Part shown: positions 1 through 64,000 of the stretch, piece after piece
How the letters are laid out: each line of letters starts with the position of its first letter
Position numbering within the stretch: position 1 is the stretch's first letter
Assembly (NCBI GenBank): GCA_002350525.1
Contig: DEFA01000013.1
Coordinates: 9,995 to 73,994, forward strand
From: Lachnospiraceae bacterium UBA2864
GTDB taxonomy: Bacteria > Bacillota > Clostridia > Lachnospirales > Lachnospiraceae
Direction of reading: 5' to 3'
Length of the DNA stretch: 64,000 nt
The notes under the pieces: generated by a model
The model's database searches: none
What the model was told of the DNA's origin: nothing
Seen by the model: the letters and a program-made list of their open reading frames with translations, nothing else
Program-made: the position numbers and the translations under genes

Positions 1-1667
1 ATACACTCCGGATATCTTATCTTCCGCAGAATCCGGAATTTGATTTAAATAAGACGCTTCTGGAGAATATAACCGATACTATTTATTCCGGAGGAGATCA
101 CTGGGATAAAATGGGCGAGATCAAGGCAAATCTTGCAAAGTTCGGTATAGATGATCCGGAATGTAATCCGTCCATTCTGTCGGGAGGACAGAAGAAGAGG
201 GCGGCTCTTGTTGCGGCTGTTATGACGCCGTCGGATCTTCTGATTCTCGATGAGCCGACGAATCACCTTGATTCGGAAATGATAGAATGGCTCGAGGACT
301 ATCTGAAGAGATTCCGCGGGGCTATTCTTATGGTTACGCATGACAGATACTTCCTGGATGAGGTTACGAATCAGATACTGGAAATCGATAAGGGCAGAGC
401 CTATAGATATGAATCCAATTATTCGGGATTTCTGGAGCTGAAGCAGCAGAGGCTGGATTATGAAATGGCAGCAGAGAGAAAAGCGGCGGCTCTTTACAGG
501 AAGGACCTTGCATGGATACTGAGAGGTGCCAGAGCCAGATCCACAAAGCAGAAAGCGCATATTCAGAGATTTGAAGCGCTCCGTGACAGAGAACGTCCGG
601 AAGAGGAGAGACAGGTAGAGCTCGCATCTCTTCCGTCAAGAATGGGTAACAAGACCATTATACTCGACAACATTTCCAAGAAGTATGATGAGAAAACACT
701 TTTTCATGATTTTACATACACCTTTAATAAACTGGACAGAATAGGAATCATCGGTCCGAACGGCTGCGGCAAGTCGACTCTTATAAAGATAATAGTCGGA
801 GCGCTTGAGCCGGATACGGGTTCGGTTGAGATAGGACAGACCATACAGATAGGATATTTCAGTCAGGAAAATGAAGCGCTGGACGAATCTGCGCGAGTCA
901 TAGATTATATAAAGGATACCGCCGAGTATATTAGGACGAAGGACGGCCTGATGTCTGCGTCCGTAATGTGTGAGAGATTCCTCTTTACACCGGAAATGCA
1001 GTACGCACCGATAGGAAAGCTTTCGGGTGGTGAGAAGAGAAGACTGTATCTGCTGAAAGTTTTGATGTCTGCGCCGAATGTTATAATTCTCGATGAGCCG
1101 ACCAATGACCTGGATATCCAGACACTTAGAATTCTGGAAGATTATCTGGACAGCTTTGCGGGAATAATCATTACCGTATCGCATGACAGATATTTCCTGG
1201 ATAGAGTAGTAACGAGAATATTTGCATTTGAACCTGACGGAACCCTGTTTCAGAGCGAAGGTGGGTATTCGGATTACCTGATTCATAAGGGGATAATAGC
1301 GGAAGCTGCTGCGGATAATTCGAGCGGCGCATCGGGAAGAAATACCGGATCCGGTAAGAGTTCCGACAAAAATGCAGGCGAAAAATCCGACGACTCGGAT
1401 AAGAAGAAGGGTAAATACCGTGCTCCCCGTGAGAAGACAAAGCTATCCTTCAACGAACAGAAGGAATATGATAATATCGAGTCCGAGATAGAGAAGCTTG
1501 AAGAACGAAGTGCCGAGCTTGAAGAACTTATGGTGGGAGCGGCAACGGATTTTCCAAGACTTATGGAACTCAGTAAGGAAAAAGAAGAAGTTGATGCTGA
1601 GATAGAGCGTAAGATGGAACGCTACATAGAACTTCAGGAAATGGTAGACAGCTTCGCTGCCAAGTAG
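1..1667 (+). CDS. ABC-F family ATPase (Uup/YdiF-like), 5' end off-window
   Basis: Frame 3 is open from the window edge (..RISYLPQNPEF..), so the first Walker A lies upstream. It has LSGGQKKR + ILDEPTNHLD, a second cassette GPNGCGKST / LSGGEKRR / ILDEPTNDLD, and a Lys/Glu-rich C-terminal coiled coil. No TM segments. Confidence 0.9.
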   Translation, partial: TLRISYLPQNPEFDLNKTLLENITDTIYSGGDHWDKMGEIKANLAKFGIDDPECNPSILSGGQKKRAALVAAVMTPSDLLILDEPTNHLDSEMIEWLEDYLKRFRGAILMVTHDRYFLDEVTNQILEIDKGRAYRYESNYSGFLELKQQRLDYEMAAERKAAALYRKDLAWILRGARARSTKQKAHIQRFEALRDRERPEEERQVELASLPSRMGNKTIILDNISKKYDEKTLFHDFTYTFNKLDRIGIIGPNGCGKSTLIKIIVGALEPDTGSVEIGQTIQIGYFSQENEALDESARVIDYIKDTAEYIRTKDGLMSASVMCERFLFTPEMQYAPIGKLSGGEKRRLYLLKVLMSAPNVIILDEPTNDLDIQTLRILEDYLDSFAGIIITVSHDRYFLDRVVTRIFAFEPDGTLFQSEGGYSDYLIHKGIIAEAAADNSSGASGRNTGSGKSSDKNAGEKSDDSDKKKGKYRAPREKTKLSFNEQKEYDNIESEIEKLEERSAELEELMVGAATDFPRLMELSKEKEEVDAEIERKMERYIELQEMVDSFAAK

Positions 1668-1739
1668 ATTATCAGAGGATGGATCCCGGGTGGTAAAACG
1701 CTTAGGGATTCACGCCTTAGCAAAACGGGAGGATTATAA

Positions 1740-2852
1740 ATGAGTACAAAGATATACAGAGACAGAGATGCTGTAGTTAAAAACAGCAGTGCATTTAAGA
1801 AATTGGGAAGCAGGGCGCTTATAGTTACGGGAAAGCATTCCGCTGCTAAGAACGGTTCACTGGATGATGTAAAAACAGCGCTCGATAAAGAAGGAATCGG
1901 TTATGTCATTTATAACGATATAGAGGAGAATCCTTCTGTAGAGACTTGCTTTAAAGCGGCAAAGACAGGAACGGATGAGGAATGTGACTTCGTGATCGGA
2001 ATCGGAGGAGGTTCTCCGATGGATGCAGCCAAGGCGGCAGCTCTTATCATGAAGAATCCGGATATGGATGAGGCGAAGCTCTATGATAAGAGTCTTAAGC
2101 TTGAGGCTCTTCCCGTAGCAGAGATTCCTACAACCTGCGGAACAGGATCGGAAGTGACCGGAGTTTCGGTCATATCGGTTCCGGGTAAAAGAACCAAGTG
2201 CAGTCTGCCGCATAAGATATTCCCGGAAGTCGCATTTCTTGATGCAAAGTATCTTCTTGCGGCACCGGTAAGCATTATAAGATCTACGAGTATAGATGCA
2301 TTGGGTCACATATTTGAGAGTTATATCAATACTGCGGCAAGTGAGGAAAGTAAAGCCGTCGGTGTTGACGGATTAAAGATATGGGCAGCAGCAAAGGATG
2401 TGATATTCGGAACCGAGGCTAAGGGAATGACCGGTGCGGATATGGGTTTCAGCTACGAAGTATTGGACAGCATGCTTCTCGCATCCAACTATGCAGGCTT
2501 TGCGATTAAAGGTGCCGGAACCAGTGCACCGCATGCACTCAGTTACCGCCAGACCTTTGAATTCGGAGTTCAGCACGGAAAGGCAATCGGACATTTTCAG
2601 GCAGGATATCTTAAATATGCGGATAAGGGTGATCAGAGAATACTTCTCGGCTCTGCGGGATTTAGAGATTTCGATGAGTTTGAAGAGTTTATAGCAAAGG
2701 AGTGTGCTATAACCGAAGCTCCGAAGGATAGAGTAGATGAAGTAAAGCTTCAGTCAGTCGAAGAAATGCTGGCCGACGAAGCACGTCTCGCTCGTATCCC
2801 ATATAAGGTAGACCGTGCAATCCTTATGGATATCGCCGGCCTTAAGGCGTAG
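1740..2852 (+). CDS. iron-containing alcohol dehydrogenase family protein
   Basis: GIGGGSPMDAAKAAA dinucleotide motif and His-containing metal-site region (IDALGHIFESY, APHALSY). RBS GGGAGGA lies 6 nt upstream of the ATG. Confidence 0.85.
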   Translation: MSTKIYRDRDAVVKNSSAFKKLGSRALIVTGKHSAAKNGSLDDVKTALDKEGIGYVIYNDIEENPSVETCFKAAKTGTDEECDFVIGIGGGSPMDAAKAAALIMKNPDMDEAKLYDKSLKLEALPVAEIPTTCGTGSEVTGVSVISVPGKRTKCSLPHKIFPEVAFLDAKYLLAAPVSIIRSTSIDALGHIFESYINTAASEESKAVGVDGLKIWAAAKDVIFGTEAKGMTGADMGFSYEVLDSMLLASNYAGFAIKGAGTSAPHALSYRQTFEFGVQHGKAIGHFQAGYLKYADKGDQRILLGSAGFRDFDEFEEFIAKECAITEAPKDRVDEVKLQSVEEMLADEARLARIPYKVDRAILMDIAGLKA

Positions 2853-2911
2853 TCACTAAATAAGCAGAACAAACAATATACAAACAGAACAAAAAATAAT
2901 TCAGTAGAATA

Positions 2912-3000
2912 AAAAATCAGCCCGGATATGTCGGCGCGTGCTGCAGAGCGGCTTTTCACGCGGTTGCAGCGCGACACAGACATATCCGGGCGTCTATTTA
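2912..3000. terminator. long GC-rich hairpin between convergent genes (bidirectional terminator)
   Basis: cccggatatgtc (2921-2932) pairs perfectly with gacatatccggg (2979-2990). A-run upstream and T-rich tract downstream give a U-tract for either strand. Confidence 0.65.
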
Positions 3001-3036
3001 TATAACACATTCAAATTAATAAAACATATTCTATAG

Positions 3037-5715
3037 CTAACTGTTTGCCAGTTCCTTCGCATATTCTATAGCTTCCCGTACTTTCGGTATGAGAAGTATA
3101 AGTATCGTGATTATAGCTTCGATTCCGATATAACCGAGGCAGTACTGGATACTGTACCATACGGTTTCATTATAGAAGTAAGAGCAGTTGATAACTCCTT
3201 CTATATAGCGGAGACCTACAGCAACCAGATAACCTATCCAGAAGCCGTCGATATGACCGCCGGGCTTCTTCTTCATATGTGACCAGAATCCTCCGATTCC
3301 GACTACTCCGTAACCAAGCAGATAATCGTATATTTCGGCAACTATATGGTTATGATCCAGAATATTAAACTGGTAATCGATTCCGAACTTGAAGAAGCTG
3401 TATACTATAGCGGCTGCAATTCCTACTCTTCCTCCGAAGAAGTAAGCTATGAGGAACAGGATTACCGTACTGAGGCATGTTACCTCACCACCTTCAACCA
3501 TGTGCAGCGGACGGAGATAAGAAAGTCCCAATGCTATAAGGAAGAGTATGAGGGTGACCTCAAGTTTCCTGAGTGTAAAGCCTTCTTTCCGCTTATGACT
3601 ATCTGCTTCGTTATTCCATGGCTGCCTGAACTTAAGTCCTGACTGCCGCTTCTTTCTGGCAAGAAGGGCAAGAGCTATAACGAAGAGTCCGCCTCCGCCG
3701 ATGATGGTAACATCAAAGGTGCTGGTAGCTTCTTCCATAGGCATTCCCAGATATTCATACAGCATACCGAGGATTCTGACGGCAAAGTCCTGAATCTGGA
3801 TAACGGCAAGGATCGTAGCAAAGATATTGATGATCATGCCGTTACGTTCTTCGGCTCTGGCACTCTTTACATCAACCATGTGCTCGAGGAATTCCTGCTG
3901 CTCATTATACTGATCTCGAAGATCCTCGTTATCGAAGGCGTCTTTGATCTGCTCTGCTTCAAGTTGGGTTCCGTAATATTTAAAGTTATTGCTGTTCCAG
4001 AACTTTATGGTTTTCGCATAATCACGATAAAGCCCGTCTATATATTCATAAGATACATCGCCTTCATGAGAGAGCGCGGTGGATACATTGTTATTCAGTT
4101 TATTGAGAGTCGTGTTCTGGAAGAGCACAAGCTCCACTATGAAGACGTAAGTTGCGGCAAGTTCCATCCTTTCCGAAAGGTTTTCATTAAAATCTTTCAG
4201 AATGAAGGCAACCATCTTCTCACTCATGTAGGTCTCATAGTAGTCATATACCGAGCGGTTGTTTGTAGCCATGTCTATAAGTGCCTGATTCCTTATGAAG
4301 AAGTCCTGATGGACACTCTGATAGGTTTCACAGGCAAGTATATTCAGGAATTCCTGACTAACATTATCAGGCAGTTCTTCCGGACGGTTAACAGCCATAC
4401 AGTCTTTAGGCATACCTGATGAACAGAGGAGTGCTTTTCCGTCTCCGCACTGATACAGGCCGTAATGCTCACGGAGATAATCATTTAGATTTATATAATT
4501 AGGATATCCTCGGTCATCCATATCCTGCCAGTTGTCATCCGATTCAGGTCTGATCTTCAGATAGCCCTGGAAAAGCTGATCCTCAATCTGGGACGGTGAG
4601 TAGCGGCAGTTAGGTATGCAGAGCATAACTACATACATGTTGGTCGCGTGATGTGCAAGGAGTGATACATGAGCTATCTCCTCACCTCTTATATAAGGGA
4701 GTTCCTCGTCTTCCGGATATTCGTCCATGGAATGAAGGAAGCGGAAGCTGCCGATGTATACACGCTTTAATTCATTTACAATCTTACTCTTATATTCATA
4801 TCTGAGACAGTCATCCAGAGATTCGAGGAGAGGCTCGATTTCGTGCGGTACATTTTCACCTGATGTAGCCTCTTTATCTGACAAGAGTTCATCCATCTTA
4901 AGGTTGTCGGGTGAATCTTCATACGGAAGGAAGAGATATACATCGTCCTTGGTGGTCTTTCTATAAAGTCTGTCGGGATTCTTCAGGAGATATTCAAGAT
5001 ATATTCCGTCAGTCACGTAGACAATCTCAACGCTGTCCTCCTTTTCAAGCTGAAGCCTGTCGGGAGTTATCCTGAAAGGGTGCGGAACAACAAATCTTCT
5101 TATTCCGAGCATACGGTCACGGAGGAACTTTTCGCCATCAGCAGTTACCGCATACGCGGAAATGCTGTTAATACCGTAACCTTCCGATTCAAGAACATTC
5201 AGATAATTTACAAATTCCGTGGTGAGCTGGGTTACAGTATCACGGCCTCTATAATCTTCATCTATAACAACGGATATGATGAAAAGGTTATTGTGCTTAA
5301 CGATTTCGCCATCTTCCTCGGTATTCTTCAGATATTCCGGCAGAATTTCATTAGGACCCAGATCATCATCCCATATAATCTCGTGGCCTTCCTCACCGAT
5401 CACGGGATTGCCATCATCATCTTTACGCGGACCTTCAACTATATCATCATAGACTTTATCGGTAATTGGGAAGAAATTGATATAACCTACCAGGTTATCC
5501 TGTTCATCCATAAGGCACACAAAGGTGCGCTTATTATGATTAAAGCGCGCTTCCATGTTCTCTATGGTACCGACAAAATCCTCACCGGCTTTCTCACCGA
5601 TCGGTCCGTATACTTTTTTATCGAGGGCGATTACCTTATCAAGGTAACTGCGATTCATATCCTCGCCCTTTAATACTCTAAAAGCCACTCTATGTCCTCC
5701 GTAAACAGTCCACAT
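3037..5715 (-). CDS. multidomain membrane protein: N-terminal GNAT-like acetyltransferase, large unknown central region, C-terminal polytopic ECF-S-component/ThiT-like membrane domain
   Basis: 892-aa ORF. N-terminus has a GNAT-like pattern (LVGYINFFPI.., IISVVIDEDYRGRD). Two TM helices near aa 620-680, then about 5-6 TM helices (GGRVGIAAAIVYSFFKFG.., GFWIGYLVAVGLRY) resembling energy-coupling-factor S components. Start is uncertain; the alternative ATG at 5658 (MNRSYLDK) has an adjacent GAGGA. Confidence 0.6.
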   Translation of the reverse strand: MWTVYGGHRVAFRVLKGEDMNRSYLDKVIALDKKVYGPIGEKAGEDFVGTIENMEARFNHNKRTFVCLMDEQDNLVGYINFFPITDKVYDDIVEGPRKDDDGNPVIGEEGHEIIWDDDLGPNEILPEYLKNTEEDGEIVKHNNLFIISVVIDEDYRGRDTVTQLTTEFVNYLNVLESEGYGINSISAYAVTADGEKFLRDRMLGIRRFVVPHPFRITPDRLQLEKEDSVEIVYVTDGIYLEYLLKNPDRLYRKTTKDDVYLFLPYEDSPDNLKMDELLSDKEATSGENVPHEIEPLLESLDDCLRYEYKSKIVNELKRVYIGSFRFLHSMDEYPEDEELPYIRGEEIAHVSLLAHHATNMYVVMLCIPNCRYSPSQIEDQLFQGYLKIRPESDDNWQDMDDRGYPNYINLNDYLREHYGLYQCGDGKALLCSSGMPKDCMAVNRPEELPDNVSQEFLNILACETYQSVHQDFFIRNQALIDMATNNRSVYDYYETYMSEKMVAFILKDFNENLSERMELAATYVFIVELVLFQNTTLNKLNNNVSTALSHEGDVSYEYIDGLYRDYAKTIKFWNSNNFKYYGTQLEAEQIKDAFDNEDLRDQYNEQQEFLEHMVDVKSARAEERNGMIINIFATILAVIQIQDFAVRILGMLYEYLGMPMEEATSTFDVTIIGGGGLFVIALALLARKKRQSGLKFRQPWNNEADSHKRKEGFTLRKLEVTLILFLIALGLSYLRPLHMVEGGEVTCLSTVILFLIAYFFGGRVGIAAAIVYSFFKFGIDYQFNILDHNHIVAEIYDYLLGYGVVGIGGFWSHMKKKPGGHIDGFWIGYLVAVGLRYIEGVINCSYFYNETVWYSIQYCLGYIGIEAIITILILLIPKVREAIEYAKELANS

Positions 5716-5844
5716 TTTAGCGTGGACACTTGCCTAAAAATTATACTTCAAAGCAGATGCAGTTGCAACTTCACAATTAGCCTTAATTATGGTAAGGTGT
5801 TAATGTTTACAGTTTTATAAGATATATACTCAGGAGACAGAAAA

Positions 5845-7020
5845 ATGTCAGATAACGGAAAAAAGAGACGTTCTGTAAATAACTACGGAACACGTAGAAA
5901 AAATATTGTCAGAAGGATCGTCAAAGTAGCTGCGTGGATACTGGGAATCCTCATACTTTTGGTGGCGGGGCTTTTTACATGGCTCACTGTTACCGAGTAT
6001 AAACCTGCCGATATCGAAACCATAGCGGTTGAAGGAAATGCGGAGCCCGTAAGAGAGTCGGGAGCAAAGGAAGTTACTCTCGGAGACAGAGTGACTATCA
6101 TGTCATGGAATATCGGATACGGAGCTCTCGGTGATAATGCGGACTTTTTCATGGATGGTGGTAAAGGCGTAAAAACCGCGGACATGGAACGTGTGATGTC
6201 AAACCTTAAGGGGATGGCAACTTCAATAAGGCTTCTTGATCCGGATATCGTATTTCTTCAGGAAGTCGATAAGGACAGTGCGAGGTCTTATGAGATAGAT
6301 GAGGCCGATTATTTCACAAGGGCTGAGAATGAGGGAAATGATAAGCAGTATCAGACCTCCTTCGCATATAATTACAAGGTAAAATTTGTCCCTTATCCGG
6401 TTCCTCCTATCGGGAAGGTTAACGGGGGAATACTTACTATGTCGGATTATCCTCTTTCTGAATCTGAGAGACGTCAGCTGCCATGTCCGTTTTCATGGCC
6501 ATACAGACTCGGTAATCTGAAGAGATGTCTTCTTGTAAGCAGAACACCTGTTTATGATACGGAAGGTAATCCTACCGGGAAGGATCTGGTTCTTGTGAAT
6601 CTTCATCTTGAGGCATATGACTCCGGAGAAGGCAAGGCTGCACAGACTGCTATGCTGAAGGATTTCCTTCAGGAAGAATATGACAAAGGCAATTATGTTA
6701 TAGCGGGTGGAGATTTTAATCAGACATTTACATCGATTGACAGCAGCATGTATCCCGAAAAACCGAACCGCTGGCACTGCGGTTCTCTTGATACAAGTGA
6801 ATTCTCGGATGATTTTCAATTCATTATGGATAATTCGGCTCCGACCTGTCGCTCCCTTGATCAGAGCTACGCCGATGCTGACAAAGAGAATTTCCAATAT
6901 TATATGATCGATGGCTTTATCGTGTCGAAGAATATTTCCGTAAATATATATAACACGATAGACATGCAATTTGAGTATACTGACCATAATCCGGCTATAA
7001 TGTCTGTGACTCTTGAATAG
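5845..7020 (+). CDS. endonuclease/exonuclease/phosphatase (EEP) family protein, N-terminal membrane anchor
   Basis: TM anchor VAAWILGILILLVAGLF. EEP motifs SWNIGYG, VFLQEVD, VNLHLEAY, GGDFNQ, TDHNP. Confidence 0.85.
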   Translation: MSDNGKKRRSVNNYGTRRKNIVRRIVKVAAWILGILILLVAGLFTWLTVTEYKPADIETIAVEGNAEPVRESGAKEVTLGDRVTIMSWNIGYGALGDNADFFMDGGKGVKTADMERVMSNLKGMATSIRLLDPDIVFLQEVDKDSARSYEIDEADYFTRAENEGNDKQYQTSFAYNYKVKFVPYPVPPIGKVNGGILTMSDYPLSESERRQLPCPFSWPYRLGNLKRCLLVSRTPVYDTEGNPTGKDLVLVNLHLEAYDSGEGKAAQTAMLKDFLQEEYDKGNYVIAGGDFNQTFTSIDSSMYPEKPNRWHCGSLDTSEFSDDFQFIMDNSAPTCRSLDQSYADADKENFQYYMIDGFIVSKNISVNIYNTIDMQFEYTDHNPAIMSVTLE

Positions 7021-7069
7021 CAGACAGGGGAGTGTGCCGGTATAATTGATATTTAAGCAGGGGGTACGT

Positions 7070-7606
7070 ATGGAGAGGTATGATCTTTATGATATTCACA
7101 GAAGGCCGACGGGAGAATCCTTAGAGAGAGGAACGAAGGTACCGAAGGGCTATTACAGACTGGTGGTTCACAGCTGCATATTCGGAAGTGACGGAAGGAT
7201 GCTGATCCAGAGACGCCAGCCCTTTAAAAGCGGATGGGCAGGAATGTGGGATATAACCGCAGGAGGCAGTGCCCAGTCAGGTGATACCAGTAACGAAGCG
7301 GCTTCCCGTGAGCTGCGTGAGGAAGTCGGAATCGATGTGGATCTTACAGACGTACGTCCGGCCATGACTATATACTTCGACGGAGGCTTTAATGATATTT
7401 ATACCATAAATATGGATGTGGATATCGATAATCTTAGGCTTCAGGAATCGGAGGTTGCCGAAGTAAAATGGGCAACCGAAGAAGAGATTCTCGAGATGCT
7501 TAAGAATAAGGAATTTGTCCTGTATAAATCTTCATTTATCTCACTTCTGTTTTTCTTGAGAAATCATAACGGAGCTTTTACTCATAAGGATCCGACAAAA
7601 AAGTGA
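7070..7606 (+). CDS. NUDIX hydrolase
   Basis: Nudix box GGSAQSGDTSNEAASRELREEVGI. ATG at 7070 is preceded by GGGGG; the ORF-track start at 7046 is a TTG without an RBS. Confidence 0.85.
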   Translation: MERYDLYDIHRRPTGESLERGTKVPKGYYRLVVHSCIFGSDGRMLIQRRQPFKSGWAGMWDITAGGSAQSGDTSNEAASRELREEVGIDVDLTDVRPAMTIYFDGGFNDIYTINMDVDIDNLRLQESEVAEVKWATEEEILEMLKNKEFVLYKSSFISLLFFLRNHNGAFTHKDPTKK

Positions 7607-9142
7607 TTAAGAATATATGATCAGCATGATGATCACGCATAGAGATACATACATAAAAGTTGATGACGTAATCTTATAGAAAGCCGTAAGCTTCTTTTTT
7701 ATAAAGAGCATAAACCACACTGCAAGTATCATGGCATCTATGATAAAGAGCATGATGCAGTTAAGCCCATAGTCCTTGCATATTATGGCATACCATATAG
7801 AGAAGGCCATAACTAGTGGGGCTCCCACAAGGAAATTTCCGTTTCCAATGGCATCTATCTTATCAGCCATTGGAGAATTGGAGGAAAACCACAGAAAGGA
7901 ATATGCGGATATGATCATTATACAAAAAGAAGTATCCAGATTACCGATGGCACCACTATATATATCCTTCCTGTAAACGAATATAGAGAAGGATAATACT
8001 GCAGCAGTGGATATGCTGAAGATCAGATATATTACATTCAGCATGGCATGAAATCTTGTAAGAATATAATTAGTCTTACATCTTGCCGGGCTGAATCTGG
8101 TCTGCTGGGTATAATTGAAATACAAAACAGCAAGTGTGGAGGCTGTTATAATGCAAATAAGCGGTACGACATTGCTTTTTTGGTCAAGGCTGGATACAAA
8201 ACCAGGCAGTCTCTGCACATAGAAAATGAGTGATACAACTGTCATGGCACCGGTCAGATTGCATATCGTCGAAAAAACAACATTGAGGAAAGAAATATCA
8301 AATCTTCCTTCGTAGTACATAGCAACGTTAAGAAGCTCATCAGAAGAAGGCCATTTTCCGGCCTTTTTTTTATGCATGATCATTGCTATGGGAAGGTCAA
8401 GACAGAGTCCGGCTGCTATAGGAAGCAGTGACAGTCCTAAAAAGAGTATTAAATGTGTTCTGAGGGGGAGTTCTGCAATTCTTTTTACCATGGATGTCAG
8501 TGTGACTCCTTTTGTCTGAAGAGCAAAGAGGAGCATAACTATTCCATAGAGAAAGATGAAGAGCATAAACCAGTTTTTCTGAAAATATGAGAATTGGATA
8601 TTCTTCATCCGAAGGTCTTCAGTTTCATTGGATTCTTCACCCTCTTCTGAAACAGGAGTGATGGCTTGGATATCTTCTGCAGTTTCAATGGTACTGATCT
8701 CTTCAGATATATAGTCGATATCTGAGCCGACAAAGCAATATCCCATTATACCGCTGATTTTTCTCTTGTCGATTATCTGTTTATAAAGATTTTCGCATGT
8801 TTCCTTATCAAAATTGTTCATAAGAAGCTTTATAAAAGAACCTTTGATAGAGGAAATGCTTTTGGACATATCTATAGAATTATATTCTTCTATCTGATTA
8901 AGCTGGTTTCCGGTTATATAATCGCCCTTATGGTCGATTAAATATCGGAGAACCTGAAGCTTTCGATATTCAATCTTGCTTTTGTATCCCAAGAATTCGA
9001 TTTCCTGATATGTAAAGTCAATTGAAAGACCTTTGAGATCACCACTGGTCCATATGAGTTTATTATTCTCAGGATTAATATTTTTTTCATTATCATTAGC
9101 TGTTGATTTCAATTTATAATTCCTCTGAAATGGATAAAACAA
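7607..9142 (-). CDS. membrane-bound one-component regulator: N-terminal OmpR/ToxR-type winged-helix domain plus polytopic membrane domain
   Basis: N-terminus YQEIEFLGYKSKIEYRKLQVLRYLIDHKGDYITGNQL resembles a trans_reg_C winged helix, followed by about 10 hydrophobic helices. No in-frame ATG near the 5' end. Candidate TTG starts are at 9142 or 9112; the latter has AGAGGA 8 nt upstream. Confidence 0.55.
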   Translation of the reverse strand: MFYPFQRNYKLKSTANDNEKNINPENNKLIWTSGDLKGLSIDFTYQEIEFLGYKSKIEYRKLQVLRYLIDHKGDYITGNQLNQIEEYNSIDMSKSISSIKGSFIKLLMNNFDKETCENLYKQIIDKRKISGIMGYCFVGSDIDYISEEISTIETAEDIQAITPVSEEGEESNETEDLRMKNIQFSYFQKNWFMLFIFLYGIVMLLFALQTKGVTLTSMVKRIAELPLRTHLILFLGLSLLPIAAGLCLDLPIAMIMHKKKAGKWPSSDELLNVAMYYEGRFDISFLNVVFSTICNLTGAMTVVSLIFYVQRLPGFVSSLDQKSNVVPLICIITASTLAVLYFNYTQQTRFSPARCKTNYILTRFHAMLNVIYLIFSISTAAVLSFSIFVYRKDIYSGAIGNLDTSFCIMIISAYSFLWFSSNSPMADKIDAIGNGNFLVGAPLVMAFSIWYAIICKDYGLNCIMLFIIDAMILAVWFMLFIKKKLTAFYKITSSTFMYVSLCVIIMLIIYS

Positions 9143-9387
9143 GAAGAATAATTAACATTGATAATTATAATAGAATACTTTTCTTAATGCAATTGATCCG
9201 GCCGTGTCCGGATTTCTTTTTTGCTCGAAAATCCCTTAAAATAGGGCAAAATCAGAGGCTGTGAAAATTCTCGAAATAAAAAAGAAGTTTTCGGGAAAAC
9301 ATTTCAGGCCATGTGATGTATAAAAATAACATACAGCGCAACGTGCAAAGTGGAAAATCCGTGAGGAAGAAAAAGAAAGGAGGCATT

Positions 9388-9876
9388 ATGACTGTGGGAA
9401 TAGTAGTGGTTGTAATAGTGGTAGCGGTAGTCATCGGAGTGGCTGTCGGAATGAAGCAGAGAAATATAAACAATCAGCTTCTTTCCGAAGGTAGGATGAT
9501 AAAGAGAGATATCGATTTTATGGAAAAGAACTACTTTTATACATCCAGGATAGCAACATATAAGCAGATATATGAAAAACTCGATTCGAGTGATCTGTCA
9601 GGAACAGGTGTTTCATGGAGCGGCAAGATTGGAGATATCATTTTTAAGTCATCACTTGGATGGAGCGCAAGATTGGCAGAAGTTGAATCTGATGATGAAA
9701 ACCATAAGTATCTGTTTCATTTTACAAATTGGGAAACATATAGAGGGCTTCCTCAGAATACAACTTCCATGAATGTTTTACTTACAGCAGTAGAAAAATG
9801 TATTCTCAGCGTTGACCCGACTACTAAGGTTACAACAACGGAAATGAAACTTAAGACAAAAACACATTTTTTATAA
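9388..9876 (+). CDS. hypothetical membrane-anchored protein
   Basis: AAGGAGG RBS upstream of ATG at 9388. N-terminal hydrophobic anchor MTVGIVVVVIVVAVVIGVAVG. No recognisable domain. Confidence 0.6.
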   Translation: MTVGIVVVVIVVAVVIGVAVGMKQRNINNQLLSEGRMIKRDIDFMEKNYFYTSRIATYKQIYEKLDSSDLSGTGVSWSGKIGDIIFKSSLGWSARLAEVESDDENHKYLFHFTNWETYRGLPQNTTSMNVLLTAVEKCILSVDPTTKVTTTEMKLKTKTHFL

Positions 9877-9889
9877 GGAGGATGTAGTA

Positions 9890-10075
9890 ATGGCACTTGG
9901 AATAATCATACTTGTTGTATTGACGTTAATTCTCGTGGCTTTTAAATATCTGGTCAGATATGTAGTAAACAGAACTGTTGATAAAGCAGGTGATGCGATA
10001 CATAATGCCATGGCTCAAAAGAAGAACCAGACTCTGATGAATCAATCAGAAAATCTTGCAGACAGATATAAGTAA
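9890..10075 (+). CDS. small single-TM hypothetical protein
   Basis: AAGGAGG RBS 8 nt upstream. 61 aa with one TM helix (LGIIILVVLTLILVAF). Confidence 0.5.
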   Translation: MALGIIILVVLTLILVAFKYLVRYVVNRTVDKAGDAIHNAMAQKKNQTLMNQSENLADRYK

Positions 10076-10117
10076 ATCATAAAACTTATATATTTGATTA
10101 ACGAAGGAAGAATTAGT

Positions 10118-11743
10118 ATGAAGAAGGTACATTTTTTATCAATAGCGTTCAGAGTTATGCTTCTGCTGGCAGTAACTTTTTCAATTACAGGATGTAAAAA
10201 AGGTTCGGATGTCTTGAACGAACAAATAGAGGAGATGGCTGGACCTCGAAAGACTGAAGCTACAGCGGAACCTGCTGCAGAACATCAAAATGAAGAGGCT
10301 TTAGACAATTCGGAAGCGGTCGAAGATGAGGATATGATCAAAGCGGAAGAGACAGATGTTAATCTGTCTGAAAAGGCTGTTGAAAATCCTATTTTTGTGA
10401 AAGGTTTCAGCCCGGCTGGTCAGAACTGCACAATATATGATTTTTATTATCTCGACCTCGATACGGAACAGATGAAGAAATTTTTTAGTTTTGAATGTAA
10501 AGATGTACATTTTCATGAGGATATAGAAAACCGTATAAAGGTCAGGGATTTTACAGGAAACCTGAAAACTTATGATGCGATTATTCGTTCGGATATGCTC
10601 TTTAATGAGGATATGACAGCTGTAGCTGTAAAATGGCAGGAACCGGATCTGTCATCTCATGTGGGTTGGTGTGATGCTGACGGAAATGTTACCGATGTTA
10701 CAGCTATGATATATAATCAGAATTCTGATTTTGATAAGCTTCCTCAAAATCAATATCCTCTTTTTGGCCCGGATAATTCTCTGTGGTTTTATGATTATAA
10801 TATGGAATCGTACAGAAAATATAATATTGGCACCGGGAAAGTTGAAGATCCTGCGGAACCGATAAGCATAGCATACACAGATTTTTTAGAGGTCGTATAT
10901 GGTGAAGATACTATCAGATACAATAACATGGGTTCTGGTAGTCTGCACTATTCAAGGAACAGTATACAAAAATACAATTATGTTAATGAGCATGACCAAT
11001 ATACTGATCTGATTCCAAATACTGACTGGAGCATACAGAATGTTGCATATTCCGGAGGAAAGATAGTTTTTGATGCAGTAAGAGGCAATGAGTATAAGGT
11101 GTTTCTTATAGAGAATATGAATGGAGTCAGTGAGCCAAGAGCTATATATTCTGAACAGGCTTCAGGAACAGGAGCCAATCCATTGCTTCTTTTCTGGAGG
11201 GATCCGGAATTGAGGAGTAAAGGGGTGGCATGGACACAGAAGGCAGATGAACCTGAACAGGTTATTGAGGATGATCAGTTAAAGGGAAAAGAAGCGTTCT
11301 TTAATTGTGGCAAAATCTATGTTGATAGTGACAAATTGCTGCACATAGATGAAAAATTCTTTGGGATGACATACGACGAACTTGGACAGGAACTGAATAT
11401 GTCTATTCCTGAACCTACGGATTTTCCGGATTGGAATATGGAGCTGCAAAGCTGTGATATCAATATAGGTGGAGAAAACATTCGATTGATATTCCAGGAT
11501 TATAAACTTGTAGTGGTGGATTATGAATATCGAGGCCGATTTGATGAGGAACAGTGGAAAAACTTATGCGATAAGACAGAAATAAATGGTTATAGGGATA
11601 CATTTGATGAGACTAAAGACAGGGGATATCTGGATCCGGGAAGCGGTATCAGTTATTACTATATAAACTATGATTATGAGCGATATGGTCGAGGAGATAT
11701 CATGGTTGAAAAATATTACTGGACAAAAATGAATTGGGATTGA
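10118..11743 (+). CDS. hypothetical lipoprotein
   Basis: Signal peptide with lipobox LLLAVTFSITGC, acidic linker, then about 450 aa with no family I recognise. GAAGGAAG RBS upstream of ATG 10118. Confidence 0.65.
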   Translation: MKKVHFLSIAFRVMLLLAVTFSITGCKKGSDVLNEQIEEMAGPRKTEATAEPAAEHQNEEALDNSEAVEDEDMIKAEETDVNLSEKAVENPIFVKGFSPAGQNCTIYDFYYLDLDTEQMKKFFSFECKDVHFHEDIENRIKVRDFTGNLKTYDAIIRSDMLFNEDMTAVAVKWQEPDLSSHVGWCDADGNVTDVTAMIYNQNSDFDKLPQNQYPLFGPDNSLWFYDYNMESYRKYNIGTGKVEDPAEPISIAYTDFLEVVYGEDTIRYNNMGSGSLHYSRNSIQKYNYVNEHDQYTDLIPNTDWSIQNVAYSGGKIVFDAVRGNEYKVFLIENMNGVSEPRAIYSEQASGTGANPLLLFWRDPELRSKGVAWTQKADEPEQVIEDDQLKGKEAFFNCGKIYVDSDKLLHIDEKFFGMTYDELGQELNMSIPEPTDFPDWNMELQSCDINIGGENIRLIFQDYKLVVVDYEYRGRFDEEQWKNLCDKTEINGYRDTFDETKDRGYLDPGSGISYYYINYDYERYGRGDIMVEKYYWTKMNWD

Positions 11744-11776
11744 TCGTTTGCTGATGAATCGAATATGGAGGCCGAG

Positions 11777-12592
11777 ATGAAAAGAAAATATATAGGAGCA
11801 GCAGTATTATCAGTTTTCCTCTGCCTATTACTTGCCGGATGTGGTGAAAACAAAACGGAGAAAGGAATAGATGCATGTGTTGAAGCATTTTATAAAACTT
11901 TCGATGGTTCTGTAATCTCATATGATGCAAAGGTTTATGAGCAGGGAAAACTGAATCATACAGCGCAAGGGGAAGGAAAGATTGATCTGGATAATGGCAT
12001 ATGTGAGTTTACTGTCATTACAGATGATGGAGATGAGGGACGTTATTCATACGAAGATAAAAAAGTAAATAATAATGAAATGAGAGAATTTGATAAGTTT
12101 CTCTATAATATGAATCATGGTGAATATAAAGTTGTAGGTCTTCAGAATTCAATTATATGTTCACTGGTATCAGAGCCTCAGTTAAATATTGATGAGTATA
12201 TATTCGATTCGGAAGAACGCCGGGAACAGAGGGAGTCGATACTTGCCCAATATAGACAAGTACTTTTTACGGATGCTGAGATATATAACATTTTTAATTG
12301 CGATACCATAGAAGCAGGGAATGGAACAACGTACGTATTTACACTAAATCAGGATAATTACCCAAAGATAATGGCAAAGCTTAAGGTTGAAACCCTAATG
12401 AAAAATGGTTCTGATGAGGAATTGATAAGCAAGTATGAATCTGAGATTGCGGAAAATATTAGTAGTGATAGAGATAAGCTGTATCAACAGATAACAATAG
12501 ATAAAGAAGGACGTATTACGGAAATAATTTTGGGTGATATTGCAGGCGGACGTAAGCTGGAACTTTATCTTCAGTCTGAAGAATCTCATTAA
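11777..12592 (+). CDS. hypothetical lipoprotein
   Basis: Lipobox FLCLLLAGCGENK. GGAGG lies 6 nt upstream of ATG 11777. Confidence 0.65.
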   Translation: MKRKYIGAAVLSVFLCLLLAGCGENKTEKGIDACVEAFYKTFDGSVISYDAKVYEQGKLNHTAQGEGKIDLDNGICEFTVITDDGDEGRYSYEDKKVNNNEMREFDKFLYNMNHGEYKVVGLQNSIICSLVSEPQLNIDEYIFDSEERREQRESILAQYRQVLFTDAEIYNIFNCDTIEAGNGTTYVFTLNQDNYPKIMAKLKVETLMKNGSDEELISKYESEIAENISSDRDKLYQQITIDKEGRITEIILGDIAGGRKLELYLQSEESH

Positions 12593-12602
12593 TCCTATAT
12601 GT

Positions 12603-12632
12603 AAAAATGCACCGGTTTCGGTGCATTTTTTC
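12603..12632 (+). terminator. rho-independent terminator
   Basis: aaaaatgcaccg / cggtgcattttt stem with gttt loop, followed by a T-run, 10 nt after the stop codon. Confidence 0.85.
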
Positions 12633-12789
12633 GTTATAATCCCATATTCAGGAGCTTTAAGTGAAAATACTATTGACAAGAACACACTTGATATGTTATA
12701 TCTGTATTACAACAAGTAATACAAACGATACAAATGATACAAAGTGATTGCGGGGCAGTCTCTATTTAGATATAATACGAGGTGTTGTT

Positions 12790-13719
12790 ATGGAAAAGAT
12801 GAATAAGAAAAAGGTAATTATATTTACAGTACTTACGCTGGTATTATCAAATGCTTTTGCTGTAGCAGCAGCTATGATAGCCAAAGGAATCAGTGATCCA
12901 CTAAAGAGTACTTCATTTTTCAGGACCAGTCTTTCTGTGATGATGTTCATTCCACTCATTATGGCTATTGTTGTAAAGGCTGATTTCAGAGGAATGGGTA
13001 TTAAACCTAGACTCAAGGGAAATGCAAAATGGATAGTTTTCAGTCTTCTGGTTCCGATGCTTCTTACAGTACTTGCGGCAGCACTGTTCTTTATCATCTT
13101 CCCTGATCTTTTCGATATAAACGGTTCTTATTTCAGGGAATACAACAGGCAGATGGGAATGGATGTAGTTGCCATACTGGAGTCAAAGGGTATGTCTTAC
13201 AAGGGTTATGTTCTGATAAATGTTATTGGATGCCTGACCTATATCCCATTCTTTAATATGTTTATAGCTGTCGGTGAAGAGGTTGGCTGGAGAGGTTTCC
13301 TCTATCCTGAACTGAGAAAAGGATTTGGAAGAGTTAAGACCTGGATAATAGGTGGAATAATCTGGGGAGCTTTCCACTTCGGAGCAATGCTGGCAGGTGG
13401 ATATGAGTACGGATTTGATTATATCGGTGCACCGGTTCTGGGACTGGTAACATTCTGCATCAGCTGCATAGCTTTAGGAATACTTCACGAAGTAATATAT
13501 GACAGAACAAAGAGTATATGGTTCCCGGCATTGTTTCATGGAAGCGTTAACGCAGCTATGACAACAACTATGTGCTGCATCAGTGCAGGTAATCCGGAAA
13601 AGCTTGCTAAGTATCAGGTTTTAGGTCCGTATGCCAACGGACTTATCTCTGGAATTCCGGTACTCATTGCAGCGATAATACTCGGTGCTTATGCACTTAA
13701 GAAAGATAGAGAAAGGTAA
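12790..13719 (+). CDS. CPBP family intramembrane glutamic endopeptidase (CAAX protease/Abi-like)
   Basis: Polytopic protein with motif 1 EEVGWRGFLYPEL, FHF and HGSVN motifs. Confidence 0.8.
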   Translation: MEKMNKKKVIIFTVLTLVLSNAFAVAAAMIAKGISDPLKSTSFFRTSLSVMMFIPLIMAIVVKADFRGMGIKPRLKGNAKWIVFSLLVPMLLTVLAAALFFIIFPDLFDINGSYFREYNRQMGMDVVAILESKGMSYKGYVLINVIGCLTYIPFFNMFIAVGEEVGWRGFLYPELRKGFGRVKTWIIGGIIWGAFHFGAMLAGGYEYGFDYIGAPVLGLVTFCISCIALGILHEVIYDRTKSIWFPALFHGSVNAAMTTTMCCISAGNPEKLAKYQVLGPYANGLISGIPVLIAAIILGAYALKKDRER

Positions 13720-13724
13720 AGATT

Positions 13725-14084
13725 ATGATCATAAAGATAGATGACTATTCTGATGTACCTATCTATATGCAGATACGAAATCAGATAGTAATGGGGATAT
13801 CTTCAGGGGAACTGAAGCCCGGGGAGCAGCTGCCTACAGTCAGGGCGCTGGCGCTTGAAATGGGAATAAATACAATGACCGTAAGTAAGGTCTATCAGCT
13901 TCTTAAATCCGAGGGATATATTCTGACAGACCGTAAGAACGGTGCCCGAGTCAGAGATAATATCAGTAAATCGGGCGTGCTGAGTGAAGAGAATAAGACG
14001 GAACTCCGACGTATTGTGTCGGAGGCCCGTCTTTCAGGCGTATCTAAAAAAGAGCTTCAGAAGCTTATTGATGAGTATTATTAA
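13725..14084 (+). CDS. GntR family (YtrA-subfamily-like) transcriptional regulator
   Basis: LPTVRALALEMGINTMTVSKVYQLLKSEGYI winged-helix signature. Short 119-aa form typical of YtrA-like regulators. Confidence 0.85.
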   Translation: MIIKIDDYSDVPIYMQIRNQIVMGISSGELKPGEQLPTVRALALEMGINTMTVSKVYQLLKSEGYILTDRKNGARVRDNISKSGVLSEENKTELRRIVSEARLSGVSKKELQKLIDEYY

Positions 14085-14141
14085 ATGTGGCATTTGATCT
14101 GTAAGATCGGCTGTCACATTTTCGAATAGAATGGAGTAATT

Positions 14142-15548
14142 ATGAATAATCATATGTTTGATTTAATAATGCTTGCGGTAATGGTTCCGACGGCACTCAT
14201 ATTATTCTTTTATGAGTATCCGAAGAAATGGAAGGAAAGAAAACTGATCTACGGTGTCAGGAACCGCGAGGAATATAAAAACCTCGGTACGGCAGAAAAG
14301 GTAGATGAGATTACGGGCAACTGCCGCAGACAGGCGGGAATCATTCTTATAATATCATTTATCATTATGGGAATTCTGTGTCTGATTCCCGATTTTACGG
14401 TCAGAATGGTTGCCTGGACTCTGTTTGTCATGGTCGATATAGTTATCCTTGTTATTCCTTTTTCAAAGGGCAACATTGAGATGAAGAATCTTAAGAAGGA
14501 GATAGGAATCAACACACAGGGTATATCCTATGCGGAGTTCACCAACGCGGGATCGGTACATGCACTTAAGTTATCATCACTTATTATTCCGAATATTGTC
14601 GGCACTGTTATCTGGATTGCAGCGCTTCTTTTTGACCTGAGTTTATACAAGATCTTCGGCAGAGCGACAGACGGAAATTTTGCCGTATCGGGAATGATGG
14701 CATCGTTTCTGATTATCGGATATGCTTTTATCCCTGTCGGTATAATGTTCGACAGATTCAGAAATGAAGTTATCTCGGATGACAGCGATATCAATGCCAA
14801 CTTTAACAGAGCAAAGAAGAAGAACTGGGCTGATACCAATACCTTCTTGGTGTGGATCAATACGGCTTTTATCGCATTTACCTTTGGTGCAATGATTTTC
14901 TTTGATAGTGAGAAGACATATCTTAGTACGATAATAATATATATGGTTCTCCTTTTACTGGGCATCGGCCTTTTTGTAAAGAGAAATCTTGCAATAGAGA
15001 AACGATACAGAAAGGAAACATCCATTGAAATAGATGATGATGACTACTGGATATTAGGTTCGATATATTATAATCCGAATGATAAGAGACTAAATGTAGA
15101 GAAACGTGCCGGTGTCGGAGGTACCATCAATTTTGCTCATCCGATAGGAAAGGTAATCGGTGTGTTCACTGTGCTGGCAGTCCTGATCTCATTTGTAGTC
15201 ATTATATGGGCCGCGGTTCTCAGTAAGACTCCGATATCTCTTAAATATGAGGACGGAAAGATAATCTGCCATCAGATGAGCGATGATTATGTGATTCCGC
15301 ATGAATCGGTTGAAGAGATAATCATGCTCAGTGGAACAAGAGATCTGAAAATGGCCAGAGTAAGCGGCTACAGCATGGATCCGGTATATAAAGGTAACTT
15401 TACAGTAGAAGGAAAGAGAGGATGCAAGGTCTTCCTTAATTGTGATGTGGATATCTATATCCGACTAACCTCGAACGGAAAGACCTATTATATTAACGGT
15501 GGAACCGCCGAAGAGACAGAAAATGTTTATCAGAACTTTATCAAATGA
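14142..15548 (+). CDS. hypothetical polytopic membrane protein
   Basis: 468 aa with about 8 predicted TM helices and a soluble C-terminal roughly 100-aa domain. Immediately downstream of the GntR gene. No family recognised. Confidence 0.55.
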   Translation: MNNHMFDLIMLAVMVPTALILFFYEYPKKWKERKLIYGVRNREEYKNLGTAEKVDEITGNCRRQAGIILIISFIIMGILCLIPDFTVRMVAWTLFVMVDIVILVIPFSKGNIEMKNLKKEIGINTQGISYAEFTNAGSVHALKLSSLIIPNIVGTVIWIAALLFDLSLYKIFGRATDGNFAVSGMMASFLIIGYAFIPVGIMFDRFRNEVISDDSDINANFNRAKKKNWADTNTFLVWINTAFIAFTFGAMIFFDSEKTYLSTIIIYMVLLLLGIGLFVKRNLAIEKRYRKETSIEIDDDDYWILGSIYYNPNDKRLNVEKRAGVGGTINFAHPIGKVIGVFTVLAVLISFVVIIWAAVLSKTPISLKYEDGKIICHQMSDDYVIPHESVEEIIMLSGTRDLKMARVSGYSMDPVYKGNFTVEGKRGCKVFLNCDVDIYIRLTSNGKTYYINGGTAEETENVYQNFIK

Positions 15549-15604
15549 TGCGGGTGTCAAAAGTATTTTTTGACACCATAGCATAAGAAAAGAAGTATAA
15601 AGAG

Positions 15605-15642
15605 AAAGCAGCTCACATTGAGATAATATGAGCTGCTTTTTG
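15605..15642. terminator. hairpin terminator between convergent genes
   Basis: aaagcagctca (15605-15615) pairs with tgagctgcttt (15629-15639), followed by ttttg. T-rich on the opposite side too. Confidence 0.7.
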
Positions 15643-15678
15643 ATTGAATGATTTAATAATAGTCAATATTATGAATAA

Positions 15679-17523
15679 TTAAATGCGATGCGTCCGATGT
15701 TCTTTTTTAGCTTCATACATCTTCTCGTCGGCCTGTTGTATCAGATCCAGGAGTGTATCGCTATTCTGGGGTATTGTGGTTATAAAACCCAGACTTGCCG
15801 ACAGTTTATACGGTTTATCGGCTTTTTTGTTGATATTCTCAAGTCTGCTCATAAGGCGCTTCTTGAATTTCTCGGCAAAGTCGTCTCCGGTTCCGAGAAC
15901 GACGAATTCATCTCCGCCGAATCGTCCGCAGACATTTACGGTTCCGCAGGCTGAACTGATCGCATCGGCCATGTTTTTAATGGCGATATCACCTTCCTGA
16001 TGACCGAAGTTATCGTTGATACTCTTAAGCTTATCCATATCCACAAAGCAGACGGTTACGGGACTTGATTCCGATACGCATTGCTTTAACAGATATTCCG
16101 CATTTTGATTGAATCCGTTTCGGTTATATATTCGACACAGAGGATCCAGAACATTCAGCTTTGAGATGTTGTCAATAGCATTTCCAAGGCTGAGTGTCAT
16201 GGTATGACACAGCAGGCTGTTGATCGGAAAATCGTTATTCGTAATTATATAGTAGCCGAGGCATCTCTGGTTGAAATGCAGTGGTATGTAATAGCTTATA
16301 TTTCCACCGGTAGTAAGCGGCTCCGGGCGCAGACGGTTACTGTGGAAACGCTTCAGCGAGTGTCGTTCGCCATCCTTCCATATGAAAGGAGCTGTCATGA
16401 TAGGAGGATATTCATCCTGGTCTTCAAGATTGGTCACGTTATAGGCATCCTCCCAGTTGTTTACGAGACACAGATTAAAGTCGTTGCAGTCGATCGCGCG
16501 AAGCACCTGTTCCATGACACCGATACAGTCATCGATTCTCTGTGCACCCGCAAGACCCGCTATAAGACGGTTAAGCATATGTATGTTGGTATATATCTGC
16601 TCGTAGCGGATATATATGTTTTTCTTAAAATCATCCAGACTTTCGGAGTGTTCATTCGTACAGCCACAGCTTTCCGAGAAGACAGGTTCGGCAGTCAGTT
16701 CGGTTCTCATGGGCTGCTCTTCCTTATTCATAAGACCGAGAAGAATCTCACAGGCCTTAGTTCCTGAATAGTAAAGCGGACGGTTAATCGTTGTGAGAGC
16801 CGGACATGAATTTATGGAATTAAATGTACAGTCAAATCCGGTTATCATGACGTCTTCAGGAATGCTATAGCCCATATGCTGAAGCTTATTCATTGCGGTA
16901 AGAGCCATTCCGTCATTTGCACATACGAAAGCGTCGGGAAGACTCATTCCGGAGGCTTTAAAGGCTTCTATTGCCCTGATTCCGTCGTAGCTCCTGAAAG
17001 CACCGTAGAAGAGACGGTTCTCTTCATCAAATTCTATATTATTTTCCGACAGAGCATCTCTGAAAGCTCTGTATCTTTCCATAGCTTCGGGATTATTCGG
17101 AGAACCGGATACATAATTAAAGACTTTAGCACCGTGAACCTTTATGAGATGTTCCACAAGACTCTTCATGGCAGTGTAATTGTTTGTGCTGATATCATGA
17201 AGAGTTTCTTCACTGCTGCGTTCAAATATAACTGTCGGGGCACCGGATTTTTTGACACGGCTGATGATCATCTCGCGGACATCGGGATCCGAAAATGTAT
17301 TGGCCAAAAGCAGAATGCCATCAAATTTTGAAAGATCGGGGAGTTTATAGATACTGTATTCGCCGATATCAAAGTCTTTGCTGTCGGAGACTCCGCCAAA
17401 TGCAGTAAAATAAGACACATTAAGGTCATGGCTTCTTGCGAAGTCATTTATACCAAGAATGATTCGGTAAGGATATTCTTCATCAATGCCGGAAACGATA
17501 ACGGCAATATTCCGTATCTTCAT
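15679..17523 (-). CDS. diguanylate cyclase with N-terminal periplasmic-binding-protein (LacI-type sugar-binding)-like sensor domain
   Basis: C-terminal intact GGDEF (CGRFGGDEFVVLG). N-terminal roughly 270 aa resemble a Peripla_BP fold (IAVIVSGIDEEY.., VCANDGMAL). Confidence 0.85.
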   Translation of the reverse strand: MKIRNIAVIVSGIDEEYPYRIILGINDFARSHDLNVSYFTAFGGVSDSKDFDIGEYSIYKLPDLSKFDGILLLANTFSDPDVREMIISRVKKSGAPTVIFERSSEETLHDISTNNYTAMKSLVEHLIKVHGAKVFNYVSGSPNNPEAMERYRAFRDALSENNIEFDEENRLFYGAFRSYDGIRAIEAFKASGMSLPDAFVCANDGMALTAMNKLQHMGYSIPEDVMITGFDCTFNSINSCPALTTINRPLYYSGTKACEILLGLMNKEEQPMRTELTAEPVFSESCGCTNEHSESLDDFKKNIYIRYEQIYTNIHMLNRLIAGLAGAQRIDDCIGVMEQVLRAIDCNDFNLCLVNNWEDAYNVTNLEDQDEYPPIMTAPFIWKDGERHSLKRFHSNRLRPEPLTTGGNISYYIPLHFNQRCLGYYIITNNDFPINSLLCHTMTLSLGNAIDNISKLNVLDPLCRIYNRNGFNQNAEYLLKQCVSESSPVTVCFVDMDKLKSINDNFGHQEGDIAIKNMADAISSACGTVNVCGRFGGDEFVVLGTGDDFAEKFKKRLMSRLENINKKADKPYKLSASLGFITTIPQNSDTLLDLIQQADEKMYEAKKEHRTHRI

Positions 17524-17675
17524 AGTTATTTACCCATATATTCCCCAATCCCATTGCATACATTACCATTTCCTATGATAACATGACAGACTATGTATCA
17601 TCAAGCGGCATGATATAAAAAAAAGTGGCGAATTATATACGAAATGATAAAATTATATAAGGAGGGCAAATGCGT

Positions 17676-18617
17676 ATGGGATATATAGATTTACATCTTC
17701 ATCTTGATGGGGCCGTTACCCCTGATATTGCAAGGCAGCTCGCAGTCCTTCAGGGGATAAAACTTCCTGAAGAGGATGAAGACCTGCGAAAGCTTCTTAT
17801 GGTACCGGCAAGCTGTGAAAGTCTGAATGATTTTTTGAAATGCTTCGAACTTCCGCTTTCACTTCTTCAGACCAGGGAGGGACTCACCGAGGCTGTACGT
17901 CTTGTCAGTGATAAACTTATATCTGACGGAGTAGAGTATGCAGAGTTAAGATTCGCGCCACAGCTGCATAAGGATAAGGGTATGTCGCAGGAAGATGCGG
18001 TAATCGCCGCACTGACCGGACTTGAGAAAACAGGCCTCCATGCAAATCTGATACTGTGCTGCATGCGTGGAAATGGAAATGAAACGGAAAACTATGAAAC
18101 TCTGGAGCTGGCTCATAAGTATCTGACGGATGATGGCGGAGTCGTTGCTATAGATCTCGCGGGAGCGGAGGCGCTCTTTCCGACTTCCGATTACAGAGAG
18201 CTTTTTAAGAAAGCTGCTGATTATAATATTCCTTTCACGATACATGCGGGTGAAGCGGACGGACCCGAGAGCATAAGACTTGCAGTGGAATACGGTGCAA
18301 GAAGAATAGGCCACGGAGTGCGTGCCTTTGAAGATATGGAAGTAGTTGAACTTCTGCGTGATAAGGGGGTTACGCTTGAACTCTGTCCTACAAGTAATCG
18401 CATGACAAGGGCGGTTATGAATATGGCCGATTATCCTCTTAGAAGGTTCATGGAAGCGGGAGTAAAAGTTACTCTTAATACCGATGATCCGGGAATAGAA
18501 GGGATTACCTTGGCAGACGAATACCGCCTTATGGAGGAGATTCTGGGACTTACGAAAGAGGAAGAGGAAATCCTGCTCGAAAATGCGCGAAATGCGGCTT
18601 TCTGCTCAAAAAAGTGA
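17676..18617 (+). CDS. add: adenosine deaminase
   Basis: IDLHLHLDGA metal motif, FTIHAGE, TLNTDDP. AAGGAGGG RBS is better spaced to ATG 17676 than to ATG 17670. Confidence 0.9.
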   Translation: MGYIDLHLHLDGAVTPDIARQLAVLQGIKLPEEDEDLRKLLMVPASCESLNDFLKCFELPLSLLQTREGLTEAVRLVSDKLISDGVEYAELRFAPQLHKDKGMSQEDAVIAALTGLEKTGLHANLILCCMRGNGNETENYETLELAHKYLTDDGGVVAIDLAGAEALFPTSDYRELFKKAADYNIPFTIHAGEADGPESIRLAVEYGARRIGHGVRAFEDMEVVELLRDKGVTLELCPTSNRMTRAVMNMADYPLRRFMEAGVKVTLNTDDPGIEGITLADEYRLMEEILGLTKEEEEILLENARNAAFCSKK

Positions 18618-18741
18618 AAGAATACACAGAAAACTGATTGTGACAAGTCGGTTAACATATGTTATACTTAATGTGTATGGGGTTAACGATATACTGGTTT
18701 TTCAGCTATATTGAGCGAAGCGTGTTTTAGGGGTAGTGTTT

Positions 18742-21700
18742 ATGGAAAATTCGCGTGATCGTCTGGTTAATTCATTTTCGGATAACATGCGCGGAGGCGC
18801 TGTTATATATCGTGCTTCCGAGAACTGTGAGCTGTTGTATGCGAATACAGACATGGTTCGTCTTTTCGAGTGTGATGATTATGATGATTTTATGGAGTAT
18901 ACAGGCGGAAACTTTAAGGGTGTCGTTAACGAGACGCAGTATTCGCATGTTCAGAATGAGATAGATATACGTCTCAGCGAAACTGACAGTAACTTTGGAT
19001 ACAACTTTTTTAATATAAGAACCAAAAAGGGAAATGTCCGGCATGTTGTGAATCATTGGACTTTAGTTAATGATGAGCAGGAGGGCCGGATATTTTATTG
19101 CAATGTATATCTGAGACATCTTCATGCAACCGTATCGGAAACAGACCTGATAACAGGTCTTAACGGAAGGACTCTTTTCAATAAGTATGTTGTCGGAATA
19201 AATAATAAGGATTATGCGACAGATAAGGATTCATATGCAATTGTTTATATCAACATAGTACATTTCAAGCTGCTGAATATTAACAGAGGTGTTAATGAAG
19301 GAGACAGATGTCTTAAGGTGTTGGCTGATATTTTGAACCAAACTTATGAAGATGCTTATATCAGCAGGATATCTGATGATCATTTTGCGGTATTTGCGAA
19401 GTTCGACGGAATTAAGGTAAAGACTGATAAGGCAAATGTAATCTTCCGTGATACCTATGGCAGTCGTTATAACGTAAATTGTAAGTTCGGTATATATAAG
19501 TTTAAGCTGGCAAAAAATCTTAATATCGAGACAGCTATGTCTCTTGCAAAGGTTGCGTGCGATTATATAAAACATGATCCGAAGAAGGATGTAGTAGTAT
19601 ATAGCGAAAAATTTGCTCAGGAAGTAAATGCAACCGAATATGTTATCAGGAAGATAGATGAGGCTATAGAGAAGGACTGGATCAAGATATATTATCAGCC
19701 GGTTATACGTTCTCTGACGGGACAGCTCTGTGGCATGGAATCCCTCGTCAGATGGGAGGATCCGAATATCGGATTTCTTATGCCGGACAGATTTATAACA
19801 GTCCTCGAGAAGGAACAGTGCATCCATAAACTGGACAGTTATGTTGTGGATAAGGTTTGTCAGTGTCTGCATGACAGAGTGCAGAATAATGAACCGATAG
19901 TGCCGGTTTCCGTTAACTTTTCGCGGCTTGACTTTATCATGTGCGACATGCTGGAAGTAGTGGAAGCGGCAGTTGAGAAGTATGATGTTCCGAGAGATTA
20001 CATTCATATCGAGATCACGGAGAGCATGATCGCGAAGGATGAGGAACTCATGCGTGATGTTATCCATAATTTCAGAGAGGCCGGATATGAGATCTGGATG
20101 GATGATTTCGGAAGCGGATATTCATCACTTACCCTGCTTAAGGATTATAAGTTTGATATGTTGAAGCTGGATATGAGATTTCTCAACCCGTTTACGGAGA
20201 AGTCTAAGAATATAGTCCGTGCCACGGTTCAGATGGCAAAGGATATCGGAATCAAGACACTTGCGGAAGGAGTGGAGACTCAGGAACATCTGGATTTTCT
20301 GAAAGATATAGGCTGTGAAAGGATTCAGGGATATTATTACGGAAAGCCTGAACCTATAGAGGATATGTTTCGTCATCTTGAAGAGAAAAACGTATCTATA
20401 GAGAGACGTAAATGGAGACATTTCTATGAAGTGGCATCATTTAATGTAAGAGCCACGGATGTGCCGCTTGAAGTTATAGAGGATGACGGAGAGAACTTCA
20501 AGACACTCTTCATGAACAGGCCGTATATGGAGCAGATATTCGGTGAAGTGAAGCCGGACCTTGAAGAAGTTGACAGGCTCATATATAAGACAAACTCGCC
20601 GCTGCTAAGGAAATATCGAGAATTTGCGAATGTTGTAGAGAAGTCGGGCAAAACGGAAACTTTCTATTATACCGAGAATGGCAATATACTTCAGCTTACG
20701 GCGAAGGAAATATCGAAAAGCTATGGCCATCATATATTAAAATGTTCATTGGTTAATATTACTCTCGACAAATTATCTGATGAAACAGAACGTATGAATG
20801 CAAAGCTTAAAGAGATTAATCAGCTTTTTGACGGAGTTCATGTGTTTGATCTGAAGAATAACAGAATAGTTCCGCTTGTGGGCGGCGGATATAAGTATAT
20901 CGATAAGACGAAGCTTGAAACGGATAACCTGGATGAGGTACTTGATCTGTTTATCAGAGAATCGGTATTTCCTCTGGATATGGACTGGTGCAGAGTATTC
21001 CTTGATACATCTACACTTAAGGAGAGAATAGAGAGCAGTGAGAAGGGTTATATAACCACAATATTCAGAATTAAGGATTCAACCGGTAATTATATATGGA
21101 AAGAAAATTACATAATGATGATTCCCGGAACCAACGGGCAGGAATATCTCATTTGCATTAAGCCTTATGAATTCGTGATATCGAGCTTTAAGGAAAATGC
21201 AATGTGTAACGATCCTGTATATGCGAATCTCTGGGATAATTTTATCTGGTATTCAAAGATCAAGGCCTTCTGGAAAGATAAGAACCGAAGATTTATAGGA
21301 GCCAGTCGTGCCTTCTTGGATTATTACGGTATTAAATCTATGAATGAGATTGTCGGAAAGAATGATGAGGATATGCACTGGCATCTGGATAATGAGCCTT
21401 ATAAAAATGATGAGCTCGATGTGTTAAACAAGGGCATTAAGGTTGAAAATGCAATAGGGCAGTGTATAGTCAAGGGCGTTGTTCATACCATCATATGCAA
21501 TAAGATGCCGTATTATGAAAATGGTGAGATAGCAGGTCTGGTAGGTTATTTTGAAGACGTAGATGAGATGTTGAATAGTGTCGGAAAAAAGATAGAATTT
21601 GCTAAGATAGATACGGTTACGGGATTAATGAATGCTCGTACAATTGTAGATTCCATGATCGATTATGCTATACAGTATAATAACAAAGGACATAATTACG

Positions 21701-22053
21701 GTCTGATCTTACTTAAAAACAAAAAGCACGGCAGAATAGAGGAAACCTATGGAGAAGATTTTGCGAACACAGTCCTGAAGACCATGGGAGAAAGGATAAT
21801 TGAGGTTACGGGACAGACATGTGCTGTTGCGAGAGCCAGGGAGTCTATATTTGCAATACTCACATTTGCTGATTCGGCAGATGAATTAGAGAAACTCGCC
21901 CGTGAGATCGGGGAGAATCTGAGAGGATTAAATGAAGTAGATGGAAACAGCGTGACACTTCGTGTGGATATGGTAACAACTCTGCGTACAGATGAAGGAA
22001 TAACAGATGAAAATATGTATGGAGAAGCACTGGGAAAGCTGGATGCTATTTAA
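18742..22053 (+). CDS. multidomain c-di-GMP phosphodiesterase (PAS - degenerate GGDEF - EAL - PAS - degenerate GGDEF)
   Basis: EAL domain motifs ESLVRW, EITES, MDDFGSGYSSL, AEGVETQ, QGYYYGKP. First GGDEF site reads RISDDHF and the C-terminal one reads RARESIF, so both are degenerate. Confidence 0.85.
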   Translation: MENSRDRLVNSFSDNMRGGAVIYRASENCELLYANTDMVRLFECDDYDDFMEYTGGNFKGVVNETQYSHVQNEIDIRLSETDSNFGYNFFNIRTKKGNVRHVVNHWTLVNDEQEGRIFYCNVYLRHLHATVSETDLITGLNGRTLFNKYVVGINNKDYATDKDSYAIVYINIVHFKLLNINRGVNEGDRCLKVLADILNQTYEDAYISRISDDHFAVFAKFDGIKVKTDKANVIFRDTYGSRYNVNCKFGIYKFKLAKNLNIETAMSLAKVACDYIKHDPKKDVVVYSEKFAQEVNATEYVIRKIDEAIEKDWIKIYYQPVIRSLTGQLCGMESLVRWEDPNIGFLMPDRFITVLEKEQCIHKLDSYVVDKVCQCLHDRVQNNEPIVPVSVNFSRLDFIMCDMLEVVEAAVEKYDVPRDYIHIEITESMIAKDEELMRDVIHNFREAGYEIWMDDFGSGYSSLTLLKDYKFDMLKLDMRFLNPFTEKSKNIVRATVQMAKDIGIKTLAEGVETQEHLDFLKDIGCERIQGYYYGKPEPIEDMFRHLEEKNVSIERRKWRHFYEVASFNVRATDVPLEVIEDDGENFKTLFMNRPYMEQIFGEVKPDLEEVDRLIYKTNSPLLRKYREFANVVEKSGKTETFYYTENGNILQLTAKEISKSYGHHILKCSLVNITLDKLSDETERMNAKLKEINQLFDGVHVFDLKNNRIVPLVGGGYKYIDKTKLETDNLDEVLDLFIRESVFPLDMDWCRVFLDTSTLKERIESSEKGYITTIFRIKDSTGNYIWKENYIMMIPGTNGQEYLICIKPYEFVISSFKENAMCNDPVYANLWDNFIWYSKIKAFWKDKNRRFIGASRAFLDYYGIKSMNEIVGKNDEDMHWHLDNEPYKNDELDVLNKGIKVENAIGQCIVKGVVHTIICNKMPYYENGEIAGLVGYFEDVDEMLNSVGKKIEFAKIDTVTGLMNARTIVDSMIDYAIQYNNKGHNYGLILLKNKKHGRIEETYGEDFANTVLKTMGERIIEVTGQTCAVARARESIFAILTFADSADELEKLAREIGENLRGLNEVDGNSVTLRVDMVTTLRTDEGITDENMYGEALGKLDAI

Positions 22054-22699
22054 AAGAGCTGATTAATTCCTTCGGATCATCAGCCAGCATAAGAGAACTC
22101 ATGAGGCAGGCGCCGGACGCGCCTGCTTCTTTTATTTTGGGATAGTTTTCTACTGTGATTCCGCCTATGGCGAAGACCGGTATGGATACGGCATTTATCA
22201 CGTCTTTCAGGAAGTCAACTCCGCGGCCGGGAAGTCCCTTCTTGCAGTCGGTATCGAAGATATGTCCTGCAACTATATAATTGCAGCCGAGACTCTCGGC
22301 GAGCAGGGCATCTTCCACACTGTGACAGGAAGCACCGAGGTGGTGAAGTCCTGACAGTAACTGTGCCGCTTCTTCGGGTGAGTTATCTATATATTCCTTT
22401 AGGCGGTGCAGCGGCATATGAAGTCCGTCGGCTGAACATATCAGGGCTGCCTTCGGATGGTTGTGGACAAAAAACTTAGTCCCCGTAGTACAGCAGAGTG
22501 TACTTACACGGAGTGCGAGACTCAGATATTCTTCCTCAGACAGATCCTTCTCACGCAGTATAACAGCATAAGGCGCTGCTTCTGATATGTTCCGTATTTT
22601 CTCGAAAAACACGGATATATCCTCACATAGGGATCTGTTGGTTACACATATGATGTTTCTGTCTTGCTGTAATTGTGCCATTTTGCTCCTTTGGGACAT
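22046..22699 (-). CDS. tenI: ThiE/TenI family protein, most similar to TenI (thiazole tautomerase)
   Basis: GHIFDTDCKKGLPGRGVDFLKDVINAVSIPVFAIGGIT closely matches my recollection of B. subtilis TenI ([32 protein letters not shown]). Last gene of the thi operon. Confidence 0.7.
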   Translation of the reverse strand: MSQRSKMAQLQQDRNIICVTNRSLCEDISVFFEKIRNISEAAPYAVILREKDLSEEEYLSLALRVSTLCCTTGTKFFVHNHPKAALICSADGLHMPLHRLKEYIDNSPEEAAQLLSGLHHLGASCHSVEDALLAESLGCNYIVAGHIFDTDCKKGLPGRGVDFLKDVINAVSIPVFAIGGITVENYPKIKEAGASGACLMSSLMLADDPKELISSFK

Positions 22700-22718
22700 G
22701 TATAGTCGTTAAGATTTT

Positions 22719-23972
22719 TTATACGTACAGATAATCATTCAGAACAGGCTGAAGTCCTTCATCTGTTATATCGCTGTACATTTTATCGAGACTGCGGCTG
22801 TCGCTTATCTCAAACTGCTCGTCACCCTGCTCCGAACCGTCATCCTGTCCGGTGTATTTTGATTCATGATCGCCGATTCCGGTAGATACTCCGGCGGAAA
22901 CCTTCGTGGCGGCAATCTTTACTATACCGTTTCTGAACTCCGCTGTTTCCCTTGAAGATACGGTTATTCCCGCGAAAGGAAGGAAGATACGGTATGCGCA
23001 TATTACCTGGCAGAGCTGCTTCTCATGAACGTCAAGCGGGTTAATCTTATCATTGTTGATGATAGGTCTGAGTCTCGGACATGACAGAGAGATTTCAGCA
23101 TGCGGATATTTCCGCTGCAGATAGTAAGCATGAAGAGCGGTTGCCAGTGCATCCCGTCTGAAGTCGGACAGACCGAGAAGTGCGGAGAAGGCAACTCCCC
23201 TCATTCCGCCCATAAGAGCTCTCTCCTGGGCATCGAATCTGTATGGCCATACACGCTTATGTCCCATAAGGTGAAGAGTCTCATACTTATCCGAATCATA
23301 GGTTTCCTGAAATACGGTTACATAGTCGGCACCGCATTCGTGAAGATACTTGTACTCATCTACATTTACAGGGTAAACCTCAAGTCCGACCAGTCTGAAA
23401 TACTTTCTTGCAAGTTTGCAGGCTTCACCGATATATTCCACATCGCTTGCGGCGCGGCTTTCGCCGGTCAGAAGAAGTATTTCCTCCATACCGCTGTCGG
23501 CGATAACCTTCATCTCGTGTTCAATCTGCTCATATGAAAGCTTCATACGCCTGATCTTGTTATAGCAGTTGAAACCGCAGTATACACAATAATTCTCACA
23601 GTAATTGGCTATATATAAAGGTGTGAAAAGATATACCGTATTTCCGAAATGCTTGCTTGTCTCAAGACGCGCACGCTCGGCCATTTTTTCAAGCAGCGGT
23701 TCTGCGGCGGGAGAGAGGAGTGCTTTGAAGTCCTCAATGGTGCAGTGATTGTGACTAAGGGCGGCCATAACGTCCTTAGCAGTGTACTTTGTGTAGTCGT
23801 AGCTGTTCATCTCATCGATTACATTTTGACGAATGTCGGATTCTATGATATCCATTCCCGGCATGTACTGCATGTGATCGGTCCTGCAGGAAGGGTCGTT
23901 CTCAAGACGATGCTTCTTCTCAAGGGCTGCCGGTGATAATTCATCCGAGTCTACCAAAAAAATATTTTCCAT
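22719..23972 (-). CDS. thiH: 2-iminoacetate synthase ThiH (radical SAM tyrosine lyase)
   Basis: CENYCVYCGF radical-SAM motif and ThiH-like C-terminus (EQFEISDSRS) without the extra C-terminal Cys motif of HydG. AAGGAGG RBS upstream. Confidence 0.9.
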   Translation of the reverse strand: MENIFLVDSDELSPAALEKKHRLENDPSCRTDHMQYMPGMDIIESDIRQNVIDEMNSYDYTKYTAKDVMAALSHNHCTIEDFKALLSPAAEPLLEKMAERARLETSKHFGNTVYLFTPLYIANYCENYCVYCGFNCYNKIRRMKLSYEQIEHEMKVIADSGMEEILLLTGESRAASDVEYIGEACKLARKYFRLVGLEVYPVNVDEYKYLHECGADYVTVFQETYDSDKYETLHLMGHKRVWPYRFDAQERALMGGMRGVAFSALLGLSDFRRDALATALHAYYLQRKYPHAEISLSCPRLRPIINNDKINPLDVHEKQLCQVICAYRIFLPFAGITVSSRETAEFRNGIVKIAATKVSAGVSTGIGDHESKYTGQDDGSEQGDEQFEISDSRSLDKMYSDITDEGLQPVLNDYLYV

Positions 23973-24000
23973 TATAATTAATCCTCCTTAATCCGCAGCC

Positions 24001-24768
24001 TTAGTCTCTAAGGAATCCTGTAAGAGGATCGGATGCGGAAGCACCTCTTGTAAGTACTCGGCCGAGTCCCGAAAGGTATGCTTTACGTCCTGCGGAAATA
24101 GCTTCGCGGAAAGCGGATGCCATAAGAGGAAGGTCTCCGGCTGTTGCAAGAGCTGTATTTGCCATAACTGCGGCGCAGCCCATTTCCATGGCTTCACAGG
24201 CCTGAGAAGGTCTTCCGATACCTGCATCTACTATGATCGGAAGAGATATCTCATCGATGAGTATCTGTATGAATTCTTTGGTTGCAAGACCTTTGTTTGA
24301 ACCGATAGGTGATGCAAGCGGCATGATGGAAGCGGCACCTGCATTCATAAGGTCTCTTGCGGCATTAAGATCAGGATACATATAAGGCATTACCACAAAA
24401 CCTTCCTTTGCAAGGGTTTCTGTAGCTTTTATGGTTTCCTGATTATCAGGAAGAAGATACTTTGAGTCACGCATGATCTCGATCTTTACGAAGTTACCGC
24501 AGCCCAGCTCTCTGGCAAGACGGGCTATCCTTACAGCTTCCTCTGCGGTTCTTGCACCGCTTGTGTTAGGAAGAAGAGTTACTCCCTCCGGAATGTAATC
24601 GAGAATATTCTCCTGATCCTTGGTATTGGTACGGCGTACGGCCAAAGTAATAAGTTCTGCGCCTGCGTCACGTACAGCTGCCTCTATAAGTTTCATTGAG
24701 TATTTTCCTGATCCGAGTATAAAACGTGAGGTGAATTCTTTTCCACCTATTACTAATTTATCGTCCAT
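24001..24768 (-). CDS. thiG: thiazole synthase ThiG
   Basis: Full-length match to the ThiG pattern ([12 protein letters not shown].., [30 protein letters not shown]). Confidence 0.95.
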
Positions 24769-24832
24769 TATCTTTGTTCCTTTCAGTATCTGATTGGTTT
24801 ATATTTATTTAGAGTTCCGGGTTTCGGAACTG

Positions 24833-25495
24833 TTACGGTTCCGTTTCTCCCAAGAGAATTCTGAGAACCATATGAGCTTCATGTGCGGCACAGGCCATAA
24901 CTCTTGCGGACACGAGCCCGATTCCGTCATTCACGTCGCTTACACCGTCACCGCTTATGTACAGTCTTTTTGTAACATGCTTTGTTTGTATGGTATTAGC
25001 ACTTCCGAAGCCGGCCATTCCGGAGCCTGATAAGATGTACTTATCCGGGAAGTTTTCCAGTACATAGTTTACGAGCATGGCTTTCATATCAGCCTTATCG
25101 AAGGCTTCGCAGATAATATCGGCATCCTTAAGAATCTCGTGCATGTTATCTTCATCCAGCTTTACGGTGTGGGTTATAAGCTCTGTATAAGGGCTTATCT
25201 CACGCAGATTTCCTGCAAGAGCTTCAGTCTTATACATTCCGATCTGGCTTGCTTTATACTGCTGGCGGTGAAGATTGGTTATATCTACCTTATCAAAGTC
25301 TATCAGGATGAGACGTCCGATGCCGGCTCTGGTAAGAGCTATGGAAATATTGGAACCAAGTCCTCCGAGTCCGCATACAGCAACAGCTGCGTCTGTAAAA
25401 GCTTTCTGCCGTTCGGCACCGTGCCGCTCGGTAAGTGCCTGAAGCCATTCTTCACGGCTCGGTATATTGAGAGATTTTTTATCTGCATCTGTCAT
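24833..25495 (-). CDS. thiF: sulfur carrier protein ThiS adenylyltransferase ThiF
   Basis: E1-like Rossmann motif VCGLGGLGSNI. ATG at 25495 overlaps the thiS stop (TGATATG). Confidence 0.85.
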   Translation of the reverse strand: MTDADKKSLNIPSREEWLQALTERHGAERQKAFTDAAVAVCGLGGLGSNISIALTRAGIGRLILIDFDKVDITNLHRQQYKASQIGMYKTEALAGNLREISPYTELITHTVKLDEDNMHEILKDADIICEAFDKADMKAMLVNYVLENFPDKYILSGSGMAGFGSANTIQTKHVTKRLYISGDGVSDVNDGIGLVSARVMACAAHEAHMVLRILLGETEP

Positions 25496-25496
25496 A

Positions 25497-25691
25497 TCAG
25501 CCACCACCCACAAAACTGACAACTTCCATAACATCGCCATCGTTTAGAATTGTAGATTCATAAGTGGCTTTTGGAACTATCTCGCCGTTTATCTCAACAG
25601 CGACACGTTTCTCCGAGTAGCCCTCATGTTCAAGAGCTTCCTGAACACTGCGTCCGGAGAAATCTACGAATTCACCGTTTATCTTTACCAT
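25497..25691 (-). CDS. thiS: sulfur carrier protein ThiS
   Basis: 64 aa ending in the diagnostic C-terminal GG (..VSFVGGG*). GGAGGTG RBS upstream of ATG 25691. Confidence 0.9.
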
Positions 25692-25802
25692 ACGCACCTC
25701 CATAATATTTTTTTGTTCGCATTACGCTCTGTTACATAAATGCCAAAGCGTAATACGTATGAATTACATATGCATCGCATATGATGGCACCTGCTCGCTT
25801 AA

Positions 25803-25839
25803 CGCACAAAAAGCTGCCCGATTGATTCGGACAGCTTCC
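25803..25839 (-). terminator. riboswitch expression-platform terminator
   Basis: Minus strand reads ggaagctgtccgaatcaatcgggcagctt followed by tttgtgcg. It lies between the TPP aptamer and thiS. Confidence 0.8.
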
Positions 25840-25857
25840 ATGACGTTTCAAATATGA

Positions 25858-25945
25858 TTCATCCCTACGTTGGCATTATCCAAATCAGGTTAACGGGTCG
25901 AAGGTCGAACCTTCCTCTCAGCCGATTTATCGGCTCCCCTCTTTA
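25858..25945 (-). promoter_or_regulatory. TPP (THI-box) riboswitch aptamer
   Basis: Minus strand reads ..GGGGAGCcgataaatcgGCTGAGAgg...cgttAACCTGATttGGATAATGCCaacgtAGGGA. This matches the conserved THI-box cores (GGGG.GC, CTGAGA, ACCTGAT.TGGATAATGCCA, AGGGA). Confidence 0.92.
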
Positions 25946-26150
25946 ATTGCGGCTCTAATTGTAGTCTTTTATTCGGAGTTAGTCAATGGGGAAATACCAT
26001 GGACTCTATTTTCTATTATCGCGACAAAACATCAACTGTTCACGACATTTTCTATGTAATCTGTATTTTCTATGGTAATATATACGATGAAAAGAGCAAC
26101 CGCTCTGGAACAGTTTATCTACAATTGGAAAAGAAACGGAGGATTTGAAA

Positions 26151-26339
26151 ATGAAAAAAGACAAGAGATTTGAAGTGGTTTTGGAAGAAGGAAGTTCTTT
26201 AACTGATGAAGGAATCAAAAGAATTCTGGTTGATAAGGTGACGGGAGTTCATTATCTTGCATGGAAGTCAGGATATGCGGGAGGAATCACACCGCTTCTG
26301 GACTCGGAAGGAAAGGCAGTTGTAGAAAAGGACGTATAA
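26151..26339 (+). CDS. small conserved hypothetical protein (DUF6440-like)
   Basis: GGAGG lies 8 nt upstream of ATG 26151. The pattern KRFEVV..IxVDKxTGVxYL..GYxGGxTPLLDxxGK resembles small DUF6440 proteins; this is from memory, not searched. Confidence 0.55.
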   Translation: MKKDKRFEVVLEEGSSLTDEGIKRILVDKVTGVHYLAWKSGYAGGITPLLDSEGKAVVEKDV

Positions 26340-26350
26340 AGTTTTTTAGG

Positions 26351-26378
26351 AGATCGGGGTTCCCGATCTTCTTTTTTG
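26351..26378 (+). terminator. rho-independent terminator
   Basis: agatcggg / cccgatct stem followed by tcttttttg. Confidence 0.8.
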
Positions 26379-26508
26379 CGGTTTTCACTTGACAACATCC
26401 TTTAATAGAATCAAAATATTTGAATTGTAAAAAGAAAGTATGAGAACGGAGTTGCAGATAATTGCGATTCAATGGTTGCAGAGTGTGAAGAAACCGAAAA
26501 AAGGGCAT

Positions 26509-27621
26509 AGGATGAAAGATTCACAAAGTGATAAAAAGATGAGAGATCCCGGTATCGAACTGCTTAGGATAATCATGTTGCTTCAGATAGTATTTCTGCA
26601 TGTATCGGACTACGGCGGCTTCTCTAAAATAGCGAACCAACTTGGCGGAGACAGGGAGCTGACATTCTGGCTCATATGGCTGATGTGCAGATGTCCTGTT
26701 TTCGTTTTTATAGTGATAATGGGATATTATATGTGTGAATCCAGATCAGGATTCAATAAGAAAAGGCTGCTTAAGTGTTATCTGCCGATGCTCTTTTATT
26801 CTGTTGCCATACCGGTTATATATGGGATAGTATATCCGAAGAGTATTACGGGGGCGGATTATATCAGGGGATTTTTCCCGTTCTTATCCAGAACCTGGTA
26901 CTTTATGACGTTGTACATTTTGGTACTGATGCTATCACCGTTCCTGAATAAAATGATCGAGAAGCTTTCACGGAAAGAATTCCTATGGCTGCTGGCGATA
27001 ATCTTTTTTGTGTTTTCTGTATGGCAGCCGCTGACCATGCTGGAGCCCTTCCAAGAGATAGTAAGCCTTAAAAAGGTTGTTGAAACCGTGGGCGGTAAGA
27101 GTCTTTACGGATTTATATACATGTATCTGCTGGGAGCCTATATGAGGAAATATCATTTCCTTAAGTTCCATGAAGAGGATAAAGGATTTCTGGGCAGTAA
27201 ATGGATGTATCTGATAACATATATCATGCTGGGACTGATAAATACAGTGTTGGTATACTTCTATCCGGATGAAAATATAAAACAGGTCATAGTATATAAT
27301 GATAATCCGCTGGTCATACTTCAATGCGTGTGCATATTCAGATTCTTCGAGAAAACCGATCTGACAAGGTTCAGTCGTGCAGGCAGAGTGATAAATATGA
27401 TAAGCGCAGGGAATATGGGGATTTACATGCTTCACGAACATCCTCTTATGCGTGATGTGATCTGGAAACGTATATTTGATATCAATAATGTTCAGTTCTA
27501 CACGAGAAAAGATTATCTGCTTAGGATATTGCTGATCATCATAATAATCTATGCGGCATGCTGGATAATTGACAGAATAGTTAATATAATTCCGAAAATA
27601 ATATCAAAACGAAAAGGATAG
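26509..27621 (+). CDS. acyltransferase family 3 membrane protein
   Basis: N-terminal GIELLRIIMLLQIVFLHV signature and about 10 TM helices. Start chosen at the ATG before MKDSQSDKK and is uncertain. Confidence 0.75.
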   Translation, partial: RMKDSQSDKKMRDPGIELLRIIMLLQIVFLHVSDYGGFSKIANQLGGDRELTFWLIWLMCRCPVFVFIVIMGYYMCESRSGFNKKRLLKCYLPMLFYSVAIPVIYGIVYPKSITGADYIRGFFPFLSRTWYFMTLYILVLMLSPFLNKMIEKLSRKEFLWLLAIIFFVFSVWQPLTMLEPFQEIVSLKKVVETVGGKSLYGFIYMYLLGAYMRKYHFLKFHEEDKGFLGSKWMYLITYIMLGLINTVLVYFYPDENIKQVIVYNDNPLVILQCVCIFRFFEKTDLTRFSRAGRVINMISAGNMGIYMLHEHPLMRDVIWKRIFDINNVQFYTRKDYLLRILLIIIIIYAACWIIDRIVNIIPKIISKRKG

Positions 27622-27629
27622 AGCATATA

Positions 27630-28301
27630 ATGAGTAATAGATTAAAAACTTCCGCGCCGATTACTACTATTGTATTCGACATGGACGGAACAGTATTAAA
27701 TACCTTGGAAGATCTTACCGCATCAATGAATTATGTTTTGGAAAGGTTTGGAATGCCCGGACATACGCTTGAAGAATATCGTCTGTTCTTCGGGAACGGA
27801 GCGAAGGAAGCTCTGAGGCTTTCACTTCCGGAGGGAACATCACCTGCTATACTGGACGATATGATGCCGGTATTTAAGGAACATTACGATGCACACTGCC
27901 TCGATAAGACAGGTCCGTATGACGGGATCATTGACTTAATGAAGGAACTGAAGAAGAGAGGCTATAAGATGGCCATCGTATCCAATAAGATAGATTCTGC
28001 GGTAAAGGAGCTTCATCAGAGATTCTTTGCGGATTCGGTGGATGTGGCTCTCGGTGAGAAGCCGGGAATTAACAGAAAGCCTGCTCCGGATATGGTGGAG
28101 GCAGCACTTGAAGAATTGGGAAGCACTAAAGAAGAATCGGTTTATATCGGAGATTCGGAAGTGGACTTCCTTACAGCGAAGAATTCCGGCCTGCCATGCA
28201 TATCGGTTTTGTGGGGCTTCAGGGATAAGGACTATCTCATAGAGCAGGGAGCATACTGCTTTGCGGATAATCCTTCGGATATTATAGATATTCTCAGCTG
28301 A
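27630..28301 (+). CDS. HAD-superfamily hydrolase (phosphoglycolate phosphatase-like)
   Basis: Motif I FDMDGTVLNT, motif II VSNK, motif IV GDSEVD. Confidence 0.85.
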   Translation: MSNRLKTSAPITTIVFDMDGTVLNTLEDLTASMNYVLERFGMPGHTLEEYRLFFGNGAKEALRLSLPEGTSPAILDDMMPVFKEHYDAHCLDKTGPYDGIIDLMKELKKRGYKMAIVSNKIDSAVKELHQRFFADSVDVALGEKPGINRKPAPDMVEAALEELGSTKEESVYIGDSEVDFLTAKNSGLPCISVLWGFRDKDYLIEQGAYCFADNPSDIIDILS

Positions 28302-28338
28302 GATTATTCAACATTACATGATTATGACTTATATTTTG

Positions 28339-28372
28339 CCTGATTCGGTATCGCCCGGATCAGGTTTTTTCT
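28339..28372 (+). terminator. rho-independent terminator
   Basis: 10-bp stem cctgattcgg / cccggatcagg-type pairing followed by tttttt. Confidence 0.8.
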
Positions 28373-28550
28373 TTATAGGAACCTGTGTTTCCGGCGAAGT
28401 GAAATGCCTGAAACCCCCTAAAACAGGCAGTGTTACGGAAAGTAACAGCCCTGTTACAGCCCGTCTCTTGTGTGTTACGAGGACTTTGACATAAGCTTGG
28501 ACCATCAGATGACAGCAACATGTCACAGAAAATATAAGGAGGTCATGATT

Positions 28551-29159
28551 ATGACAAAGAAATCAAAATTATTTATCACAATCACGGGAATGGTAGTTAT
28601 GTTAACCGGGTGTGGAGTGAAAGAAAAACAAGCGGACCGGGTAGGAGTAGCACCAACCATAAGGGCAACAGAGGCTACAACTACCATGATAGATCCGAAA
28701 GATGAGGACATGACTGAAGAAGATGAAGTAACTGCACCGGGCATTGATTCGGAAACAGCTTCTGAAATTGACTGGAACAGCATACTTAAGAACCTTGAAT
28801 CAGCAGATCTGTCAGATGTTGGGTTTTACATCGATATTGAAGATGCAAAGAATACGGCAGAGAAAATGGACTTTGTGTTATTTACGAATTATGAGAAGGA
28901 TTTCAGTTCCGTAGATAAACAGATACTTATCAACTATGGTATTGCATTAAAACCTGATTCAGAAGACGAAGAGTACTACGACGATCCGGTATATTCCATT
29001 AATATTATGAATAACAGTGATCCGGATGATTGCTATTATGGAATATATTCAGATGATGGTGAATGTCTGTTTGAAGAAGGAAACTGGAGCCTTACGGAAG
29101 ATAAGGATACTGAAACAGCGGAGTGGCTTGAGTCATTAGGCGAAGCCATGGTAAAATAG
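28551..29159 (+). CDS. hypothetical acidic lipoprotein
   Basis: AAGGAGG RBS. Lipobox MVVMLTGCGVKE. Asp/Glu-rich mature region. Confidence 0.6.
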   Translation: MTKKSKLFITITGMVVMLTGCGVKEKQADRVGVAPTIRATEATTTMIDPKDEDMTEEDEVTAPGIDSETASEIDWNSILKNLESADLSDVGFYIDIEDAKNTAEKMDFVLFTNYEKDFSSVDKQILINYGIALKPDSEDEEYYDDPVYSINIMNNSDPDDCYYGIYSDDGECLFEEGNWSLTEDKDTETAEWLESLGEAMVK

Positions 29160-29279
29160 GTATCGGTTTTTGAAAAATCGATGCTCCTGGGCAAAGCGAA
29201 GGATTCCTGCACGAGCAGAGTGAAGTGCAGAACATACGCGAAGCGATTATAGAACAATAACAAAAGGAGGAAGTGAAAT

Positions 29280-29855
29280 ATGACGTTTGGAGAAAAACTT
29301 AGGGAAGCAAGAAAAGCAGCAGGGCTCTCTCAGGAGCAGTTTGCGGAGAAAATGAGTGTATCAAGATCGGCAGTTGCAAAGTGGGAATCTGACAAGGGAC
29401 TGCCGGATGTAAATAATCTTAAGGTTATGGCACAGCTTCTGGGTGTAACTATAGATTATCTTCTGGATGATGAGGAGAAGCTGAATCTGTCGGAAACCAA
29501 AGAACCGATAGATCTTGAAGCCTTTGAGAAGACGGGTAAGGCCAGAGATAAGAAGGATGCAGCGGTACTGGCTAAGTTCCCGAATGCGGATGCTGTCTAT
29601 CCTCTTATCAGACAAAAGAAGATGAGTAAGAAGGAAGCTCTTTTAGATTTCATAGTACTGCCGGGAGTGGTTCAGACGCTCGACTATATGAATAATTCAG
29701 ATGGTTATTATCTGGTAGAGCAGGGCGGAAGACAGTATCTTGTAAGGGTGTCAAAGGACTTTATCACAACGACCGAGCTTGCACAGCATGTTGATACGAA
29801 GAAGTTTACAATAGATAATAATGTATTTAAGAGAGCGGTGTATCAGCTGATCTAA
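29280..29855 (+). CDS. XRE family transcriptional regulator
   Basis: HTH_3 signature FGEKLREARKAAGLSQEQFAEKMSVSRSAVAKWESDKGLP, plus a roughly 120-aa C-terminal domain of unknown function. Confidence 0.85.
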   Translation: MTFGEKLREARKAAGLSQEQFAEKMSVSRSAVAKWESDKGLPDVNNLKVMAQLLGVTIDYLLDDEEKLNLSETKEPIDLEAFEKTGKARDKKDAAVLAKFPNADAVYPLIRQKKMSKKEALLDFIVLPGVVQTLDYMNNSDGYYLVEQGGRQYLVRVSKDFITTTELAQHVDTKKFTIDNNVFKRAVYQLI

Positions 29856-29931
29856 ATAAACAATGTGACTTTAGTCACATCGGAAATGTATCTTTTCTCA
29901 CTACAAAAGAATAATCGTAATTCATATAATG

Positions 29932-29977
29932 AGTGTGTCAGATGGAGATAGACTTTATCGACACACTCGTTTTTTGT
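29932..29977 (+). terminator. rho-independent terminator
   Basis: gagtgtgtc (29932-29940) pairs with gacacactc (29961-29969), followed by gttttttg. Confidence 0.75.
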
Positions 29978-30014
29978 TAAGAATAAAACAGATGTTTTGA
30001 AGAATGGAGAGACT

Positions 30015-30767
30015 ATGGGAACAATATTAAAGCTGAATGAGCTGACAAAGAAATACGGCAACAAGGTTGTTGTGGATAATCTCAATATAGAGATAGAGGA
30101 AGGAGAAGTGTTCGGACTTCTCGGACCGAACGGTGCGGGTAAAAGTACCACAATGAATATGGTATGTGACCTGGTAAAGCCTACCCTCGGAAATGTAGAG
30201 TTTTTCGGAAAGGATTTCCAAAAGAATCGTAAGGAACTGGTCGATAAGCTGGGATATATCCCACAGGACCTTGCTATACACGGTAATCTGAAGGCCTGGG
30301 AAAATGTCGAGCTCTTCACTTCACTTTACGGAATCAAGGGTGCTGAGCTGAAGAAGAGGATTGATGAAAGTCTTGAATATGTCGGCCTGCTCGACAGGAG
30401 AAATGATTTTGCCAAGACATTTTCCGGAGGTATGAAGAGACGACTTAATATCGCCTGTGCCATAGGCCATCATCCAAAGCTTCTTATCTTTGATGAGCCG
30501 ACAGTCGGTATCGATCCGCAGTCAAGAAACTTCATTCTGGATAAGATAAAGGAATCCAACGAGAACGGAGCGACTATCATTTACACCAGTCATTATATGG
30601 AAGAGGTTGAAGCAATCTGCAGCAGGATAGCTATTATGGATAACGGTAAGGTTATTGCAACCGGTACGAGTGAAGAGCTTAAGAAGATGGTTGTAGAAGA
30701 TACATCGACCATTACACTTGAGGAAGTATTCCTCACACTTACAGGAAAGAAACTCAGAGACTATTAA
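30015..30767 (+). CDS. ABC transporter ATP-binding protein
   Basis: Walker A GPNGAGKST, signature FSGGMKRRL, Walker B LLIFDEPTVGID. Confidence 0.9.
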   Translation: MGTILKLNELTKKYGNKVVVDNLNIEIEEGEVFGLLGPNGAGKSTTMNMVCDLVKPTLGNVEFFGKDFQKNRKELVDKLGYIPQDLAIHGNLKAWENVELFTSLYGIKGAELKKRIDESLEYVGLLDRRNDFAKTFSGGMKRRLNIACAIGHHPKLLIFDEPTVGIDPQSRNFILDKIKESNENGATIIYTSHYMEEVEAICSRIAIMDNGKVIATGTSEELKKMVVEDTSTITLEEVFLTLTGKKLRDY

Positions 30768-30795
30768 ATGCATGTGACAGGGCAAGGAGATTACT

Positions 30796-31428
30796 ATGAA
30801 CAGAAAAATAGGTATGATAGGATCTTTGGTAAATGCATTTACCGTGCTTATGTTTGCGGTATTTTTGCTGGCCGGCTGGTCTTTTGGTTATTTCTTTGTA
30901 TGTATCTTTCTGGCATTTAGCTTTGTCTGCATGGTTTCGGCACTGGATGCCGAGGGCACCGATGAGACGAAAGCGGCCGGCAGAACGGCACTTGTGTTTG
31001 CCGGAATGTATGCAACGCTGATTCTTATCGTATACTTCACGCAATGCACAACGGTCCTTAATGAGAAACTGGGAGAGGAAGCAAGCAGGATACTGAACTA
31101 TAGTTACATGGGATTTATGTTTAACCTGGATCTGTTGGGATACGGGCTCATGGCACTTTCGACGTTTTTTATCGGATTGACGGTCAATGTGAAGAATAAG
31201 GAAGACAAGGCCTTGAAGATTTTACTGATGGTGCATGGGCTTTTCTTTCCGGGATGTCTGATAATGCCGATGACAGGTGTTTTTACGGAAAGTCACGGAT
31301 CCGGCTCAAGCGGTGGCGTGATAGCGCTTGAAATATGGTGTCTGTACTTCCTGCCTATCGGAATCATAGCGTTCCTTCATTTTAAGGAACAGGGATCCGG
31401 TCAGACGGAGAAAGGAGCAAAGAGGTAA
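30796..31428 (+). CDS. hypothetical polytopic membrane protein
   Basis: 210 aa with about 6 TM helices, sitting between the ABC ATPase and permease genes. Confidence 0.55.
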   Translation: MNRKIGMIGSLVNAFTVLMFAVFLLAGWSFGYFFVCIFLAFSFVCMVSALDAEGTDETKAAGRTALVFAGMYATLILIVYFTQCTTVLNEKLGEEASRILNYSYMGFMFNLDLLGYGLMALSTFFIGLTVNVKNKEDKALKILLMVHGLFFPGCLIMPMTGVFTESHGSGSSGGVIALEIWCLYFLPIGIIAFLHFKEQGSGQTEKGAKR

Positions 31429-31432
31429 AGAA

Positions 31433-32500
31433 ATGAACAGATATTTGATCAAAAATAATATAAAGCTTATGTACAGAAGCTGGGGCAACATCCTTACTTT
31501 TGTTATCATGCCGGTCATACTTATATTCTGTCTGTCAAGTGCCTTCGAAACTTTGATGAGTAAGTATGAAGAGACTGATATGACGGCAGGTTATCGCATC
31601 GAAGGAGACGGAATAAAGCCGGAGATGATAGAGGCCATGACGAAAGCGGCTGAGGAAAATGATATAACACTCAGTGAGTATCCGGAAGGTGATCCGGAGG
31701 AGCTGATGCATGATAATTCCCTTACCGGTTTTATAGTTTTTGAGGGTGACAGTTATACCATATATGAAGACAGTTCGGCAAAGGGGAAGGTGCTCGGTTA
31801 TTTTGTAAATGCATTCTATGAAAATGCGTCGGCAGCGGCTATGGGTGTGAAGCGGGACGCTGCTACACTTACGGTGGAACATCCGGAATATAAGAAAAGC
31901 ATAGATTCCAAAGATTATTACGGAATAGTTGAGATCGTATACTTCGGATGGTGTGCAATATTTGCAGGTGCCGGAATTTTAATAAATGAGAAGAAATATA
32001 AGATCAGAAAGAGATATCAGGTTGCGAATCTGACACCCGTCAAGGAATATCTGAGCAAATTTATTCCGATAGCTGTAGTAGCATCGATCGGTACTTTGAT
32101 CGCAGCGCTGCTGACGGTGGTTTTACTGGGAGTACATTGGGGAAATCCTCTTCTTTCAATTCTTATACTTGTCGCATCCGTAGCGGCAGCTACCGCAATG
32201 GGAATAATGATCTACAGCATTACGGACAGCATGGTCGGAACGATCATAGTCACATTTACGGTTGTATGGATCCTCGGTTTCTTCGGAGGGGCATTTGAGA
32301 CCTATATCTTCTCATCACATCCGATGAATGTAAAACTCATGACTCCGATATATCATATAAACAGAGCCCTTACGGAAATATCCTGTATGGGACGCAGCGA
32401 TTATGCGGGAAGTGCAGTCGGTTACGCGGGGCTGATAGTAGTCGTATCTTCGATCATAGCCATACTGTTCGGACAGATCAGAAAGAGAGGAAGAGCATGA
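31433..32500 (+). CDS. ABC-2 type transporter permease
   Basis: N-terminal TM helix, large extracytoplasmic loop, then a C-terminal cluster of 5 TM helices typical of the ABC-2 family. Overlaps the next gene by 4 nt. Confidence 0.7.
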   Translation: MNRYLIKNNIKLMYRSWGNILTFVIMPVILIFCLSSAFETLMSKYEETDMTAGYRIEGDGIKPEMIEAMTKAAEENDITLSEYPEGDPEELMHDNSLTGFIVFEGDSYTIYEDSSAKGKVLGYFVNAFYENASAAAMGVKRDAATLTVEHPEYKKSIDSKDYYGIVEIVYFGWCAIFAGAGILINEKKYKIRKRYQVANLTPVKEYLSKFIPIAVVASIGTLIAALLTVVLLGVHWGNPLLSILILVASVAAATAMGIMIYSITDSMVGTIIVTFTVVWILGFFGGAFETYIFSSHPMNVKLMTPIYHINRALTEISCMGRSDYAGSAVGYAGLIVVVSSIIAILFGQIRKRGRA

Positions 32501-33762
32501 TAGTTTTAATAAAATCAAGTATAAAACTTTTGATCAGAACAAAGATAATCTGGCTTTTCATCATAATTACGCCGATATTATCGACTTTGATACTTAAAAG
32601 CAATACCGATTATACAGTGTATCAGGATGAGCTTAGCAGCGTAGTCGAACTGAATAATGCGGACGAAAAAGTCGCATATAACGGAAGCAAAGGGGATTAT
32701 GTGGTTAAGGTATATGATGCTTCCGGTTCGGAACTTTCGGATTACCTTATAGACAGACTGGCTGACAGCGGAATGTTTATACTCTGCAGGGCAGACATTT
32801 CCGAGGAAGAGATCACAGATGAGTTTATAAGAGATCATATAGAGTTTGACGGAAATGAGGACAGAATGGGAGCAGCCCTTTATATTACGGCTGATTTCAG
32901 TGATAAGATTCTTGAAGGCAGGACTGCCGAAGCACTTACCATGTATGTACTTTCGGATGATGCGAGAACGGATGCTTTCGAAAGTGAACTTACTCTGCAG
33001 CTTTCGAGAATGACCACATTCAGAGCCGGTGCAGCGGGTGAAAAAGAATTAGTTGAAGGTTTAAAATATTTAGATGATATGAATCCTAAGAAGGATGTAA
33101 TATCGGTGGATACCAACAAGACGACAAAGCTTACGGAAGAGCAGATTAATCAGAAAGCTCAGATGGGATATGCATTTTCGTTCCTGACACTTGGCTTTGT
33201 ATTTGTGGGATTCTTTGTGGCAAGCGGAGTTATTAAGGAACAGAAGAACGGAGTGTTCACAAGAGTAAATCTTTCGAGGACCAGCACACTTACATATTTT
33301 ACTTCGAAGTTTGTATCTGTATTTTTGGTATCGGTGCTGATGACCGGAGTAGTCGGTGCATGCAGCTTCATGCTGGATATGAATGATATGGGAATGAGCA
33401 GGGGCGCATTTCTCGTATTGATATTTATGATGGGACTCATATTCAGTTCCCTCAGTATGTTTGTGGGAATTATGCTGAATGATATATTCAGTGCAAGTAT
33501 ATCATCCTTTACACTCTGGTGTATGTCATCACTCTTCAGCGGTCTTTACTTCCCTCTGGATGATACCTCGAGAGGCATAAGGATCATCTCTTCACTGATG
33601 CCGCAGAAGTGGTTCCTGGACGGAACGGAAATGATATTTGTTGGAGACAATAAGGTTTTCGGTATGTTAATATGTATTACAGCAGCATATCTGATATTGA
33701 CCATAAGTCTCGGCGGTATCGGGCTTAAAGTCAGAAGGAGCACGGAGTGGGGAGTTTCTTAA
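32497..33762 (+). CDS. ABC-2 type transporter permease
   Basis: Same topology as the preceding gene (1 TM, roughly 200-aa loop, 5 TM). Confidence 0.7.
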   Translation: MIVLIKSSIKLLIRTKIIWLFIIITPILSTLILKSNTDYTVYQDELSSVVELNNADEKVAYNGSKGDYVVKVYDASGSELSDYLIDRLADSGMFILCRADISEEEITDEFIRDHIEFDGNEDRMGAALYITADFSDKILEGRTAEALTMYVLSDDARTDAFESELTLQLSRMTTFRAGAAGEKELVEGLKYLDDMNPKKDVISVDTNKTTKLTEEQINQKAQMGYAFSFLTLGFVFVGFFVASGVIKEQKNGVFTRVNLSRTSTLTYFTSKFVSVFLVSVLMTGVVGACSFMLDMNDMGMSRGAFLVLIFMMGLIFSSLSMFVGIMLNDIFSASISSFTLWCMSSLFSGLYFPLDDTSRGIRIISSLMPQKWFLDGTEMIFVGDNKVFGMLICITAAYLILTISLGGIGLKVRRSTEWGVS

Positions 33763-34922
33763 ACGACAATATTCTTAAAGAAAAATACTTTCTTATATCC
33801 CGTATAGTGATCATGCTGCTGCTTGGTCTGTATGGGATGGACGGAACAGATGATAAGACAGGAGTATCCGCAGGGATACTCCTGCTTGTTGCGTTATATA
33901 TATCCGTAATCTGCCTGAAGGAATTTACGGAAGGAAAAAAAGAACTTATCTTTATAGCCGTGGCAGCGGCTGCCTATATAGCTCTTTTATATTTCGGCGG
34001 TATCAGCTTCAGCCTGATGGGAATATATCTGTATTATGAGTTACTGCTATGTTTAAAGGCAAAACGTTTCTGGTATTATCTGATCTACCTTAATATCTTT
34101 ATCGAGAGGTACCTTCTTGTAAGAGTCACAGGAGAAGCTCCGATGGCTATAGTAACGGAGCTTATCATACTCACATTTATGCTTATATTCTATGTGCAGC
34201 ATGAGTTTGTCGTCACGGATTATGAGAAGCAGATGATGCAGGATACCATAGCCCAGCAGGGGCTGAAAAGAGATATGCGTATTCAGGAAAATACTGCGAG
34301 AGAGCAGATGAAGAAGAATATGCTTATGTCCGAGAACAAGATTCTGGCGGAGAGAGCGGCTCTGTCGCAGACCCTCCACGATAAGCTGGGTCACAATATT
34401 AACGGGTCCATCTATCAGCTTGAAGCGGTGAAGCTTCTTATGGATAAGGATCCGGAGAAGGCCCGCAGTATGTCACAGGCCGTGATAGATCAGCTCCGAA
34501 CAGGAATGGATGAGATCCGGGCCATTCTCAGGAAGGAGAGACCGGAGAAGAAGCAGATGGCGTTGCTTCAGCTCTATGAACTCTGCGAAGACTGCGACAG
34601 TAAGGGCGTAGAAGCACAGCTTCTGAATGAAGGAGATATCTCGAAAATTCCGGACAGTATGTGGGAAGTGATCCTGGACAATACCTTTGAAGCCGTAACC
34701 AATTCCATGAAGTATTCGAAATGTAAACATATAAATATCAGCATATCGGTTATGAATAAGCTGGTGAAATGCACGGTTACGGATGATGGCGTAGGCTGTC
34801 CGAAGATTGAAGACGGCATGGGAATCTCGGGAATGAGACAGAGAGTAAGAATGTCGGGCGGTTCGATAGATTTTGAAACAGAGGTAGGTTTTAAGGTGAG
34901 TATGCTGCTTCCGTTAGAGTAG
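33747..34922 (+). CDS. sensor histidine kinase (HisKA_3 / LiaS-NarX type), membrane-embedded sensor
   Basis: About 5 N-terminal TM helices, H-box LHDKLGHNINGSIY, HATPase_c DDGVGC..GMGISGMRQRV. GTG start with AGGAG 6 nt upstream, overlapping the permease gene. Confidence 0.85.
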   Translation: MGSFLNDNILKEKYFLISRIVIMLLLGLYGMDGTDDKTGVSAGILLLVALYISVICLKEFTEGKKELIFIAVAAAAYIALLYFGGISFSLMGIYLYYELLLCLKAKRFWYYLIYLNIFIERYLLVRVTGEAPMAIVTELIILTFMLIFYVQHEFVVTDYEKQMMQDTIAQQGLKRDMRIQENTAREQMKKNMLMSENKILAERAALSQTLHDKLGHNINGSIYQLEAVKLLMDKDPEKARSMSQAVIDQLRTGMDEIRAILRKERPEKKQMALLQLYELCEDCDSKGVEAQLLNEGDISKIPDSMWEVILDNTFEAVTNSMKYSKCKHINISISVMNKLVKCTVTDDGVGCPKIEDGMGISGMRQRVRMSGGSIDFETEVGFKVSMLLPLE

Positions 34923-35001
34923 CAGCCCGAAGAGTTACCGTCGGTGAAGAAGTTAGTAGAGTTACGGGTCAACAGACCGTGTGGATAGAAGAGGATAATG
35001 T

Positions 35002-35667
35002 ATGGATAAGATTAAAGTGATCATAGCTGATGACAGTGATTTCGTCAGAGACGGAATGAAGATAATCCTCGATGTGGATGATGATTTCGAGGTGTTGGGA
35101 ACAGCCGCAAACGGCCGCGAAGCGATAGAGCTGGCAGAGAAGAACAGGCCGGATGTCTTCCTTATGGATATCCAGATGCCGGAGATGGACGGAATAGAGG
35201 CGACAAAGCATATAGTTGAACAGGGTCTCGGGAAGGTTCTGATACTGACGACTTTCGATGATGACGATCTGGTTCAGCAGGCACTCCGGAACGGAGCCAA
35301 GGGTTATCTCATAAAGAATCATACACCTGAACATCTGAAGCAGATGATCCGCTCGGTATATAACGGAACAGGTGTGATGGAGGAGAGTATCCTTGAAACA
35401 CTGGCAGGGAAGGCCGGTACACAAGGCGTATCCACGCAGGGGACTTCGGGCAATTCAGTCGGCGCGGGCTTCAATACCGAAGGTTATTCCGAAAGAGAGC
35501 TTGATATAGTTAAGGCTGTGGCAGAAGGACTTTCCAACAAGGAAATAGCCGCAAAGCTTTTTATATCCGAAGGTACCGTAAAGAATTATATAACTTCGAT
35601 TCTCGCAAAAGAAAACCTTTCACATCGAACGGCTCTTGCTGTATACTATCTGACAGGTAAAAAATAG
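35002..35667 (+). CDS. response regulator, NarL/LuxR family
   Basis: Receiver motifs (IIADDSDF, DVFLMDIQMPEMDG, KGYLIK) and LuxR HTH LSNKEIAAKLFISEGTVKNYITSI, joined by a Gly/Ser/Thr-rich linker. Confidence 0.9.
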   Translation: MDKIKVIIADDSDFVRDGMKIILDVDDDFEVLGTAANGREAIELAEKNRPDVFLMDIQMPEMDGIEATKHIVEQGLGKVLILTTFDDDDLVQQALRNGAKGYLIKNHTPEHLKQMIRSVYNGTGVMEESILETLAGKAGTQGVSTQGTSGNSVGAGFNTEGYSERELDIVKAVAEGLSNKEIAAKLFISEGTVKNYITSILAKENLSHRTALAVYYLTGKK

Positions 35668-35699
35668 CACTTGTATTTGAAAGATCAGAGGTAATATAG

Positions 35700-36935
35700 A
35701 TGAGTCTTAATGATACACCTTCGGGCGAACGCCTGAGAATAAGTTTTTTCGGAAAGAGAAATGCGGGTAAGTCCAGTCTCGTTAATGCGGTCACAGGTCA
35801 GGAACTTGCTGTCGTATCGGATACACTTGGAACTACAACGGATCCCGTGTCAAAGGCAATGGAGCTTCTTCCGCTGGGACCGGTAGTTATCACTGATACA
35901 CCGGGTTTTGATGACTCGGGAGAACTGGGAGAACTGAGAGTCAGGAAGACCAAGCAGATTCTCAATAAGACGGATATAGCGGTTCTTGTCACAGATGCTT
36001 CAAGAGAGCTCGATGCATCCGAACAGGAGCTTATAGATATATTTAAGAATAAGAATATTCCGTACATTGTAGTTAAGAACAAGATGGATCTCGTAAAGGA
36101 TGCGGATGTATCGACCGCTTCTTCGAATGAGAAAGCGGCTTCCGGAGAAATCTATGTCAGTGCTACGGAGAAGACGAACATTTATGAACTTAAGGAACTT
36201 ATAGGGCGGAGCGTAAATACCGACGGTCCATCCGTTCGTCTGGTGGGAGATGTGATAGAACCCGAACAGACAATTGTTCTTGTAATTCCGATAGACGAAT
36301 CGGCACCGAAGGGAAGGCTCATACTTCCGCAGCAGCAGGCTATCCGCGATATCCTGGAGGCGGGAGCTTATGCCGTAACAACAAGAGAGACAGAACTCGA
36401 GGCTCTTCTTAAGAAGATGGATCCGAAGCCGGATCTTGTTATTACGGACAGCCAGGCTTTCGAGATAGTGGATAAGATCGTACCGGAGGATATACTCCTT
36501 ACATCCTTCTCGATACTTATGGCAAGATATAAGGGATTCCTGGATACTGCCGTAAGAGGCGCTGCAGCAATCGATGAGCTGAAGGACGGAGATAAGATTC
36601 TTATAAGTGAAGGCTGCACTCATCACAGACAGTGCGGTGATATCGGAACGGTAAAGATTCCGAGATTCCTGAAGCAGAAGACAGGACGGGAACTGGAGAT
36701 AGTGACAAGCTCAGGTACGGAATTCCCCGAAGACCTTTCGGAGTTCAGCCTTGTTATCCACTGCGGAGGATGCATGCTTACATCCCGTGAGATGGTATAC
36801 CGTATGAAATGCGCGGAGGATGCAGGTGTTCCCTTTACCAATTACGGTGTGGCAATAGCCTATATGAAGGGCATACTCCACCGAAGTCTCGGAGTACTTC
36901 CCGAACTGCAGAAGATAGTAGAACCTACAGTATAA
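35700..36935 (+). CDS. hydF: [FeFe]-hydrogenase H-cluster maturation GTPase HydF
   Basis: GTPase motifs GKRNAGKSSLVN and DTPGFDD, NKMD, and the C-terminal cluster-binding motif EGCTHHRQ...IHCGGC. Confidence 0.9.
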   Translation: MSLNDTPSGERLRISFFGKRNAGKSSLVNAVTGQELAVVSDTLGTTTDPVSKAMELLPLGPVVITDTPGFDDSGELGELRVRKTKQILNKTDIAVLVTDASRELDASEQELIDIFKNKNIPYIVVKNKMDLVKDADVSTASSNEKAASGEIYVSATEKTNIYELKELIGRSVNTDGPSVRLVGDVIEPEQTIVLVIPIDESAPKGRLILPQQQAIRDILEAGAYAVTTRETELEALLKKMDPKPDLVITDSQAFEIVDKIVPEDILLTSFSILMARYKGFLDTAVRGAAAIDELKDGDKILISEGCTHHRQCGDIGTVKIPRFLKQKTGRELEIVTSSGTEFPEDLSEFSLVIHCGGCMLTSREMVYRMKCAEDAGVPFTNYGVAIAYMKGILHRSLGVLPELQKIVEPTV

Positions 36936-36987
36936 TATGACATAAGTGTCAAAAGTCATAATAGAGAGTTAAAGAAGTAATACAGCG

Positions 36988-38049
36988 ATGAATGAAGTAA
37001 GTAATAATAGATTATTGATAGATAAGCTGGAAGCGGAACATAAGCTGGATATGCAGGAGTGGATAACACTTCTGGGAACCTATACGGAAGAAGACAGAGT
37101 TTATGCCGCTGAGAAGGCCCGCACCGTAGCGGATAAGGTATACGGAAAGAGTATATTTATAAGAGGAATAGTGGAATTTTCGAATATCTGTAAGAATAAC
37201 TGCTATTACTGCGGTATCAGAGCAGGTAACGAATGTCTTGAACGATACAGACTTACGGAAGAAGAGATTCTTGAATGCTGCAGGGCAGGTTATGAGTACG
37301 GTTTCAGAACCTTCGTTCTCCAGAGCGGAGAAGATCTCAGCTACAGAACGGAAGATATATGCCATATAGTCTCTGAGATTAAGAGCGAATTTCCGGATTG
37401 TGCCGTGACTCTTTCAATCGGAGAAAAATCCCGTGAAGAGTATGCCGCATATAAGGAAGCGGGAGCGGACAGATATCTTCTGCGCCATGAGACAGCGGAC
37501 GAGGCGCATTACGAAAAACTTCATCCGGCAGATATGTCCTGGAAGAACCGTATGAGATGCCTCCGGGATCTTAAAGAACTGGGATACCAGACAGGCTGCG
37601 GTATCATGGTGGGTTCCCCTTATCAGACGATTCAGTGTATCGCCGAAGATATGGTATTTATGGGAGAGTTTAAGCCGGAAATGATCGGTATCGGACCATT
37701 TCTCCCGCATAAGGATACACCTTTTAAAGATATGCCTAAGGGTTCTTATGAACTGACGCTGTTTCTCCTGAGTTTATCCAGACTCATGCTTCCGGAGGTG
37801 CTTCTTCCGGCAACGACAGCTCTGGGAACCATTCATCCGAGAGGAAGAGAGGAAGGTGTTCTTGCGGGAGCAAACGTAATCATGCCGAATCTCTCGCCTA
37901 CCGAAGTAAGAAAGAACTACATGCTTTATGATAATAAAATCTGTACAGGTGATACCTCGGCAGCTTGCAGAGGCTGTATCGAAGCCAGAATGGAGAGAAT
38001 CGGTTATAAGGTGGAGATTACAAGAGGTGACCACATATCGGCTAAGTAG
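36988..38049 (+). CDS. hydE: [FeFe]-hydrogenase H-cluster radical SAM maturase HydE
   Basis: CKNNCYYCGIRAGN radical-SAM motif. BioB-like fold length (353 aa). Adjacent to hydF. Confidence 0.85.
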   Translation: MNEVSNNRLLIDKLEAEHKLDMQEWITLLGTYTEEDRVYAAEKARTVADKVYGKSIFIRGIVEFSNICKNNCYYCGIRAGNECLERYRLTEEEILECCRAGYEYGFRTFVLQSGEDLSYRTEDICHIVSEIKSEFPDCAVTLSIGEKSREEYAAYKEAGADRYLLRHETADEAHYEKLHPADMSWKNRMRCLRDLKELGYQTGCGIMVGSPYQTIQCIAEDMVFMGEFKPEMIGIGPFLPHKDTPFKDMPKGSYELTLFLLSLSRLMLPEVLLPATTALGTIHPRGREEGVLAGANVIMPNLSPTEVRKNYMLYDNKICTGDTSAACRGCIEARMERIGYKVEITRGDHISAK

Positions 38050-38083
38050 AATTGTGACAACAGTTTCTATTCAGAACATTGAA

Positions 38084-38119
38084 AAGAACAGGAGAGACAA
38101 GGCTTCTGTTCTTTTTTTG
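38084..38119 (+). terminator. rho-independent terminator
   Basis: aagaacag / ctgttctt stem followed by tttttg. Confidence 0.75.
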
Positions 38120-38202
38120 CTTCATATTTGATATTTTTTGAACCTTTTCTTCAAACGTGAAAATATATAAATGTAAGCGAACAACGTTGTTAGGAGATTG
38201 AC

Positions 38203-38718
38203 ATGGATTCTGTAAAATTTGAAAAGTATATAGAGCTATACGGCAGAGACGTGTATTCCTTCTGTTTATATATGACGCGGAATAAGGAGGATGCAGAGGA
38301 TCTGTACCAGCAGACCTTTCTCGTTGCATTTGAAAAGAATGAGATTGATGAGGGAGGTAATCCGAAATCGTATTTTATTACTATCGCATCTAATATATGG
38401 AACAATGTTAAGAGGAAGCGTGCAAGGCGGGAACTTAACGCAGGCACAGCTTATCTTGATGACGAAGAGGTTGAATTACTCGCGGACACAGGAGACTCCG
38501 TTGAGGATGAGGTGATAAGTAAGGATGAGAAGGATAAGCTGAGACGGCTTGTATCAGCGCTTCCCGATAAGTACAGAGCGGTAATTCTAATGTACTATAT
38601 GGAGGAAATGTCAGTCTATGATATCGCTTCGGCGCTTAGGATTCCTGCGGGAACGGTAAAGAGCAGGATGAACAAAGCGAGAAAAATATTGAAGGAGAAA
38701 ATGGCATATGACAGATAA
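38203..38718 (+). CDS. ECF-type RNA polymerase sigma-70 factor
   Basis: Region 2 (DAEDLYQQTFLVAF) and region 4 (YRAVILMYYMEEMSVYDIASALRIPAGTVKSRMNKARK). Confidence 0.9.
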   Translation: MDSVKFEKYIELYGRDVYSFCLYMTRNKEDAEDLYQQTFLVAFEKNEIDEGGNPKSYFITIASNIWNNVKRKRARRELNAGTAYLDDEEVELLADTGDSVEDEVISKDEKDKLRRLVSALPDKYRAVILMYYMEEMSVYDIASALRIPAGTVKSRMNKARKILKEKMAYDR

Positions 38719-39619
38719 AGAGTTAGATATAATGTTAAAAAAATCTCTGCAAACTTCATATTTACCGAACGATGACGTTAACATATCATTGATGGACAAA
38801 ATCAGAAGCTTAGACGAGGGTAAAGGTAAAAGTGATAGCGAAGGAAGGTCCAACGAGATAGTTTCGGTGATAAGAAATGCAAGAAAGCCAATATCCTGGA
38901 TAGTAAAGGCGGCAATATTCTTCCTTGTATTTTCCGCACTGGGAACCGGTGGGGTTCTGGCAGCGAATTACCTCTTGAAGCAGTCTGAAGTATACGAGCA
39001 TGGAGTTTCGGTAGGGGGAAACGTAAATGATGAGGATCTTGCTGAACCGTGGGAAGATGTACCGGAAGAAAGCCTCGGAACCGAAGAAGGTAAAGGGGGA
39101 GATCTTTGGTATTCCAAGGAAGTGATCCTAACAGACGGAACGTACCAGAATTCATTATATAGCTACAGAACATATGAGGAGGGTACAAAGGATTCGGGAT
39201 TTCCTAATATCTTCAGTGAACCTATAGGTACACCACAGAGTATAACTTATGTTGTTACAGAAGTTACGTCAGACGGAAAGGTAGCCGGCGAGGCAATTGA
39301 TAAAACACTGGATTCGATATTTGACTATAAGGGACATAGAGTATACCTTTCTCAGGATGTAATGCCGGGCGCTTCGGCAGATTCCGGCTATAGTGTATGT
39401 ATGAATAAGACTGCTAATACCAGAAGTTATACTTCATCTCAGGGCATTGTATTTACACTGGTGGATGACATCGAGGCAGATGTGGATAACTGGACAAGAA
39501 AAGGCACAAGAACCTATGTCATGCTTTCTTACGGTAATTACAGAGGCTTTATATATTTTGAAGAGATGGACGATAATGATATCCATGATATATTGGATAA
39601 AATCGTATTAGGAGAGTAA
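38708..39619 (+). CDS. putative anti-sigma factor / membrane-anchored protein
   Basis: Overlaps the sigma gene by 11 nt. Short cytoplasmic N-terminus, single TM helix (AAIFFLVFSALGTGGVLAANYLL), roughly 210-aa extracytoplasmic domain. Confidence 0.6.
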   Translation: MTDKELDIMLKKSLQTSYLPNDDVNISLMDKIRSLDEGKGKSDSEGRSNEIVSVIRNARKPISWIVKAAIFFLVFSALGTGGVLAANYLLKQSEVYEHGVSVGGNVNDEDLAEPWEDVPEESLGTEEGKGGDLWYSKEVILTDGTYQNSLYSYRTYEEGTKDSGFPNIFSEPIGTPQSITYVVTEVTSDGKVAGEAIDKTLDSIFDYKGHRVYLSQDVMPGASADSGYSVCMNKTANTRSYTSSQGIVFTLVDDIEADVDNWTRKGTRTYVMLSYGNYRGFIYFEEMDDNDIHDILDKIVLGE

Positions 39620-39623
39620 TAAA

Positions 39624-40850
39624 ATGGTAAAGAATATAAAGGGATTTTTGAAAAAAGCATCTGTACCCGTAATGACGGGGATGATGCTCCTGGGTTTTGC
39701 CGGTTGCGGCAGTGGTAAGGCGAGAGAAGATGTAACGGAAATGGTTAAAGAAGCTGATAATGTTACGGAAGATGTGGAAGAAAAGGTTAAAAGTGAAGAA
39801 GCGTCTTCAATCACCGAAGCAGCTGACAAATCGGCAGTAAGGACGGAGGCTGTAACGGAAGAAACCGAAAAAACTTCGGATGATACGGAGGCAACAACAG
39901 AAGCCGTACAGGTATCGGAAGACGGGGAGACTCATATTACAGACGAAGCAGGCGGAGCATATAGCAGAGTTGTTTTCAGCGGTGATCCGGAGGAGCTTGT
40001 GAAGTTTGACAAGCATACTTACTATGAAGGCGATGATTTCTTTATATTCTTCCAGAAGGATACGGAAGTTCCGGGAGATACAGCACTTTTTGTGGACGGA
40101 ATCATGGCAGAGCTTGAAGAGGTAGAACATATGAAGTATTCCGACGGAGAAGATGACGGAGACAGCTTCTGGAGAGATTATCATTTTGACGGTCAGTTTC
40201 AGGGAATCAACGAGGACTGCGATAAGATCAATATCTTTGTGCTGAACGATCCGGAGAACGGTAATATAGAGTGCGCCACGGTAAATGAATGCCTGCTCTA
40301 TGATGATGACTTTACGGAAACAGGAGACAGCGGATCGGAAGGAACCGTATACCACGAGCTGGCACATGTACTGCGACTGAGACAGAGCCCGAATCTGGGG
40401 TCTGTTATGGAGGAAGGCGTTGCATTATACTCGGAATATGAACTTATGAAGAAGCATGGTTACAAAGATTACTCCATGATACAGTATGTGGATGATTATA
40501 ATAACGAAAAGCTTCTTGAAAAGGGAATCCTGGAGAAACCGGAGAGAGCTTACTGGGATATATCCAAGGAAGACTATGATATCGAGCAGCTTAATTACCA
40601 GTATGGTTTCAGATTCGTCTGCTTTTTATATGATGAATATGGTGACGATGTCATAAAGAATATAGGTGAAGTGGCAAGTAAGACAAAGTATGATGCTTAT
40701 CAGACGGACCCTTCGATTCTGATAGAGATAATAAAGAAGGGTACATCAGAGGATGTATATGAGAGATTCGGAAAGTGGCTTCCGGAAAACTGGCCGGCAA
40801 AAAGCGCTGAGTGTATGGAATATCTCGGAATAAACAACTCGATAGAGTAA
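39624..40850 (+). CDS. lipoprotein with HExxH zinc-metallopeptidase-like motif
   Basis: Lipobox MMLLGFAGCGSGK, acidic Thr/Glu-rich linker, VYHELAHVLRL motif. Confidence 0.6.
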   Translation: MVKNIKGFLKKASVPVMTGMMLLGFAGCGSGKAREDVTEMVKEADNVTEDVEEKVKSEEASSITEAADKSAVRTEAVTEETEKTSDDTEATTEAVQVSEDGETHITDEAGGAYSRVVFSGDPEELVKFDKHTYYEGDDFFIFFQKDTEVPGDTALFVDGIMAELEEVEHMKYSDGEDDGDSFWRDYHFDGQFQGINEDCDKINIFVLNDPENGNIECATVNECLLYDDDFTETGDSGSEGTVYHELAHVLRLRQSPNLGSVMEEGVALYSEYELMKKHGYKDYSMIQYVDDYNNEKLLEKGILEKPERAYWDISKEDYDIEQLNYQYGFRFVCFLYDEYGDDVIKNIGEVASKTKYDAYQTDPSILIEIIKKGTSEDVYERFGKWLPENWPAKSAECMEYLGINNSIE

Positions 40851-40860
40851 GGTGATTTTA

Positions 40861-40897
40861 AAAGCTGTTATGGATATGATTCCATAGCAGCTTTTTT
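40861..40897 (+). terminator. rho-independent terminator
   Basis: aaagctgttatgga / tccatagcagcttt stem followed by a T-run. Confidence 0.85.
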
Positions 40898-40922
40898 CCC
40901 TATATTTTGGAGGGTTTTGGGA

Positions 40923-40951
40923 TTGCAAGTATATTGAAATGGTGTTACAAT
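40923..40951 (+). promoter_or_regulatory. sigma-A type promoter (extended -10)
   Basis: TTGCAA (40923-40928), 17-nt spacer, TGt-TACAAT (-10 at 40946-40951). Confidence 0.7.
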
Positions 40952-41066
40952 GACCTTCCAAAGAAAAATATTAGACCAACCTGATATTGAAACTCGAAAG
41001 AAGATTTCGGCTTGAGATAGAAGCATGTGGGAATGGACGTGGGCTCTAAGTCTACGCTGTTACTCG

Positions 41067-41097
41067 CACTCTTCGTATGCCGAAGGGTGTTTTTTTT
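41067..41097 (+). terminator. leader (attenuator) terminator upstream of the nitrogenase-like operon
   Basis: cactcttcg / cgaagggtg 9-bp stem, tatgc loop, then 8 T. It sits about 110 nt after the predicted TSS and 33 nt before the first ATG of the operon. Confidence 0.75.
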
Positions 41098-41129
41098 AGC
41101 CTTAGGCTAAAATGCAAAGGAGTTTATAT

Positions 41130-41876
41130 ATGATAAAGTTTGCAATATATGGAAAAGGCGGAATAGGTAAATCGACATTATCCTCAAATCTTTCTGCGGC
41201 TCTTGCGGCAAGAGGACTTACGGTCATGCAGATAGGCTGTGACCCCAAAGCGGATTCCACAACACTTCTGAGACCTAAGGAAGAAATGTCGACAGTGCTG
41301 GATCTTGTAAGAAGCAAGAAGCCGTTCACACTGGAAGATATGGTTAAGGAAAGCTCTGCCGGGGTTTACTGCGTTGAGGCCGGTGGACCGATACCGGGAC
41401 TCGGATGTGCAGGAAGAGGTATCATAAATGCTTTGGAATCTCTTGAAGCAAAGGGAGCTTACGAGAAGTATAATCCGGACGTTGTAATATATGATGTTCT
41501 CGGTGACGTTGTCTGCGGAGGCTTCACTATGCCTATGCGTAAGGGCTATGCGGATAAAGTATATATAGTTACTTCAGGAGAGAAGATGTCCATATATGCT
41601 GCGGCAAACATTGCCATGGCTGTGGAGAATTTTAAGAAGCGTGACTATGCAAGGCTTGGAGGGATAATCCTTAATTGTCGCGGTGTGGAAGATGAAGAGA
41701 AGAGAGCCCGCGAACTGGCTTCGGATTTTAATACGGAAGTTATCACGGTAGTACCGCGTGACAGTATATTTGAAAAGGCGGAAGCAGAGGGGAAAACCGT
41801 TGTAGAACTCTTCCCTGACAGTGAAGTGACAAAGATACTTCTGGCTGCCGCAGATAAGATAATGGAAGCAGAATAA
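41130..41876 (+). CDS. NifH/BchL/CfbC-family ATPase (nitrogenase iron protein-like) copy 1
   Basis: P-loop [10 protein letters not shown], switch I CDPKADST, both [4Fe-4S] ligands (GLGCAGRG and GDVVCGGF). AAAGGAG RBS lies 7 nt upstream. Confidence 0.9.
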
Positions 41877-41906
41877 TAAAAGCATAGTAATGTTTGAGGA
41901 TCGGAT

Positions 41907-43295
41907 ATGATTAAAGCACTTCAGACAACTGAACAGAGAATACCGGAACCGGTACTGCTGAAGGATATAGATTTTAATGCGCCTTTTTACGAAGGACTGC
42001 AGTATAATGCACCGGCCAGAGGTGTATGGAATATCGTTCATACGGGCATGCTGATCCCGGAAACACATCAGGTTTATGTCTGTGCTCAGGGGTGTCTGAG
42101 AGGTGTTATTCTTACAGCTGCCGAGATGAATGAGACCACCCGTATGTCGTGGGTTGCTCTCCGTGAAGAGGATATGTGGAACGGAGAGATGGAGAAACGT
42201 GTTATAGAAGGCACGGCTCACATCGTGGATAAGATGGAGAAAAAGCCGAGATGTATCCTTATATATCTCAGCTGTATGCATATGTTTGAAGGTTGTGACT
42301 TCATGATGATAACGGATGAGCTGCATGAGATGTATCCGGATATTGATTTTGTGGAGTGCTACATGATTCCGACTATGAGAAAGACCATGTCGCCGGATGC
42401 CATGATGAAGATAAGTCTCTATGAAGCTGTAGAAAAGTTGGAGAAGGACGAGAGTCTGGTCGGAATCATCGGATCTAATCTGCCGAATGCGAAAGATTCG
42501 GATCTGGTATCCCTTATAGAATTGTCATCCCATAAGGTATGGGATATAACGGATTGCAGGTCCTATGACGAGTATCTCCGTCTGGGAGCGGCAGGGCGGA
42601 TAGTATCATATCTTAATGTTACCGATGCTGCTGCAAAACAGCTTAAGGAAAGACTCGGGTGTGAGTGGAGCAAGGTGCCTCTTCGATTTGATGAGACGAA
42701 GCTCGATGAGAGTCTTATTTCTTTCGGAGAAGCTCTGGGACTTACCCGGGATACGGTAGAAAAGTGGATCGCGGAGCGTAAGGCAGAAGCTTATGCGGCA
42801 CTTGATGAAGCCTCAGGTATTATAGGCGATACCGAGATTGCTATAGATTATACGGCATTTCCTTATATACTCGAATTTGCGGAATTATTACTGAAGCACG
42901 GCTTCAATGTAAAGAGGATTTATTCGGATAATTTCCCGGCAGATGAAAGAGATGCGTACGAGAGGATCATATCCCGAGAGACGGATCCGGAAGTGAGGGA
43001 ACAAGTATCTTCCGAAGAAAATGCCGGATATATAAAGCTTTATCCGACCAACGAGCCGGCCATGAGATTTGCGGCTTCGGAGAATTCCTCCGACAGCAGG
43101 ATTCTTGCCATCGGGCAGAAAGCGGCTTATTTTACGGGAACACAGCATTTCGTTGATATAGTCGAAGGCGGCGGAATGTTTGGATATGATGCAGTGAAGA
43201 AGATAGCCGGACTTATGACGGAAGCCTATCGGGAGAAAAAGGATACAAAGAAGATCATCAGTCACAAGGGATGGGGGTGCGACAGCTGCCTATGA
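41907..43295 (+). CDS. nitrogenase component 1-type (NifD/NifE/BchN-like) subunit, copy 1
   Basis: 462 aa. Cys-containing motifs VCAQGC and LIYLSCMHMFEGCDF sit at positions expected for the HGxxGC and xTCxxExIGDD cluster motifs of the Oxidored_nitro family. Follows the NifH-like gene. Assignment made by eye. Confidence 0.65.
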   Translation: MIKALQTTEQRIPEPVLLKDIDFNAPFYEGLQYNAPARGVWNIVHTGMLIPETHQVYVCAQGCLRGVILTAAEMNETTRMSWVALREEDMWNGEMEKRVIEGTAHIVDKMEKKPRCILIYLSCMHMFEGCDFMMITDELHEMYPDIDFVECYMIPTMRKTMSPDAMMKISLYEAVEKLEKDESLVGIIGSNLPNAKDSDLVSLIELSSHKVWDITDCRSYDEYLRLGAAGRIVSYLNVTDAAAKQLKERLGCEWSKVPLRFDETKLDESLISFGEALGLTRDTVEKWIAERKAEAYAALDEASGIIGDTEIAIDYTAFPYILEFAELLLKHGFNVKRIYSDNFPADERDAYERIISRETDPEVREQVSSEENAGYIKLYPTNEPAMRFAASENSSDSRILAIGQKAAYFTGTQHFVDIVEGGGMFGYDAVKKIAGLMTEAYREKKDTKKIISHKGWGCDSCL

Positions 43296-44491
43296 ATCAG
43301 ACTGCAAGAATAATATCAATATATGTAGCGGATACTTCGGGCGTCTGCTCGGCACTGTATGAGTTCGGTGGCATGACAGTCATACATGATGCATCGGGCT
43401 GTAATTCCACTTATACGACGCATGATGAGCCGAGATGGTATGACATGGACAGCATGATGTATATATCCGGTCTCACGGAGAATGATGCTGTAATGGGTAA
43501 CGACGATAAGTTTATAGATGACCTTGTAACTGCGGCAGAGGAGCTTCGTCCCGAATATATCGCCATATGTGCGTCACCTATGCCGGCCATGATCGGTATC
43601 GATATGGATGCCATAGCTTATGAAGTGGAGAATCAGACGGGAATTCCTGCCTTTTACGTAAAGACCAACGGCATGCAGAGTTATATAACGGGAGCCGGTA
43701 ATGCTTTCCTTAAGCTGTCCGAGAGATTTACGGGAACTTTAGATGAGTTGAAGGATTCTGCGACAGATATAGATAATGCGGCATCCGGTACCAGAGTTAA
43801 CATCCTCGGAATGACACCGCTTGACTTTCCTCTGGGAACAGATAAGGAAATCCGGAAATGGCTTGTGAAGAACGGATTTGAGGTGAACTCATGCATCGGC
43901 ATGGGAACTTCTCTGGATGAAGTTAGAAGACTCAACAGAGCGGATGTAAGTATAGTTGTATCTTCAGCGGGACGGCCGCTGGCCGAGAGCCTGAAGCAGA
44001 GATACGGGATTCCTTATATTGTCGGTGTTCCGTACGGGAAATGCTTCGCTGCATTTCTGGCTGAAGAACTGAGGACTGCAGCAGGTAAGAAGGGGACGCC
44101 GGGTGAAGTCGTTACTAATGTTGCGGGAAAATACAGAAGCTTTGACAGCAGGATCGCAGTGTTCGGAGAGAGTGTTCTTGCAACTTCACTTGCGGCTGCA
44201 ATATCCGTATGTACGGGGCAGGGAACGAGAGTTCTTGAAACCGTAGGAGACGGAGATATGTCCCAGCTTTCAGAGTCGGACATTTCCTGTGATGATGAAG
44301 AGCGCCTGGAAGAGGAACTTAAAGCTTCGGAGATAGTGATAGCAGATCCTCTGTTCCGCCCGATATGCGGTGACGGAGAATTCATCAGACTTCCGCATGA
44401 TGCTTTCTCGGGAAGATGTTATAAGTCGGAAGAGATAAATATGATAGATACGGATGTTCCGTTCTTTAATAGATTGAAGGAGTTTGGATAA
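43292..44491 (+). CDS. nitrogenase component 1-type (NifK/NifN/BchB-like) subunit, copy 1
   Basis: [22 protein letters not shown] and [17 protein letters not shown] match the C..GA...G....HG..GC / TC...IGDD pattern of the family. ATGA overlap with the upstream gene; the alternative ATG at 43271 is less likely. Confidence 0.65.
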
Positions 44492-45258
44492 TGATAAAGG
44501 TAGCCATATACGGTAAGGGCGGAATAGGTAAATCGACCGTTACGTCGAACCTTTCTGCGGCACTTGCTTCACTTGGTAAGAGAGTAATTCAGATCGGGTG
44601 TGATCCCAAGGCAGATTCGACAGCGAATCTTCTCTCGGGTAATCCCGTGATGCCGGTAATGAACTATATGCGTGAGCATGACGAGGAACCGACATCTCTG
44701 GATCAGATAACAAGAGAAGGTTTCGGAGGAGTTCTCTGTATAGAGACAGGAGGACCGACACCGGGACTGGGCTGCGCCGGAAGAGGGATCATAACCACAT
44801 TTTCACTTCTGGAAGAGCTGGAGCTTTTTAAGAAGTATAAGCCGGATGCGGTACTGTATGACGTACTCGGAGATGTTGTCTGCGGCGGCTTTGCGGCTCC
44901 CATAAGAGAAGGATATGCGGAAAAGGTTCTGATAGTTACCTCGGGTGAGAAGATGGCTCTTTATGCGGCGGATAATATCAACAGTGCGGTGAACAACTTT
45001 CAGGACAGAAGCTATGCAAAGGTAAGAGGCATCGTTATGAATCGCCGTGCGGTAGAGGGCGAGGAAGAGAAGGTACGTGCTTTTGCGGAGAGGACCGGAC
45101 TTCCTATAGTTGCGGATATTCCGAGAACCAATGATATCATTCACTATGAAGATATGGGTAAGACCGTGATCGAAGGTGATCCGACACTTGAAGTAAGTAA
45201 GAGATTCCTTGATCTGGCAAGACTGCTTATAGAAGAAGATGAAAAGGATAACAGGTAA
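44491..45258 (+). CDS. NifH/BchL/CfbC-family ATPase (nitrogenase iron protein-like) copy 2
   Basis: [39 protein letters not shown] overlap with the upstream gene. GAAGGAG RBS. Confidence 0.9.
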
Positions 45259-46539
45259 ATGAGCGAAGCTTTTTTTAAAACTGCAAAAGAACTGGCGGAG
45301 ACGGGACTTGCCGGACTTCCGGCAGAACTGAAGAGTTCCGAGCATCTGATATACAGCTCGCCGGCGACACTGTCCTTTAATTCTCCGGGAGCGAAGGGGT
45401 TCGGTGTAAAGCGTGCGGGCCTTGCCGTGCCGGATTCGGTTATGCTGCTTGTCTCACCGGGATGCTGCGGCAGGAATACATCACTCTTCCGCTCAGCACC
45501 TGAATACAGAGACCGTTTCTTCTTCCAGCTTCTGGATGATACCGATATCGTAACGGGAAGACATCTAACCAAGATTCCGCAGGCAGCTGAGGAAATGCTC
45601 TCGGTTCTGAGGAAGAAGCCTTCTGCGATCATGATATGTATCACCTGTGTCGATGCGCTTCTCGGAACGGATATGGAGCGTGTATGCAGACGTGTAACGG
45701 AGAAGACGGGAATTCCGGCGGTGGCCTGCTACATGTATGCTCTGACAAGAGAGAAGAGACTTCCGCCTATGGCGGCGGTAAGAACTTCTGTTTATTCGCT
45801 TCTTGAAAAACAGGAAAAACGTAATTCTGCCGATATGAATATACTCGGATATTTCACACCTCTCTTTGACAGTTCGGAGCTATATACTCTGATGAAGTCG
45901 ATAGGTATTAAGAATATCCGTGAGCTTTCAAGATGTAACAATATTGAAGAGTATCATGAGCTCTCAAAGGCTAATTTCAGTCTTGTTCTGAATCCGGAAG
46001 CGAGAGCTGCGGCGCAGGATATGGAGCAGAGACTGGGCATTCCATTTATAGAGCTGCTCAGACTCTATAGAATAGATAAGATCAGAAATCAGTACAGACT
46101 TCTGGGACAGGCTCTCGGAGCAGAGCTTGACGACACGGAGTTTTATGAGACTGCAAGAAAAACAGTGGATGATTTCAGAGACAGATACGGAAAACTGGAG
46201 TTTGCGGTCGGCGAGATACAGAACGGAGATCCTATCGAGATGGCGCTTATGCTTATTGAAGAGGGATTTGCCGTTAAAGAAATCTTCGCAACCATCGGTG
46301 AACTGAATTTCCGCTTCCTGAAGAAACTTGCGGAGCTGAGTCCGGAGACAAAGATATATTCGAATCTTTCACCGACCATGCTTCATTATAAGGAAGAAAA
46401 GGTGGATGTATATATCGGAGCAGACTGCGAATATTATCATCCCGGGACTCCGGGAATCGACTGGTGTGATGATTCACAGCCGTTCGGTTATGACGGAGTT
46501 ATAAAACTGTTTGAGAGATTAGCGGATAAGCTATCATAA
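45259..46539 (+). CDS. nitrogenase component 1-type (D/E/N-like) subunit, copy 2
   Basis: 426 aa. VSPGCCGRN and IMICITCVDALLGTDM are paralogous to copy-1 motifs. ATG immediately follows the upstream TAA. Confidence 0.6.
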   Translation: MSEAFFKTAKELAETGLAGLPAELKSSEHLIYSSPATLSFNSPGAKGFGVKRAGLAVPDSVMLLVSPGCCGRNTSLFRSAPEYRDRFFFQLLDDTDIVTGRHLTKIPQAAEEMLSVLRKKPSAIMICITCVDALLGTDMERVCRRVTEKTGIPAVACYMYALTREKRLPPMAAVRTSVYSLLEKQEKRNSADMNILGYFTPLFDSSELYTLMKSIGIKNIRELSRCNNIEEYHELSKANFSLVLNPEARAAAQDMEQRLGIPFIELLRLYRIDKIRNQYRLLGQALGAELDDTEFYETARKTVDDFRDRYGKLEFAVGEIQNGDPIEMALMLIEEGFAVKEIFATIGELNFRFLKKLAELSPETKIYSNLSPTMLHYKEEKVDVYIGADCEYYHPGTPGIDWCDDSQPFGYDGVIKLFERLADKLS

Positions 46540-46553
46540 TATCGGAGTGTTCT

Positions 46554-47651
46554 ATGAAAAAACTACTTAAGTATCTATCACCCTTTGCACCCGATCAGTC
46601 GGGAGCCTGTGGGGTATTATATGAACTCGGCGGACTTATAGTTATCTGCGATGCAGGCGGCTGCGCCGGAAATATATGCGGCTTTGACGAACCGAGATGG
46701 TTCACCAAAAGAAGTGCGGTATTCAGTGCGGGACTTCGTGATATGGATGCCATAATGGGGCGTGACGATAAGCTTATCGCAAAGCTTGCTGATGCCCAGA
46801 AGAGCCTCAACTGCAATTTTACCGCTATTGTCGCAACGCCGGTTCCTGCTGTTATCGCAACAGACATGAAAGCTCTGAAACGTATGGCAGAGAAAAAAAC
46901 CGGAGTTCCTTGTATAACCGTAAATGCGATCGGAACCAGATATTACGATGAAGGCGAGAGTGAGGCCTGGGTACAGTTGTTCCGAGAATTTGCCGGAACA
47001 AATGCTGAGGACGAAATTCCATCAGAGTCTGCAGAGGCAGATACTGTCGGTGTTATAGGAGCCACGCCTCTTGAAACAGGATATTCCTCGGCTGCACCGC
47101 TTAAGGAAGGACTCCGCCGTTATGGAGTAGAGGATTCTGTTATATACGGTGTGGGAACAGATCTTGATGCAGTAAGAGCGGCAGGAAGTGTTAAGAAGAA
47201 TCTGGTGGTAAGTGCGGCAGGAATAAGAGCGGCTGAGTATCTGAAGGAGAAGTTCGGAACACCGTATGAAGTGGGTTATCCGTTTATTCCCGAAAGCGTC
47301 AGCTCGGAAGTTAAGGCGGCTGTCGAAGCAGACTCACTCGGAAAAACTCTTATCATCGGCTCGCAGTTCGCATCAAATGAATTAAGAGATTTCATAGGAG
47401 ACGGAAGCAAAGTAAACTGTGCTACCTTCTTTATGTCAGATAATAATTATGCAGCTGAGGGAGATATAAGACTCTCGGGCGAAGATGAACTCGCGGAACT
47501 GGTCGAAGAGGGAAAGTACAATACCATTATCGCAGATGATGATATTAAGCGTCTTCTGGATGCGGTGGGATATGAAGGCAGATTTATCTCCTTCCCGCAT
47601 TTCGCTATATCGGGAAGACCGCTGGATGACGGAAAGACACTTTATAATTAA
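46554..47651 (+). CDS. nitrogenase component 1-type (K/N/B-like) subunit, copy 2
   Basis: SGACGVLYELGGLIVICDAGGC, FDEPRWF and MGRDDKLI parallel copy 1 ([32 protein letters not shown]). Confidence 0.65.
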   Translation: MKKLLKYLSPFAPDQSGACGVLYELGGLIVICDAGGCAGNICGFDEPRWFTKRSAVFSAGLRDMDAIMGRDDKLIAKLADAQKSLNCNFTAIVATPVPAVIATDMKALKRMAEKKTGVPCITVNAIGTRYYDEGESEAWVQLFREFAGTNAEDEIPSESAEADTVGVIGATPLETGYSSAAPLKEGLRRYGVEDSVIYGVGTDLDAVRAAGSVKKNLVVSAAGIRAAEYLKEKFGTPYEVGYPFIPESVSSEVKAAVEADSLGKTLIIGSQFASNELRDFIGDGSKVNCATFFMSDNNYAAEGDIRLSGEDELAELVEEGKYNTIIADDDIKRLLDAVGYEGRFISFPHFAISGRPLDDGKTLYN

Positions 47652-47677
47652 AGTGACAGAGGATATATCAAGGGGAG

Positions 47678-50116
47678 GTGAGGACAACGCTCACATATAA
47701 TATAAGAGTTTACGGAATTGTTCAGGGCGTTGGCTTCAGACCTTTCGTAAGCAGGACATGTAAGGATAACAGAATAACGGGAACAGTTGCCAATAAGGGC
47801 TCCTATGTTGAAATATTCGCACAGGGAGACAGTGTCGGAAATCTCTTCGATGCATTAAAGCATACTCCGCCGGACAGAGCGGTAATACTTAATACCATCA
47901 CTCATGAATGTGATATGCCGGCCTTTGATTCCTTTGAAATAATTGAGAGTGAGAAGGATTCCGGAGATATATTCGTATCACCGGATATTGCAATCTGCGA
48001 GGATTGTAAGAAGGAACTCTTCGATCCGACCAACCGAAGATATATGCATCCCTTTATCAATTGTACAAACTGCGGACCGAGACTTACGATCCTTGACTCA
48101 ATGCCTTATGACAGAGAACGTACCAGCATGAAGGAATTCGATATGTGTCCGGAATGCGAATATGAATATACACATCCCGAGACGCGTCGATATGACGCTC
48201 AGCCCGTGTGCTGTCCGAACTGCGGCCCGAGCGTATATCTGATAGAGACGGGAATCGGAAATGAAGTAAATGGCAGCAACACAGGAAATATCACAGCTCG
48301 CGGAAGAGATGCGATAAGTGCAGCGAGAAAAGCTCTCGCGGACGGAAAGATTGTTGCGGTAAAGGGAATCGGCGGATTTCATCTCGCATGCGATGCAAAG
48401 AATGAAAACGCCGTTGCAAGACTGAGAGAGTTGAAGCATAGGCCGATGAAGCCTTTTGCAGTTATGATGAAGGATATGGACACAGTCCTCAGGGAGTGCA
48501 GCCTGGGGGATGAGCTGTTTGAAAAAAATCTTTCCGGAGAAAAGAAATCTGCAGAAAGCGGGCAGTCGGAAGAAGGAATTCGCGAACTTCTGACCGGATA
48601 TCAGAAGCCGATAGTATTACTTGAGAAAAAATCGGAAGCCGGAAGTGATTCGGGTACGGTACTCGCAGAGTCGGTTGCACCGGATAACCCATATGTCGGA
48701 GTTATGCTTCCTTATACACCGCTTCACATGCTGCTATTTAACTATGATGATGAATATGAAGTATCGGATTGTCTCGTTATGACAAGTGCAAATGCATCGG
48801 GAGCGCCTATCTGCAGGACCGATGAGGATGCGCTGAACGAGATAGCGGGCTTTACGGACTATATACTTTCCAACGACCGTATGATAAGGACCAGAGCAGA
48901 TGATTCGGTTACTGACTTCTATAAAGGACGCCCTTATATGATAAGAAGGTCGAGAGGATTCGCACCGCTTCCTGTTATGATAAGTGACAGACAGGATGAG
49001 GTCGGTGCACTTAAAGGATGCGTCCTTGCCGTGGGAGGCGAGCTGAAGAATACATTTGCGATAGCGAAGGATTCACTCATATATCCGTCTGCATATGTGG
49101 GCGATATGGAGGATATAAGAACCGTAAATGCGCTTGAAGAATCGATCAAAAGAATGCAGTCGCTTCTGGAAGCCGAGCCGTCGCTGGTTGTATGTGACAT
49201 GCATCCGAAGTATAATACTACTGCGGCAGCCGAGTCACTCGGTCTGACTGTTATGAAGATACAGCATCATTATGCGCACATACTTTCCTGTATGGCGGAG
49301 AACGACTACCTGGATGAGGTGATAGGAGTATCCTTCGACGGAACGGGTTACGGAACCGACGGAACGATCTGGGGAGGAGAATTTCTCAGATGTGATGTAT
49401 CGGGATTTGAGAGACTCGGTTCTATCACACCGTTTATCCAGTGCGGAGGAGATCTTTCATCGAAGGAAGGCTGGAGGATTGCGGCTTCTCTGCTCGGAGA
49501 TTTTGCCGGGGGTGAAAATGGCCTCGGTAAAGATGTCATATGTGACGAGCTGAAACTGTGTTCACCTATGGAGTTCTCGCTTCTCGAAAATATGGCACGG
49601 ACGGGAATAAACAGTATAACCTCTACAAGTGCGGGAAGACTGTTTGATGCTGTAAGTGCGATACTCGGAATCAGAAGAAGCTCGACCTTTGAAGGCGAAG
49701 CTTCGACTGCGCTGATGTTTGAGGCAGAGAGATATCTGAAGAAGAATATGGATAAGATAAGCTTCGGAGCGGCCGAAGGACTTGATATATCGAAGGATTT
49801 TACGAGCGGTCTTGCAAGAGATATAGCGGCGAGAGTTCTTAGCGGTGAGGATAGAGGAAGTCTGGCCTATAGATTCCATTCGGATCTTGCAGGATATATT
49901 ATAGAAAGCTGTAGGATTTACTCCGAGGAATCGGGAATCAGAACCGTAGCTCTGAGCGGAGGTGTATTTCAGAATAAGCTGCTTCTCGGTCTGGTCGATG
50001 AAGGACTGAAGAAAGAGGGATTTAAGGTTCTCAGACACAGTCTGATACCGCCGAATGACGGAGGAATCTGTGTGGGACAGGCGCTTGCCGGAATGGCAGC
50101 TATATCAGGAAGATAA
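47678..50116 (+). CDS. hypF: carbamoyltransferase HypF
   Basis: Acylphosphatase domain (VYGIVQGVGFRPF), two Zn-finger pairs (CEDCKKEL..INCTNCGPR; CPECEYEY..VCCPNCGP), YrdC-like (VAVKGIGGFHLACDA) and Kae1-like C-terminal domains. The GTG start at 47678 is poorly spaced from AGGGGAG, so the start is uncertain. Confidence 0.92.
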   Translation: MRTTLTYNIRVYGIVQGVGFRPFVSRTCKDNRITGTVANKGSYVEIFAQGDSVGNLFDALKHTPPDRAVILNTITHECDMPAFDSFEIIESEKDSGDIFVSPDIAICEDCKKELFDPTNRRYMHPFINCTNCGPRLTILDSMPYDRERTSMKEFDMCPECEYEYTHPETRRYDAQPVCCPNCGPSVYLIETGIGNEVNGSNTGNITARGRDAISAARKALADGKIVAVKGIGGFHLACDAKNENAVARLRELKHRPMKPFAVMMKDMDTVLRECSLGDELFEKNLSGEKKSAESGQSEEGIRELLTGYQKPIVLLEKKSEAGSDSGTVLAESVAPDNPYVGVMLPYTPLHMLLFNYDDEYEVSDCLVMTSANASGAPICRTDEDALNEIAGFTDYILSNDRMIRTRADDSVTDFYKGRPYMIRRSRGFAPLPVMISDRQDEVGALKGCVLAVGGELKNTFAIAKDSLIYPSAYVGDMEDIRTVNALEESIKRMQSLLEAEPSLVVCDMHPKYNTTAAAESLGLTVMKIQHHYAHILSCMAENDYLDEVIGVSFDGTGYGTDGTIWGGEFLRCDVSGFERLGSITPFIQCGGDLSSKEGWRIAASLLGDFAGGENGLGKDVICDELKLCSPMEFSLLENMARTGINSITSTSAGRLFDAVSAILGIRRSSTFEGEASTALMFEAERYLKKNMDKISFGAAEGLDISKDFTSGLARDIAARVLSGEDRGSLAYRFHSDLAGYIIESCRIYSEESGIRTVALSGGVFQNKLLLGLVDEGLKKEGFKVLRHSLIPPNDGGICVGQALAGMAAISGR

Positions 50117-50179
50117 CGAGCCGGACATTTCCGGATAATAAAGTAGAATAATATAAGTATAGATACGGAGGAAACAAAA

Positions 50180-50392
50180 ATGTGTGTAGGACTTGCGGCT
50201 AAGGTGGTAAGTGTTAAGGATGGTACGGCAGTGATCGATGCCAGCGGGGCAAAGAGAGATGTCAGTGCCGAGCTCCTCGAAGATCTTGAACCGGGCGATT
50301 ATGTCATGGTCCATGCAGGTGTTGCGATTGCGAAGATCACAAGCGACGATGCTGAAGAAACATCAACTATCATGAATAAACACGCGAGATAA
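50180..50392 (+). CDS. hypC: hydrogenase maturation chaperone HypC/HupF family
   Basis: N-terminal MCVGLAAKV with the essential Cys2. 70 aa. GGAGGA RBS. Confidence 0.9.
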   Translation: MCVGLAAKVVSVKDGTAVIDASGAKRDVSAELLEDLEPGDYVMVHAGVAIAKITSDDAEETSTIMNKHAR

Positions 50393-50435
50393 GTGCGTGA
50401 ATAAAGATAAGTGTGTGAATAAGAGAGGAACAGTA

Positions 50436-51494
50436 ATGAGTGAGATAATAGATAATGCCAGAGAGATAATCTCCGGATATAAGGGGAAGAAGCTTCGTAT
50501 CATGGAGGTCTGCGGAACTCATACTCATGAGATCTTCAGACTCGGAATCAGGAGCCTCCTGCCGCCGGATATAGATCTTATATCGGGACCGGGATGTCCT
50601 GTCTGCGTAACACCCGTAGGCTTTATAGATGAGGCGATATACCTTGCACTTGAGAAGAACTGTACCATATGCACCTTCGGAGACCTCATCAAGGTTCCGG
50701 GAACAAAGCAGAATCTTGCGGGAGCAAGAGCGGACGGAGCCGATGTTCGTCCTGTATATTCACCTGACGATGCGGTCGAGTTGGCAAAGGAGAATCCGGA
50801 GCTTCAGGTGGTATTCCTTGCGGTAGGTTTTGAGACCACAACTCCTTCAGCATGTCTTGCCGTGAAGAAGGCAGAGCGTCTTGGACTTAAGAATTTCTCG
50901 ATCCTTACAGCCAACAAAACTATGCCGAATGCATACCAGAAGCTTAAGGGAAGTGCTGACGCCTTCCTCTATCCGGGACACGTAAATGCCATTACCGGCA
51001 ACGCAACCTGTGAGAAGTTGAAGGAAGAGGGAGTATCCGGTGTTGTAGCGGGATTTACCGCAAATGAGCTTATGACGGCCCTTGCAGTAACAATAGATAA
51101 TCTTGAGAAGGGTGAGCCTTTCTTCGAGAATTGCTATCCGAGAGTCGTTAAGCCGGAAGGTAATCCTGCGGCACAGAAGATTATGAATGAGGTTATGGAA
51201 CTCTGCGATACAGAGTGGAGAGGCCTCGGTGTAATAGAAATGTCAGGCATGAAGCTCCGCGCGGAATATGCGGACTTCGATGCAAGAATAAAGCACAGCA
51301 TTCCGGAGATTAAGGGTAAGCCGAATCCGGCATGCCGCTGCGGAGAGGTTCTCCAGGGTATGTGCAAGCCGTCAGACTGTCCGATGTTCGGCAAAGTCTG
51401 TACACCGCTTCATGCAGTGGGTGCATGCATGGTATCCGACGAGGGAGCCTGTGCGGCTTATTATACATACGGTCAGTCCGTAGGATTAAAGTAA
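50436..51494 (+). CDS. hypD: hydrogenase formation protein HypD
   Basis: Motifs MEVCGTHTHEI, GPGCPVCVTP, GFETTTP, YPGHVNAI and the C-terminal Cys cluster CRCGEV..CKPSDCPMFGKVC. Confidence 0.93.
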   Translation: MSEIIDNAREIISGYKGKKLRIMEVCGTHTHEIFRLGIRSLLPPDIDLISGPGCPVCVTPVGFIDEAIYLALEKNCTICTFGDLIKVPGTKQNLAGARADGADVRPVYSPDDAVELAKENPELQVVFLAVGFETTTPSACLAVKKAERLGLKNFSILTANKTMPNAYQKLKGSADAFLYPGHVNAITGNATCEKLKEEGVSGVVAGFTANELMTALAVTIDNLEKGEPFFENCYPRVVKPEGNPAAQKIMNEVMELCDTEWRGLGVIEMSGMKLRAEYADFDARIKHSIPEIKGKPNPACRCGEVLQGMCKPSDCPMFGKVCTPLHAVGACMVSDEGACAAYYTYGQSVGLK

Positions 51495-51530
51495 GCAGAG
51501 CATTTAAAAATCATAAAGAAGGAAAAACAG

Positions 51531-52535
51531 ATGGAAGATAAGATTACACTTGCACACGGCTCCGGAGGAGTCCAGACAAATGAACTGATAGGAAGTATAT
51601 TTAAGAAGCATTTTGCAAATCCGTATCTTACGGCAGATGATGCGGCTGTTCTCGATATGACACCGGGAAAGATAGCTATGTCAACAGACGGATTTATAGT
51701 ATCACCTTACGAGTTCCCGGGCGGAAATATCGGAAAGCTTTCCATATGCGGAACCGTAAATGATGTGGCCTGCATGGGCGCAAAGCCGGAATATCTCACC
51801 TGCTCTTTCGTTATAGAAGAGGGCTTCCCGGTTGATAAACTGGAGGAGATAGCCGCTGCTATGGGGAAGACCGCAAGAGAAGCAGGAGTGAATCTCGTTG
51901 CAGGAGATACCAAGGTAGCAGGTAAGGGCCAGGTGGATAAGATATTCATCACAACAACCGGAATCGGACATATCATAGAAGGAGCGGCTACATCGGGTGC
52001 TTTTGCGAAGCCGGGAGACAAGATAATCGTAACCGGAGATATAGGACGCCACGGATGTACTATTCTTCTTGCGAGAAATGATTTTAAAATCGATGCGGAT
52101 ATAACAAGTGACTGCGCACCTCTCGCTAAGAATGTGGAGGCGGTACTTGAAGCAACCAAGGACGTACATGTTATCAGAGATGCCACAAGAGGAGGCGTAG
52201 GTACGGTTCTTTATGAGATTGCTGCGGAAAGTAATGTTGGAATCTCTCTTGATTCCGAGAAAATCCCGGTTCAGGACGGTGTAAGGGGAGTCTGCTCTAT
52301 GCTCGGACTTGAGCCTCTGTATCTTGCCTGCGAAGGAAGACTCGTGATCTTTGCTCCGGCATCCGAAGCGGATAAGATCCTCGATGCGCTTCATGCATGT
52401 CCGAATTCAGAGGGAGCAGCCGTTATCGGTGAAGTAACTGAAGAAAATCAGGGAAAGGTTATTCTTAATACAGCGGTAGGTGCGAAGACATTTCTCGCTC
52501 GTCCGAGTGGAGAGCTTCTGCCGAGAATCTGTTAA
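51531..52535 (+). CDS. hypE: hydrogenase expression/formation protein HypE
   Basis: PurM-like fold (ITLAHGSGG.., GDTKVA) and the diagnostic C-terminal PRIC*. Confidence 0.93.
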   Translation: MEDKITLAHGSGGVQTNELIGSIFKKHFANPYLTADDAAVLDMTPGKIAMSTDGFIVSPYEFPGGNIGKLSICGTVNDVACMGAKPEYLTCSFVIEEGFPVDKLEEIAAAMGKTAREAGVNLVAGDTKVAGKGQVDKIFITTTGIGHIIEGAATSGAFAKPGDKIIVTGDIGRHGCTILLARNDFKIDADITSDCAPLAKNVEAVLEATKDVHVIRDATRGGVGTVLYEIAAESNVGISLDSEKIPVQDGVRGVCSMLGLEPLYLACEGRLVIFAPASEADKILDALHACPNSEGAAVIGEVTEENQGKVILNTAVGAKTFLARPSGELLPRIC

Positions 52536-52568
52536 TTATATATCACGGGAGTTCCGGTGGTAGGATTG

Positions 52569-52841
52569 TCACTCGGAACTGCTTCCGTCTATATGACCGC
52601 TGATAAGATCTTTGGGATCGATGTTAAGTGCGTCGGAAATGTTATACAGAATTTCAAGTGAAAAAGACTGAACAAGATTCGGAGCTTCGATAGAACTTAA
52701 AAAGGAACGGCTTATGCCGGCTTTTTCAGCAAGCTCTTCCTGGGTGAGACCTTTCATTCGCCTGAGAAGACCTATATTGAGACCGAGCTTTAAAAGTCGG
52801 TCACGATTGTCGAATGAATCTGTGTTCTTCATGTGAAACAT
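52569..52841 (-). CDS. XRE family HTH transcriptional regulator (small)
   Basis: LLRRMKGLTQEELAEKAGISRSFLSSIEAPN helix-turn-helix signature. 90 aa. Confidence 0.8.
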   Translation of the reverse strand: MFHMKNTDSFDNRDRLLKLGLNIGLLRRMKGLTQEELAEKAGISRSFLSSIEAPNLVQSFSLEILYNISDALNIDPKDLISGHIDGSSSE

Positions 52842-53022
52842 TCCTTACAAATCAAAACTACACTACCACTTAATTATAAGGTTGCTTCGCATCAATATCA
52901 GCACGGTATATTGTGCAAATGTCCGATATATAAAGCAAATGACCGGAATATTAGACAAGAAAACAATATCATAAAATGATATATTATAAAAGTGTATTAT
53001 AGGGAGTTAAAAGGAGCAGCTG

Positions 53023-53919
53023 ATGGGGAAGAGATGTAAGACTGTTTTGTTATTATCGGTTATGATATTCTGTATGGTTTCCTGTGGTAAAAAGGAAGAG
53101 GAAGTAACAAAGACAGCTGCCGGAACGGCTGAGGAGCAGACGTCTGATATAGAAGAATTATCTGTGACCGAAGCGGAAGTAACAGAAGAAGAGGCAGAAG
53201 AAGTAACCGAAAAAGTAACAGAAGAAGCAACTGAGACGGATAAGACCGAAGCAGATAAGACCGGGGAAGATAGTGATGAAAATACGGAAGGAGAGGAAAT
53301 TATGGGGGCAGCAAAGATTTATTATCAGGGACATGCAAGTATGAGGATTACTACGGCAGAAGGAAAGACAATCTATGTCGATCCTTTCATGGGAGACGGA
53401 TATGATGTTCCTGCGGACCTTATACTCGAAACACACGATCATTATGATCATACACAGGTAAGTCTTATAGAGTCAAAGAATCCGGATTGTACAACCATAA
53501 CATGGAAGGAAGCTCTTGAGGGCGGAGAGCACAGAAACTTTGATCTTGGATATGTTAAGGTTGAAGCGGTTGAAGCAGGTTATAACAAGAACCATGACGT
53601 TAAAAGCTGTGTAGGATATATACTTACATTTTCAAACGGAGCGACCCTTTATCTTTCGGGAGATACATCAACAACTCCTCAGATGAAGGAACTGAGAGAC
53701 AGAAATCTCGATTATGCGTTTTTCTGCTGTGACGGTGTTTACAACATGGATATGAAAGAGGCGATTGAATGTGCGAAGACAGTAAATGCAAAGCACAGCA
53801 TACCTTATCATATGGTACCGTCTCAGAATTCCAACGGCTTCGACAGGGCTGTGGCCGAAACGTTTGATGTACCTGATCGCATAATAATCGCACCGGGTGA
53901 AGAACTCGTTCTTGAATAA
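53023..53919 (+). CDS. lipoprotein with MBL-fold metallo-hydrolase domain
   Basis: Lipobox IFCMVSCGKKE, Glu/Thr-rich linker, HxHxDH motif THDHYDH. Confidence 0.75.
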   Translation: MGKRCKTVLLLSVMIFCMVSCGKKEEEVTKTAAGTAEEQTSDIEELSVTEAEVTEEEAEEVTEKVTEEATETDKTEADKTGEDSDENTEGEEIMGAAKIYYQGHASMRITTAEGKTIYVDPFMGDGYDVPADLILETHDHYDHTQVSLIESKNPDCTTITWKEALEGGEHRNFDLGYVKVEAVEAGYNKNHDVKSCVGYILTFSNGATLYLSGDTSTTPQMKELRDRNLDYAFFCCDGVYNMDMKEAIECAKTVNAKHSIPYHMVPSQNSNGFDRAVAETFDVPDRIIIAPGEELVLE

Positions 53920-53958
53920 AGGATATATAATAAAAGAATAATAAGAGAATAATAAAAG

Positions 53959-54006
53959 ACCCGAAGCATTCACAGAGTGAAGATATGAATGCTTCGGGTT
54001 ATTTTA
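53959..54006. terminator. bidirectional hairpin terminator
   Basis: acccgaagcattca (53959-53972) pairs perfectly with tgaatgcttcgggt (53986-53999). Flanked by an A-run and a T-rich tract. Confidence 0.8.
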
Positions 54007-54987
54007 TACTACATGTTTGATCCAGGCTTCAGCCATTGCAGGCCAGAATCCGGTATCTTCAGCCAGAGTTTTGTCTATCACAAAATCTTCCGGCGGACCC
54101 GGTGGAGTTACCTCAGGGAACTGAGCTTCGAGTTCCGCACGTCTTTCGTCTGATACGTCGACTCCTTCTCCGGCCTTAACGGCTGCCACAGCCTTGAAGG
54201 TCTGCTCCATTGTGTACATTCCGCCCGACCAGCCCTTGAAGAACTCGTCATTTGCCACGGTAAGACCATGGAATCCGCGCGGGAAAACATAATGAGCAAA
54301 AGGTATCTTCTTTTTTCTGAGAGCTTCCGCCATGAGATAGCTGTTCTCTACAGGAACAAGGTCGTCTTCCTCCGTCTGCCATATAAAGCATGGAGGGGTC
54401 GAATCCTTGATCTGCTTTTCGATTGAATAATATTCCAGTTCCTCCTCTGAAGGATTTTTTCCCAAAAGTGCCTGGATAGAGTAAATGTGCGTATATTCAC
54501 CTGAAGTTATTACAGGATACGAAAGTATCGCACCGTCGGGTCTGTTGGATATATCCTTATAGGCCGGATTCGGATCTTCAATATCTTCGAAATGCACGGC
54601 AAGGCTTCCGCATACGTGTGCACCGGCGGAAAATCCGCAGATCACGAACTTCTTTCCGGATATATTATATTCTCCGGCTCTTTTTCTGATAAATCGCACG
54701 GCTCTGGAGATATCCTTAAGCGGCTGATCCTTAAGAGGAACAGACATTGTGATATCCGTCGTATAAGTAAGCACAAAGGTGTTCATACCTCTGTTAAAAA
54801 ACTCTTCCGCAACGATCTCACCTTCGTGAGGGGTACAGACGCAGTATCCGCCGCCGGGTATTACAAGCATGCAGTCACGATCTTCAGAGTCGTCGTGAAG
54901 GTAAGCATGGATATTCGGAACGAATCCGTAAGCGGCCGGGTAGCTGTATTCGCCGTTCTCCCATATGGTTTCGATAATATTCTTCAT
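54004..54987 (-). CDS. alpha/beta hydrolase (esterase/lipase family)
   Basis: Oxyanion region VIPGGGY and nucleophile elbow GFSAGAH. Confidence 0.8.
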   Translation of the reverse strand: MKNIIETIWENGEYSYPAAYGFVPNIHAYLHDDSEDRDCMLVIPGGGYCVCTPHEGEIVAEEFFNRGMNTFVLTYTTDITMSVPLKDQPLKDISRAVRFIRKRAGEYNISGKKFVICGFSAGAHVCGSLAVHFEDIEDPNPAYKDISNRPDGAILSYPVITSGEYTHIYSIQALLGKNPSEEELEYYSIEKQIKDSTPPCFIWQTEEDDLVPVENSYLMAEALRKKKIPFAHYVFPRGFHGLTVANDEFFKGWSGGMYTMEQTFKAVAAVKAGEGVDVSDERRAELEAQFPEVTPPGPPEDFVIDKTLAEDTGFWPAMAEAWIKHVV

Positions 54988-55010
54988 CGTAATGTATCCT
55001 TAATTGAGTG

Positions 55011-55259
55011 TTATTTTATCAGCTTTCTTCCTATTGCAATGATTATACATGCACCTGCAATGGATGTGATCATAGTTCCGATTATATTAGTGGATTTGAA
55101 ACCTATAAGTCCGAATACCAGACTTCCCACAAAACCACCTACGATTCCGAGGATGATATTCTTTATAGTTCCTCCGGAGCTTTTCATGATGGCTCCTGCA
55201 ATCGCACCCGAAATTCCACCGATAACAATGCCGATAGCAATTTTTAAAATAAAAAACAT
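55011..55259 (-). CDS. GlsB/YeaQ/YmgE family stress-response membrane protein
   Basis: 82 aa. Gly-rich TM repeats GIVIGGISGAIAGAI.., GIVGGFVGSLVFGLIG. Confidence 0.8.
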   Translation of the reverse strand: MFFILKIAIGIVIGGISGAIAGAIMKSSGGTIKNIILGIVGGFVGSLVFGLIGFKSTNIIGTMITSIAGACIIIAIGRKLIK

Positions 55260-55277
55260 TTTAATGACCTCCTGATT

Positions 55278-56132
55278 TTATGATTGAACTCGCAGCATTT
55301 TTCTGTAATCCCGCGGAGAACATCCTGTAATGTCGTGAAATACCTTATTAAATGCGGTTGTGGACTGGAAGCCCGACTGAAAGGCCGCATCCGTTATGGA
55401 GATGGATTCGTTGGCCAGAAGTCTGATGGCAGTCCTTACTCTTATGCCCGACAGATATGCCGGAAATGTCATCTGCATGTATTCCCTGAACAGTCTTGAG
55501 AAGTAATACGGGCTTAGTCCGATATGAGAAGCAACCTCAGTCTGAGTGAGGCTGTCTGCAGAGTGTTCGGAAATGTAACTGCAGGCTTCCTGAATATGTT
55601 TCCAGGATGCATCTGAGAGTCGCGGAGCACCGAGCTGCAGCTGCTTTTCATGCATCACATATTCTCCGATGAGAAGGATGATCTCATAGATTATGAGCTT
55701 GCAGCGGGTTTCTGCGAAATGCGGTTCCGTAACCACTATACATTTAACTTCTTCAAGCTTATCAGCAATCTTCTTAGCCAGATCCGGTTCCTTTAAATAC
55801 TCGATATGGTGATACTCGGTCATGAACTTGAACATAGAAACAATATCCAGATTATTCTCCAGAAGATCCGAAGAAAACTGGATAAAGTAGGAGCCGTTCT
55901 CGGGCACATGAACTATCTCGTGGAGTTCGCGGGGCCAGACCAAAAGGACATCCTGCTTCTGAAGAGTTATAAGTTTATCGCCTACCCGGTATTTGCATCC
56001 GTCCTTTAATGCAACAGTAAATTCCGCTTCATTATGCCAGTGCGCCGGAAAGCTTACCGGCGAAGTCCTGTCGGTCAGTAAAACACCATGTATGTCGGGA
56101 TATTTAATTATCTCACGTGGTTCTTTTTTCAT
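55278..56132 (-). CDS. AraC family transcriptional regulator (cupin sensor + HTH)
   Basis: C-terminal double HTH (LTQTEVASHIGLSPYYFSRLFREY.., ITDAAFQSGFQSTTAFNKVFHDITGCSPRDYR). ATG 56132 preferred over the upstream TTG. Confidence 0.85.
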   Translation of the reverse strand: MKKEPREIIKYPDIHGVLLTDRTSPVSFPAHWHNEAEFTVALKDGCKYRVGDKLITLQKQDVLLVWPRELHEIVHVPENGSYFIQFSSDLLENNLDIVSMFKFMTEYHHIEYLKEPDLAKKIADKLEEVKCIVVTEPHFAETRCKLIIYEIILLIGEYVMHEKQLQLGAPRLSDASWKHIQEACSYISEHSADSLTQTEVASHIGLSPYYFSRLFREYMQMTFPAYLSGIRVRTAIRLLANESISITDAAFQSGFQSTTAFNKVFHDITGCSPRDYRKMLRVQS

Positions 56133-56252
56133 AAATCTATGATAGCAAAAAATGGGCAAAATTCAATAAATATCTGCTGTTTTTTGATTCTGAGGTACAT
56201 TAAAATGTTGTTATGATTACGTTTTATTTGTTAAAAAGGAGTGATGTGAGTA

Positions 56253-56503
56253 TATGGAAAATTTTACATTTTATTCACCGACATATTTTGTATTCGGAAA
56301 GGATACTGAGAACGAAACCGGAAAATATCAGCTATACGGAACTCGGTGGTGTAAAGCCTAATCCGAGAAGCGGACTTGTCTATGAAGGAATTGATATCTG
56401 CAGACGTGAAGGAATAGATTTCATCCTTGCGGTAGGCGGCGGAAGTGTTATCGATTCATCAAAAGCTATTGCGGCAGGAACGATATATGAGGGCATGATC
56501 TGA
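56253..56503 (+). pseudogene. remnant of an iron-containing (butanol/YqhD-like) alcohol dehydrogenase
   Basis: ATG 56253 encodes MENFTFYSPTYFVFGKDTENETGKY, a typical Fe-ADH N-terminus, then hits a stop. A different frame continues with YTELGGVKPNPRSGLVYEGIDICRREGIDFILAVGGGSVIDSSKAIAAG and ends after about 95 aa. So there is an internal deletion or frameshift and loss of roughly 280 C-terminal residues. Confidence 0.75.
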
Positions 56504-56553
56504 TAGCCGGATGATGCTGAGAAGAGAGTATGTATTAGGAGGTAGGAGTTACT

Positions 56554-57576
56554 ATGAAGGCTCTTTTTATAGGCGGTACGGGAACTATCAGTACTGCGAT
56601 TGTTAAGAAACTTGCAGAGGATCCAAGCTGGGAAGTCTGGCTTATCAACAGAGGAAACCGTTCGGACGTGGTTCCGGAAGGAGTTCATCAGATCGTTGCA
56701 GATATAAACGATGAAGAAGATGTGAGGGCAAAGCTTGGCGACCTTAAGTTCGATGTAGTAAGTGAGTTTATAGGTTTCACGGTTGACAGGGTTGAGAGTG
56801 ATTACAGGCTGTTTAAGGACAGAACCGACCAGTATATGTATATAAGCTCTGCATCGGCCTACAACAAACCGGCGAGAAGCTATGTTATAACAGAGGGGAC
56901 GACGCTTGCAAATCCGCATTGGGAATATTCCAGAAACAAGATTGCCTGCGAGGAGTTCCTTATGAAGAAATATCGTGAGGAAGGTTTCCCGGTAACTATC
57001 ATAAGACCGAGTCATACTTATGATGAGAGAAATGTACCGCTCGGCGTTCACGGTAAAAAAGGTTTCTATCAGGTTATAAAACGTATGCAGGAAGGAAAGC
57101 CTGTTATTATTCAGGGAGACGGAACCTCTCTCTGGACCGTAACATTTAATAAGGATTTTGCTACAGGTTATACAGGACTTATGGGTAATCCGCATGCAAT
57201 CGGTGAAGCATTTCAGATAACCGGAGATGAGACGCTTACCTGGAATCAGATCTATGAGACTATAGCAGATGCTTTGGGAGTTGAGCTTAAGGCATATCAC
57301 ATCTCTTCGGAATATCTGAGTGCGGTAGGAGATAAGTACGGATTCGATTTTGAAGGAAGTCTTATAGGAGATAAGGCGGCTTCGGTAGTATTTGATAACA
57401 GTAAATTAAAGAGAGCGGTTCCCGATATGAAGACTACGATAAGATTCGATCAGGGTGTAAGGATAGCTCTTGATTATGTGCTCTCACATCCTGAATGTCA
57501 GGTTGAGGATGAAGAATTTGATAAGTGGTGTGACCGTGTAATAGAGGCTGTTGAAAATTCCAAGAATAGCATATAA
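56554..57576 (+). CDS. NAD-dependent epimerase/dehydratase family (extended SDR) protein
   Basis: N-terminal Rossmann motif MKALFIGGTGTIS. 340 aa. Confidence 0.8.
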   Translation: MKALFIGGTGTISTAIVKKLAEDPSWEVWLINRGNRSDVVPEGVHQIVADINDEEDVRAKLGDLKFDVVSEFIGFTVDRVESDYRLFKDRTDQYMYISSASAYNKPARSYVITEGTTLANPHWEYSRNKIACEEFLMKKYREEGFPVTIIRPSHTYDERNVPLGVHGKKGFYQVIKRMQEGKPVIIQGDGTSLWTVTFNKDFATGYTGLMGNPHAIGEAFQITGDETLTWNQIYETIADALGVELKAYHISSEYLSAVGDKYGFDFEGSLIGDKAASVVFDNSKLKRAVPDMKTTIRFDQGVRIALDYVLSHPECQVEDEEFDKWCDRVIEAVENSKNSI

Positions 57577-57626
57577 GATGTTTTTGTGGGAACAGTTAAC
57601 TATGAACAGGTTATAAGGAGGCAGGT

Positions 57627-58748
57627 ATGAGTATAGATCTTAGTGTTATGCCCAAACTGGGCTTTGGCCTTATGAGACTTCCGGAGAAAGACGGACAGAT
57701 TGATATAGACCGAGTATCGGAAATGGTTGATAAGTATATGAAAATGGATAAGCGTTACTTCGATACGGCTTATGTTTATCATGGCGGAAAGTCGGAAGTA
57801 GCTGCAAGAGAAGCGCTTGTAAAGCGTTATCCGAGAGACAGTTTTATGATCGCTACCAAGCTTCCTGCATGGGAGATAAAGCAGGAAAGCGATATAGAGA
57901 GGATATTTAACGAGCAGCTCGAGAGAGCGGGCGTTGATTATTATGATTTTTATCTTCTTCATTCAATTGAGGATGGAAACAATTACAATACCTATGTTAA
58001 GTATGACTGCTTCAAGTGGGGCGTAAAGAAGAAGGAAGAAGGCAGGATCAAACATTTCGGATTCTCTTATCACGGAAGTCCGGAGCTTCTGAAAGAGATA
58101 CTGGATGCACATCCTGAAGTTGAATTCGTTCAGATTCAGCTTAACTATCTGGACAGGACAAATCCTGTAGTAAGATCCGAAGAGCTTTATAACATTTTAC
58201 ATGAGAGAAATATTCCTATCATAGTTATGGAGCCGATCAGAGGCGGAATGCTTGCCAATATGTCGCCTGAAAATGAGGCGAGATTCAAGGCTAAGAGACC
58301 TGACAGCTCAGTGGCTTCATGGGCTCTCAGATATGTTGCATCTCTTCCGGGAGTTATGACGGTTCTTTCTGGAATGTCAACGGAAGAGCAGATGGATGAT
58401 AACATCGCTACATTTACGGACTTTGAGCCTGTTACCGAAGAGGAAATGGCTGTAATAGATGAAGTTACGGAAGATATCTTAAGCATACCGCAGATCGGAT
58501 GTACTGCATGTAAATACTGTACACCGGGATGTCCGATGCAGATAAGCATTCCTGATGTATTCAGAACCATTAATACGCTCCGCCGTTATCCGGATGACTG
58601 GAGATCCAAGAATTTCTATCAGGGTCTTATACAGAGAAGCGGCAAGGCTTCAGACTGTATAGCATGTGGTCAGTGTGAAGGCGTATGCCCTCAGCATCTG
58701 CATATTATTGACCTGCTTAAGGAAGCCTCGGAGATATTGGATGTATAA
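57627..58748 (+). CDS. aldo/keto reductase with C-terminal 2x[4Fe-4S] ferredoxin-like domain
   Basis: AKR N-terminus (GFGLMRLP, FDTAYVYHGGKSE) plus CTACKYCTPGCP and CIACGQCEGVCP. Confidence 0.85.
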   Translation: MSIDLSVMPKLGFGLMRLPEKDGQIDIDRVSEMVDKYMKMDKRYFDTAYVYHGGKSEVAAREALVKRYPRDSFMIATKLPAWEIKQESDIERIFNEQLERAGVDYYDFYLLHSIEDGNNYNTYVKYDCFKWGVKKKEEGRIKHFGFSYHGSPELLKEILDAHPEVEFVQIQLNYLDRTNPVVRSEELYNILHERNIPIIVMEPIRGGMLANMSPENEARFKAKRPDSSVASWALRYVASLPGVMTVLSGMSTEEQMDDNIATFTDFEPVTEEEMAVIDEVTEDILSIPQIGCTACKYCTPGCPMQISIPDVFRTINTLRRYPDDWRSKNFYQGLIQRSGKASDCIACGQCEGVCPQHLHIIDLLKEASEILDV

Positions 58749-58789
58749 GTTTTATCAGGGGCATACCCGGTGATAAAAGAGGAGCTGAC

Positions 58790-59614
58790 ATGAGACTTGG
58801 AACATCGTCACCGCTGGCTCATAATTCGGCCGAAGAATGGGCTGAAAACCAGGTGAAACTCGGATGCCGTGCGGTGGTTTTTCCGGTTCAGAGTAATGAA
58901 CCGGCAGATAAAATAGATGAATATAAGAATGCGGCAGAGGCTCACGGCCTCATGATTGCCGAAGTGGGGATATGGAGAAATGCTTTGGCGCAGGAACCCG
59001 GTGAGAGAGTAAAGATCAGGGATTACTGCGTCGAGCAGCTCCGGCTGGCCGATTATCTGGGAGCCAGATGTGCCGTAAATGTTGCGGGCGCAATGGGGCC
59101 GAGATGGGACGGCCATTACAGAGAAAACTTCAGTAAGGAAACACGTAGGGAGATCATCGGCATGGTACGCGAGATAATTGACCGCGCAGATGTGAAGAAT
59201 ACATATTTCACATTGGAGCCTATGCCATGGATGGTTCCGACCGGACCAAAGGACTGTCTGCAGCTTATCGAAGAGGTGGACAGAGACAGGTTTGCGGTTC
59301 ATATGGATATTATCAATATGACCAATTCCGCGGACAGATATTTTAATGCCGAGGAATTTACTGATGAGTGTGCAGAATTGCTCGGAAACAGGATCAGAAG
59401 CTGTCATATCAAGGATATACATCTGAAAGAGGAATATACGATACAGCTGGAGGAATGTGCTCCGGGTAAGGGAGAGTTTCCTCTGAGACATTACGTTGCA
59501 AAGATGAATGAGATAGATCCGGATATGCCGGTCATATTGGAACATCTGAATACGGATGAGGAATATATAACATATCTTGATTATCTTAAGAAGGAACTGA
59601 AAGGTTTATACTGA
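58790..59614 (+). CDS. sugar phosphate isomerase/epimerase (xylose isomerase-like TIM barrel)
   Basis: 274 aa. Pattern of conserved E/H/D residues (TLEPMP.., VHMDIINM, HIKD, ILEH) typical of AP_endonuc_2/TIM barrel proteins. Confidence 0.7.
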   Translation: MRLGTSSPLAHNSAEEWAENQVKLGCRAVVFPVQSNEPADKIDEYKNAAEAHGLMIAEVGIWRNALAQEPGERVKIRDYCVEQLRLADYLGARCAVNVAGAMGPRWDGHYRENFSKETRREIIGMVREIIDRADVKNTYFTLEPMPWMVPTGPKDCLQLIEEVDRDRFAVHMDIINMTNSADRYFNAEEFTDECAELLGNRIRSCHIKDIHLKEEYTIQLEECAPGKGEFPLRHYVAKMNEIDPDMPVILEHLNTDEEYITYLDYLKKELKGLY

Positions 59615-59660
59615 TCCTGCGGCATGATTGCATGCAGGAAAAGACAAAACGGAGGATGAC

Positions 59661-60554
59661 GTGGATTATACAAGATTATCGGATGCAAATATCATAACAG
59701 CACGTTATATGGATTCTATACTTATAAAACAGAGACTTATAGATTCGGTTGTGGCAGACACCTCGATGGAATTTTTCGGAGAGAAATTTGACATGCCGAT
59801 CATGACACCTGCATTTTCACATCTGGGATGTTTTAACAATCGTGAGAAGACGGGACTCGTGGAGTATTCGGAAGCTGCGGCAAAGCTGAACATACTTAAT
59901 TTTGTCGGAATGATGGAAAATGATATGTTCGATAAGATCGTTGCAACCGGCGCAAAGACCGTACGTATCGTAAAACCTTATGCGGATAACGGAAAGGTCC
60001 GTGACCAGATGCAGTATGCCGAAGAAGCGGGGGCTTTTGCCGTTGGAATGGATATAGACCATATTTTCGGTGAGAACGGTACGGATGTGGTGAGCGGTGA
60101 GGAAATGGCAGTGCAGACTGCGGACATGCTTCGCTCGTATGTAGAAGCAAGTAAACTTCCTTTTGTTGTTAAGGGTGTTCTCAGTGCCGAGGATGCCGCA
60201 CGATGTGCCGAGATCGGTGCAAAGGCAATAATAGTCAGTCATCATCACGGAAGAATGCCTTATGCTGCTCCGCCGATGATGGTGCTTCCTGAGATAAGGG
60301 CAGCACTTCAGGGAAGAGATGTTAAGATAATAGTAGACTGCGGGATTTCAGGCGGTGCTGATGTATATAAGGCACTGGCTCTGGGAGCGGATGCTGCGGC
60401 AGTCGGAAGATCCATGCTTTCTTCTCTTGAGGAAGAGGGTACGGACGGAGTGGTAAACTTTATCGAAAGAGTGAATAAGGAACTTCGTTTTATTATGAGC
60501 TGTACGGGATATGCGAAAGTTTCGGATATGGATGACAAATGTCTTATAAAGTAA
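59661..60554 (+). CDS. FMN-dependent alpha-hydroxy acid dehydrogenase/oxidase family protein
   Basis: VVKGVLSAEDA.., IIVSHHHGR, DCGISGGADVYKALALGADAAAVGR. GTG 59661 has GGAGG 5 nt upstream. Confidence 0.75.
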   Translation: MDYTRLSDANIITARYMDSILIKQRLIDSVVADTSMEFFGEKFDMPIMTPAFSHLGCFNNREKTGLVEYSEAAAKLNILNFVGMMENDMFDKIVATGAKTVRIVKPYADNGKVRDQMQYAEEAGAFAVGMDIDHIFGENGTDVVSGEEMAVQTADMLRSYVEASKLPFVVKGVLSAEDAARCAEIGAKAIIVSHHHGRMPYAAPPMMVLPEIRAALQGRDVKIIVDCGISGGADVYKALALGADAAAVGRSMLSSLEEEGTDGVVNFIERVNKELRFIMSCTGYAKVSDMDDKCLIK

Positions 60555-60680
60555 AGCCTGCCACCGGAGTGTTATATGCATTCCGGTGGCAAATCTATGT
60601 TTAACGCTGGATAATAGGGTTATTAGATGATAGAATAAGATTTGGCTTTGTCAAAAATTTCAGTTTATAAGAGGTTTATT

Positions 60681-62186
60681 ATGAACGAAAAGATAACAGT
60701 TAATGCGGATAACCGCATAGCATTTAATAATAACGTGGATTTCTGCGTAGGAACAGGACGTCTCGGTCTCGCGCTTACGGAGGAATACTTAAAGCAGCTT
60801 GAGTTCGTTCAGAACGAGATCGGATTCAAGTATATCAGAGGCCATGGCCTTTTTACGGATGATGTCGCAATCTATCATGAGTATGAAGAAGAGGGCGAGA
60901 TTAAAGTTGAATATAACTATACCTATCTGGACAGGATATTCGACAGATTTATAGAACTGAACATCCGTCCGTATCTGGAACTTGGATTCATGCCTTATCA
61001 GCTGGCTCGAGGCACTCAGACAATTTTCTATTGGAAGGGAAATACAACTCCGCCGAAGGATTACCGCATGTGGACAGACATGGTCGTGGCACTCCTGAAG
61101 CATCTCAGAAGCCGTTACGGTGAAGAAGTTTTGGAATGGCCTATCGAAGTCTGGAATGAGCCGAATCTTCCGGGATTCTGGTACAATGCGGATATGGATG
61201 AGTATTTTAAGCTTTTCAAGGAAAGCTATCTTGCAATCAAGGCATATGACAGCAGATTCAAGGTGGGCGGTCCTGCCATATGCGGTGTAAATGACGCCGA
61301 GTGGATCAGAGAGTTCCTTAAATTCTGTAAAGAAAACGGTCTTCAGCCGGATATGATAACAAGACACCATTATACGGTGGAATTCCCGAAGAATATCGGA
61401 CATTATGATTATCACAAGCTCGAAGATGCGGAAATGAGATTCGATAATCTTCAGTCATCCCGTGATATTGCCGATTCTATCGAAGAGTTTAAGAATACGC
61501 CTATACATATAACGGAATTCAGTACATCATATACTCCTAAGGGAGTTATTCATGATACAAATATAAATGCCGCATATCTTGCGGAACAGCTTTCGCGTAT
61601 CGGTGATATGAATGAAGCTTATTCGTACTGGACATTCGGTGATGTTTTTGAAGAGCAGGGAGTTCCGTATTCACTGTTCCACGGAGGATTCGGAATGGTT
61701 GCTGCCGGAAATATTCCAAAGCCGACCTTCTGGACATTTTCATTCTATAAGCAGCTGAAGAACGCAGGAAGCGAATGTGTATTCCGTGACAAGACTTCGG
61801 TAATAGTAAAAACTGCGAAGGGGTATGCCGGAATACTCTGGAACATCGATTCGGACGAATATACAAGAGATATAGAACTTCCGGTATCGGAATATGACAG
61901 CGCTGATTTTACTCTTATTACAAAGACTGTAGATGAGGAATGCTGCAATCCGCTTAAAGTATGGCATGATATGGGAGAGCCTGCACAGCCTGTAAAGGCA
62001 GAGACAGAGCTTATAAGGGCTTCGGCATTTCCACTTATAAGGAGTGCTGTGGTTGAGCCTAAGGCAGGAAATGCTGATATTAAGATATCCGTTAAGAAGA
62101 ACGGTGTGGTATATTTTGAATTATCTGAGAGAACTTTTACTCCGGATCGCGGTTACGACTACGACAGGGTAATCTCGGATCACTGA
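60681..62186 (+). CDS. glycoside hydrolase family 39 (beta-xylosidase-like)
   Basis: Acid/base motif WPIEVWNEPNL and nucleophile region HITEFSTSY. About 500 aa, typical of GH39 XynB. Confidence 0.85.
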   Translation: MNEKITVNADNRIAFNNNVDFCVGTGRLGLALTEEYLKQLEFVQNEIGFKYIRGHGLFTDDVAIYHEYEEEGEIKVEYNYTYLDRIFDRFIELNIRPYLELGFMPYQLARGTQTIFYWKGNTTPPKDYRMWTDMVVALLKHLRSRYGEEVLEWPIEVWNEPNLPGFWYNADMDEYFKLFKESYLAIKAYDSRFKVGGPAICGVNDAEWIREFLKFCKENGLQPDMITRHHYTVEFPKNIGHYDYHKLEDAEMRFDNLQSSRDIADSIEEFKNTPIHITEFSTSYTPKGVIHDTNINAAYLAEQLSRIGDMNEAYSYWTFGDVFEEQGVPYSLFHGGFGMVAAGNIPKPTFWTFSFYKQLKNAGSECVFRDKTSVIVKTAKGYAGILWNIDSDEYTRDIELPVSEYDSADFTLITKTVDEECCNPLKVWHDMGEPAQPVKAETELIRASAFPLIRSAVVEPKAGNADIKISVKKNGVVYFELSERTFTPDRGYDYDRVISDH

Positions 62187-62196
62187 TAACAGGATA

Positions 62197-62231
62197 TTTA
62201 GGGGCGTTTTCAACGTCCCTAAAAATTTTTC
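62197..62231 (+). terminator. rho-independent terminator
   Basis: tttaggggcg / cgtccctaaa stem (one G-U pair), followed by aaattttt. Confidence 0.65.
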
Positions 62232-62242
62232 CTAAAAACCTA

Positions 62243-62271
62243 TTGACATAGTAGGTAAATAGTGTTATTAT
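62243..62271 (+). promoter_or_regulatory. sigma-A type promoter (extended -10)
   Basis: TTGACA (62243-62248), 17-nt spacer, TGt-TATTAT (-10 at 62266-62271). Confidence 0.75.
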
Positions 62272-62310
62272 CCTACCTGTCAAGAGGGAAAAAGAAAGGA
62301 GAGTTTCAAA

Positions 62311-62427
62311 ATGAACAAGTTACTCACTTCTGAAAAATTTGAAATGATGTGTTGTCGAATGCTGAACTCCCGGGCATGTAATATGGCTGTAGGGTCTGCT
62401 TCACGTCGATGTTGCACCCTTATGTAG
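62311..62427 (+). CDS. 38-codon Met/Cys-rich leader ORF (candidate regulatory leader peptide)
   Basis: AAAGGAGAG RBS lies 8 nt upstream of the ATG. Encodes MNKLLTSEKFEMMCCRMLNSRACNMAVGSASRRCCTLM*, with 6 Met and 5 Cys. Below the ORF-track length cut-off. Confidence 0.55.
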   Translation: MNKLLTSEKFEMMCCRMLNSRACNMAVGSASRRCCTLM

Positions 62428-62464
62428 TTCTAGAGATCGTTTATAGATCATATGCCATATGTCC

Positions 62465-62497
62465 GGGAGCTTACACAGAAATGAGCTTCCATTTTTT
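62465..62497 (+). terminator. leader (attenuator) terminator
   Basis: gggagctta / tgagcttcc 9-bp stem (two G-U pairs), followed by attttttg. 38 nt after the leader ORF stop and 210 nt before the downstream gene. Confidence 0.7.
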
Positions 62498-62707
62498 GTG
62501 CGTTAAATGAGGAAAAATCCCATATGCGAAGCATATGCGGTGATTAATACAAATGCTCGCACATTTATGTGCAAGAGCATTATGGAGTAATCACAGAATA
62601 TCTGCAGAATGCAGATATGGGATTTTGACGAATTCGCATCATCGAGCATTGCGAGATGTCAAAGAATCATGAGGGATTTAAAATTATCGGAAAGAAGGAA
62701 AAATAAA

Positions 62708-64000
62708 ATGAGAAAGTTTATAAATAATGAGATAAATTCAGAAAAGCAAAAGAAGAAGGGTGGCCTTCTCAGAAAGATCGGAGCACTTACACTTGCGCTT
62801 ACCGCAAGTATCGGACTTCTTACAGGATGCGGTAATGACGGAAAGGTTGAAGCTTCAACCATAAAGGATGAAACAAAGACAGAAGCAAAGGCAGTTTACA
62901 GAACAGTAGACGAGATTAAAGAAGCAGGTGAGATCAATATCGGTGTCTTCTCCGACAAGTCCCCATTCGGATATGTAGATGAGAACGGCGATTATCAGGG
63001 ATATGATGTTTACTTCGCGGAAAGAATAGGAAAGGATCTCGGAGTAAAGATCAACTATGTATCAACCGAGGCTGCAAGCCGTGTAGAGTATCTGGAGACT
63101 GGAAAGGTTGATATAATCCTTGCAAACTTCACAGTAACAGATGAAAGAGCAGAGAAAGTTGATTTTGCACTTCCATATATGAACGTAGCACTCGGCGTTG
63201 TATCACATGATGATAACGTAATCACAGATTTAAGCCAGGTAGGAGCTGATGATCAGGTGATCGTTATATCAGGAACAACAGCTGAAACATATCTTACAGA
63301 GAATAACCCGGAGATCAAGCTTCAGAAGTTCGATACATATGCAGCTGCAAAGAGCGCATTTGAGAACGGTACAGGAGTTGCCTGGGCAAACGATAATACG
63401 GAAGTTATAGCATTTGCAATTGAGAATAAGGGCTATACGGTAGGAATTGAGACTCTCGGAAGTCTTGATACGATAGCACCTGCAGTATCAAAGGGTAATG
63501 AGACACTTCTTAACTGGATCAATGATGAGATAAAGACACTCGGAAGCGAGAACTTCTTCCATGCGGATTATGAAGCAACACTTATAGATACTTACGGTGC
63601 GGATTATGAAGATACACTTGTTGTAGAAGGCGGAGTTACCTCATCAGGTGAGAAAGAATCTTCAGACGACAAGGCAGCAGATGAAAAGACAGATGATACT
63701 CCTGTAGAAGCTAAGGGAACAATCAAGATAGCAGCTTCACCAACACCTCATGCAGAGATTCTTGAGAAGGCAGGAGAGTTACTTAAAGATCAGGGATGGA
63801 CACTTGAAGTTACCGAATTCGAAGATTATGTACAGCCAAACCTTGTAGTAGAAAGCGGAGAGCTTGATGCAAACTACTTCCAGCATGTACCTTATCTTGA
63901 TAATTTCAACGAAGAGAACGGAACCTCACTTGTAAATGCAGGCGGTATCCACTATGAGCCATTCGGAATCTATCCGGGAACAAAGGCTTCGCTTGATGAA
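62708..64000 (+). CDS. fused substrate-binding lipoprotein: family-3 polar amino acid (cystine-type) SBP domain + MetQ/NlpA methionine-binding domain, 3' end off-window
   Basis: Lipobox SIGLLTGCGNDG. SBP_bac_3-like region (INIGVFSDKSPFGYVDENGDYQGYDVYFAERIGKDLG.., DIILANFTVTDERAEKVDFALPY). Acidic linker. Then a MetQ-like region (IKIAASPTPHAEILE.., VTEFEDYVQPNLVVESGELDANYFQHVPYL). The frame stays open to the window edge. Confidence 0.8.
   Translation, partial: MRKFINNEINSEKQKKKGGLLRKIGALTLALTASIGLLTGCGNDGKVEASTIKDETKTEAKAVYRTVDEIKEAGEINIGVFSDKSPFGYVDENGDYQGYDVYFAERIGKDLGVKINYVSTEAASRVEYLETGKVDIILANFTVTDERAEKVDFALPYMNVALGVVSHDDNVITDLSQVGADDQVIVISGTTAETYLTENNPEIKLQKFDTYAAAKSAFENGTGVAWANDNTEVIAFAIENKGYTVGIETLGSLDTIAPAVSKGNETLLNWINDEIKTLGSENFFHADYEATLIDTYGADYEDTLVVEGGVTSSGEKESSDDKAADEKTDDTPVEAKGTIKIAASPTPHAEILEKAGELLKDQGWTLEVTEFEDYVQPNLVVESGELDANYFQHVPYLDNFNEENGTSLVNAGGIHYEPFGIYPGTKASLDE

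Follow-up and report, generated by a model that had tools for sequence, protein, structure and literature searches.

What do hydrogenase-type maturases serve when they are encoded directly behind two sets of nitrogenase-like genes? In the window (the whole stretch of 64,000 nucleotides that was analysed), positions 41130-52535 of the plus strand carry ten genes in the order H1-D1-K1-H2-D2-K2-hypF-C-D-E. Pfam and NCBIfam scans confirmed all ten, and with them the two H-D-K triads followed by hypF-C-D-E that a first-pass annotation had described. The genes fall into two modules, M1 and M2:

41130-41876, plus strand: H1, NifH-like ATPase and [4Fe-4S] reductase, M1 (PF00142, 293.7 bits)
41907-43295, plus strand: D1, very divergent NifD/E-like subunit, M1 (PF00148, only 56 bits)
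43292-44491, plus strand: K1, NifK/N-like subunit, M1 (PF00148, 116.9 bits)
44491-45258, plus strand: H2, second NifH-like reductase, M2 (PF00142, 294.9 bits)
45259-46539, plus strand: D2, highly conserved NifD/E-like subunit, M2 (PF00148, 111 bits)
46554-47651, plus strand: K2, NifK/N-like subunit, M2 (PF00148, 74 bits)
47678-50116, plus strand: hypF, carbamoyltransferase, GTG start (TIGR00143, 715.9 bits, cutoff 466)
50180-50392, plus strand: hypC, chaperone with N-terminal Cys2, MCVG (PF01455, 82.8 bits; TIGR00074, 62.5 bits, cutoff 48)
50397-51494, plus strand: hypD (TIGR00075, 403.9 bits, cutoff 193)
51531-52535, plus strand: hypE, last gene of the block, C-terminus PRIC (TIGR02124, 427.2 bits, cutoff 252)

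Junctions within the block overlap or are very short, and re-reading bore out the ATGA overlap at 43292 (the start of K1), the TAATG overlap at 44491, the TAA abutting ATG at 45259, and the gaps of 14 nt before K2 and 26 nt before hypF that had been claimed. The H1 start at 41130 was likewise upheld, being Met7 of the longest ORF and invariant in 65 orthologues. The start codon of hypD is uncertain, with an ATG at about 50436 being possible. In agreement with the earlier reading, no convincing intrinsic terminator was found within 41130-52535, where a few weak hairpins are without T-tracts. Genes for [NiFe]-hydrogenase subunits, a maturation endopeptidase, hypA, hypB, nifB and nifV, all listed as absent by the first-pass annotation, were not found in the window by Pfam and NCBIfam scans of plausible ORFs of at least 150 aa, with small ORFs outside annotated genes read by eye.

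The hyp genes look intact, as had been stated, and their products, like the Hyd proteins described below, all score above the NCBIfam equivalog cutoffs. HypF has five out of five Pfam domains plus four CxxC motifs, HypD has CGTH, GPGCPVC, GFETT and the C-terminal Cys cluster, and the HypC and HypE motifs are present. H1 and H2 (52% identity) both keep the P-loop, switch I and the two cluster cysteines, again as claimed. H1 has four invariant Cys and stays below the NCBIfam cutoffs for nifH (310 bits vs 394) and CfbC (308 bits vs 402), while H2 is 73-98% identical across loci. D1 had no match among NCBIfam or PDB sequences. In its AlphaFold model (pLDDT 84.9) D1 adopts the nitrogenase component-1 fold, at equal distance from each of NifEN, NifDK, VnfDK, AnfDK, BchNB and Mar; its N-terminal loop and residues H45, C59, C63, C123, H125, C151, C217, C458 and C461 are invariant, and its C-terminal tail reads GCxSCL. 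The top matches of K1 are NifE in both NCBIfam (71 bits vs a cutoff of 505) and PDB (2.8e-9), and its conserved residues are C26, H39, C44 and H51. D2 matched nitrogenase alpha chain and NifE profiles best in PDB (about 1e-13 to 1e-12) and conserves H29, C69, C70, H102, C127, C130, C143, C157 and C226 in at least 96% of 46 orthologues, while K2, which is 33% identical to K1, has invariant C32, C37 and C42. D1 and D2 align with an hhalign probability of 100%, and the two triads are ancient paralogues, as are NifEN and NifDK. Both D proteins have inter-subunit cluster-type cysteines only, lacking FeMo-co-type ligands and any obvious equivalents of known cofactor ligands. By profile, PDB and model comparisons, the D and K proteins belong to none of the characterised nitrogenase-like families; clustering within one of these had been named as evidence against a new system.

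The first inventory had overlooked a bona fide hydF and hydE just upstream, as well as a strong hairpin with T8 at 41066-41098, directly 5' of H1, which is part of a conserved leader RNA:

35700-36935, plus strand: hydF, [FeFe]-hydrogenase-type maturation GTPase/scaffold (TIGR03918, 560.7 bits, cutoff 325)
36988-38049, plus strand: hydE, radical SAM maturase (TIGR03956, 570.1 bits, cutoff 255)
38203-40850, plus strand: lineage-specific insertion of three ORFs between hydE and the leader RNA (Pfam, NCBIfam)
38203-38718, plus strand: ECF sigma factor, within the insertion
38708-39619, plus strand: possible anti-sigma factor, within the insertion
39624-40850, plus strand: unknown protein, within the insertion
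40923-40951, plus strand: promoter-like site, TTGCAA-17-TACAAT with upstream TG (consensus scan only)
40970-41098, plus strand: leader RNA, elongated hairpin with invariant internal loops, then an intrinsic terminator (41066-41090 plus T8)

HydF has its dimerisation and tetramerisation domains (Pfam). In related loci hydF adjoins H1D1K1 in 25/80 and 12/41 cases, and hydE does so in 45/80 and 20/41, some of them loci without M2; both genes are accessory members of M1, which consists of H1-D1K1, usually with a TM1266-like gene and the leader RNA. The links to hydE, hydF, the TM1266-like gene and the leader RNA, also missed at first, are conserved as strongly as the hyp link and connect the system with maturation of both the [FeFe] and the [NiFe] type.

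Relatives of D1 were found in 470 of 185,579 reference species genomes from two phyla and form 393 clusters (50% identity, E <= 1e-30). The carriers include Lachnospiraceae, Ruminococcus, Clostridium aromativorans, Anaerostipes and Lentisphaeria/Victivallales, and the gene block is one carried by rumen and gut bacteria. The adjacency of nitrogenase-like and hyp genes held throughout: hypF comes next after K2 in all 93 loci with room to judge (42/42 from genomes and 51/51 from metagenomes), in Bacillota and Lentisphaerota, and the hyp linkage persists at D1 identities as low as 34-44%. Because the ten-gene set recurs in 72 independent complete loci, its arrangement is far beyond chance, and hypFCDE and the nitrogenase-like genes share a functional link that has been conserved. 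The window order is found in 55 of these loci, while 17 are permuted as H2D2K2-hypFCDE-TM1266-H1D1K1; M2 (H2-D2K2 plus hypFCDE) therefore behaves as one unit, and was never found split among the loci surveyed. Conservation is much higher in D2 and H2 than in D1 and K1. M1 also occurs without M2, in what I call type-B loci, where H1D1K1 is embedded in a siderophore/haem/corrinoid-type ABC importer (FecCD/Peripla_BP_2) whose ATPase carries a TM1266-like domain, and where Hyp genes are wholly missing. The statement that no such system has been described holds for function, as a literature search found no functional study of the block, but not for the adjacency itself: in Coprococcus catus, Dorea longicatena and other Firmicutes, Dos Santos et al. 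2012 (PMC3464626) noted two linked NifHEN-like copies beside genes for hydrogenase maturation, and in one sentence they suggested a role in metallocluster assembly.

ORF clustering of the related loci showed hydrogenase subunits, hypA, hypB, an endopeptidase and hydG in no neighbourhood; for hydG this means none in 165 neighbourhoods and none in the window. Table S2 of Greening et al. 2019, consulted for three cultured relatives and based on that study's screening thresholds, lists no [NiFe]-hydrogenase for the carriers AC2031, NE2001 and G41, and for AC2031 no hydrogenase of any class. The AC2031 cluster nonetheless carries hydE, hydF and hypFCDE. [FeFe]-hydrogenases are present in NE2001, G41 and Dorea longicatena, and in NCBIfam the TM1266 family is annotated as a putative regulator of iron-only hydrogenase systems. 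That the block occurs even in bacteria for which no [NiFe]-hydrogenase is listed suggests a metal cofactor or an enzyme that has yet to be described.

The best explanation, to which I give a probability of about one half, is a self-contained two-module system in which hydrogenase-type maturases serve the nitrogenase-like proteins and not a hydrogenase; the client, the direction of transfer and the chemistry are all read from co-localisation. In established Hyp chemistry, HypF and HypE make a cyanide donor out of carbamoyl phosphate, and HypC and HypD assemble an Fe(CN)2(CO)-type unit. Here that unit would pass to D2K2, the presumed client because neither Ni-insertion genes nor a [NiFe] large subunit are available; within D2K2, the D2 subunit is the candidate to receive or scaffold the iron unit. 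D2K2 would act as a NifEN-like scaffold, served by H2 in the role of an ATP-dependent reductase or insertase. M1 would come last, as user or finishing stage: an ATP-driven enzyme of two components, with the product held by D1, a subunit that has a flexible C-terminal CxxC tail and an invariant N-terminal loop. The Hyp proteins would thus serve a scaffold-plus-enzyme arrangement as in NifEN/NifDK, and HydE and HydF probably serve the nitrogenase-like proteins too, a view in line with the one-sentence suggestion of Dos Santos et al. 2012. Between the two mechanisms first proposed, the module analysis favours a scaffold/enzyme pair with CN/CO-ligated iron, while a DPOR-then-COR-style sequence fits less well because H1D1K1 also occurs alone with an importer. 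The presence of the importer around M1 where M2 is missing suggests that making and importing a metal complex are alternatives. If D1K1 needs the M2 product, type-B organisms must import an unusual organometallic species, for which I know of no precedent; alternatively, the importer may do no more than bring in iron or a substrate. The lack in D1 and D2 of obvious equivalents of known cofactor ligands, and the insertion and terminator that in the window part hydF and hydE from H1, also count against the two-module reading.

The close linkage of H1D1K1 to hydE, hydF and a TM1266-family gene, together with [FeFe]-hydrogenases in NE2001, G41 and Dorea longicatena (a carrier per Dos Santos et al. 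2012), would also suit a HydG-independent or auxiliary H-cluster route, in which HypFCDE and the nitrogenase-like proteins deliver an Fe-CO/CN synthon through HydE/HydF to a HydA encoded elsewhere. AC2031 has the full cluster although the published screen gave it no [FeFe]-hydrogenase, many related loci have no hydE or hydF nearby, and type-B loci have no Hyp genes, all of which make this route unlikely. The synthon normally comes from HydG, and the lack of hydG in the window and in every one of the 165 neighbourhoods speaks for the route, though weakly, since in Clostridia this gene is often encoded away from hydE and hydF. That a conventional [NiFe]-hydrogenase elsewhere employs the hyp genes, their adjacency being an accident of descent or transfer, is the least probable reading and is disfavoured, even though the scores mark the Hyp proteins as canonical and the coverage of this genome ends with the 64 kb of the window. 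The first-pass annotation had regarded such a hydrogenase, combined with unconserved adjacency, as decisive against its proposal; what was found is a linkage that outlasts D1 divergence, two phyla and module permutation, no hypA or hypB in the window or any neighbourhood, and a published table with no [NiFe]-hydrogenase for three out of three cultured carriers.

Slightly less likely than the H-cluster route is that both triads simply reduce substrates at the expense of ATP, as Mar, CfbCD, DPOR and COR do, in two sequential steps that act on a small molecule or metal chelate, either imported or endogenous, with hyp co-located only for shared regulation or contributing a side reaction, such as one that supplies a cyano or carbamoyl group. 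To my knowledge all characterised group IV nitrogenase-like enzymes are substrate reductases, the type-B importer suits an imported substrate, and the cysteine inventory of D1 and D2 agrees with such a role. However, the K2-hypF adjacency, kept in all 93 loci with room to judge, across two phyla and through the module permutation, is much tighter than shared regulation requires, I know of no role for HypC and HypD besides Fe(CN)2(CO) assembly, and ORF clustering showed no conserved biosynthetic genes for a candidate organic substrate. Improbable, too, is that H2-D2K2 is an anaerobic CO source, an ATP-driven CO2-to-CO reductase feeding HypCD, with Fe(CN)2(CO) going to D1K1 or another protein. 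Where the CO comes from in anaerobic Hyp-dependent maturation is not settled, reduction of CO2 to CO is an activity of both nitrogenase Fe proteins and V-nitrogenase, and M2 is a rigid Hyp-linked block; canonical anaerobic [NiFe] systems, as far as I know, do without such genes. This reading overlaps with the two-module system and differs solely in the role of D2K2.

Expression of the cluster would be gated by the conserved, terminator-containing leader RNA, a candidate attenuator or riboswitch. It had no match in Rfam. The covariance model R1 scored the window copy at 99.9 bits and found copies in about 45 related loci, on the plus strand and always just 5' of hydF, hydE, H1, D1 or transporter genes. 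In the covariation test 93% of cells were paired, compared with 67% in shuffles and 37-53% in slid controls. Copies lie 3' of the TM1266-like gene wherever that gene is present, and this small protein, encoded just 5' of the RNA in most relatives, is by its position probably involved in regulation. The sigma-factor insertion probably lies outside the system; its three proteins had no tblastn match in any of 165 related loci. In the window, the 2.6-kb insertion and a terminator stand between hydF/hydE and H1, and the promoter-like site follows the terminator hairpin of the upstream gene (40862-40897) and precedes the leader RNA. At the other end of the block, 3' of hypE, lies a convergent XRE-type gene (52569-52841, minus strand).

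The tandem arrangement of two nitrogenase-like triads ahead of hypF, hypC, hypD and hypE, which the first-pass annotation had described, was confirmed. The genes concerned and the elements upstream of them are as follows, H, D and K standing for NifH-like, NifD/E-like and NifK/N-like proteins:

35700-36935, + strand: hydF (NCBIfam 560.7 bits, cutoff 325.6)
36988-38049, + strand: hydE (NCBIfam 570.1 bits, cutoff 254.6)
38203-40850, + strand: insertion with an ECF sigma factor, a possible anti-sigma factor and a 408-aa protein without family match
40923-40951, + strand: promoter-like site ahead of the leader
40970-41098, + strand: conserved leader RNA of ~130 nt, ending in a strong hairpin and T8
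41130-41876, + strand: H1 (PF00142, 293.7 bits, cutoff 25)
41907-43295, + strand: D1 (PF00148, 56 bits), the most divergent of the six triad proteins
43292-44491, + strand: K1 (PF00148)
44491-45258, + strand: H2 (PF00142, 294.9 bits, cutoff 25)
45259-46539, + strand: D2 (PF00148)
46554-47651, + strand: K2 (PF00148)
downstream of K2 within the block 41130-52535, + strand: hypF, hypC, hypD and hypE (NCBIfam equivalogs)

The gene junctions were as first reported, with an ATGA overlap at 43292, a TAATG overlap at 44491, a TAA abutting an ATG at 45259, and gaps of 14 nt and 26 nt, and all motifs claimed for the H and Hyp proteins were present on direct reading. HypF (715.9 bits against an NCBIfam cutoff of 466), HypC (62.5 against 48), HypD (403.9 against 193) and HypE (427.2 against 252) passed their equivalog cutoffs and carried the catalytic motifs, and thus belong to these families. 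The earlier reading had also seen no terminator inside the block, and no convincing intrinsic one was found between 41130 and 52535; the 3' limit is set by a convergent XRE-type gene (52569-52841). The gene absences that it listed held as well: no hydrogenase subunit, hypA, hypB, endopeptidase, nifB or nifV turned up in the window when plausible ORFs of at least 150 aa were scanned with Pfam or NCBIfam and small ORFs outside annotated genes were read.

H1 and H2 are 52% identical, K1 and K2 33%, and D1 and D2 24%, the latter two pairs with a profile-profile probability of 100%, and on sequence grounds the two triads are ancient paralogues. Across loci, the conservation of D2 and H2 far exceeded that of D1 and K1. 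Both H proteins are members of PF00142 with P-loop, switch regions and VCGGF, and four Cys were invariant in 65 orthologues of H1 and in 43 of H2; their scores stayed below the cutoffs of TIGR01287 (nifH; H1 310 and H2 303 bits against 394) and NF033200 (CfbC; 308 and 289 against 402). The D and K proteins scored 19-71 bits against the NCBIfam models for NifD, NifK, NifE, NifEN, VnfD, BchB, BchZ and CfbD, whose cutoffs are 268-1229. NifDK, VnfDK and AnfDK gave 19-53 bits against cutoffs of 427-823, and NifE, the best NCBIfam match of K1, D2 and K2, nevertheless reached only 54-71 bits against 505, which falls short of NifEN. For DPOR and COR the values were 27-63 bits against 490 (BchB) and 27.6 against 529 (BchZ), and for CfbD 25.4 bits against 268 (TIGR03282), CfbD being a single catalytic subunit whereas D and K are separate genes here. 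D1 itself had no NCBIfam match and no PDB sequence match, and PDB sequence and profile searches returned remote matches only (best profile 1e-13 for D2 and 6e-6 for D1). MarDK (9fmg, 9d9u), compared through individual structures and sequences rather than a Mar-specific HMM, was also distant (sequence E 8e-7 to 5e-3; Foldseek TM 0.55-0.63, 12-14% identity), with a Foldseek similarity to D1 no better than that of Nif or DPOR. The AlphaFold model of D1 (pLDDT 84.9) had a component-1 fold equidistant from NifEN, NifDK, VnfDK, AnfDK, BchNB and Mar (TM 0.54-0.64, 11-17% identity). Placement of the D/K proteins in a known family was consequently rejected on the NCBIfam scores, the PDB searches and the Foldseek comparison of the D1 model, and they fall within no characterised family tested.

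The full P-cluster ligand set of three Cys in D and three in K was not present in D1, D2 and K1: the recognisable cluster Cys of D1 and D2 are of the alphaC62 and alphaC154 types only, and K1 has one or two conserved Cys. The D1 and D2 alignments showed no equivalents of the cofactor ligands alphaCys275 and alphaHis442; aligned with VnfD, D1 has no Cys at the Cys position and reads 'GGMYGFDG' where the His lies in 'GPYHGFDG', and aligned with NifE, D2 reads 'lvlnpea' at the Cys position. This pattern agrees with the description of a Coprococcus/Dorea clade by Dos Santos et al. 2012 (PMC3464626). An invariant N-terminal loop of D1, NAPARGVWNIVHTGML, and a C-terminal GCxSCL tail lie in low-confidence regions of the AlphaFold model and are presumably flexible. 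A D1 profile search of 1.84 billion representatives yielded 393 clusters at E <= 1e-30, and the D1-family representatives included several long proteins (P0129, 850 aa; P0167, 888 aa; P0183, 1010 aa; P0197, 873 aa; P0166, 729 aa). Those of about double length are probably D1-K1 fusions, while one long protein, matched to D1 over residues 278-727, is possibly a fusion of H1 and D1.

Scanning one genome per species, D1 relatives were found in 470 of 185,579 genomes. Cultured carriers comprise the Lachnospiraceae strains AC2031, NE2001 and G41, Clostridium aromativorans, Hominimerdicola aceti and an Anaerostipes sp., and MAGs with D1 were assigned to Ruminococcus, Mogibacterium and Anaerovoracaceae and, in a second phylum, to Lentisphaeria/Victivallales. 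The reverse search of metagenome contigs, anchored on D2, gave 531 stretches or more, with the human gut as the source of many. The proteins of the window were then mapped onto all loci fetched from both searches. K2 was followed directly by hypF wherever there was room to judge (42/42 genome loci and 51/51 metagenome loci). Complete ten-gene sets numbered 72, with the order of the window in 55 and the permuted order H2D2K2-hypFCDE-TM1266-H1D1K1 in 17, and D1K1 stood without a second triad or hyp genes in 12 of 58 loci with room. The constant K2-hypF adjacency, the permutation that keeps both parts intact, and the occurrence of D1K1 by itself set H2-D2K2-hypFCDE (module M2) apart from H1-D1K1 (module M1), and each module behaves as a single unit.

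Around M1, a TM1266-family gene adjoined in 64 of 80 D1-anchored and 37 of 41 D2-anchored loci, hydE in 45/80 and 20/41, and hydF in 25/80 and 12/41; all-against-all ORF clustering of both locus sets revealed no further conserved partners. Hydrogenase subunits, hypA, hypB, an endopeptidase, nifB and nifX were not found in the 165 related neighbourhoods. In many relatives hydF and hydE lie directly 5' of H1. In the window the two genes, which are bona fide by NCBIfam and had gone unmentioned in the first-pass annotation, are kept apart from H1 by the ~2.6-kb insertion at 38203-40850, which had no match in any of the 165 related loci. A TM1266-like gene was not found in the window by tblastn, and hydG was found neither there nor in any neighbourhood of the related loci. 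The permuted loci are human-gut metagenome contigs (L129-L165, e.g. L133 at 9222-20949) that have no hydE or hydF nearby and a D1 only 34-39% identical to that of the window. In the AC2031 locus, a TIGR02452-family gene (Pfam microbial PARG-like catalytic domain) sits between hypF and hypC (L001, 18212-19027).

In the 12 loci with M1 alone (type B, as opposed to type A with both modules), H1D1K1 is surrounded by a FecCD/Peripla_BP_2-type ABC importer with a TM1266-like domain fused to the C-terminus of its ATPase; among named transporters, the importer is closest to those for corrinoids, haem and siderophores. An example is L067 (6611-13820), and similar loci are L055, L059-L061, L063, L064, L068, L072, L074, L075, L080, L081, L084 and L085; some type-B loci also contain hydE or hydF.

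Carbamoyl phosphate is turned into a cyanide donor by HypF and HypE, and the Fe(CN)2(CO) unit is assembled by HypC and HypD. In the mechanism favoured here, the client of the Hyp proteins would be D2K2 and not a hydrogenase, with D2K2 acting as a NifEN-like scaffold and H2 as its ATP-dependent partner. H1-D1K1 would be the terminal enzyme or the last assembly stage, assisted by HydE and HydF where these are present, and in type-B organisms the importer would take the place of M2. The replacement of M2 by an importer suggests two alternative routes, 'make' and 'import', by which the same metal species or a precursor is supplied. I put the chance that the Hyp machinery serves nitrogenase-like proteins at roughly 0.5, and hold the direction of transfer and the salvage idea with less confidence than this core claim. 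The picture as a whole is tentative, with the odds against it: that gut and rumen anaerobes make a CN/CO-iron cofactor via Hyp and Hyd and house it in a NifH-like-driven nitrogenase-fold protein, that some, in place of making it, take up the complex or a precursor with a dedicated ABC importer, and that a new leader RNA and a TM1266-family protein form the control system.

By analogy, this mechanism would borrow the logic of building on one paralogue and using in the other from NifEN/NifDK. As in NifH/NifEN/NifDK, two paralogous D/K-type heterotetramer gene pairs stand in tandem, each with a NifH-type ATPase, D1 has the same fold (TM 0.58-0.64 to NifEN/NifDK), and equivalents of the inter-subunit cluster ligands of the alphaCys62 and alphaCys154 types are retained in D1 and D2. 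Unlike in that system, the FeMo-co ligands are missing from D1 and D2 (the alphaCys275 and alphaHis442 positions being neither Cys nor His), the window is without nifB, nifV and nifX, and Hyp and Hyd maturases are the partners instead of NifB. Mar (MarBHDK), CfbCD, DPOR (BchLNB) and COR (BchXYZ) are likewise ATP-dependent two-component systems of a NifH-like reductase and PF00148 subunits, but the D/K similarity to them is remote, and D1 is structurally no closer to them than to Nif. These four systems are not known to have Hyp or Hyd partners. That the triads are ordinary substrate reductases of this kind, with the hyp genes merely co-located, is unlikely, and that H2D2K2 is a CO2-to-CO source for HypCD is more doubtful still.

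Two further explanations keep a hydrogenase as the client, and both can be set against a published screen (Greening et al. 2019; PMC6776011, Table S2), in which the genomes of rumen isolates were searched for catalytic subunits of every hydrogenase class. At the thresholds of that study, the three cultured relatives with the full cluster are listed as follows: AC2031 (locus L001/L018) has no [NiFe], [FeFe] or [Fe] enzyme, NE2001 has [FeFe] group A3 and no [NiFe] or [Fe], and G41 has [FeFe] groups A3 and B and no [NiFe] or [Fe]. The hyp set of the block resembles that of [NiFe] maturation in that hypF, hypC, hypD and hypE are complete and canonical with all catalytic motifs, but the maturation system is not complete, as hypA, hypB, the endopeptidase and the hydrogenase subunits, the large one included, are absent from the window and the 165 neighbourhoods, and the client inferred here is a nitrogenase-fold protein. 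With a [NiFe]-hydrogenase listed for 0/3 cultured carriers (PMC6776011), the census argues directly against hyp genes that serve such an enzyme encoded elsewhere, which makes a distant [NiFe] client very improbable; the coupling of hyp genes and triads proposed in the first-pass annotation withstood this check, made through relatives. HydE/HydF/HydG maturation of [FeFe]-hydrogenases is resembled insofar as H1D1K1 has bona fide hydE and hydF and a TM1266-family gene at its flanks in many loci; it differs in that hydG and hydA are not linked to the cluster and that the window does not have the TM1266-like gene. A HydG-independent route to the H-cluster would fit the linkage of hydE, hydF and TM1266. 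Against this route stands AC2031, which is without HydA in the published screen (PMC6776011), although its cluster comprises hydF and hydE as well as the TM1266-like gene, hypFCDE and both triads. I regard this route as unlikely too, though it is the least unlikely of the four alternatives to Hyp proteins that serve D2K2.

No characterised system is known in which a nitrogenase-like enzyme is coupled to CN/CO-ligand biosynthesis; the case made here for such a coupling is a genomic one. HypCDEF and HydE/HydF are regarded as dedicated to hydrogenases. If they served nitrogenase-like proteins in organisms without a [NiFe]-hydrogenase, one of which has no hydrogenase of any class in the published screen, biological Fe-CN/CO chemistry would have another client, a further class of CN/CO-iron enzymes would stand alongside the [NiFe]- and [FeFe]-hydrogenases, the nitrogenase superfamily would gain a new functional class, and open questions, the anaerobic origin of the CO ligand among them, would become easier to approach. 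As several cultured strains exist, the hypothesis is directly testable.

The interpretation given in the first-pass annotation, of a nitrogenase-like scaffold or reductase pair tied to Hyp chemistry, was supported in part, and its remark that it knew of no described system with this gene combination calls for a qualification. In Coprococcus catus, Dorea longicatena and other Firmicutes, Dos Santos et al. 2012 (PMC3464626) had already noted a linked pair of NifHEN-like copies in association with hydrogenase maturation proteins, and had suggested a role in metallocluster assembly. The adjacency of triads and hyp genes is accordingly not a first sighting. A full-text literature search, with most subscription journals outside its reach, gave nothing beyond that study (PMC3464626) on nitrogenase-like proteins combined with Hyp or Hyd maturation; new as far as found are the strictness of the association, the two-module anatomy, the type-B importer variant, the HydE/HydF/TM1266 linkage, the leader RNA, and the absence of [NiFe]-hydrogenases from cultured carriers. 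As the carriers are fermenters that are common in gut and rumen (among them Ruminococcus, Lachnospiraceae, Victivallales, and Dorea longicatena and Coprococcus catus per PMC3464626), the reaction may be of importance for hydrogen, carbon or metal metabolism in the gut. The 'NifH' column of PMC6776011 Table S2 reads 0 for AC2031, NE2001 and G41, despite two NifH-like genes in each, while a Dorea genome is credited with two NifH matches in Welsh et al. (bioRxiv 10.1101/2024.08.15.608110); gut metagenome surveys of 'nitrogenase' may thus be inconsistent in whether they count or miss such genes.

The leader RNA is a separate lead, since whatever ligand or protein it pairs with would show what the system senses. 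The order 5' of H1 is promoter-like site, leader, ribosome-binding site and the ATG at 41130. The leader consists of an elongated hairpin with invariant internal loops, followed by an intrinsic terminator, and its nearly invariant blocks ACCAACCUGAUAUUGAAAC and GCUUGAGAUAGAAGCAUGUGG flank a variable stem with many compensatory changes. A covariance model found copies on the + strand in about 45 loci of both type A and type B, always with the next cluster gene on the 3' side and the TM1266-like gene, in loci that have one, on the 5' side, for instance in L001 (6582-6754), L004 (8965-9071), L006 (1006-1133) and L067 (6897-7040). In two close relatives with an H1-D1 spacing of about 1.5 kb, the leader lies between these two genes (L007, 8580-8706; L010, 9642-9768). 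Paired cells made up 93% in the covariation test, where shuffles gave 67% and slid controls 37-53%; the alignment was fitted to the model and hence favours the structure. No Rfam family matched the leader region at gathering thresholds, and at E <= 10 there was nothing but noise. In three permuted human-gut loci and one Lentisphaeria-type locus the leader model gave no match in an unfiltered search; there the model may be too narrow, or the cluster may be regulated differently. The leader may be a riboswitch or a protein-dependent attenuator. For TM1266-family proteins the fold is ACT/NikR-C-like (PDB 2nzc; NikR E 0.82), and the succession of a small regulator gene, a terminator-containing leader and an operon is like that of hutP-type antitermination, although a sequence relationship to HutP is lacking.

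Elsewhere in the window, a radical SAM gene at 22719-23972 was considered as hydG and rejected, scoring 514 bits as ThiH and 182 bits as HydG (cutoff 312). It lies in a thiamine operon (22046-25950, - strand; thiF-like, thiS, thiG, thiH and thiE) under a TPP riboswitch (25845-25950, 62.6 bits). The region 15679-22053, apparently unrelated to the triad/hyp block, encodes two large c-di-GMP signalling proteins, namely a GGDEF protein with a periplasmic-binding domain on the - strand and a 1105-aa EAL-GGDEF protein on the + strand.

Follow-up and report, generated by a model that had tools for sequence, protein, structure and literature searches.

The window analysed here is a 64,000-nt stretch of contig DEFA01000013.1 of Lachnospiraceae bacterium UBA2864 (GCA_002350525.1). 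At its 3' end lies a gene for a binding lipoprotein that runs off the window. In this protein a polar-amino-acid-binding domain is fused to a methionine-binding NlpA/MetQ domain, as structure and family matches agree in showing. This is in line with the cystine-type/MetQ-type fusion named by the original prediction. The gene is the first of an ABC transporter operon; in the closest relative (L001) the ortholog is 577 aa long, and the genes behind it encode an ABC ATPase and two permeases. The leader region upstream of it (62243-62497) is summarised in Table 1.

Table 1. Features of the leader and the gene it precedes, in window coordinates
Feature	Position	Strand	Details
sigma-70-type promoter	62243-62271	+	TTGACA 62243-62248, 17-nt spacer, TG-extended TATTAT 62266-62271; 11/12 consensus positions
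Shine-Dalgarno of leader ORF	62295-62303	+	AAAGGAGAG; 7 nt before ATG at 62311
leader ORF	62311-62427	+	38 codons + stop; MNKLLTSEKFEMMCCRMLNSRACNMAVGSASRRCCTLM; 6 Met, 5 Cys
regulatory codon run	62344-62355	+	ATG ATG TGT TGT (Met12 Met13 Cys14 Cys15); proposed ribosome stalling site
hexamer CGAATG	62356-62361	+	Arg16 Met17; sets 11-nt spacing from run to segment A
segment A, antiterminator 5' strand	62367-62377	+	CTCCCGGGCAT; within ORF; pairs with 62459-62469 in minimum-energy fold
inner antiterminator helix, 5' strand	62383-62387	+	ATGGC; pairs with GCCAT 62454-62458
inner antiterminator helix, 3' strand	62454-62458	+	GCCAT; pairs with ATGGC 62383-62387
segment B, antiterminator 3' strand	62459-62469	+	ATGTCCGGGAG; overlaps terminator 5' arm
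intrinsic terminator	62465-62497	+	stem-loop 62465-62490 (-12.1 kcal/mol), T6 at 62492-62497
spacer, terminator to structural gene	62498-62707	+	210 nt; multi-hairpin block about 62514-62627
regulated gene, fused binding lipoprotein	62708-64000 (runs off window)	+	starts with ATG 62708; SBP_bac_3 + NlpA/MetQ domains

All elements that the original prediction had listed for this region (promoter, ribosome binding site, an ORF rich in Met and Cys codons and a hairpin with T-run) were found, the promoter being near-consensus rather than consensus. The transcript likely starts near 62278, which is inferred from sequence alone. The promoter architecture recurs upstream of most family-A leaders across loci. 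The mere number of promoter-like sites is not above chance (3 versus 3.6 expected), while 5 terminator-like sites occur in 1.1 kb versus 0.8 expected. Met and Cys account for 11 of the 38 positions of the leader peptide. Translating all 64 kb of the window in six frames yields only three runs of at least four Met/Cys residues that contain both.

The spacer between terminator and structural gene is strongly structured (folding z-score -5.0) and shows no Rfam match. When compared by BLAST with the window and with every locus, it matched L001 only; within these sequences it is not a repeat, and it is shared with the closest relative alone. The spacer with its hairpin block lies outside the conserved attenuator.

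The small ORF is conserved as an enrichment of Met and Cys codons and not as an exact sequence, the outcome that favours the original prediction. Of 81 Lachnospiraceae loci with an ortholog of the fused binding-protein gene, 61 carry an ORF with a Met/Cys run upstream of it, and all of these related leaders except one (60/61) have a Shine-Dalgarno sequence (SD) and an in-frame ATG at similar distance. The peptides are 27-47 aa long with variable N-termini, and the run usually begins 7-12 codons past the start codon, with few outliers. Met and Cys together make up 26% of the residues, versus 5.5% in nine neighbouring genes. The best stretch of eight codons holds a median of 6 Met/Cys codons per leader (range 4-8). 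Cys codons and internal Met codons are enriched to the same degree, with a median of 5 for either, and the two kinds alternate inside the run in every leader subfamily. Within the run only Met and Cys codons occur in frame, barring rare single interruptions by Asn, Gly, Trp, Ser, Ala or Thr. Its length differs among leaders solely in steps of 3 nt, and the Cys codons vary synonymously (208 TGT, 108 TGC).

Outside the run, only R-M and S-R/Q-A are conserved in the peptides; N- and C-terminal sequences are not. The hexamer CGAATG following the run is invariant in all 39 aligned leaders, such that Arg16 is always encoded by CGA, locally a rare Arg codon, and never by a synonym. This invariance at the nucleotide level is only partly explained. 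Related peptides form at least 188 clusters in the protein library, where they are currently unnamed or called hypothetical. No Pfam or NCBIfam family matched any of 37 leader peptides scanned.

Pairing, terminator and leader geometry were evaluated on the 39 aligned leaders. Within the ORF, CUCCCGGGCA (62367-62376) pairs with UGCCCGGGAG (62460-62469), which is at the same time the 5' arm of the terminator. The original prediction had proposed this antiterminator from ctcccgg at 62367-62373, which is correct, and from ccgggag at 62464-62470, which is really located one base upstream (62463-62469). The pairing itself held; it is longer than proposed, comes with an inner helix and shows compensatory changes. 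In the helix of segments A and B (A:B), 91.7% of the cells are paired, with compensatory changes at 11 of 16 pairs. None of 500 shuffles reaches the observed level, and slid controls are paired to 24-46% only. The inner helix (helix 2) is paired in 86% of cells, with compensatory change in 3 of 5 pairs. Moreover, RNAalifold independently predicts the A:B helix. Examples of compensation are CGAGCA with UGCUCG in L001 and CCCAGG with CCUGGG in nine leaders.

In 39/39 leaders segment B is part of a terminator hairpin (-8 to -20 kcal/mol) with a T-run behind it. Its covariation could not be exploited, as register shifts in the 3' arm left an aligned core of 4 bp with one compensatory pair; therefore each sequence was folded separately. 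Segment A begins exactly 11 nt past the end of the run in every one of the 39 leaders. Between A and B the sequence varies, without a conserved core of the aptamer kind.

Taken together, anatomy, conservation, covariation and gene association of the leader are established. From these data we consider it likely that the leader is a ribosome-mediated (leader-peptide) transcription attenuator that senses how much charged tRNA-Met and tRNA-Cys is available, although translation, stalling and the response to the amino acids are inferred and not backed by any experiment. In this model, transcription would begin at the promoter and the leader ORF would be translated. Segments A and B would form a long antiterminator hairpin; since the terminator uses B as its own 5' arm, the two structures are mutually exclusive. 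If Met or Cys is scarce, the ribosome would wait on the Met-Met-Cys-Cys codons. The footprint of a ribosome stalled there stops just short of segment A, hence A could pair with B once the latter has been transcribed, no terminator would form and RNA polymerase would read into the transporter operon. With plentiful Met and Cys, the ribosome would advance over segment A and the 5' half of the antiterminator, B would be free to pair with the 3' arm of the terminator and transcription would end at the T-run. A stall at one of the two kinds of codon should be enough, making the device a putative OR gate for two sulfur amino acids. Met limitation would also lower initiation, which complicates the sensing of Met. 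The timing of ribosome and polymerase is likewise inferred, and no experimental 3' end is available at the T-run.

The placement of the codons was evaluated in silico only, using a masking model with a ribosome footprint of -15/+12. If the A site holds the last Cys codon, 36 of 39 leaders retain the antiterminator, and if it holds the following Arg codon, 27 of 39 do. One codon further, on the Met after Arg, it is lost in all leaders (0/39) and the terminator forms in 37/39. The leader of the window follows the pattern of the family. For the five leader subfamilies B to F, terminators are present and the same masking model reveals no clear antiterminator switch.

The model also points to a gap. 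Without a ribosome the antiterminator is the most stable fold in 31/39 leaders, and with a ribosome at the stop codon in 22/39, the terminator being preferred in the remaining 17. It is therefore unsettled what keeps A from pairing with B again after passage of the ribosome, and the footprint model needs kinetics or a further element to block this re-pairing. A trp-like 1:2-type hairpin, CGAAUG:CAUUYG, that would enclose segment A stays possible. CATTYG is found at a fixed offset in 20/39 leaders and is absent from the clade of the window itself. Covariation cannot test this pairing because CGAAUG never varies.

The genes downstream of the leaders point to sulfur amino acids throughout. In all seven database peptides whose context was checked, a sulfur-amino-acid gene or operon follows 100-230 nt 3' of the leader peptide, and in the contexts examined the peptide always lies directly 5' of such genes on the same strand. 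These encode an O-acetylhomoserine/O-acetylserine sulfhydrylase (TIGR01326, above cut-off), in some cases followed by cysK (TIGR01139, above cut-off), or else MetQ or the ABC operon with the fused binding protein. The leaders L084 and L090 precede MetQ-only genes. In L082/83 an unnamed ORF of 201 aa stands first after the leader. One cultured genome (L081) carries two leader copies 3.4 kb apart. Lachnospiraceae bacterium XBB2008 (GCA_900102235.1), with two leaders, and YSB2008 are cultured strains in which the leader occurs.

Hence the features expected of an attenuator are met: an ORF with SD and start codon, a run of cognate codons, a terminator, an exclusive antiterminator and fitting downstream genes are evident in the sequences, and suitable codon placement is predicted by the model. 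The proposal of a dual Met and Cys leader-peptide attenuator is thereby supported, its translation and a termination responsive to Met/Cys remaining inferences.

The usual controls of met and cys genes in Firmicutes are the S-box, the T-box, CymR and MtaR. S-box (SAM-I), Met/Cys T-boxes, CymR and MtaR act, like the leader described here, on MetNIQ-type transporters, sulfhydrylases and cysK, and the output of S-box and T-box is the same choice between terminator and antiterminator. The sensor differs: in the leader it would be the ribosome translating Met/Cys codons, in S-box and T-box it is an aptamer or a tRNA-binding leader. A known riboswitch or T-box at this position would have refuted the original prediction. 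With the whole window scanned by the Rfam covariance models at gathering score, the leader gave no match, a permissive scan of 62150-62760 (E-value up to 10) returned nothing better than noise (E-values from about 0.9 upwards), and 20 related loci yielded 0 matches. S-box/SAM riboswitch and T-box were rejected on these grounds. A conserved palindrome over the -35 box (CCTAYTGACATARTAGG) might indicate a protein regulator in addition to the attenuator, for which the neighbouring Rrf2-family regulator is a candidate.

The classical attenuators of Proteobacteria are trpL, hisL, leuL and pheL as well as the multivalent thrL and ilvL, and the latter two illustrate that a single leader may sense two or more amino acids. 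Our comparison rests in part on PMC2965389. The leader shares with these systems a terminator competing with an antiterminator and the selection of the structure by ribosome position. It differs in its amino acids (Met and Cys) and its host (Lachnospiraceae), and shows no sequence similarity. Moreover, the 5' strand of its antiterminator lies in the ORF, 11 nt past the run, and the 3' strand 80-100 nt away past the stop codon, so that the 3' half of the ORF sits in the antiterminator hairpin. A clear 1:2-type pause or anti-antiterminator hairpin is missing. In the literature searched we found neither a Met or Cys leader of the classical type for Firmicutes nor any description of a Met or Met/Cys leader peptide. 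The leader thus probably represents a variant of classical leader-peptide attenuation, of a class not described in that literature, for which no experiment exists.

Three reported systems share single aspects with the leader. Cys leaders were predicted in Actinobacteria (PMC1262725), and mycobacterial polycysteine leaderless small ORFs (Ms5788A and relatives) stall at low charged tRNA-Cys (bioRxiv 10.1101/834739). The latter resemble the leader by consecutive Cys codons 5' of the sulfur/cysteine genes they control and by ribosome stalling, which is inferred for the leader. In contrast, they have no SD, their tracts consist of Cys only and are located at the 3' end of the ORF, and their effect is translational: they expose the SD of the following gene and lack an intrinsic terminator. 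The leader combines a strong SD with a run of both Met and Cys codons in the middle of the ORF, and has a terminator with T-run and a distance of 210 nt from there to the gene. It does not qualify as a member of that class. The uORFC-8-2 motif 5' of cysS in Rhodobacterales, a predicted ribosome-mediated attenuator (PMC8632094), likewise combines tandem Cys codons with an intrinsic terminator. However, it contains two Cys codons only and no Met, controls a tRNA synthetase gene in alpha-proteobacteria and has a two-stem architecture with the Cys codons in the first stem; by the Rfam scans, no similarity to the leader was detected. Finally, a His leader peptide 5' of hisS/hisZ paralogs in bacilli (PMC2965389) provides a case of a leader-peptide attenuator replacing a T-box in Firmicutes, with another amino acid, other taxa and genes and no sequence relation to the leader.

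Among the alternatives, the one that survives best is a device sensing a single amino acid, most plausibly cysteine, with the Met codons present for another reason, such as avoiding a homopolymeric UGU tract or aiding RNA pairing. In its favour, the known precedents are leaders with Cys runs (PMC1262725; bioRxiv 10.1101/834739; PMC8632094), no leader with Met codons turned up in the literature searched, and Met starvation hits initiation as well. Furthermore, according to the footprint model, a stall at the conserved Met after CGA would favour termination. Against it stand the equal enrichment of internal Met and Cys codons and their alternation in every subfamily, the leaders in front of MetQ-only genes (L084, L090) or homocysteine synthase, and the MetQ domain of the regulated binding protein itself. 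We consider sensing of Cys alone unlikely.

Less probable still is a switch controlled by a protein or ligand with the ORF being incidental. Here, a TRAP-like protein or a small molecule would choose between A:B and B:C by recognising the tract of UG-rich triplets, the invariant CGAAUG or both. The nucleotide-level invariance of CGAATG with its rare Arg codon fits this idea, the AUG/UGU triplets could serve as a repeated binding motif, and the sequestration of segment A in the replete state is not resolved by the attenuator model. Conversely, such a switch accounts neither for the SD and in-frame ATG in 60/61 leaders nor for a run that holds in-frame Met/Cys codons save rare single interruptions, varies in multiples of 3 nt only and exchanges its Cys codons synonymously. 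An aptamer-like core between A and B and an Rfam match are also missing.

A stand-alone gene for a Cys-rich peptide (metal-binding, redox or RiPP precursor), the alternative named in the original prediction, found no support and is very improbable: the ORF does have its own promoter, SD and terminator, is sometimes annotated as hypothetical protein by gene callers and, in the clade of the window, encodes a second Cys-Cys pair near the C-terminus, but N- and C-termini are not conserved, Arg16 never uses a synonymous codon, Pfam and NCBIfam show no match, the ORF always lies directly 5' of sulfur-amino-acid genes on the same strand, and neither the core conservation nor the neighbouring modifying enzymes or peptide exporters of a RiPP precursor or functional Cys-rich small protein are found. 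The S-R/Q-A residues co-vary with non-coding nucleotides past the stop codon, hence the constraint acts on the RNA; the conserved residues outside the run are explained by RNA pairing together with the invariant hexamer, which leaves the peptide gene without support.

Returning to the Met/Cys attenuator, a bolder reading can be formulated, for which we see slightly more reason to doubt than to believe. According to it, a family of Met/Cys leader peptides would run the sulfur-amino-acid regulon of rumen and gut Lachnospiraceae, comprising the fused cyst(e)ine/methionine transporter, MetQ, homocysteine synthase and cysK, in place of S-box, T-box and CymR. The Met codons would be true sensors, making this the first Met-sensing ribosomal attenuator. 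The system would be 'on by default', with the antiterminator as ground state and termination permitted only by a translating ribosome, so that Met starvation would induce the operon also where it abolishes initiation. Some lineages would add a second small ORF (containing CGAAUG, ending Arg-Arg-Cys-Cys) as a further and possibly translational stage.

If confirmed, the known inputs of leader-peptide attenuation would be extended by methionine and by a combination of Met and Cys, and abundant gut and rumen Clostridia would control sulfur metabolism by a 'proteobacterial' logic in place of the S-box and T-box RNAs of textbook Firmicutes. The ORF entering the antiterminator hairpin, together with the long distance to the terminator, offers a test case of attenuation in bacteria whose ribosomes may lag behind RNA polymerase. 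For annotation, the signature consists of an SD with ATG, usually 7-12 codons, the Met/Cys run, CGAAUG and CUCCCGGGCA. It can be applied to metagenomes for sulfur-amino-acid genes, including the fused binding protein. In the loci without the leader no substitute riboswitch was found; they show two different palindromes in the promoter region.

We consider it likely that the element at 62243-62497 is a leader-peptide attenuator based on Met and Cys codons. The evidence is comparative and in silico, whereas translation, a 3' end at the T-run and a response to Met/Cys are inferred. All features listed in the original prediction (promoter, ribosome binding site, 38-codon ORF and terminator) are present, as summarized in the table. 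The upstream GH39 gene has its own terminator, hence the leader forms a separate transcription unit. The C-terminal half of the fused binding protein encoded downstream matches solved MetQ structures. Best structure matches of the N-terminal half are chains 2yjp and 1xt8, which we take to be receptors for cyst(e)ine from Neisseria and Campylobacter, although this is not stated in their PDB names. In the closest relative, locus L001, the binding protein (577 aa) is 92% identical to that of the window and its gene precedes those of an ABC ATPase and two permeases. The structured spacer preceding the binding-protein gene occurs only in the window and L001 among the loci compared and has no Rfam match.

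Coordinates of the leader, its neighbours and other elements in the window
Feature	Position	Strand	Remark
TPP riboswitch RF00059	25845-25950	-	62.6 bits vs gathering score 54.3
GH39 glycosidase gene, upstream neighbour	60642-62186		own terminator 62197-62223
Imperfect palindrome CCTATTGACATAGTAGG over -35 box	62239-62255 (and 62272-62282)		
Promoter-like site: TTGACA, 17 nt, TG-extended TATTAT	62243-62271	+	11/12 consensus positions
Shine-Dalgarno AAAGGAGAG	62295-62303	+	ATG at 62311
Leader ORF, 38 codons, MNKLLTSEKFEMMCCRMLNSRACNMAVGSASRRCCTLM	62311-62427	+	
CGAATG (Arg-Met)	62356-62361		
Terminator-like hairpin, then T6	62465-62490 (hairpin)	+	-12.1 kcal/mol
Spacer, terminator to binding-protein gene	62498-62707		210 nt; junction of three hairpins closed by AAUCCCAUAU/AUAUGGGAUU; z-score -5.0
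Lipoprotein gene, SBP_bac_3 domain fused to NlpA/MetQ domain	ATG at 62708		

A search with one genome per species yielded 80 loci encoding relatives of the binding protein, all from Lachnospiraceae-like bacteria of rumen and gut. A small ORF with a Met/Cys codon run is located upstream on the same strand in 61 of 81 loci, window included; among those without leader several are truncated just upstream of the binding-protein gene. An in-frame ATG follows AAGGAG or GGAGG in 60/61 leaders, and the distance from start to run is usually 7-12 codons, with few outliers. Peptide length ranges from 27 to 47 aa (median 38); N-terminal residues are not conserved, and internal Met and Cys number 5 each (medians). 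Within the richest stretch of 8 codons, a median of 6 encode Met or Cys. Together, Met and Cys account for 26% of residues; for nine nearby genes of the window the figure is 5.5%. Cys is encoded by both TGT (208) and TGC (108), and run lengths differ by multiples of three bases. Several subfamilies have the run alone in common (MCMCCCRML.SRA, TTCMCMMMCGCMLQDSR, VNTMCMCMMCCP, MNMCMCMMCCC, MCMCMCTMS). The expectation that Met/Cys enrichment rather than exact sequence is conserved was therefore met in 61/81 loci. Such a pattern would be anticipated for a codon-counting leader and not for a functional peptide, translation of the ORF being inferred.

The main subfamily comprises 39 leaders (alignment A1). 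In these, CGAATG without any variation and then five variable bases separate the run from segment A CUCCCGGGCA, the 5' strand of the antiterminator. Downstream of the stop codon lie GCCAU-UUGCCCGGGAG (segment B) and, behind a short loop, CCCGGGC and the T-run. Segment A pairs with segment B, and an inner helix AUGGC:GCCAU lengthens the antiterminator. Standard pairs occupy 91.7% of cells and both sides change in 11/16 pairs, values attained by 0/500 shuffled controls; sliding the partner by 1-3 columns lowers pairing to 24-46%. RNAalifold independently predicts the same 10-bp A:B helix with 7 compensated pairs. Examples are CGAGCA with UGCUCG in L001, CCCAGG (Ser-Gln-Ala) with CCUGGG in nine leaders, and UACCCAGGCC with GCCUGGGUA and CAGGUG with CACCUG in one related locus each (L076 and L079). 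As compensatory changes break the CCCGGG palindrome, the signal is more than three copies of one palindrome. In 39/39 leaders segment B also serves as 5' arm of the hairpin preceding the T-run, with folding energies of -8 to -20 kcal/mol. Since B is common to both structures, antiterminator and terminator are mutually exclusive. An alignment-level test of the terminator gave no information owing to register shifts. The other subfamilies keep ORF, run and terminator, their antiterminators being unresolved. Taken together, the pairing of an ORF segment with the terminator 5' arm put forward in the original prediction held, is extended by the inner helix and is backed by covariation; its ccgggag was correct in sequence and one base off in position (62463-62469).

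The last run codon always lies 11 nt before segment A (39 leaders). Each leader was folded with a ribosome footprint, from -15 to +12 relative to the A-site codon, masked. With the A site on the last Cys codon of the run the antiterminator is the best fold in 36/39 leaders and the terminator in 3/39, on the next codon (Arg, CGA) in 27/39 and 11/39. On the Met after CGA the numbers are 0/39 and 37/39, further into the ORF 0/39 and 39/39. The leader of the window behaves likewise. Thus, the run represents the last positions where a waiting ribosome leaves segment A free. Without ribosome the antiterminator is best in 31/39 and the terminator in 8/39, with a ribosome at the stop codon in 22/39 and 17/39. 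Hence thermodynamics alone fails to explain how A stays unpaired after ribosome passage. The step preventing re-pairing is inferred: timing relative to the polymerase, the presence of the ribosome within the hairpin or formation of a 1:2-like hairpin might each be responsible.

CGAATG is invariant (39/39), and CGA accounts for only 5/171 Arg codons in neighbouring genes. As a candidate for the 1:2-like hairpin, CGAAUG is able to pair in 20/39 leaders with CAUUYG 18 or 24 nt after A; CAUUYG is absent from the clade of the window. This pairing possibly explains the invariance only in part. The hexamer also recurs in second small ORFs (see below) and, in subfamily E, directly ahead of the run.

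A leader-peptide profile retrieved 57 small proteins, without a name or annotated as hypothetical, from a 5.8-billion-protein collection, and 188 clusters at 50% identity, mostly 35-45 aa, from 1.84 billion representatives. All 7/7 peptides whose genomic context was examined have a sulfur-amino-acid gene or operon 100-230 nt downstream on the same strand. The O-acetylhomoserine/O-acetylserine sulfhydrylase family follows in loci L088 and L091, and in L082/83 behind an unnamed 201-aa ORF. In L081 the sulfhydrylase (TIGR01326) is followed by cysK (TIGR01139), both above cut-off. MetQ is found in L084 and L090, a permease-ATPase-fused-SBP operon in L086/87. Among the 80 loci the leader likewise precedes sulfhydrylase (L031) or permease genes (L080). 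Hence the match between enriched amino acids and downstream function, noted originally for the window, is general and not a window-specific coincidence. L081 derives from the cultured Lachnospiraceae bacterium XBB2008, which has two Met/Cys leaders 3.4 kb apart (L081 positions 5001-5138 and about 8450-8600), one before OAH sulfhydrylase and cysK, the other before the fused binding protein. With both in one 10-kb stretch it is a convenient experimental strain. An Rrf2-family gene adjoins the leader there.

A sensor of Cys only remains possible, but is hard to reconcile with the equal Met enrichment and with targets such as MetQ and homocysteine synthase. If instead a protein or ligand controlled the switch and the ORF were incidental, the invariant CGAAUG would be accounted for; this is very unlikely, as conserved SD, ATG and frame, 3-nt indels and synonymous Cys codons would be left unexplained. 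Finding a riboswitch or T-box of a known type in the leader would have refuted attenuation. In covariance-model scans none was found: at gathering score the TPP riboswitch, outside the leader, is the sole Rfam family in the whole window, a permissive scan of 62150-62760 gives noise only and 20 related loci give no match. A stand-alone gene for a Cys-rich peptide is all but excluded by variable peptide termini and covariation of "coding" with non-coding bases; the peptides match no Pfam or NCBIfam family.

In its logic the proposed Met/Cys attenuator corresponds to the classical leader-peptide type, for which sensing of several amino acids by a single, multivalent leader has precedents (for example thrL and ilvL). 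Both Actinobacteria (PMC1262725) and Rhodobacterales, there upstream of cysS (PMC8632094), have known or predicted leaders with Cys codons. Experimentally tested mycobacterial Cys leaders are leaderless, Cys-only, translational and without terminator (10.1101/834739). A His leader in bacilli (PMC2965389) indicates that such devices exist in Firmicutes. Neither this element nor any Met-codon or mixed Met/Cys leader is described in the full-text literature searched, which covers few subscription-journal papers, so that a prior description is not excluded.

The motif CCTAYTGACAtArTAGG is kept in about 30/44 family-A promoters and also in L019, a locus without leader. The promoter palindrome could be an operator for a transcription factor acting besides the attenuator. 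In three subfamilies (B, C, D) a second SD and small ORF follow the first terminator, some 100-250 nt ahead of the SBP start (L005, L006, L007, L008, L009, L012, L025, L038, L044, L045, L058). Its peptide reads ..RM(P/C)....RRCC, and CGAATG and CGATGTTG flank a small hairpin; in L005 the second ORF ends roughly 25 nt ahead of the start codon of the binding-protein gene. This ORF may represent a second, translational stage. Five loci without leader (L037, L042, L053, L021, L028) exhibit a different palindrome, TTATCACTAACGATAA, some 90-150 nt ahead of the SBP start, conceivably an alternative protein-based control. The SBP start of Butyrivibrio sp. NC2002 (L014) is preceded, at a distance of some 130 nt, by a short ORF (MNKVMCCHMSISRK...). 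It contains a UCCCGGA/UCCGGG hairpin without terminator, runs in frame into the binding-protein start and perhaps resembles a degenerate or remodelled leader.
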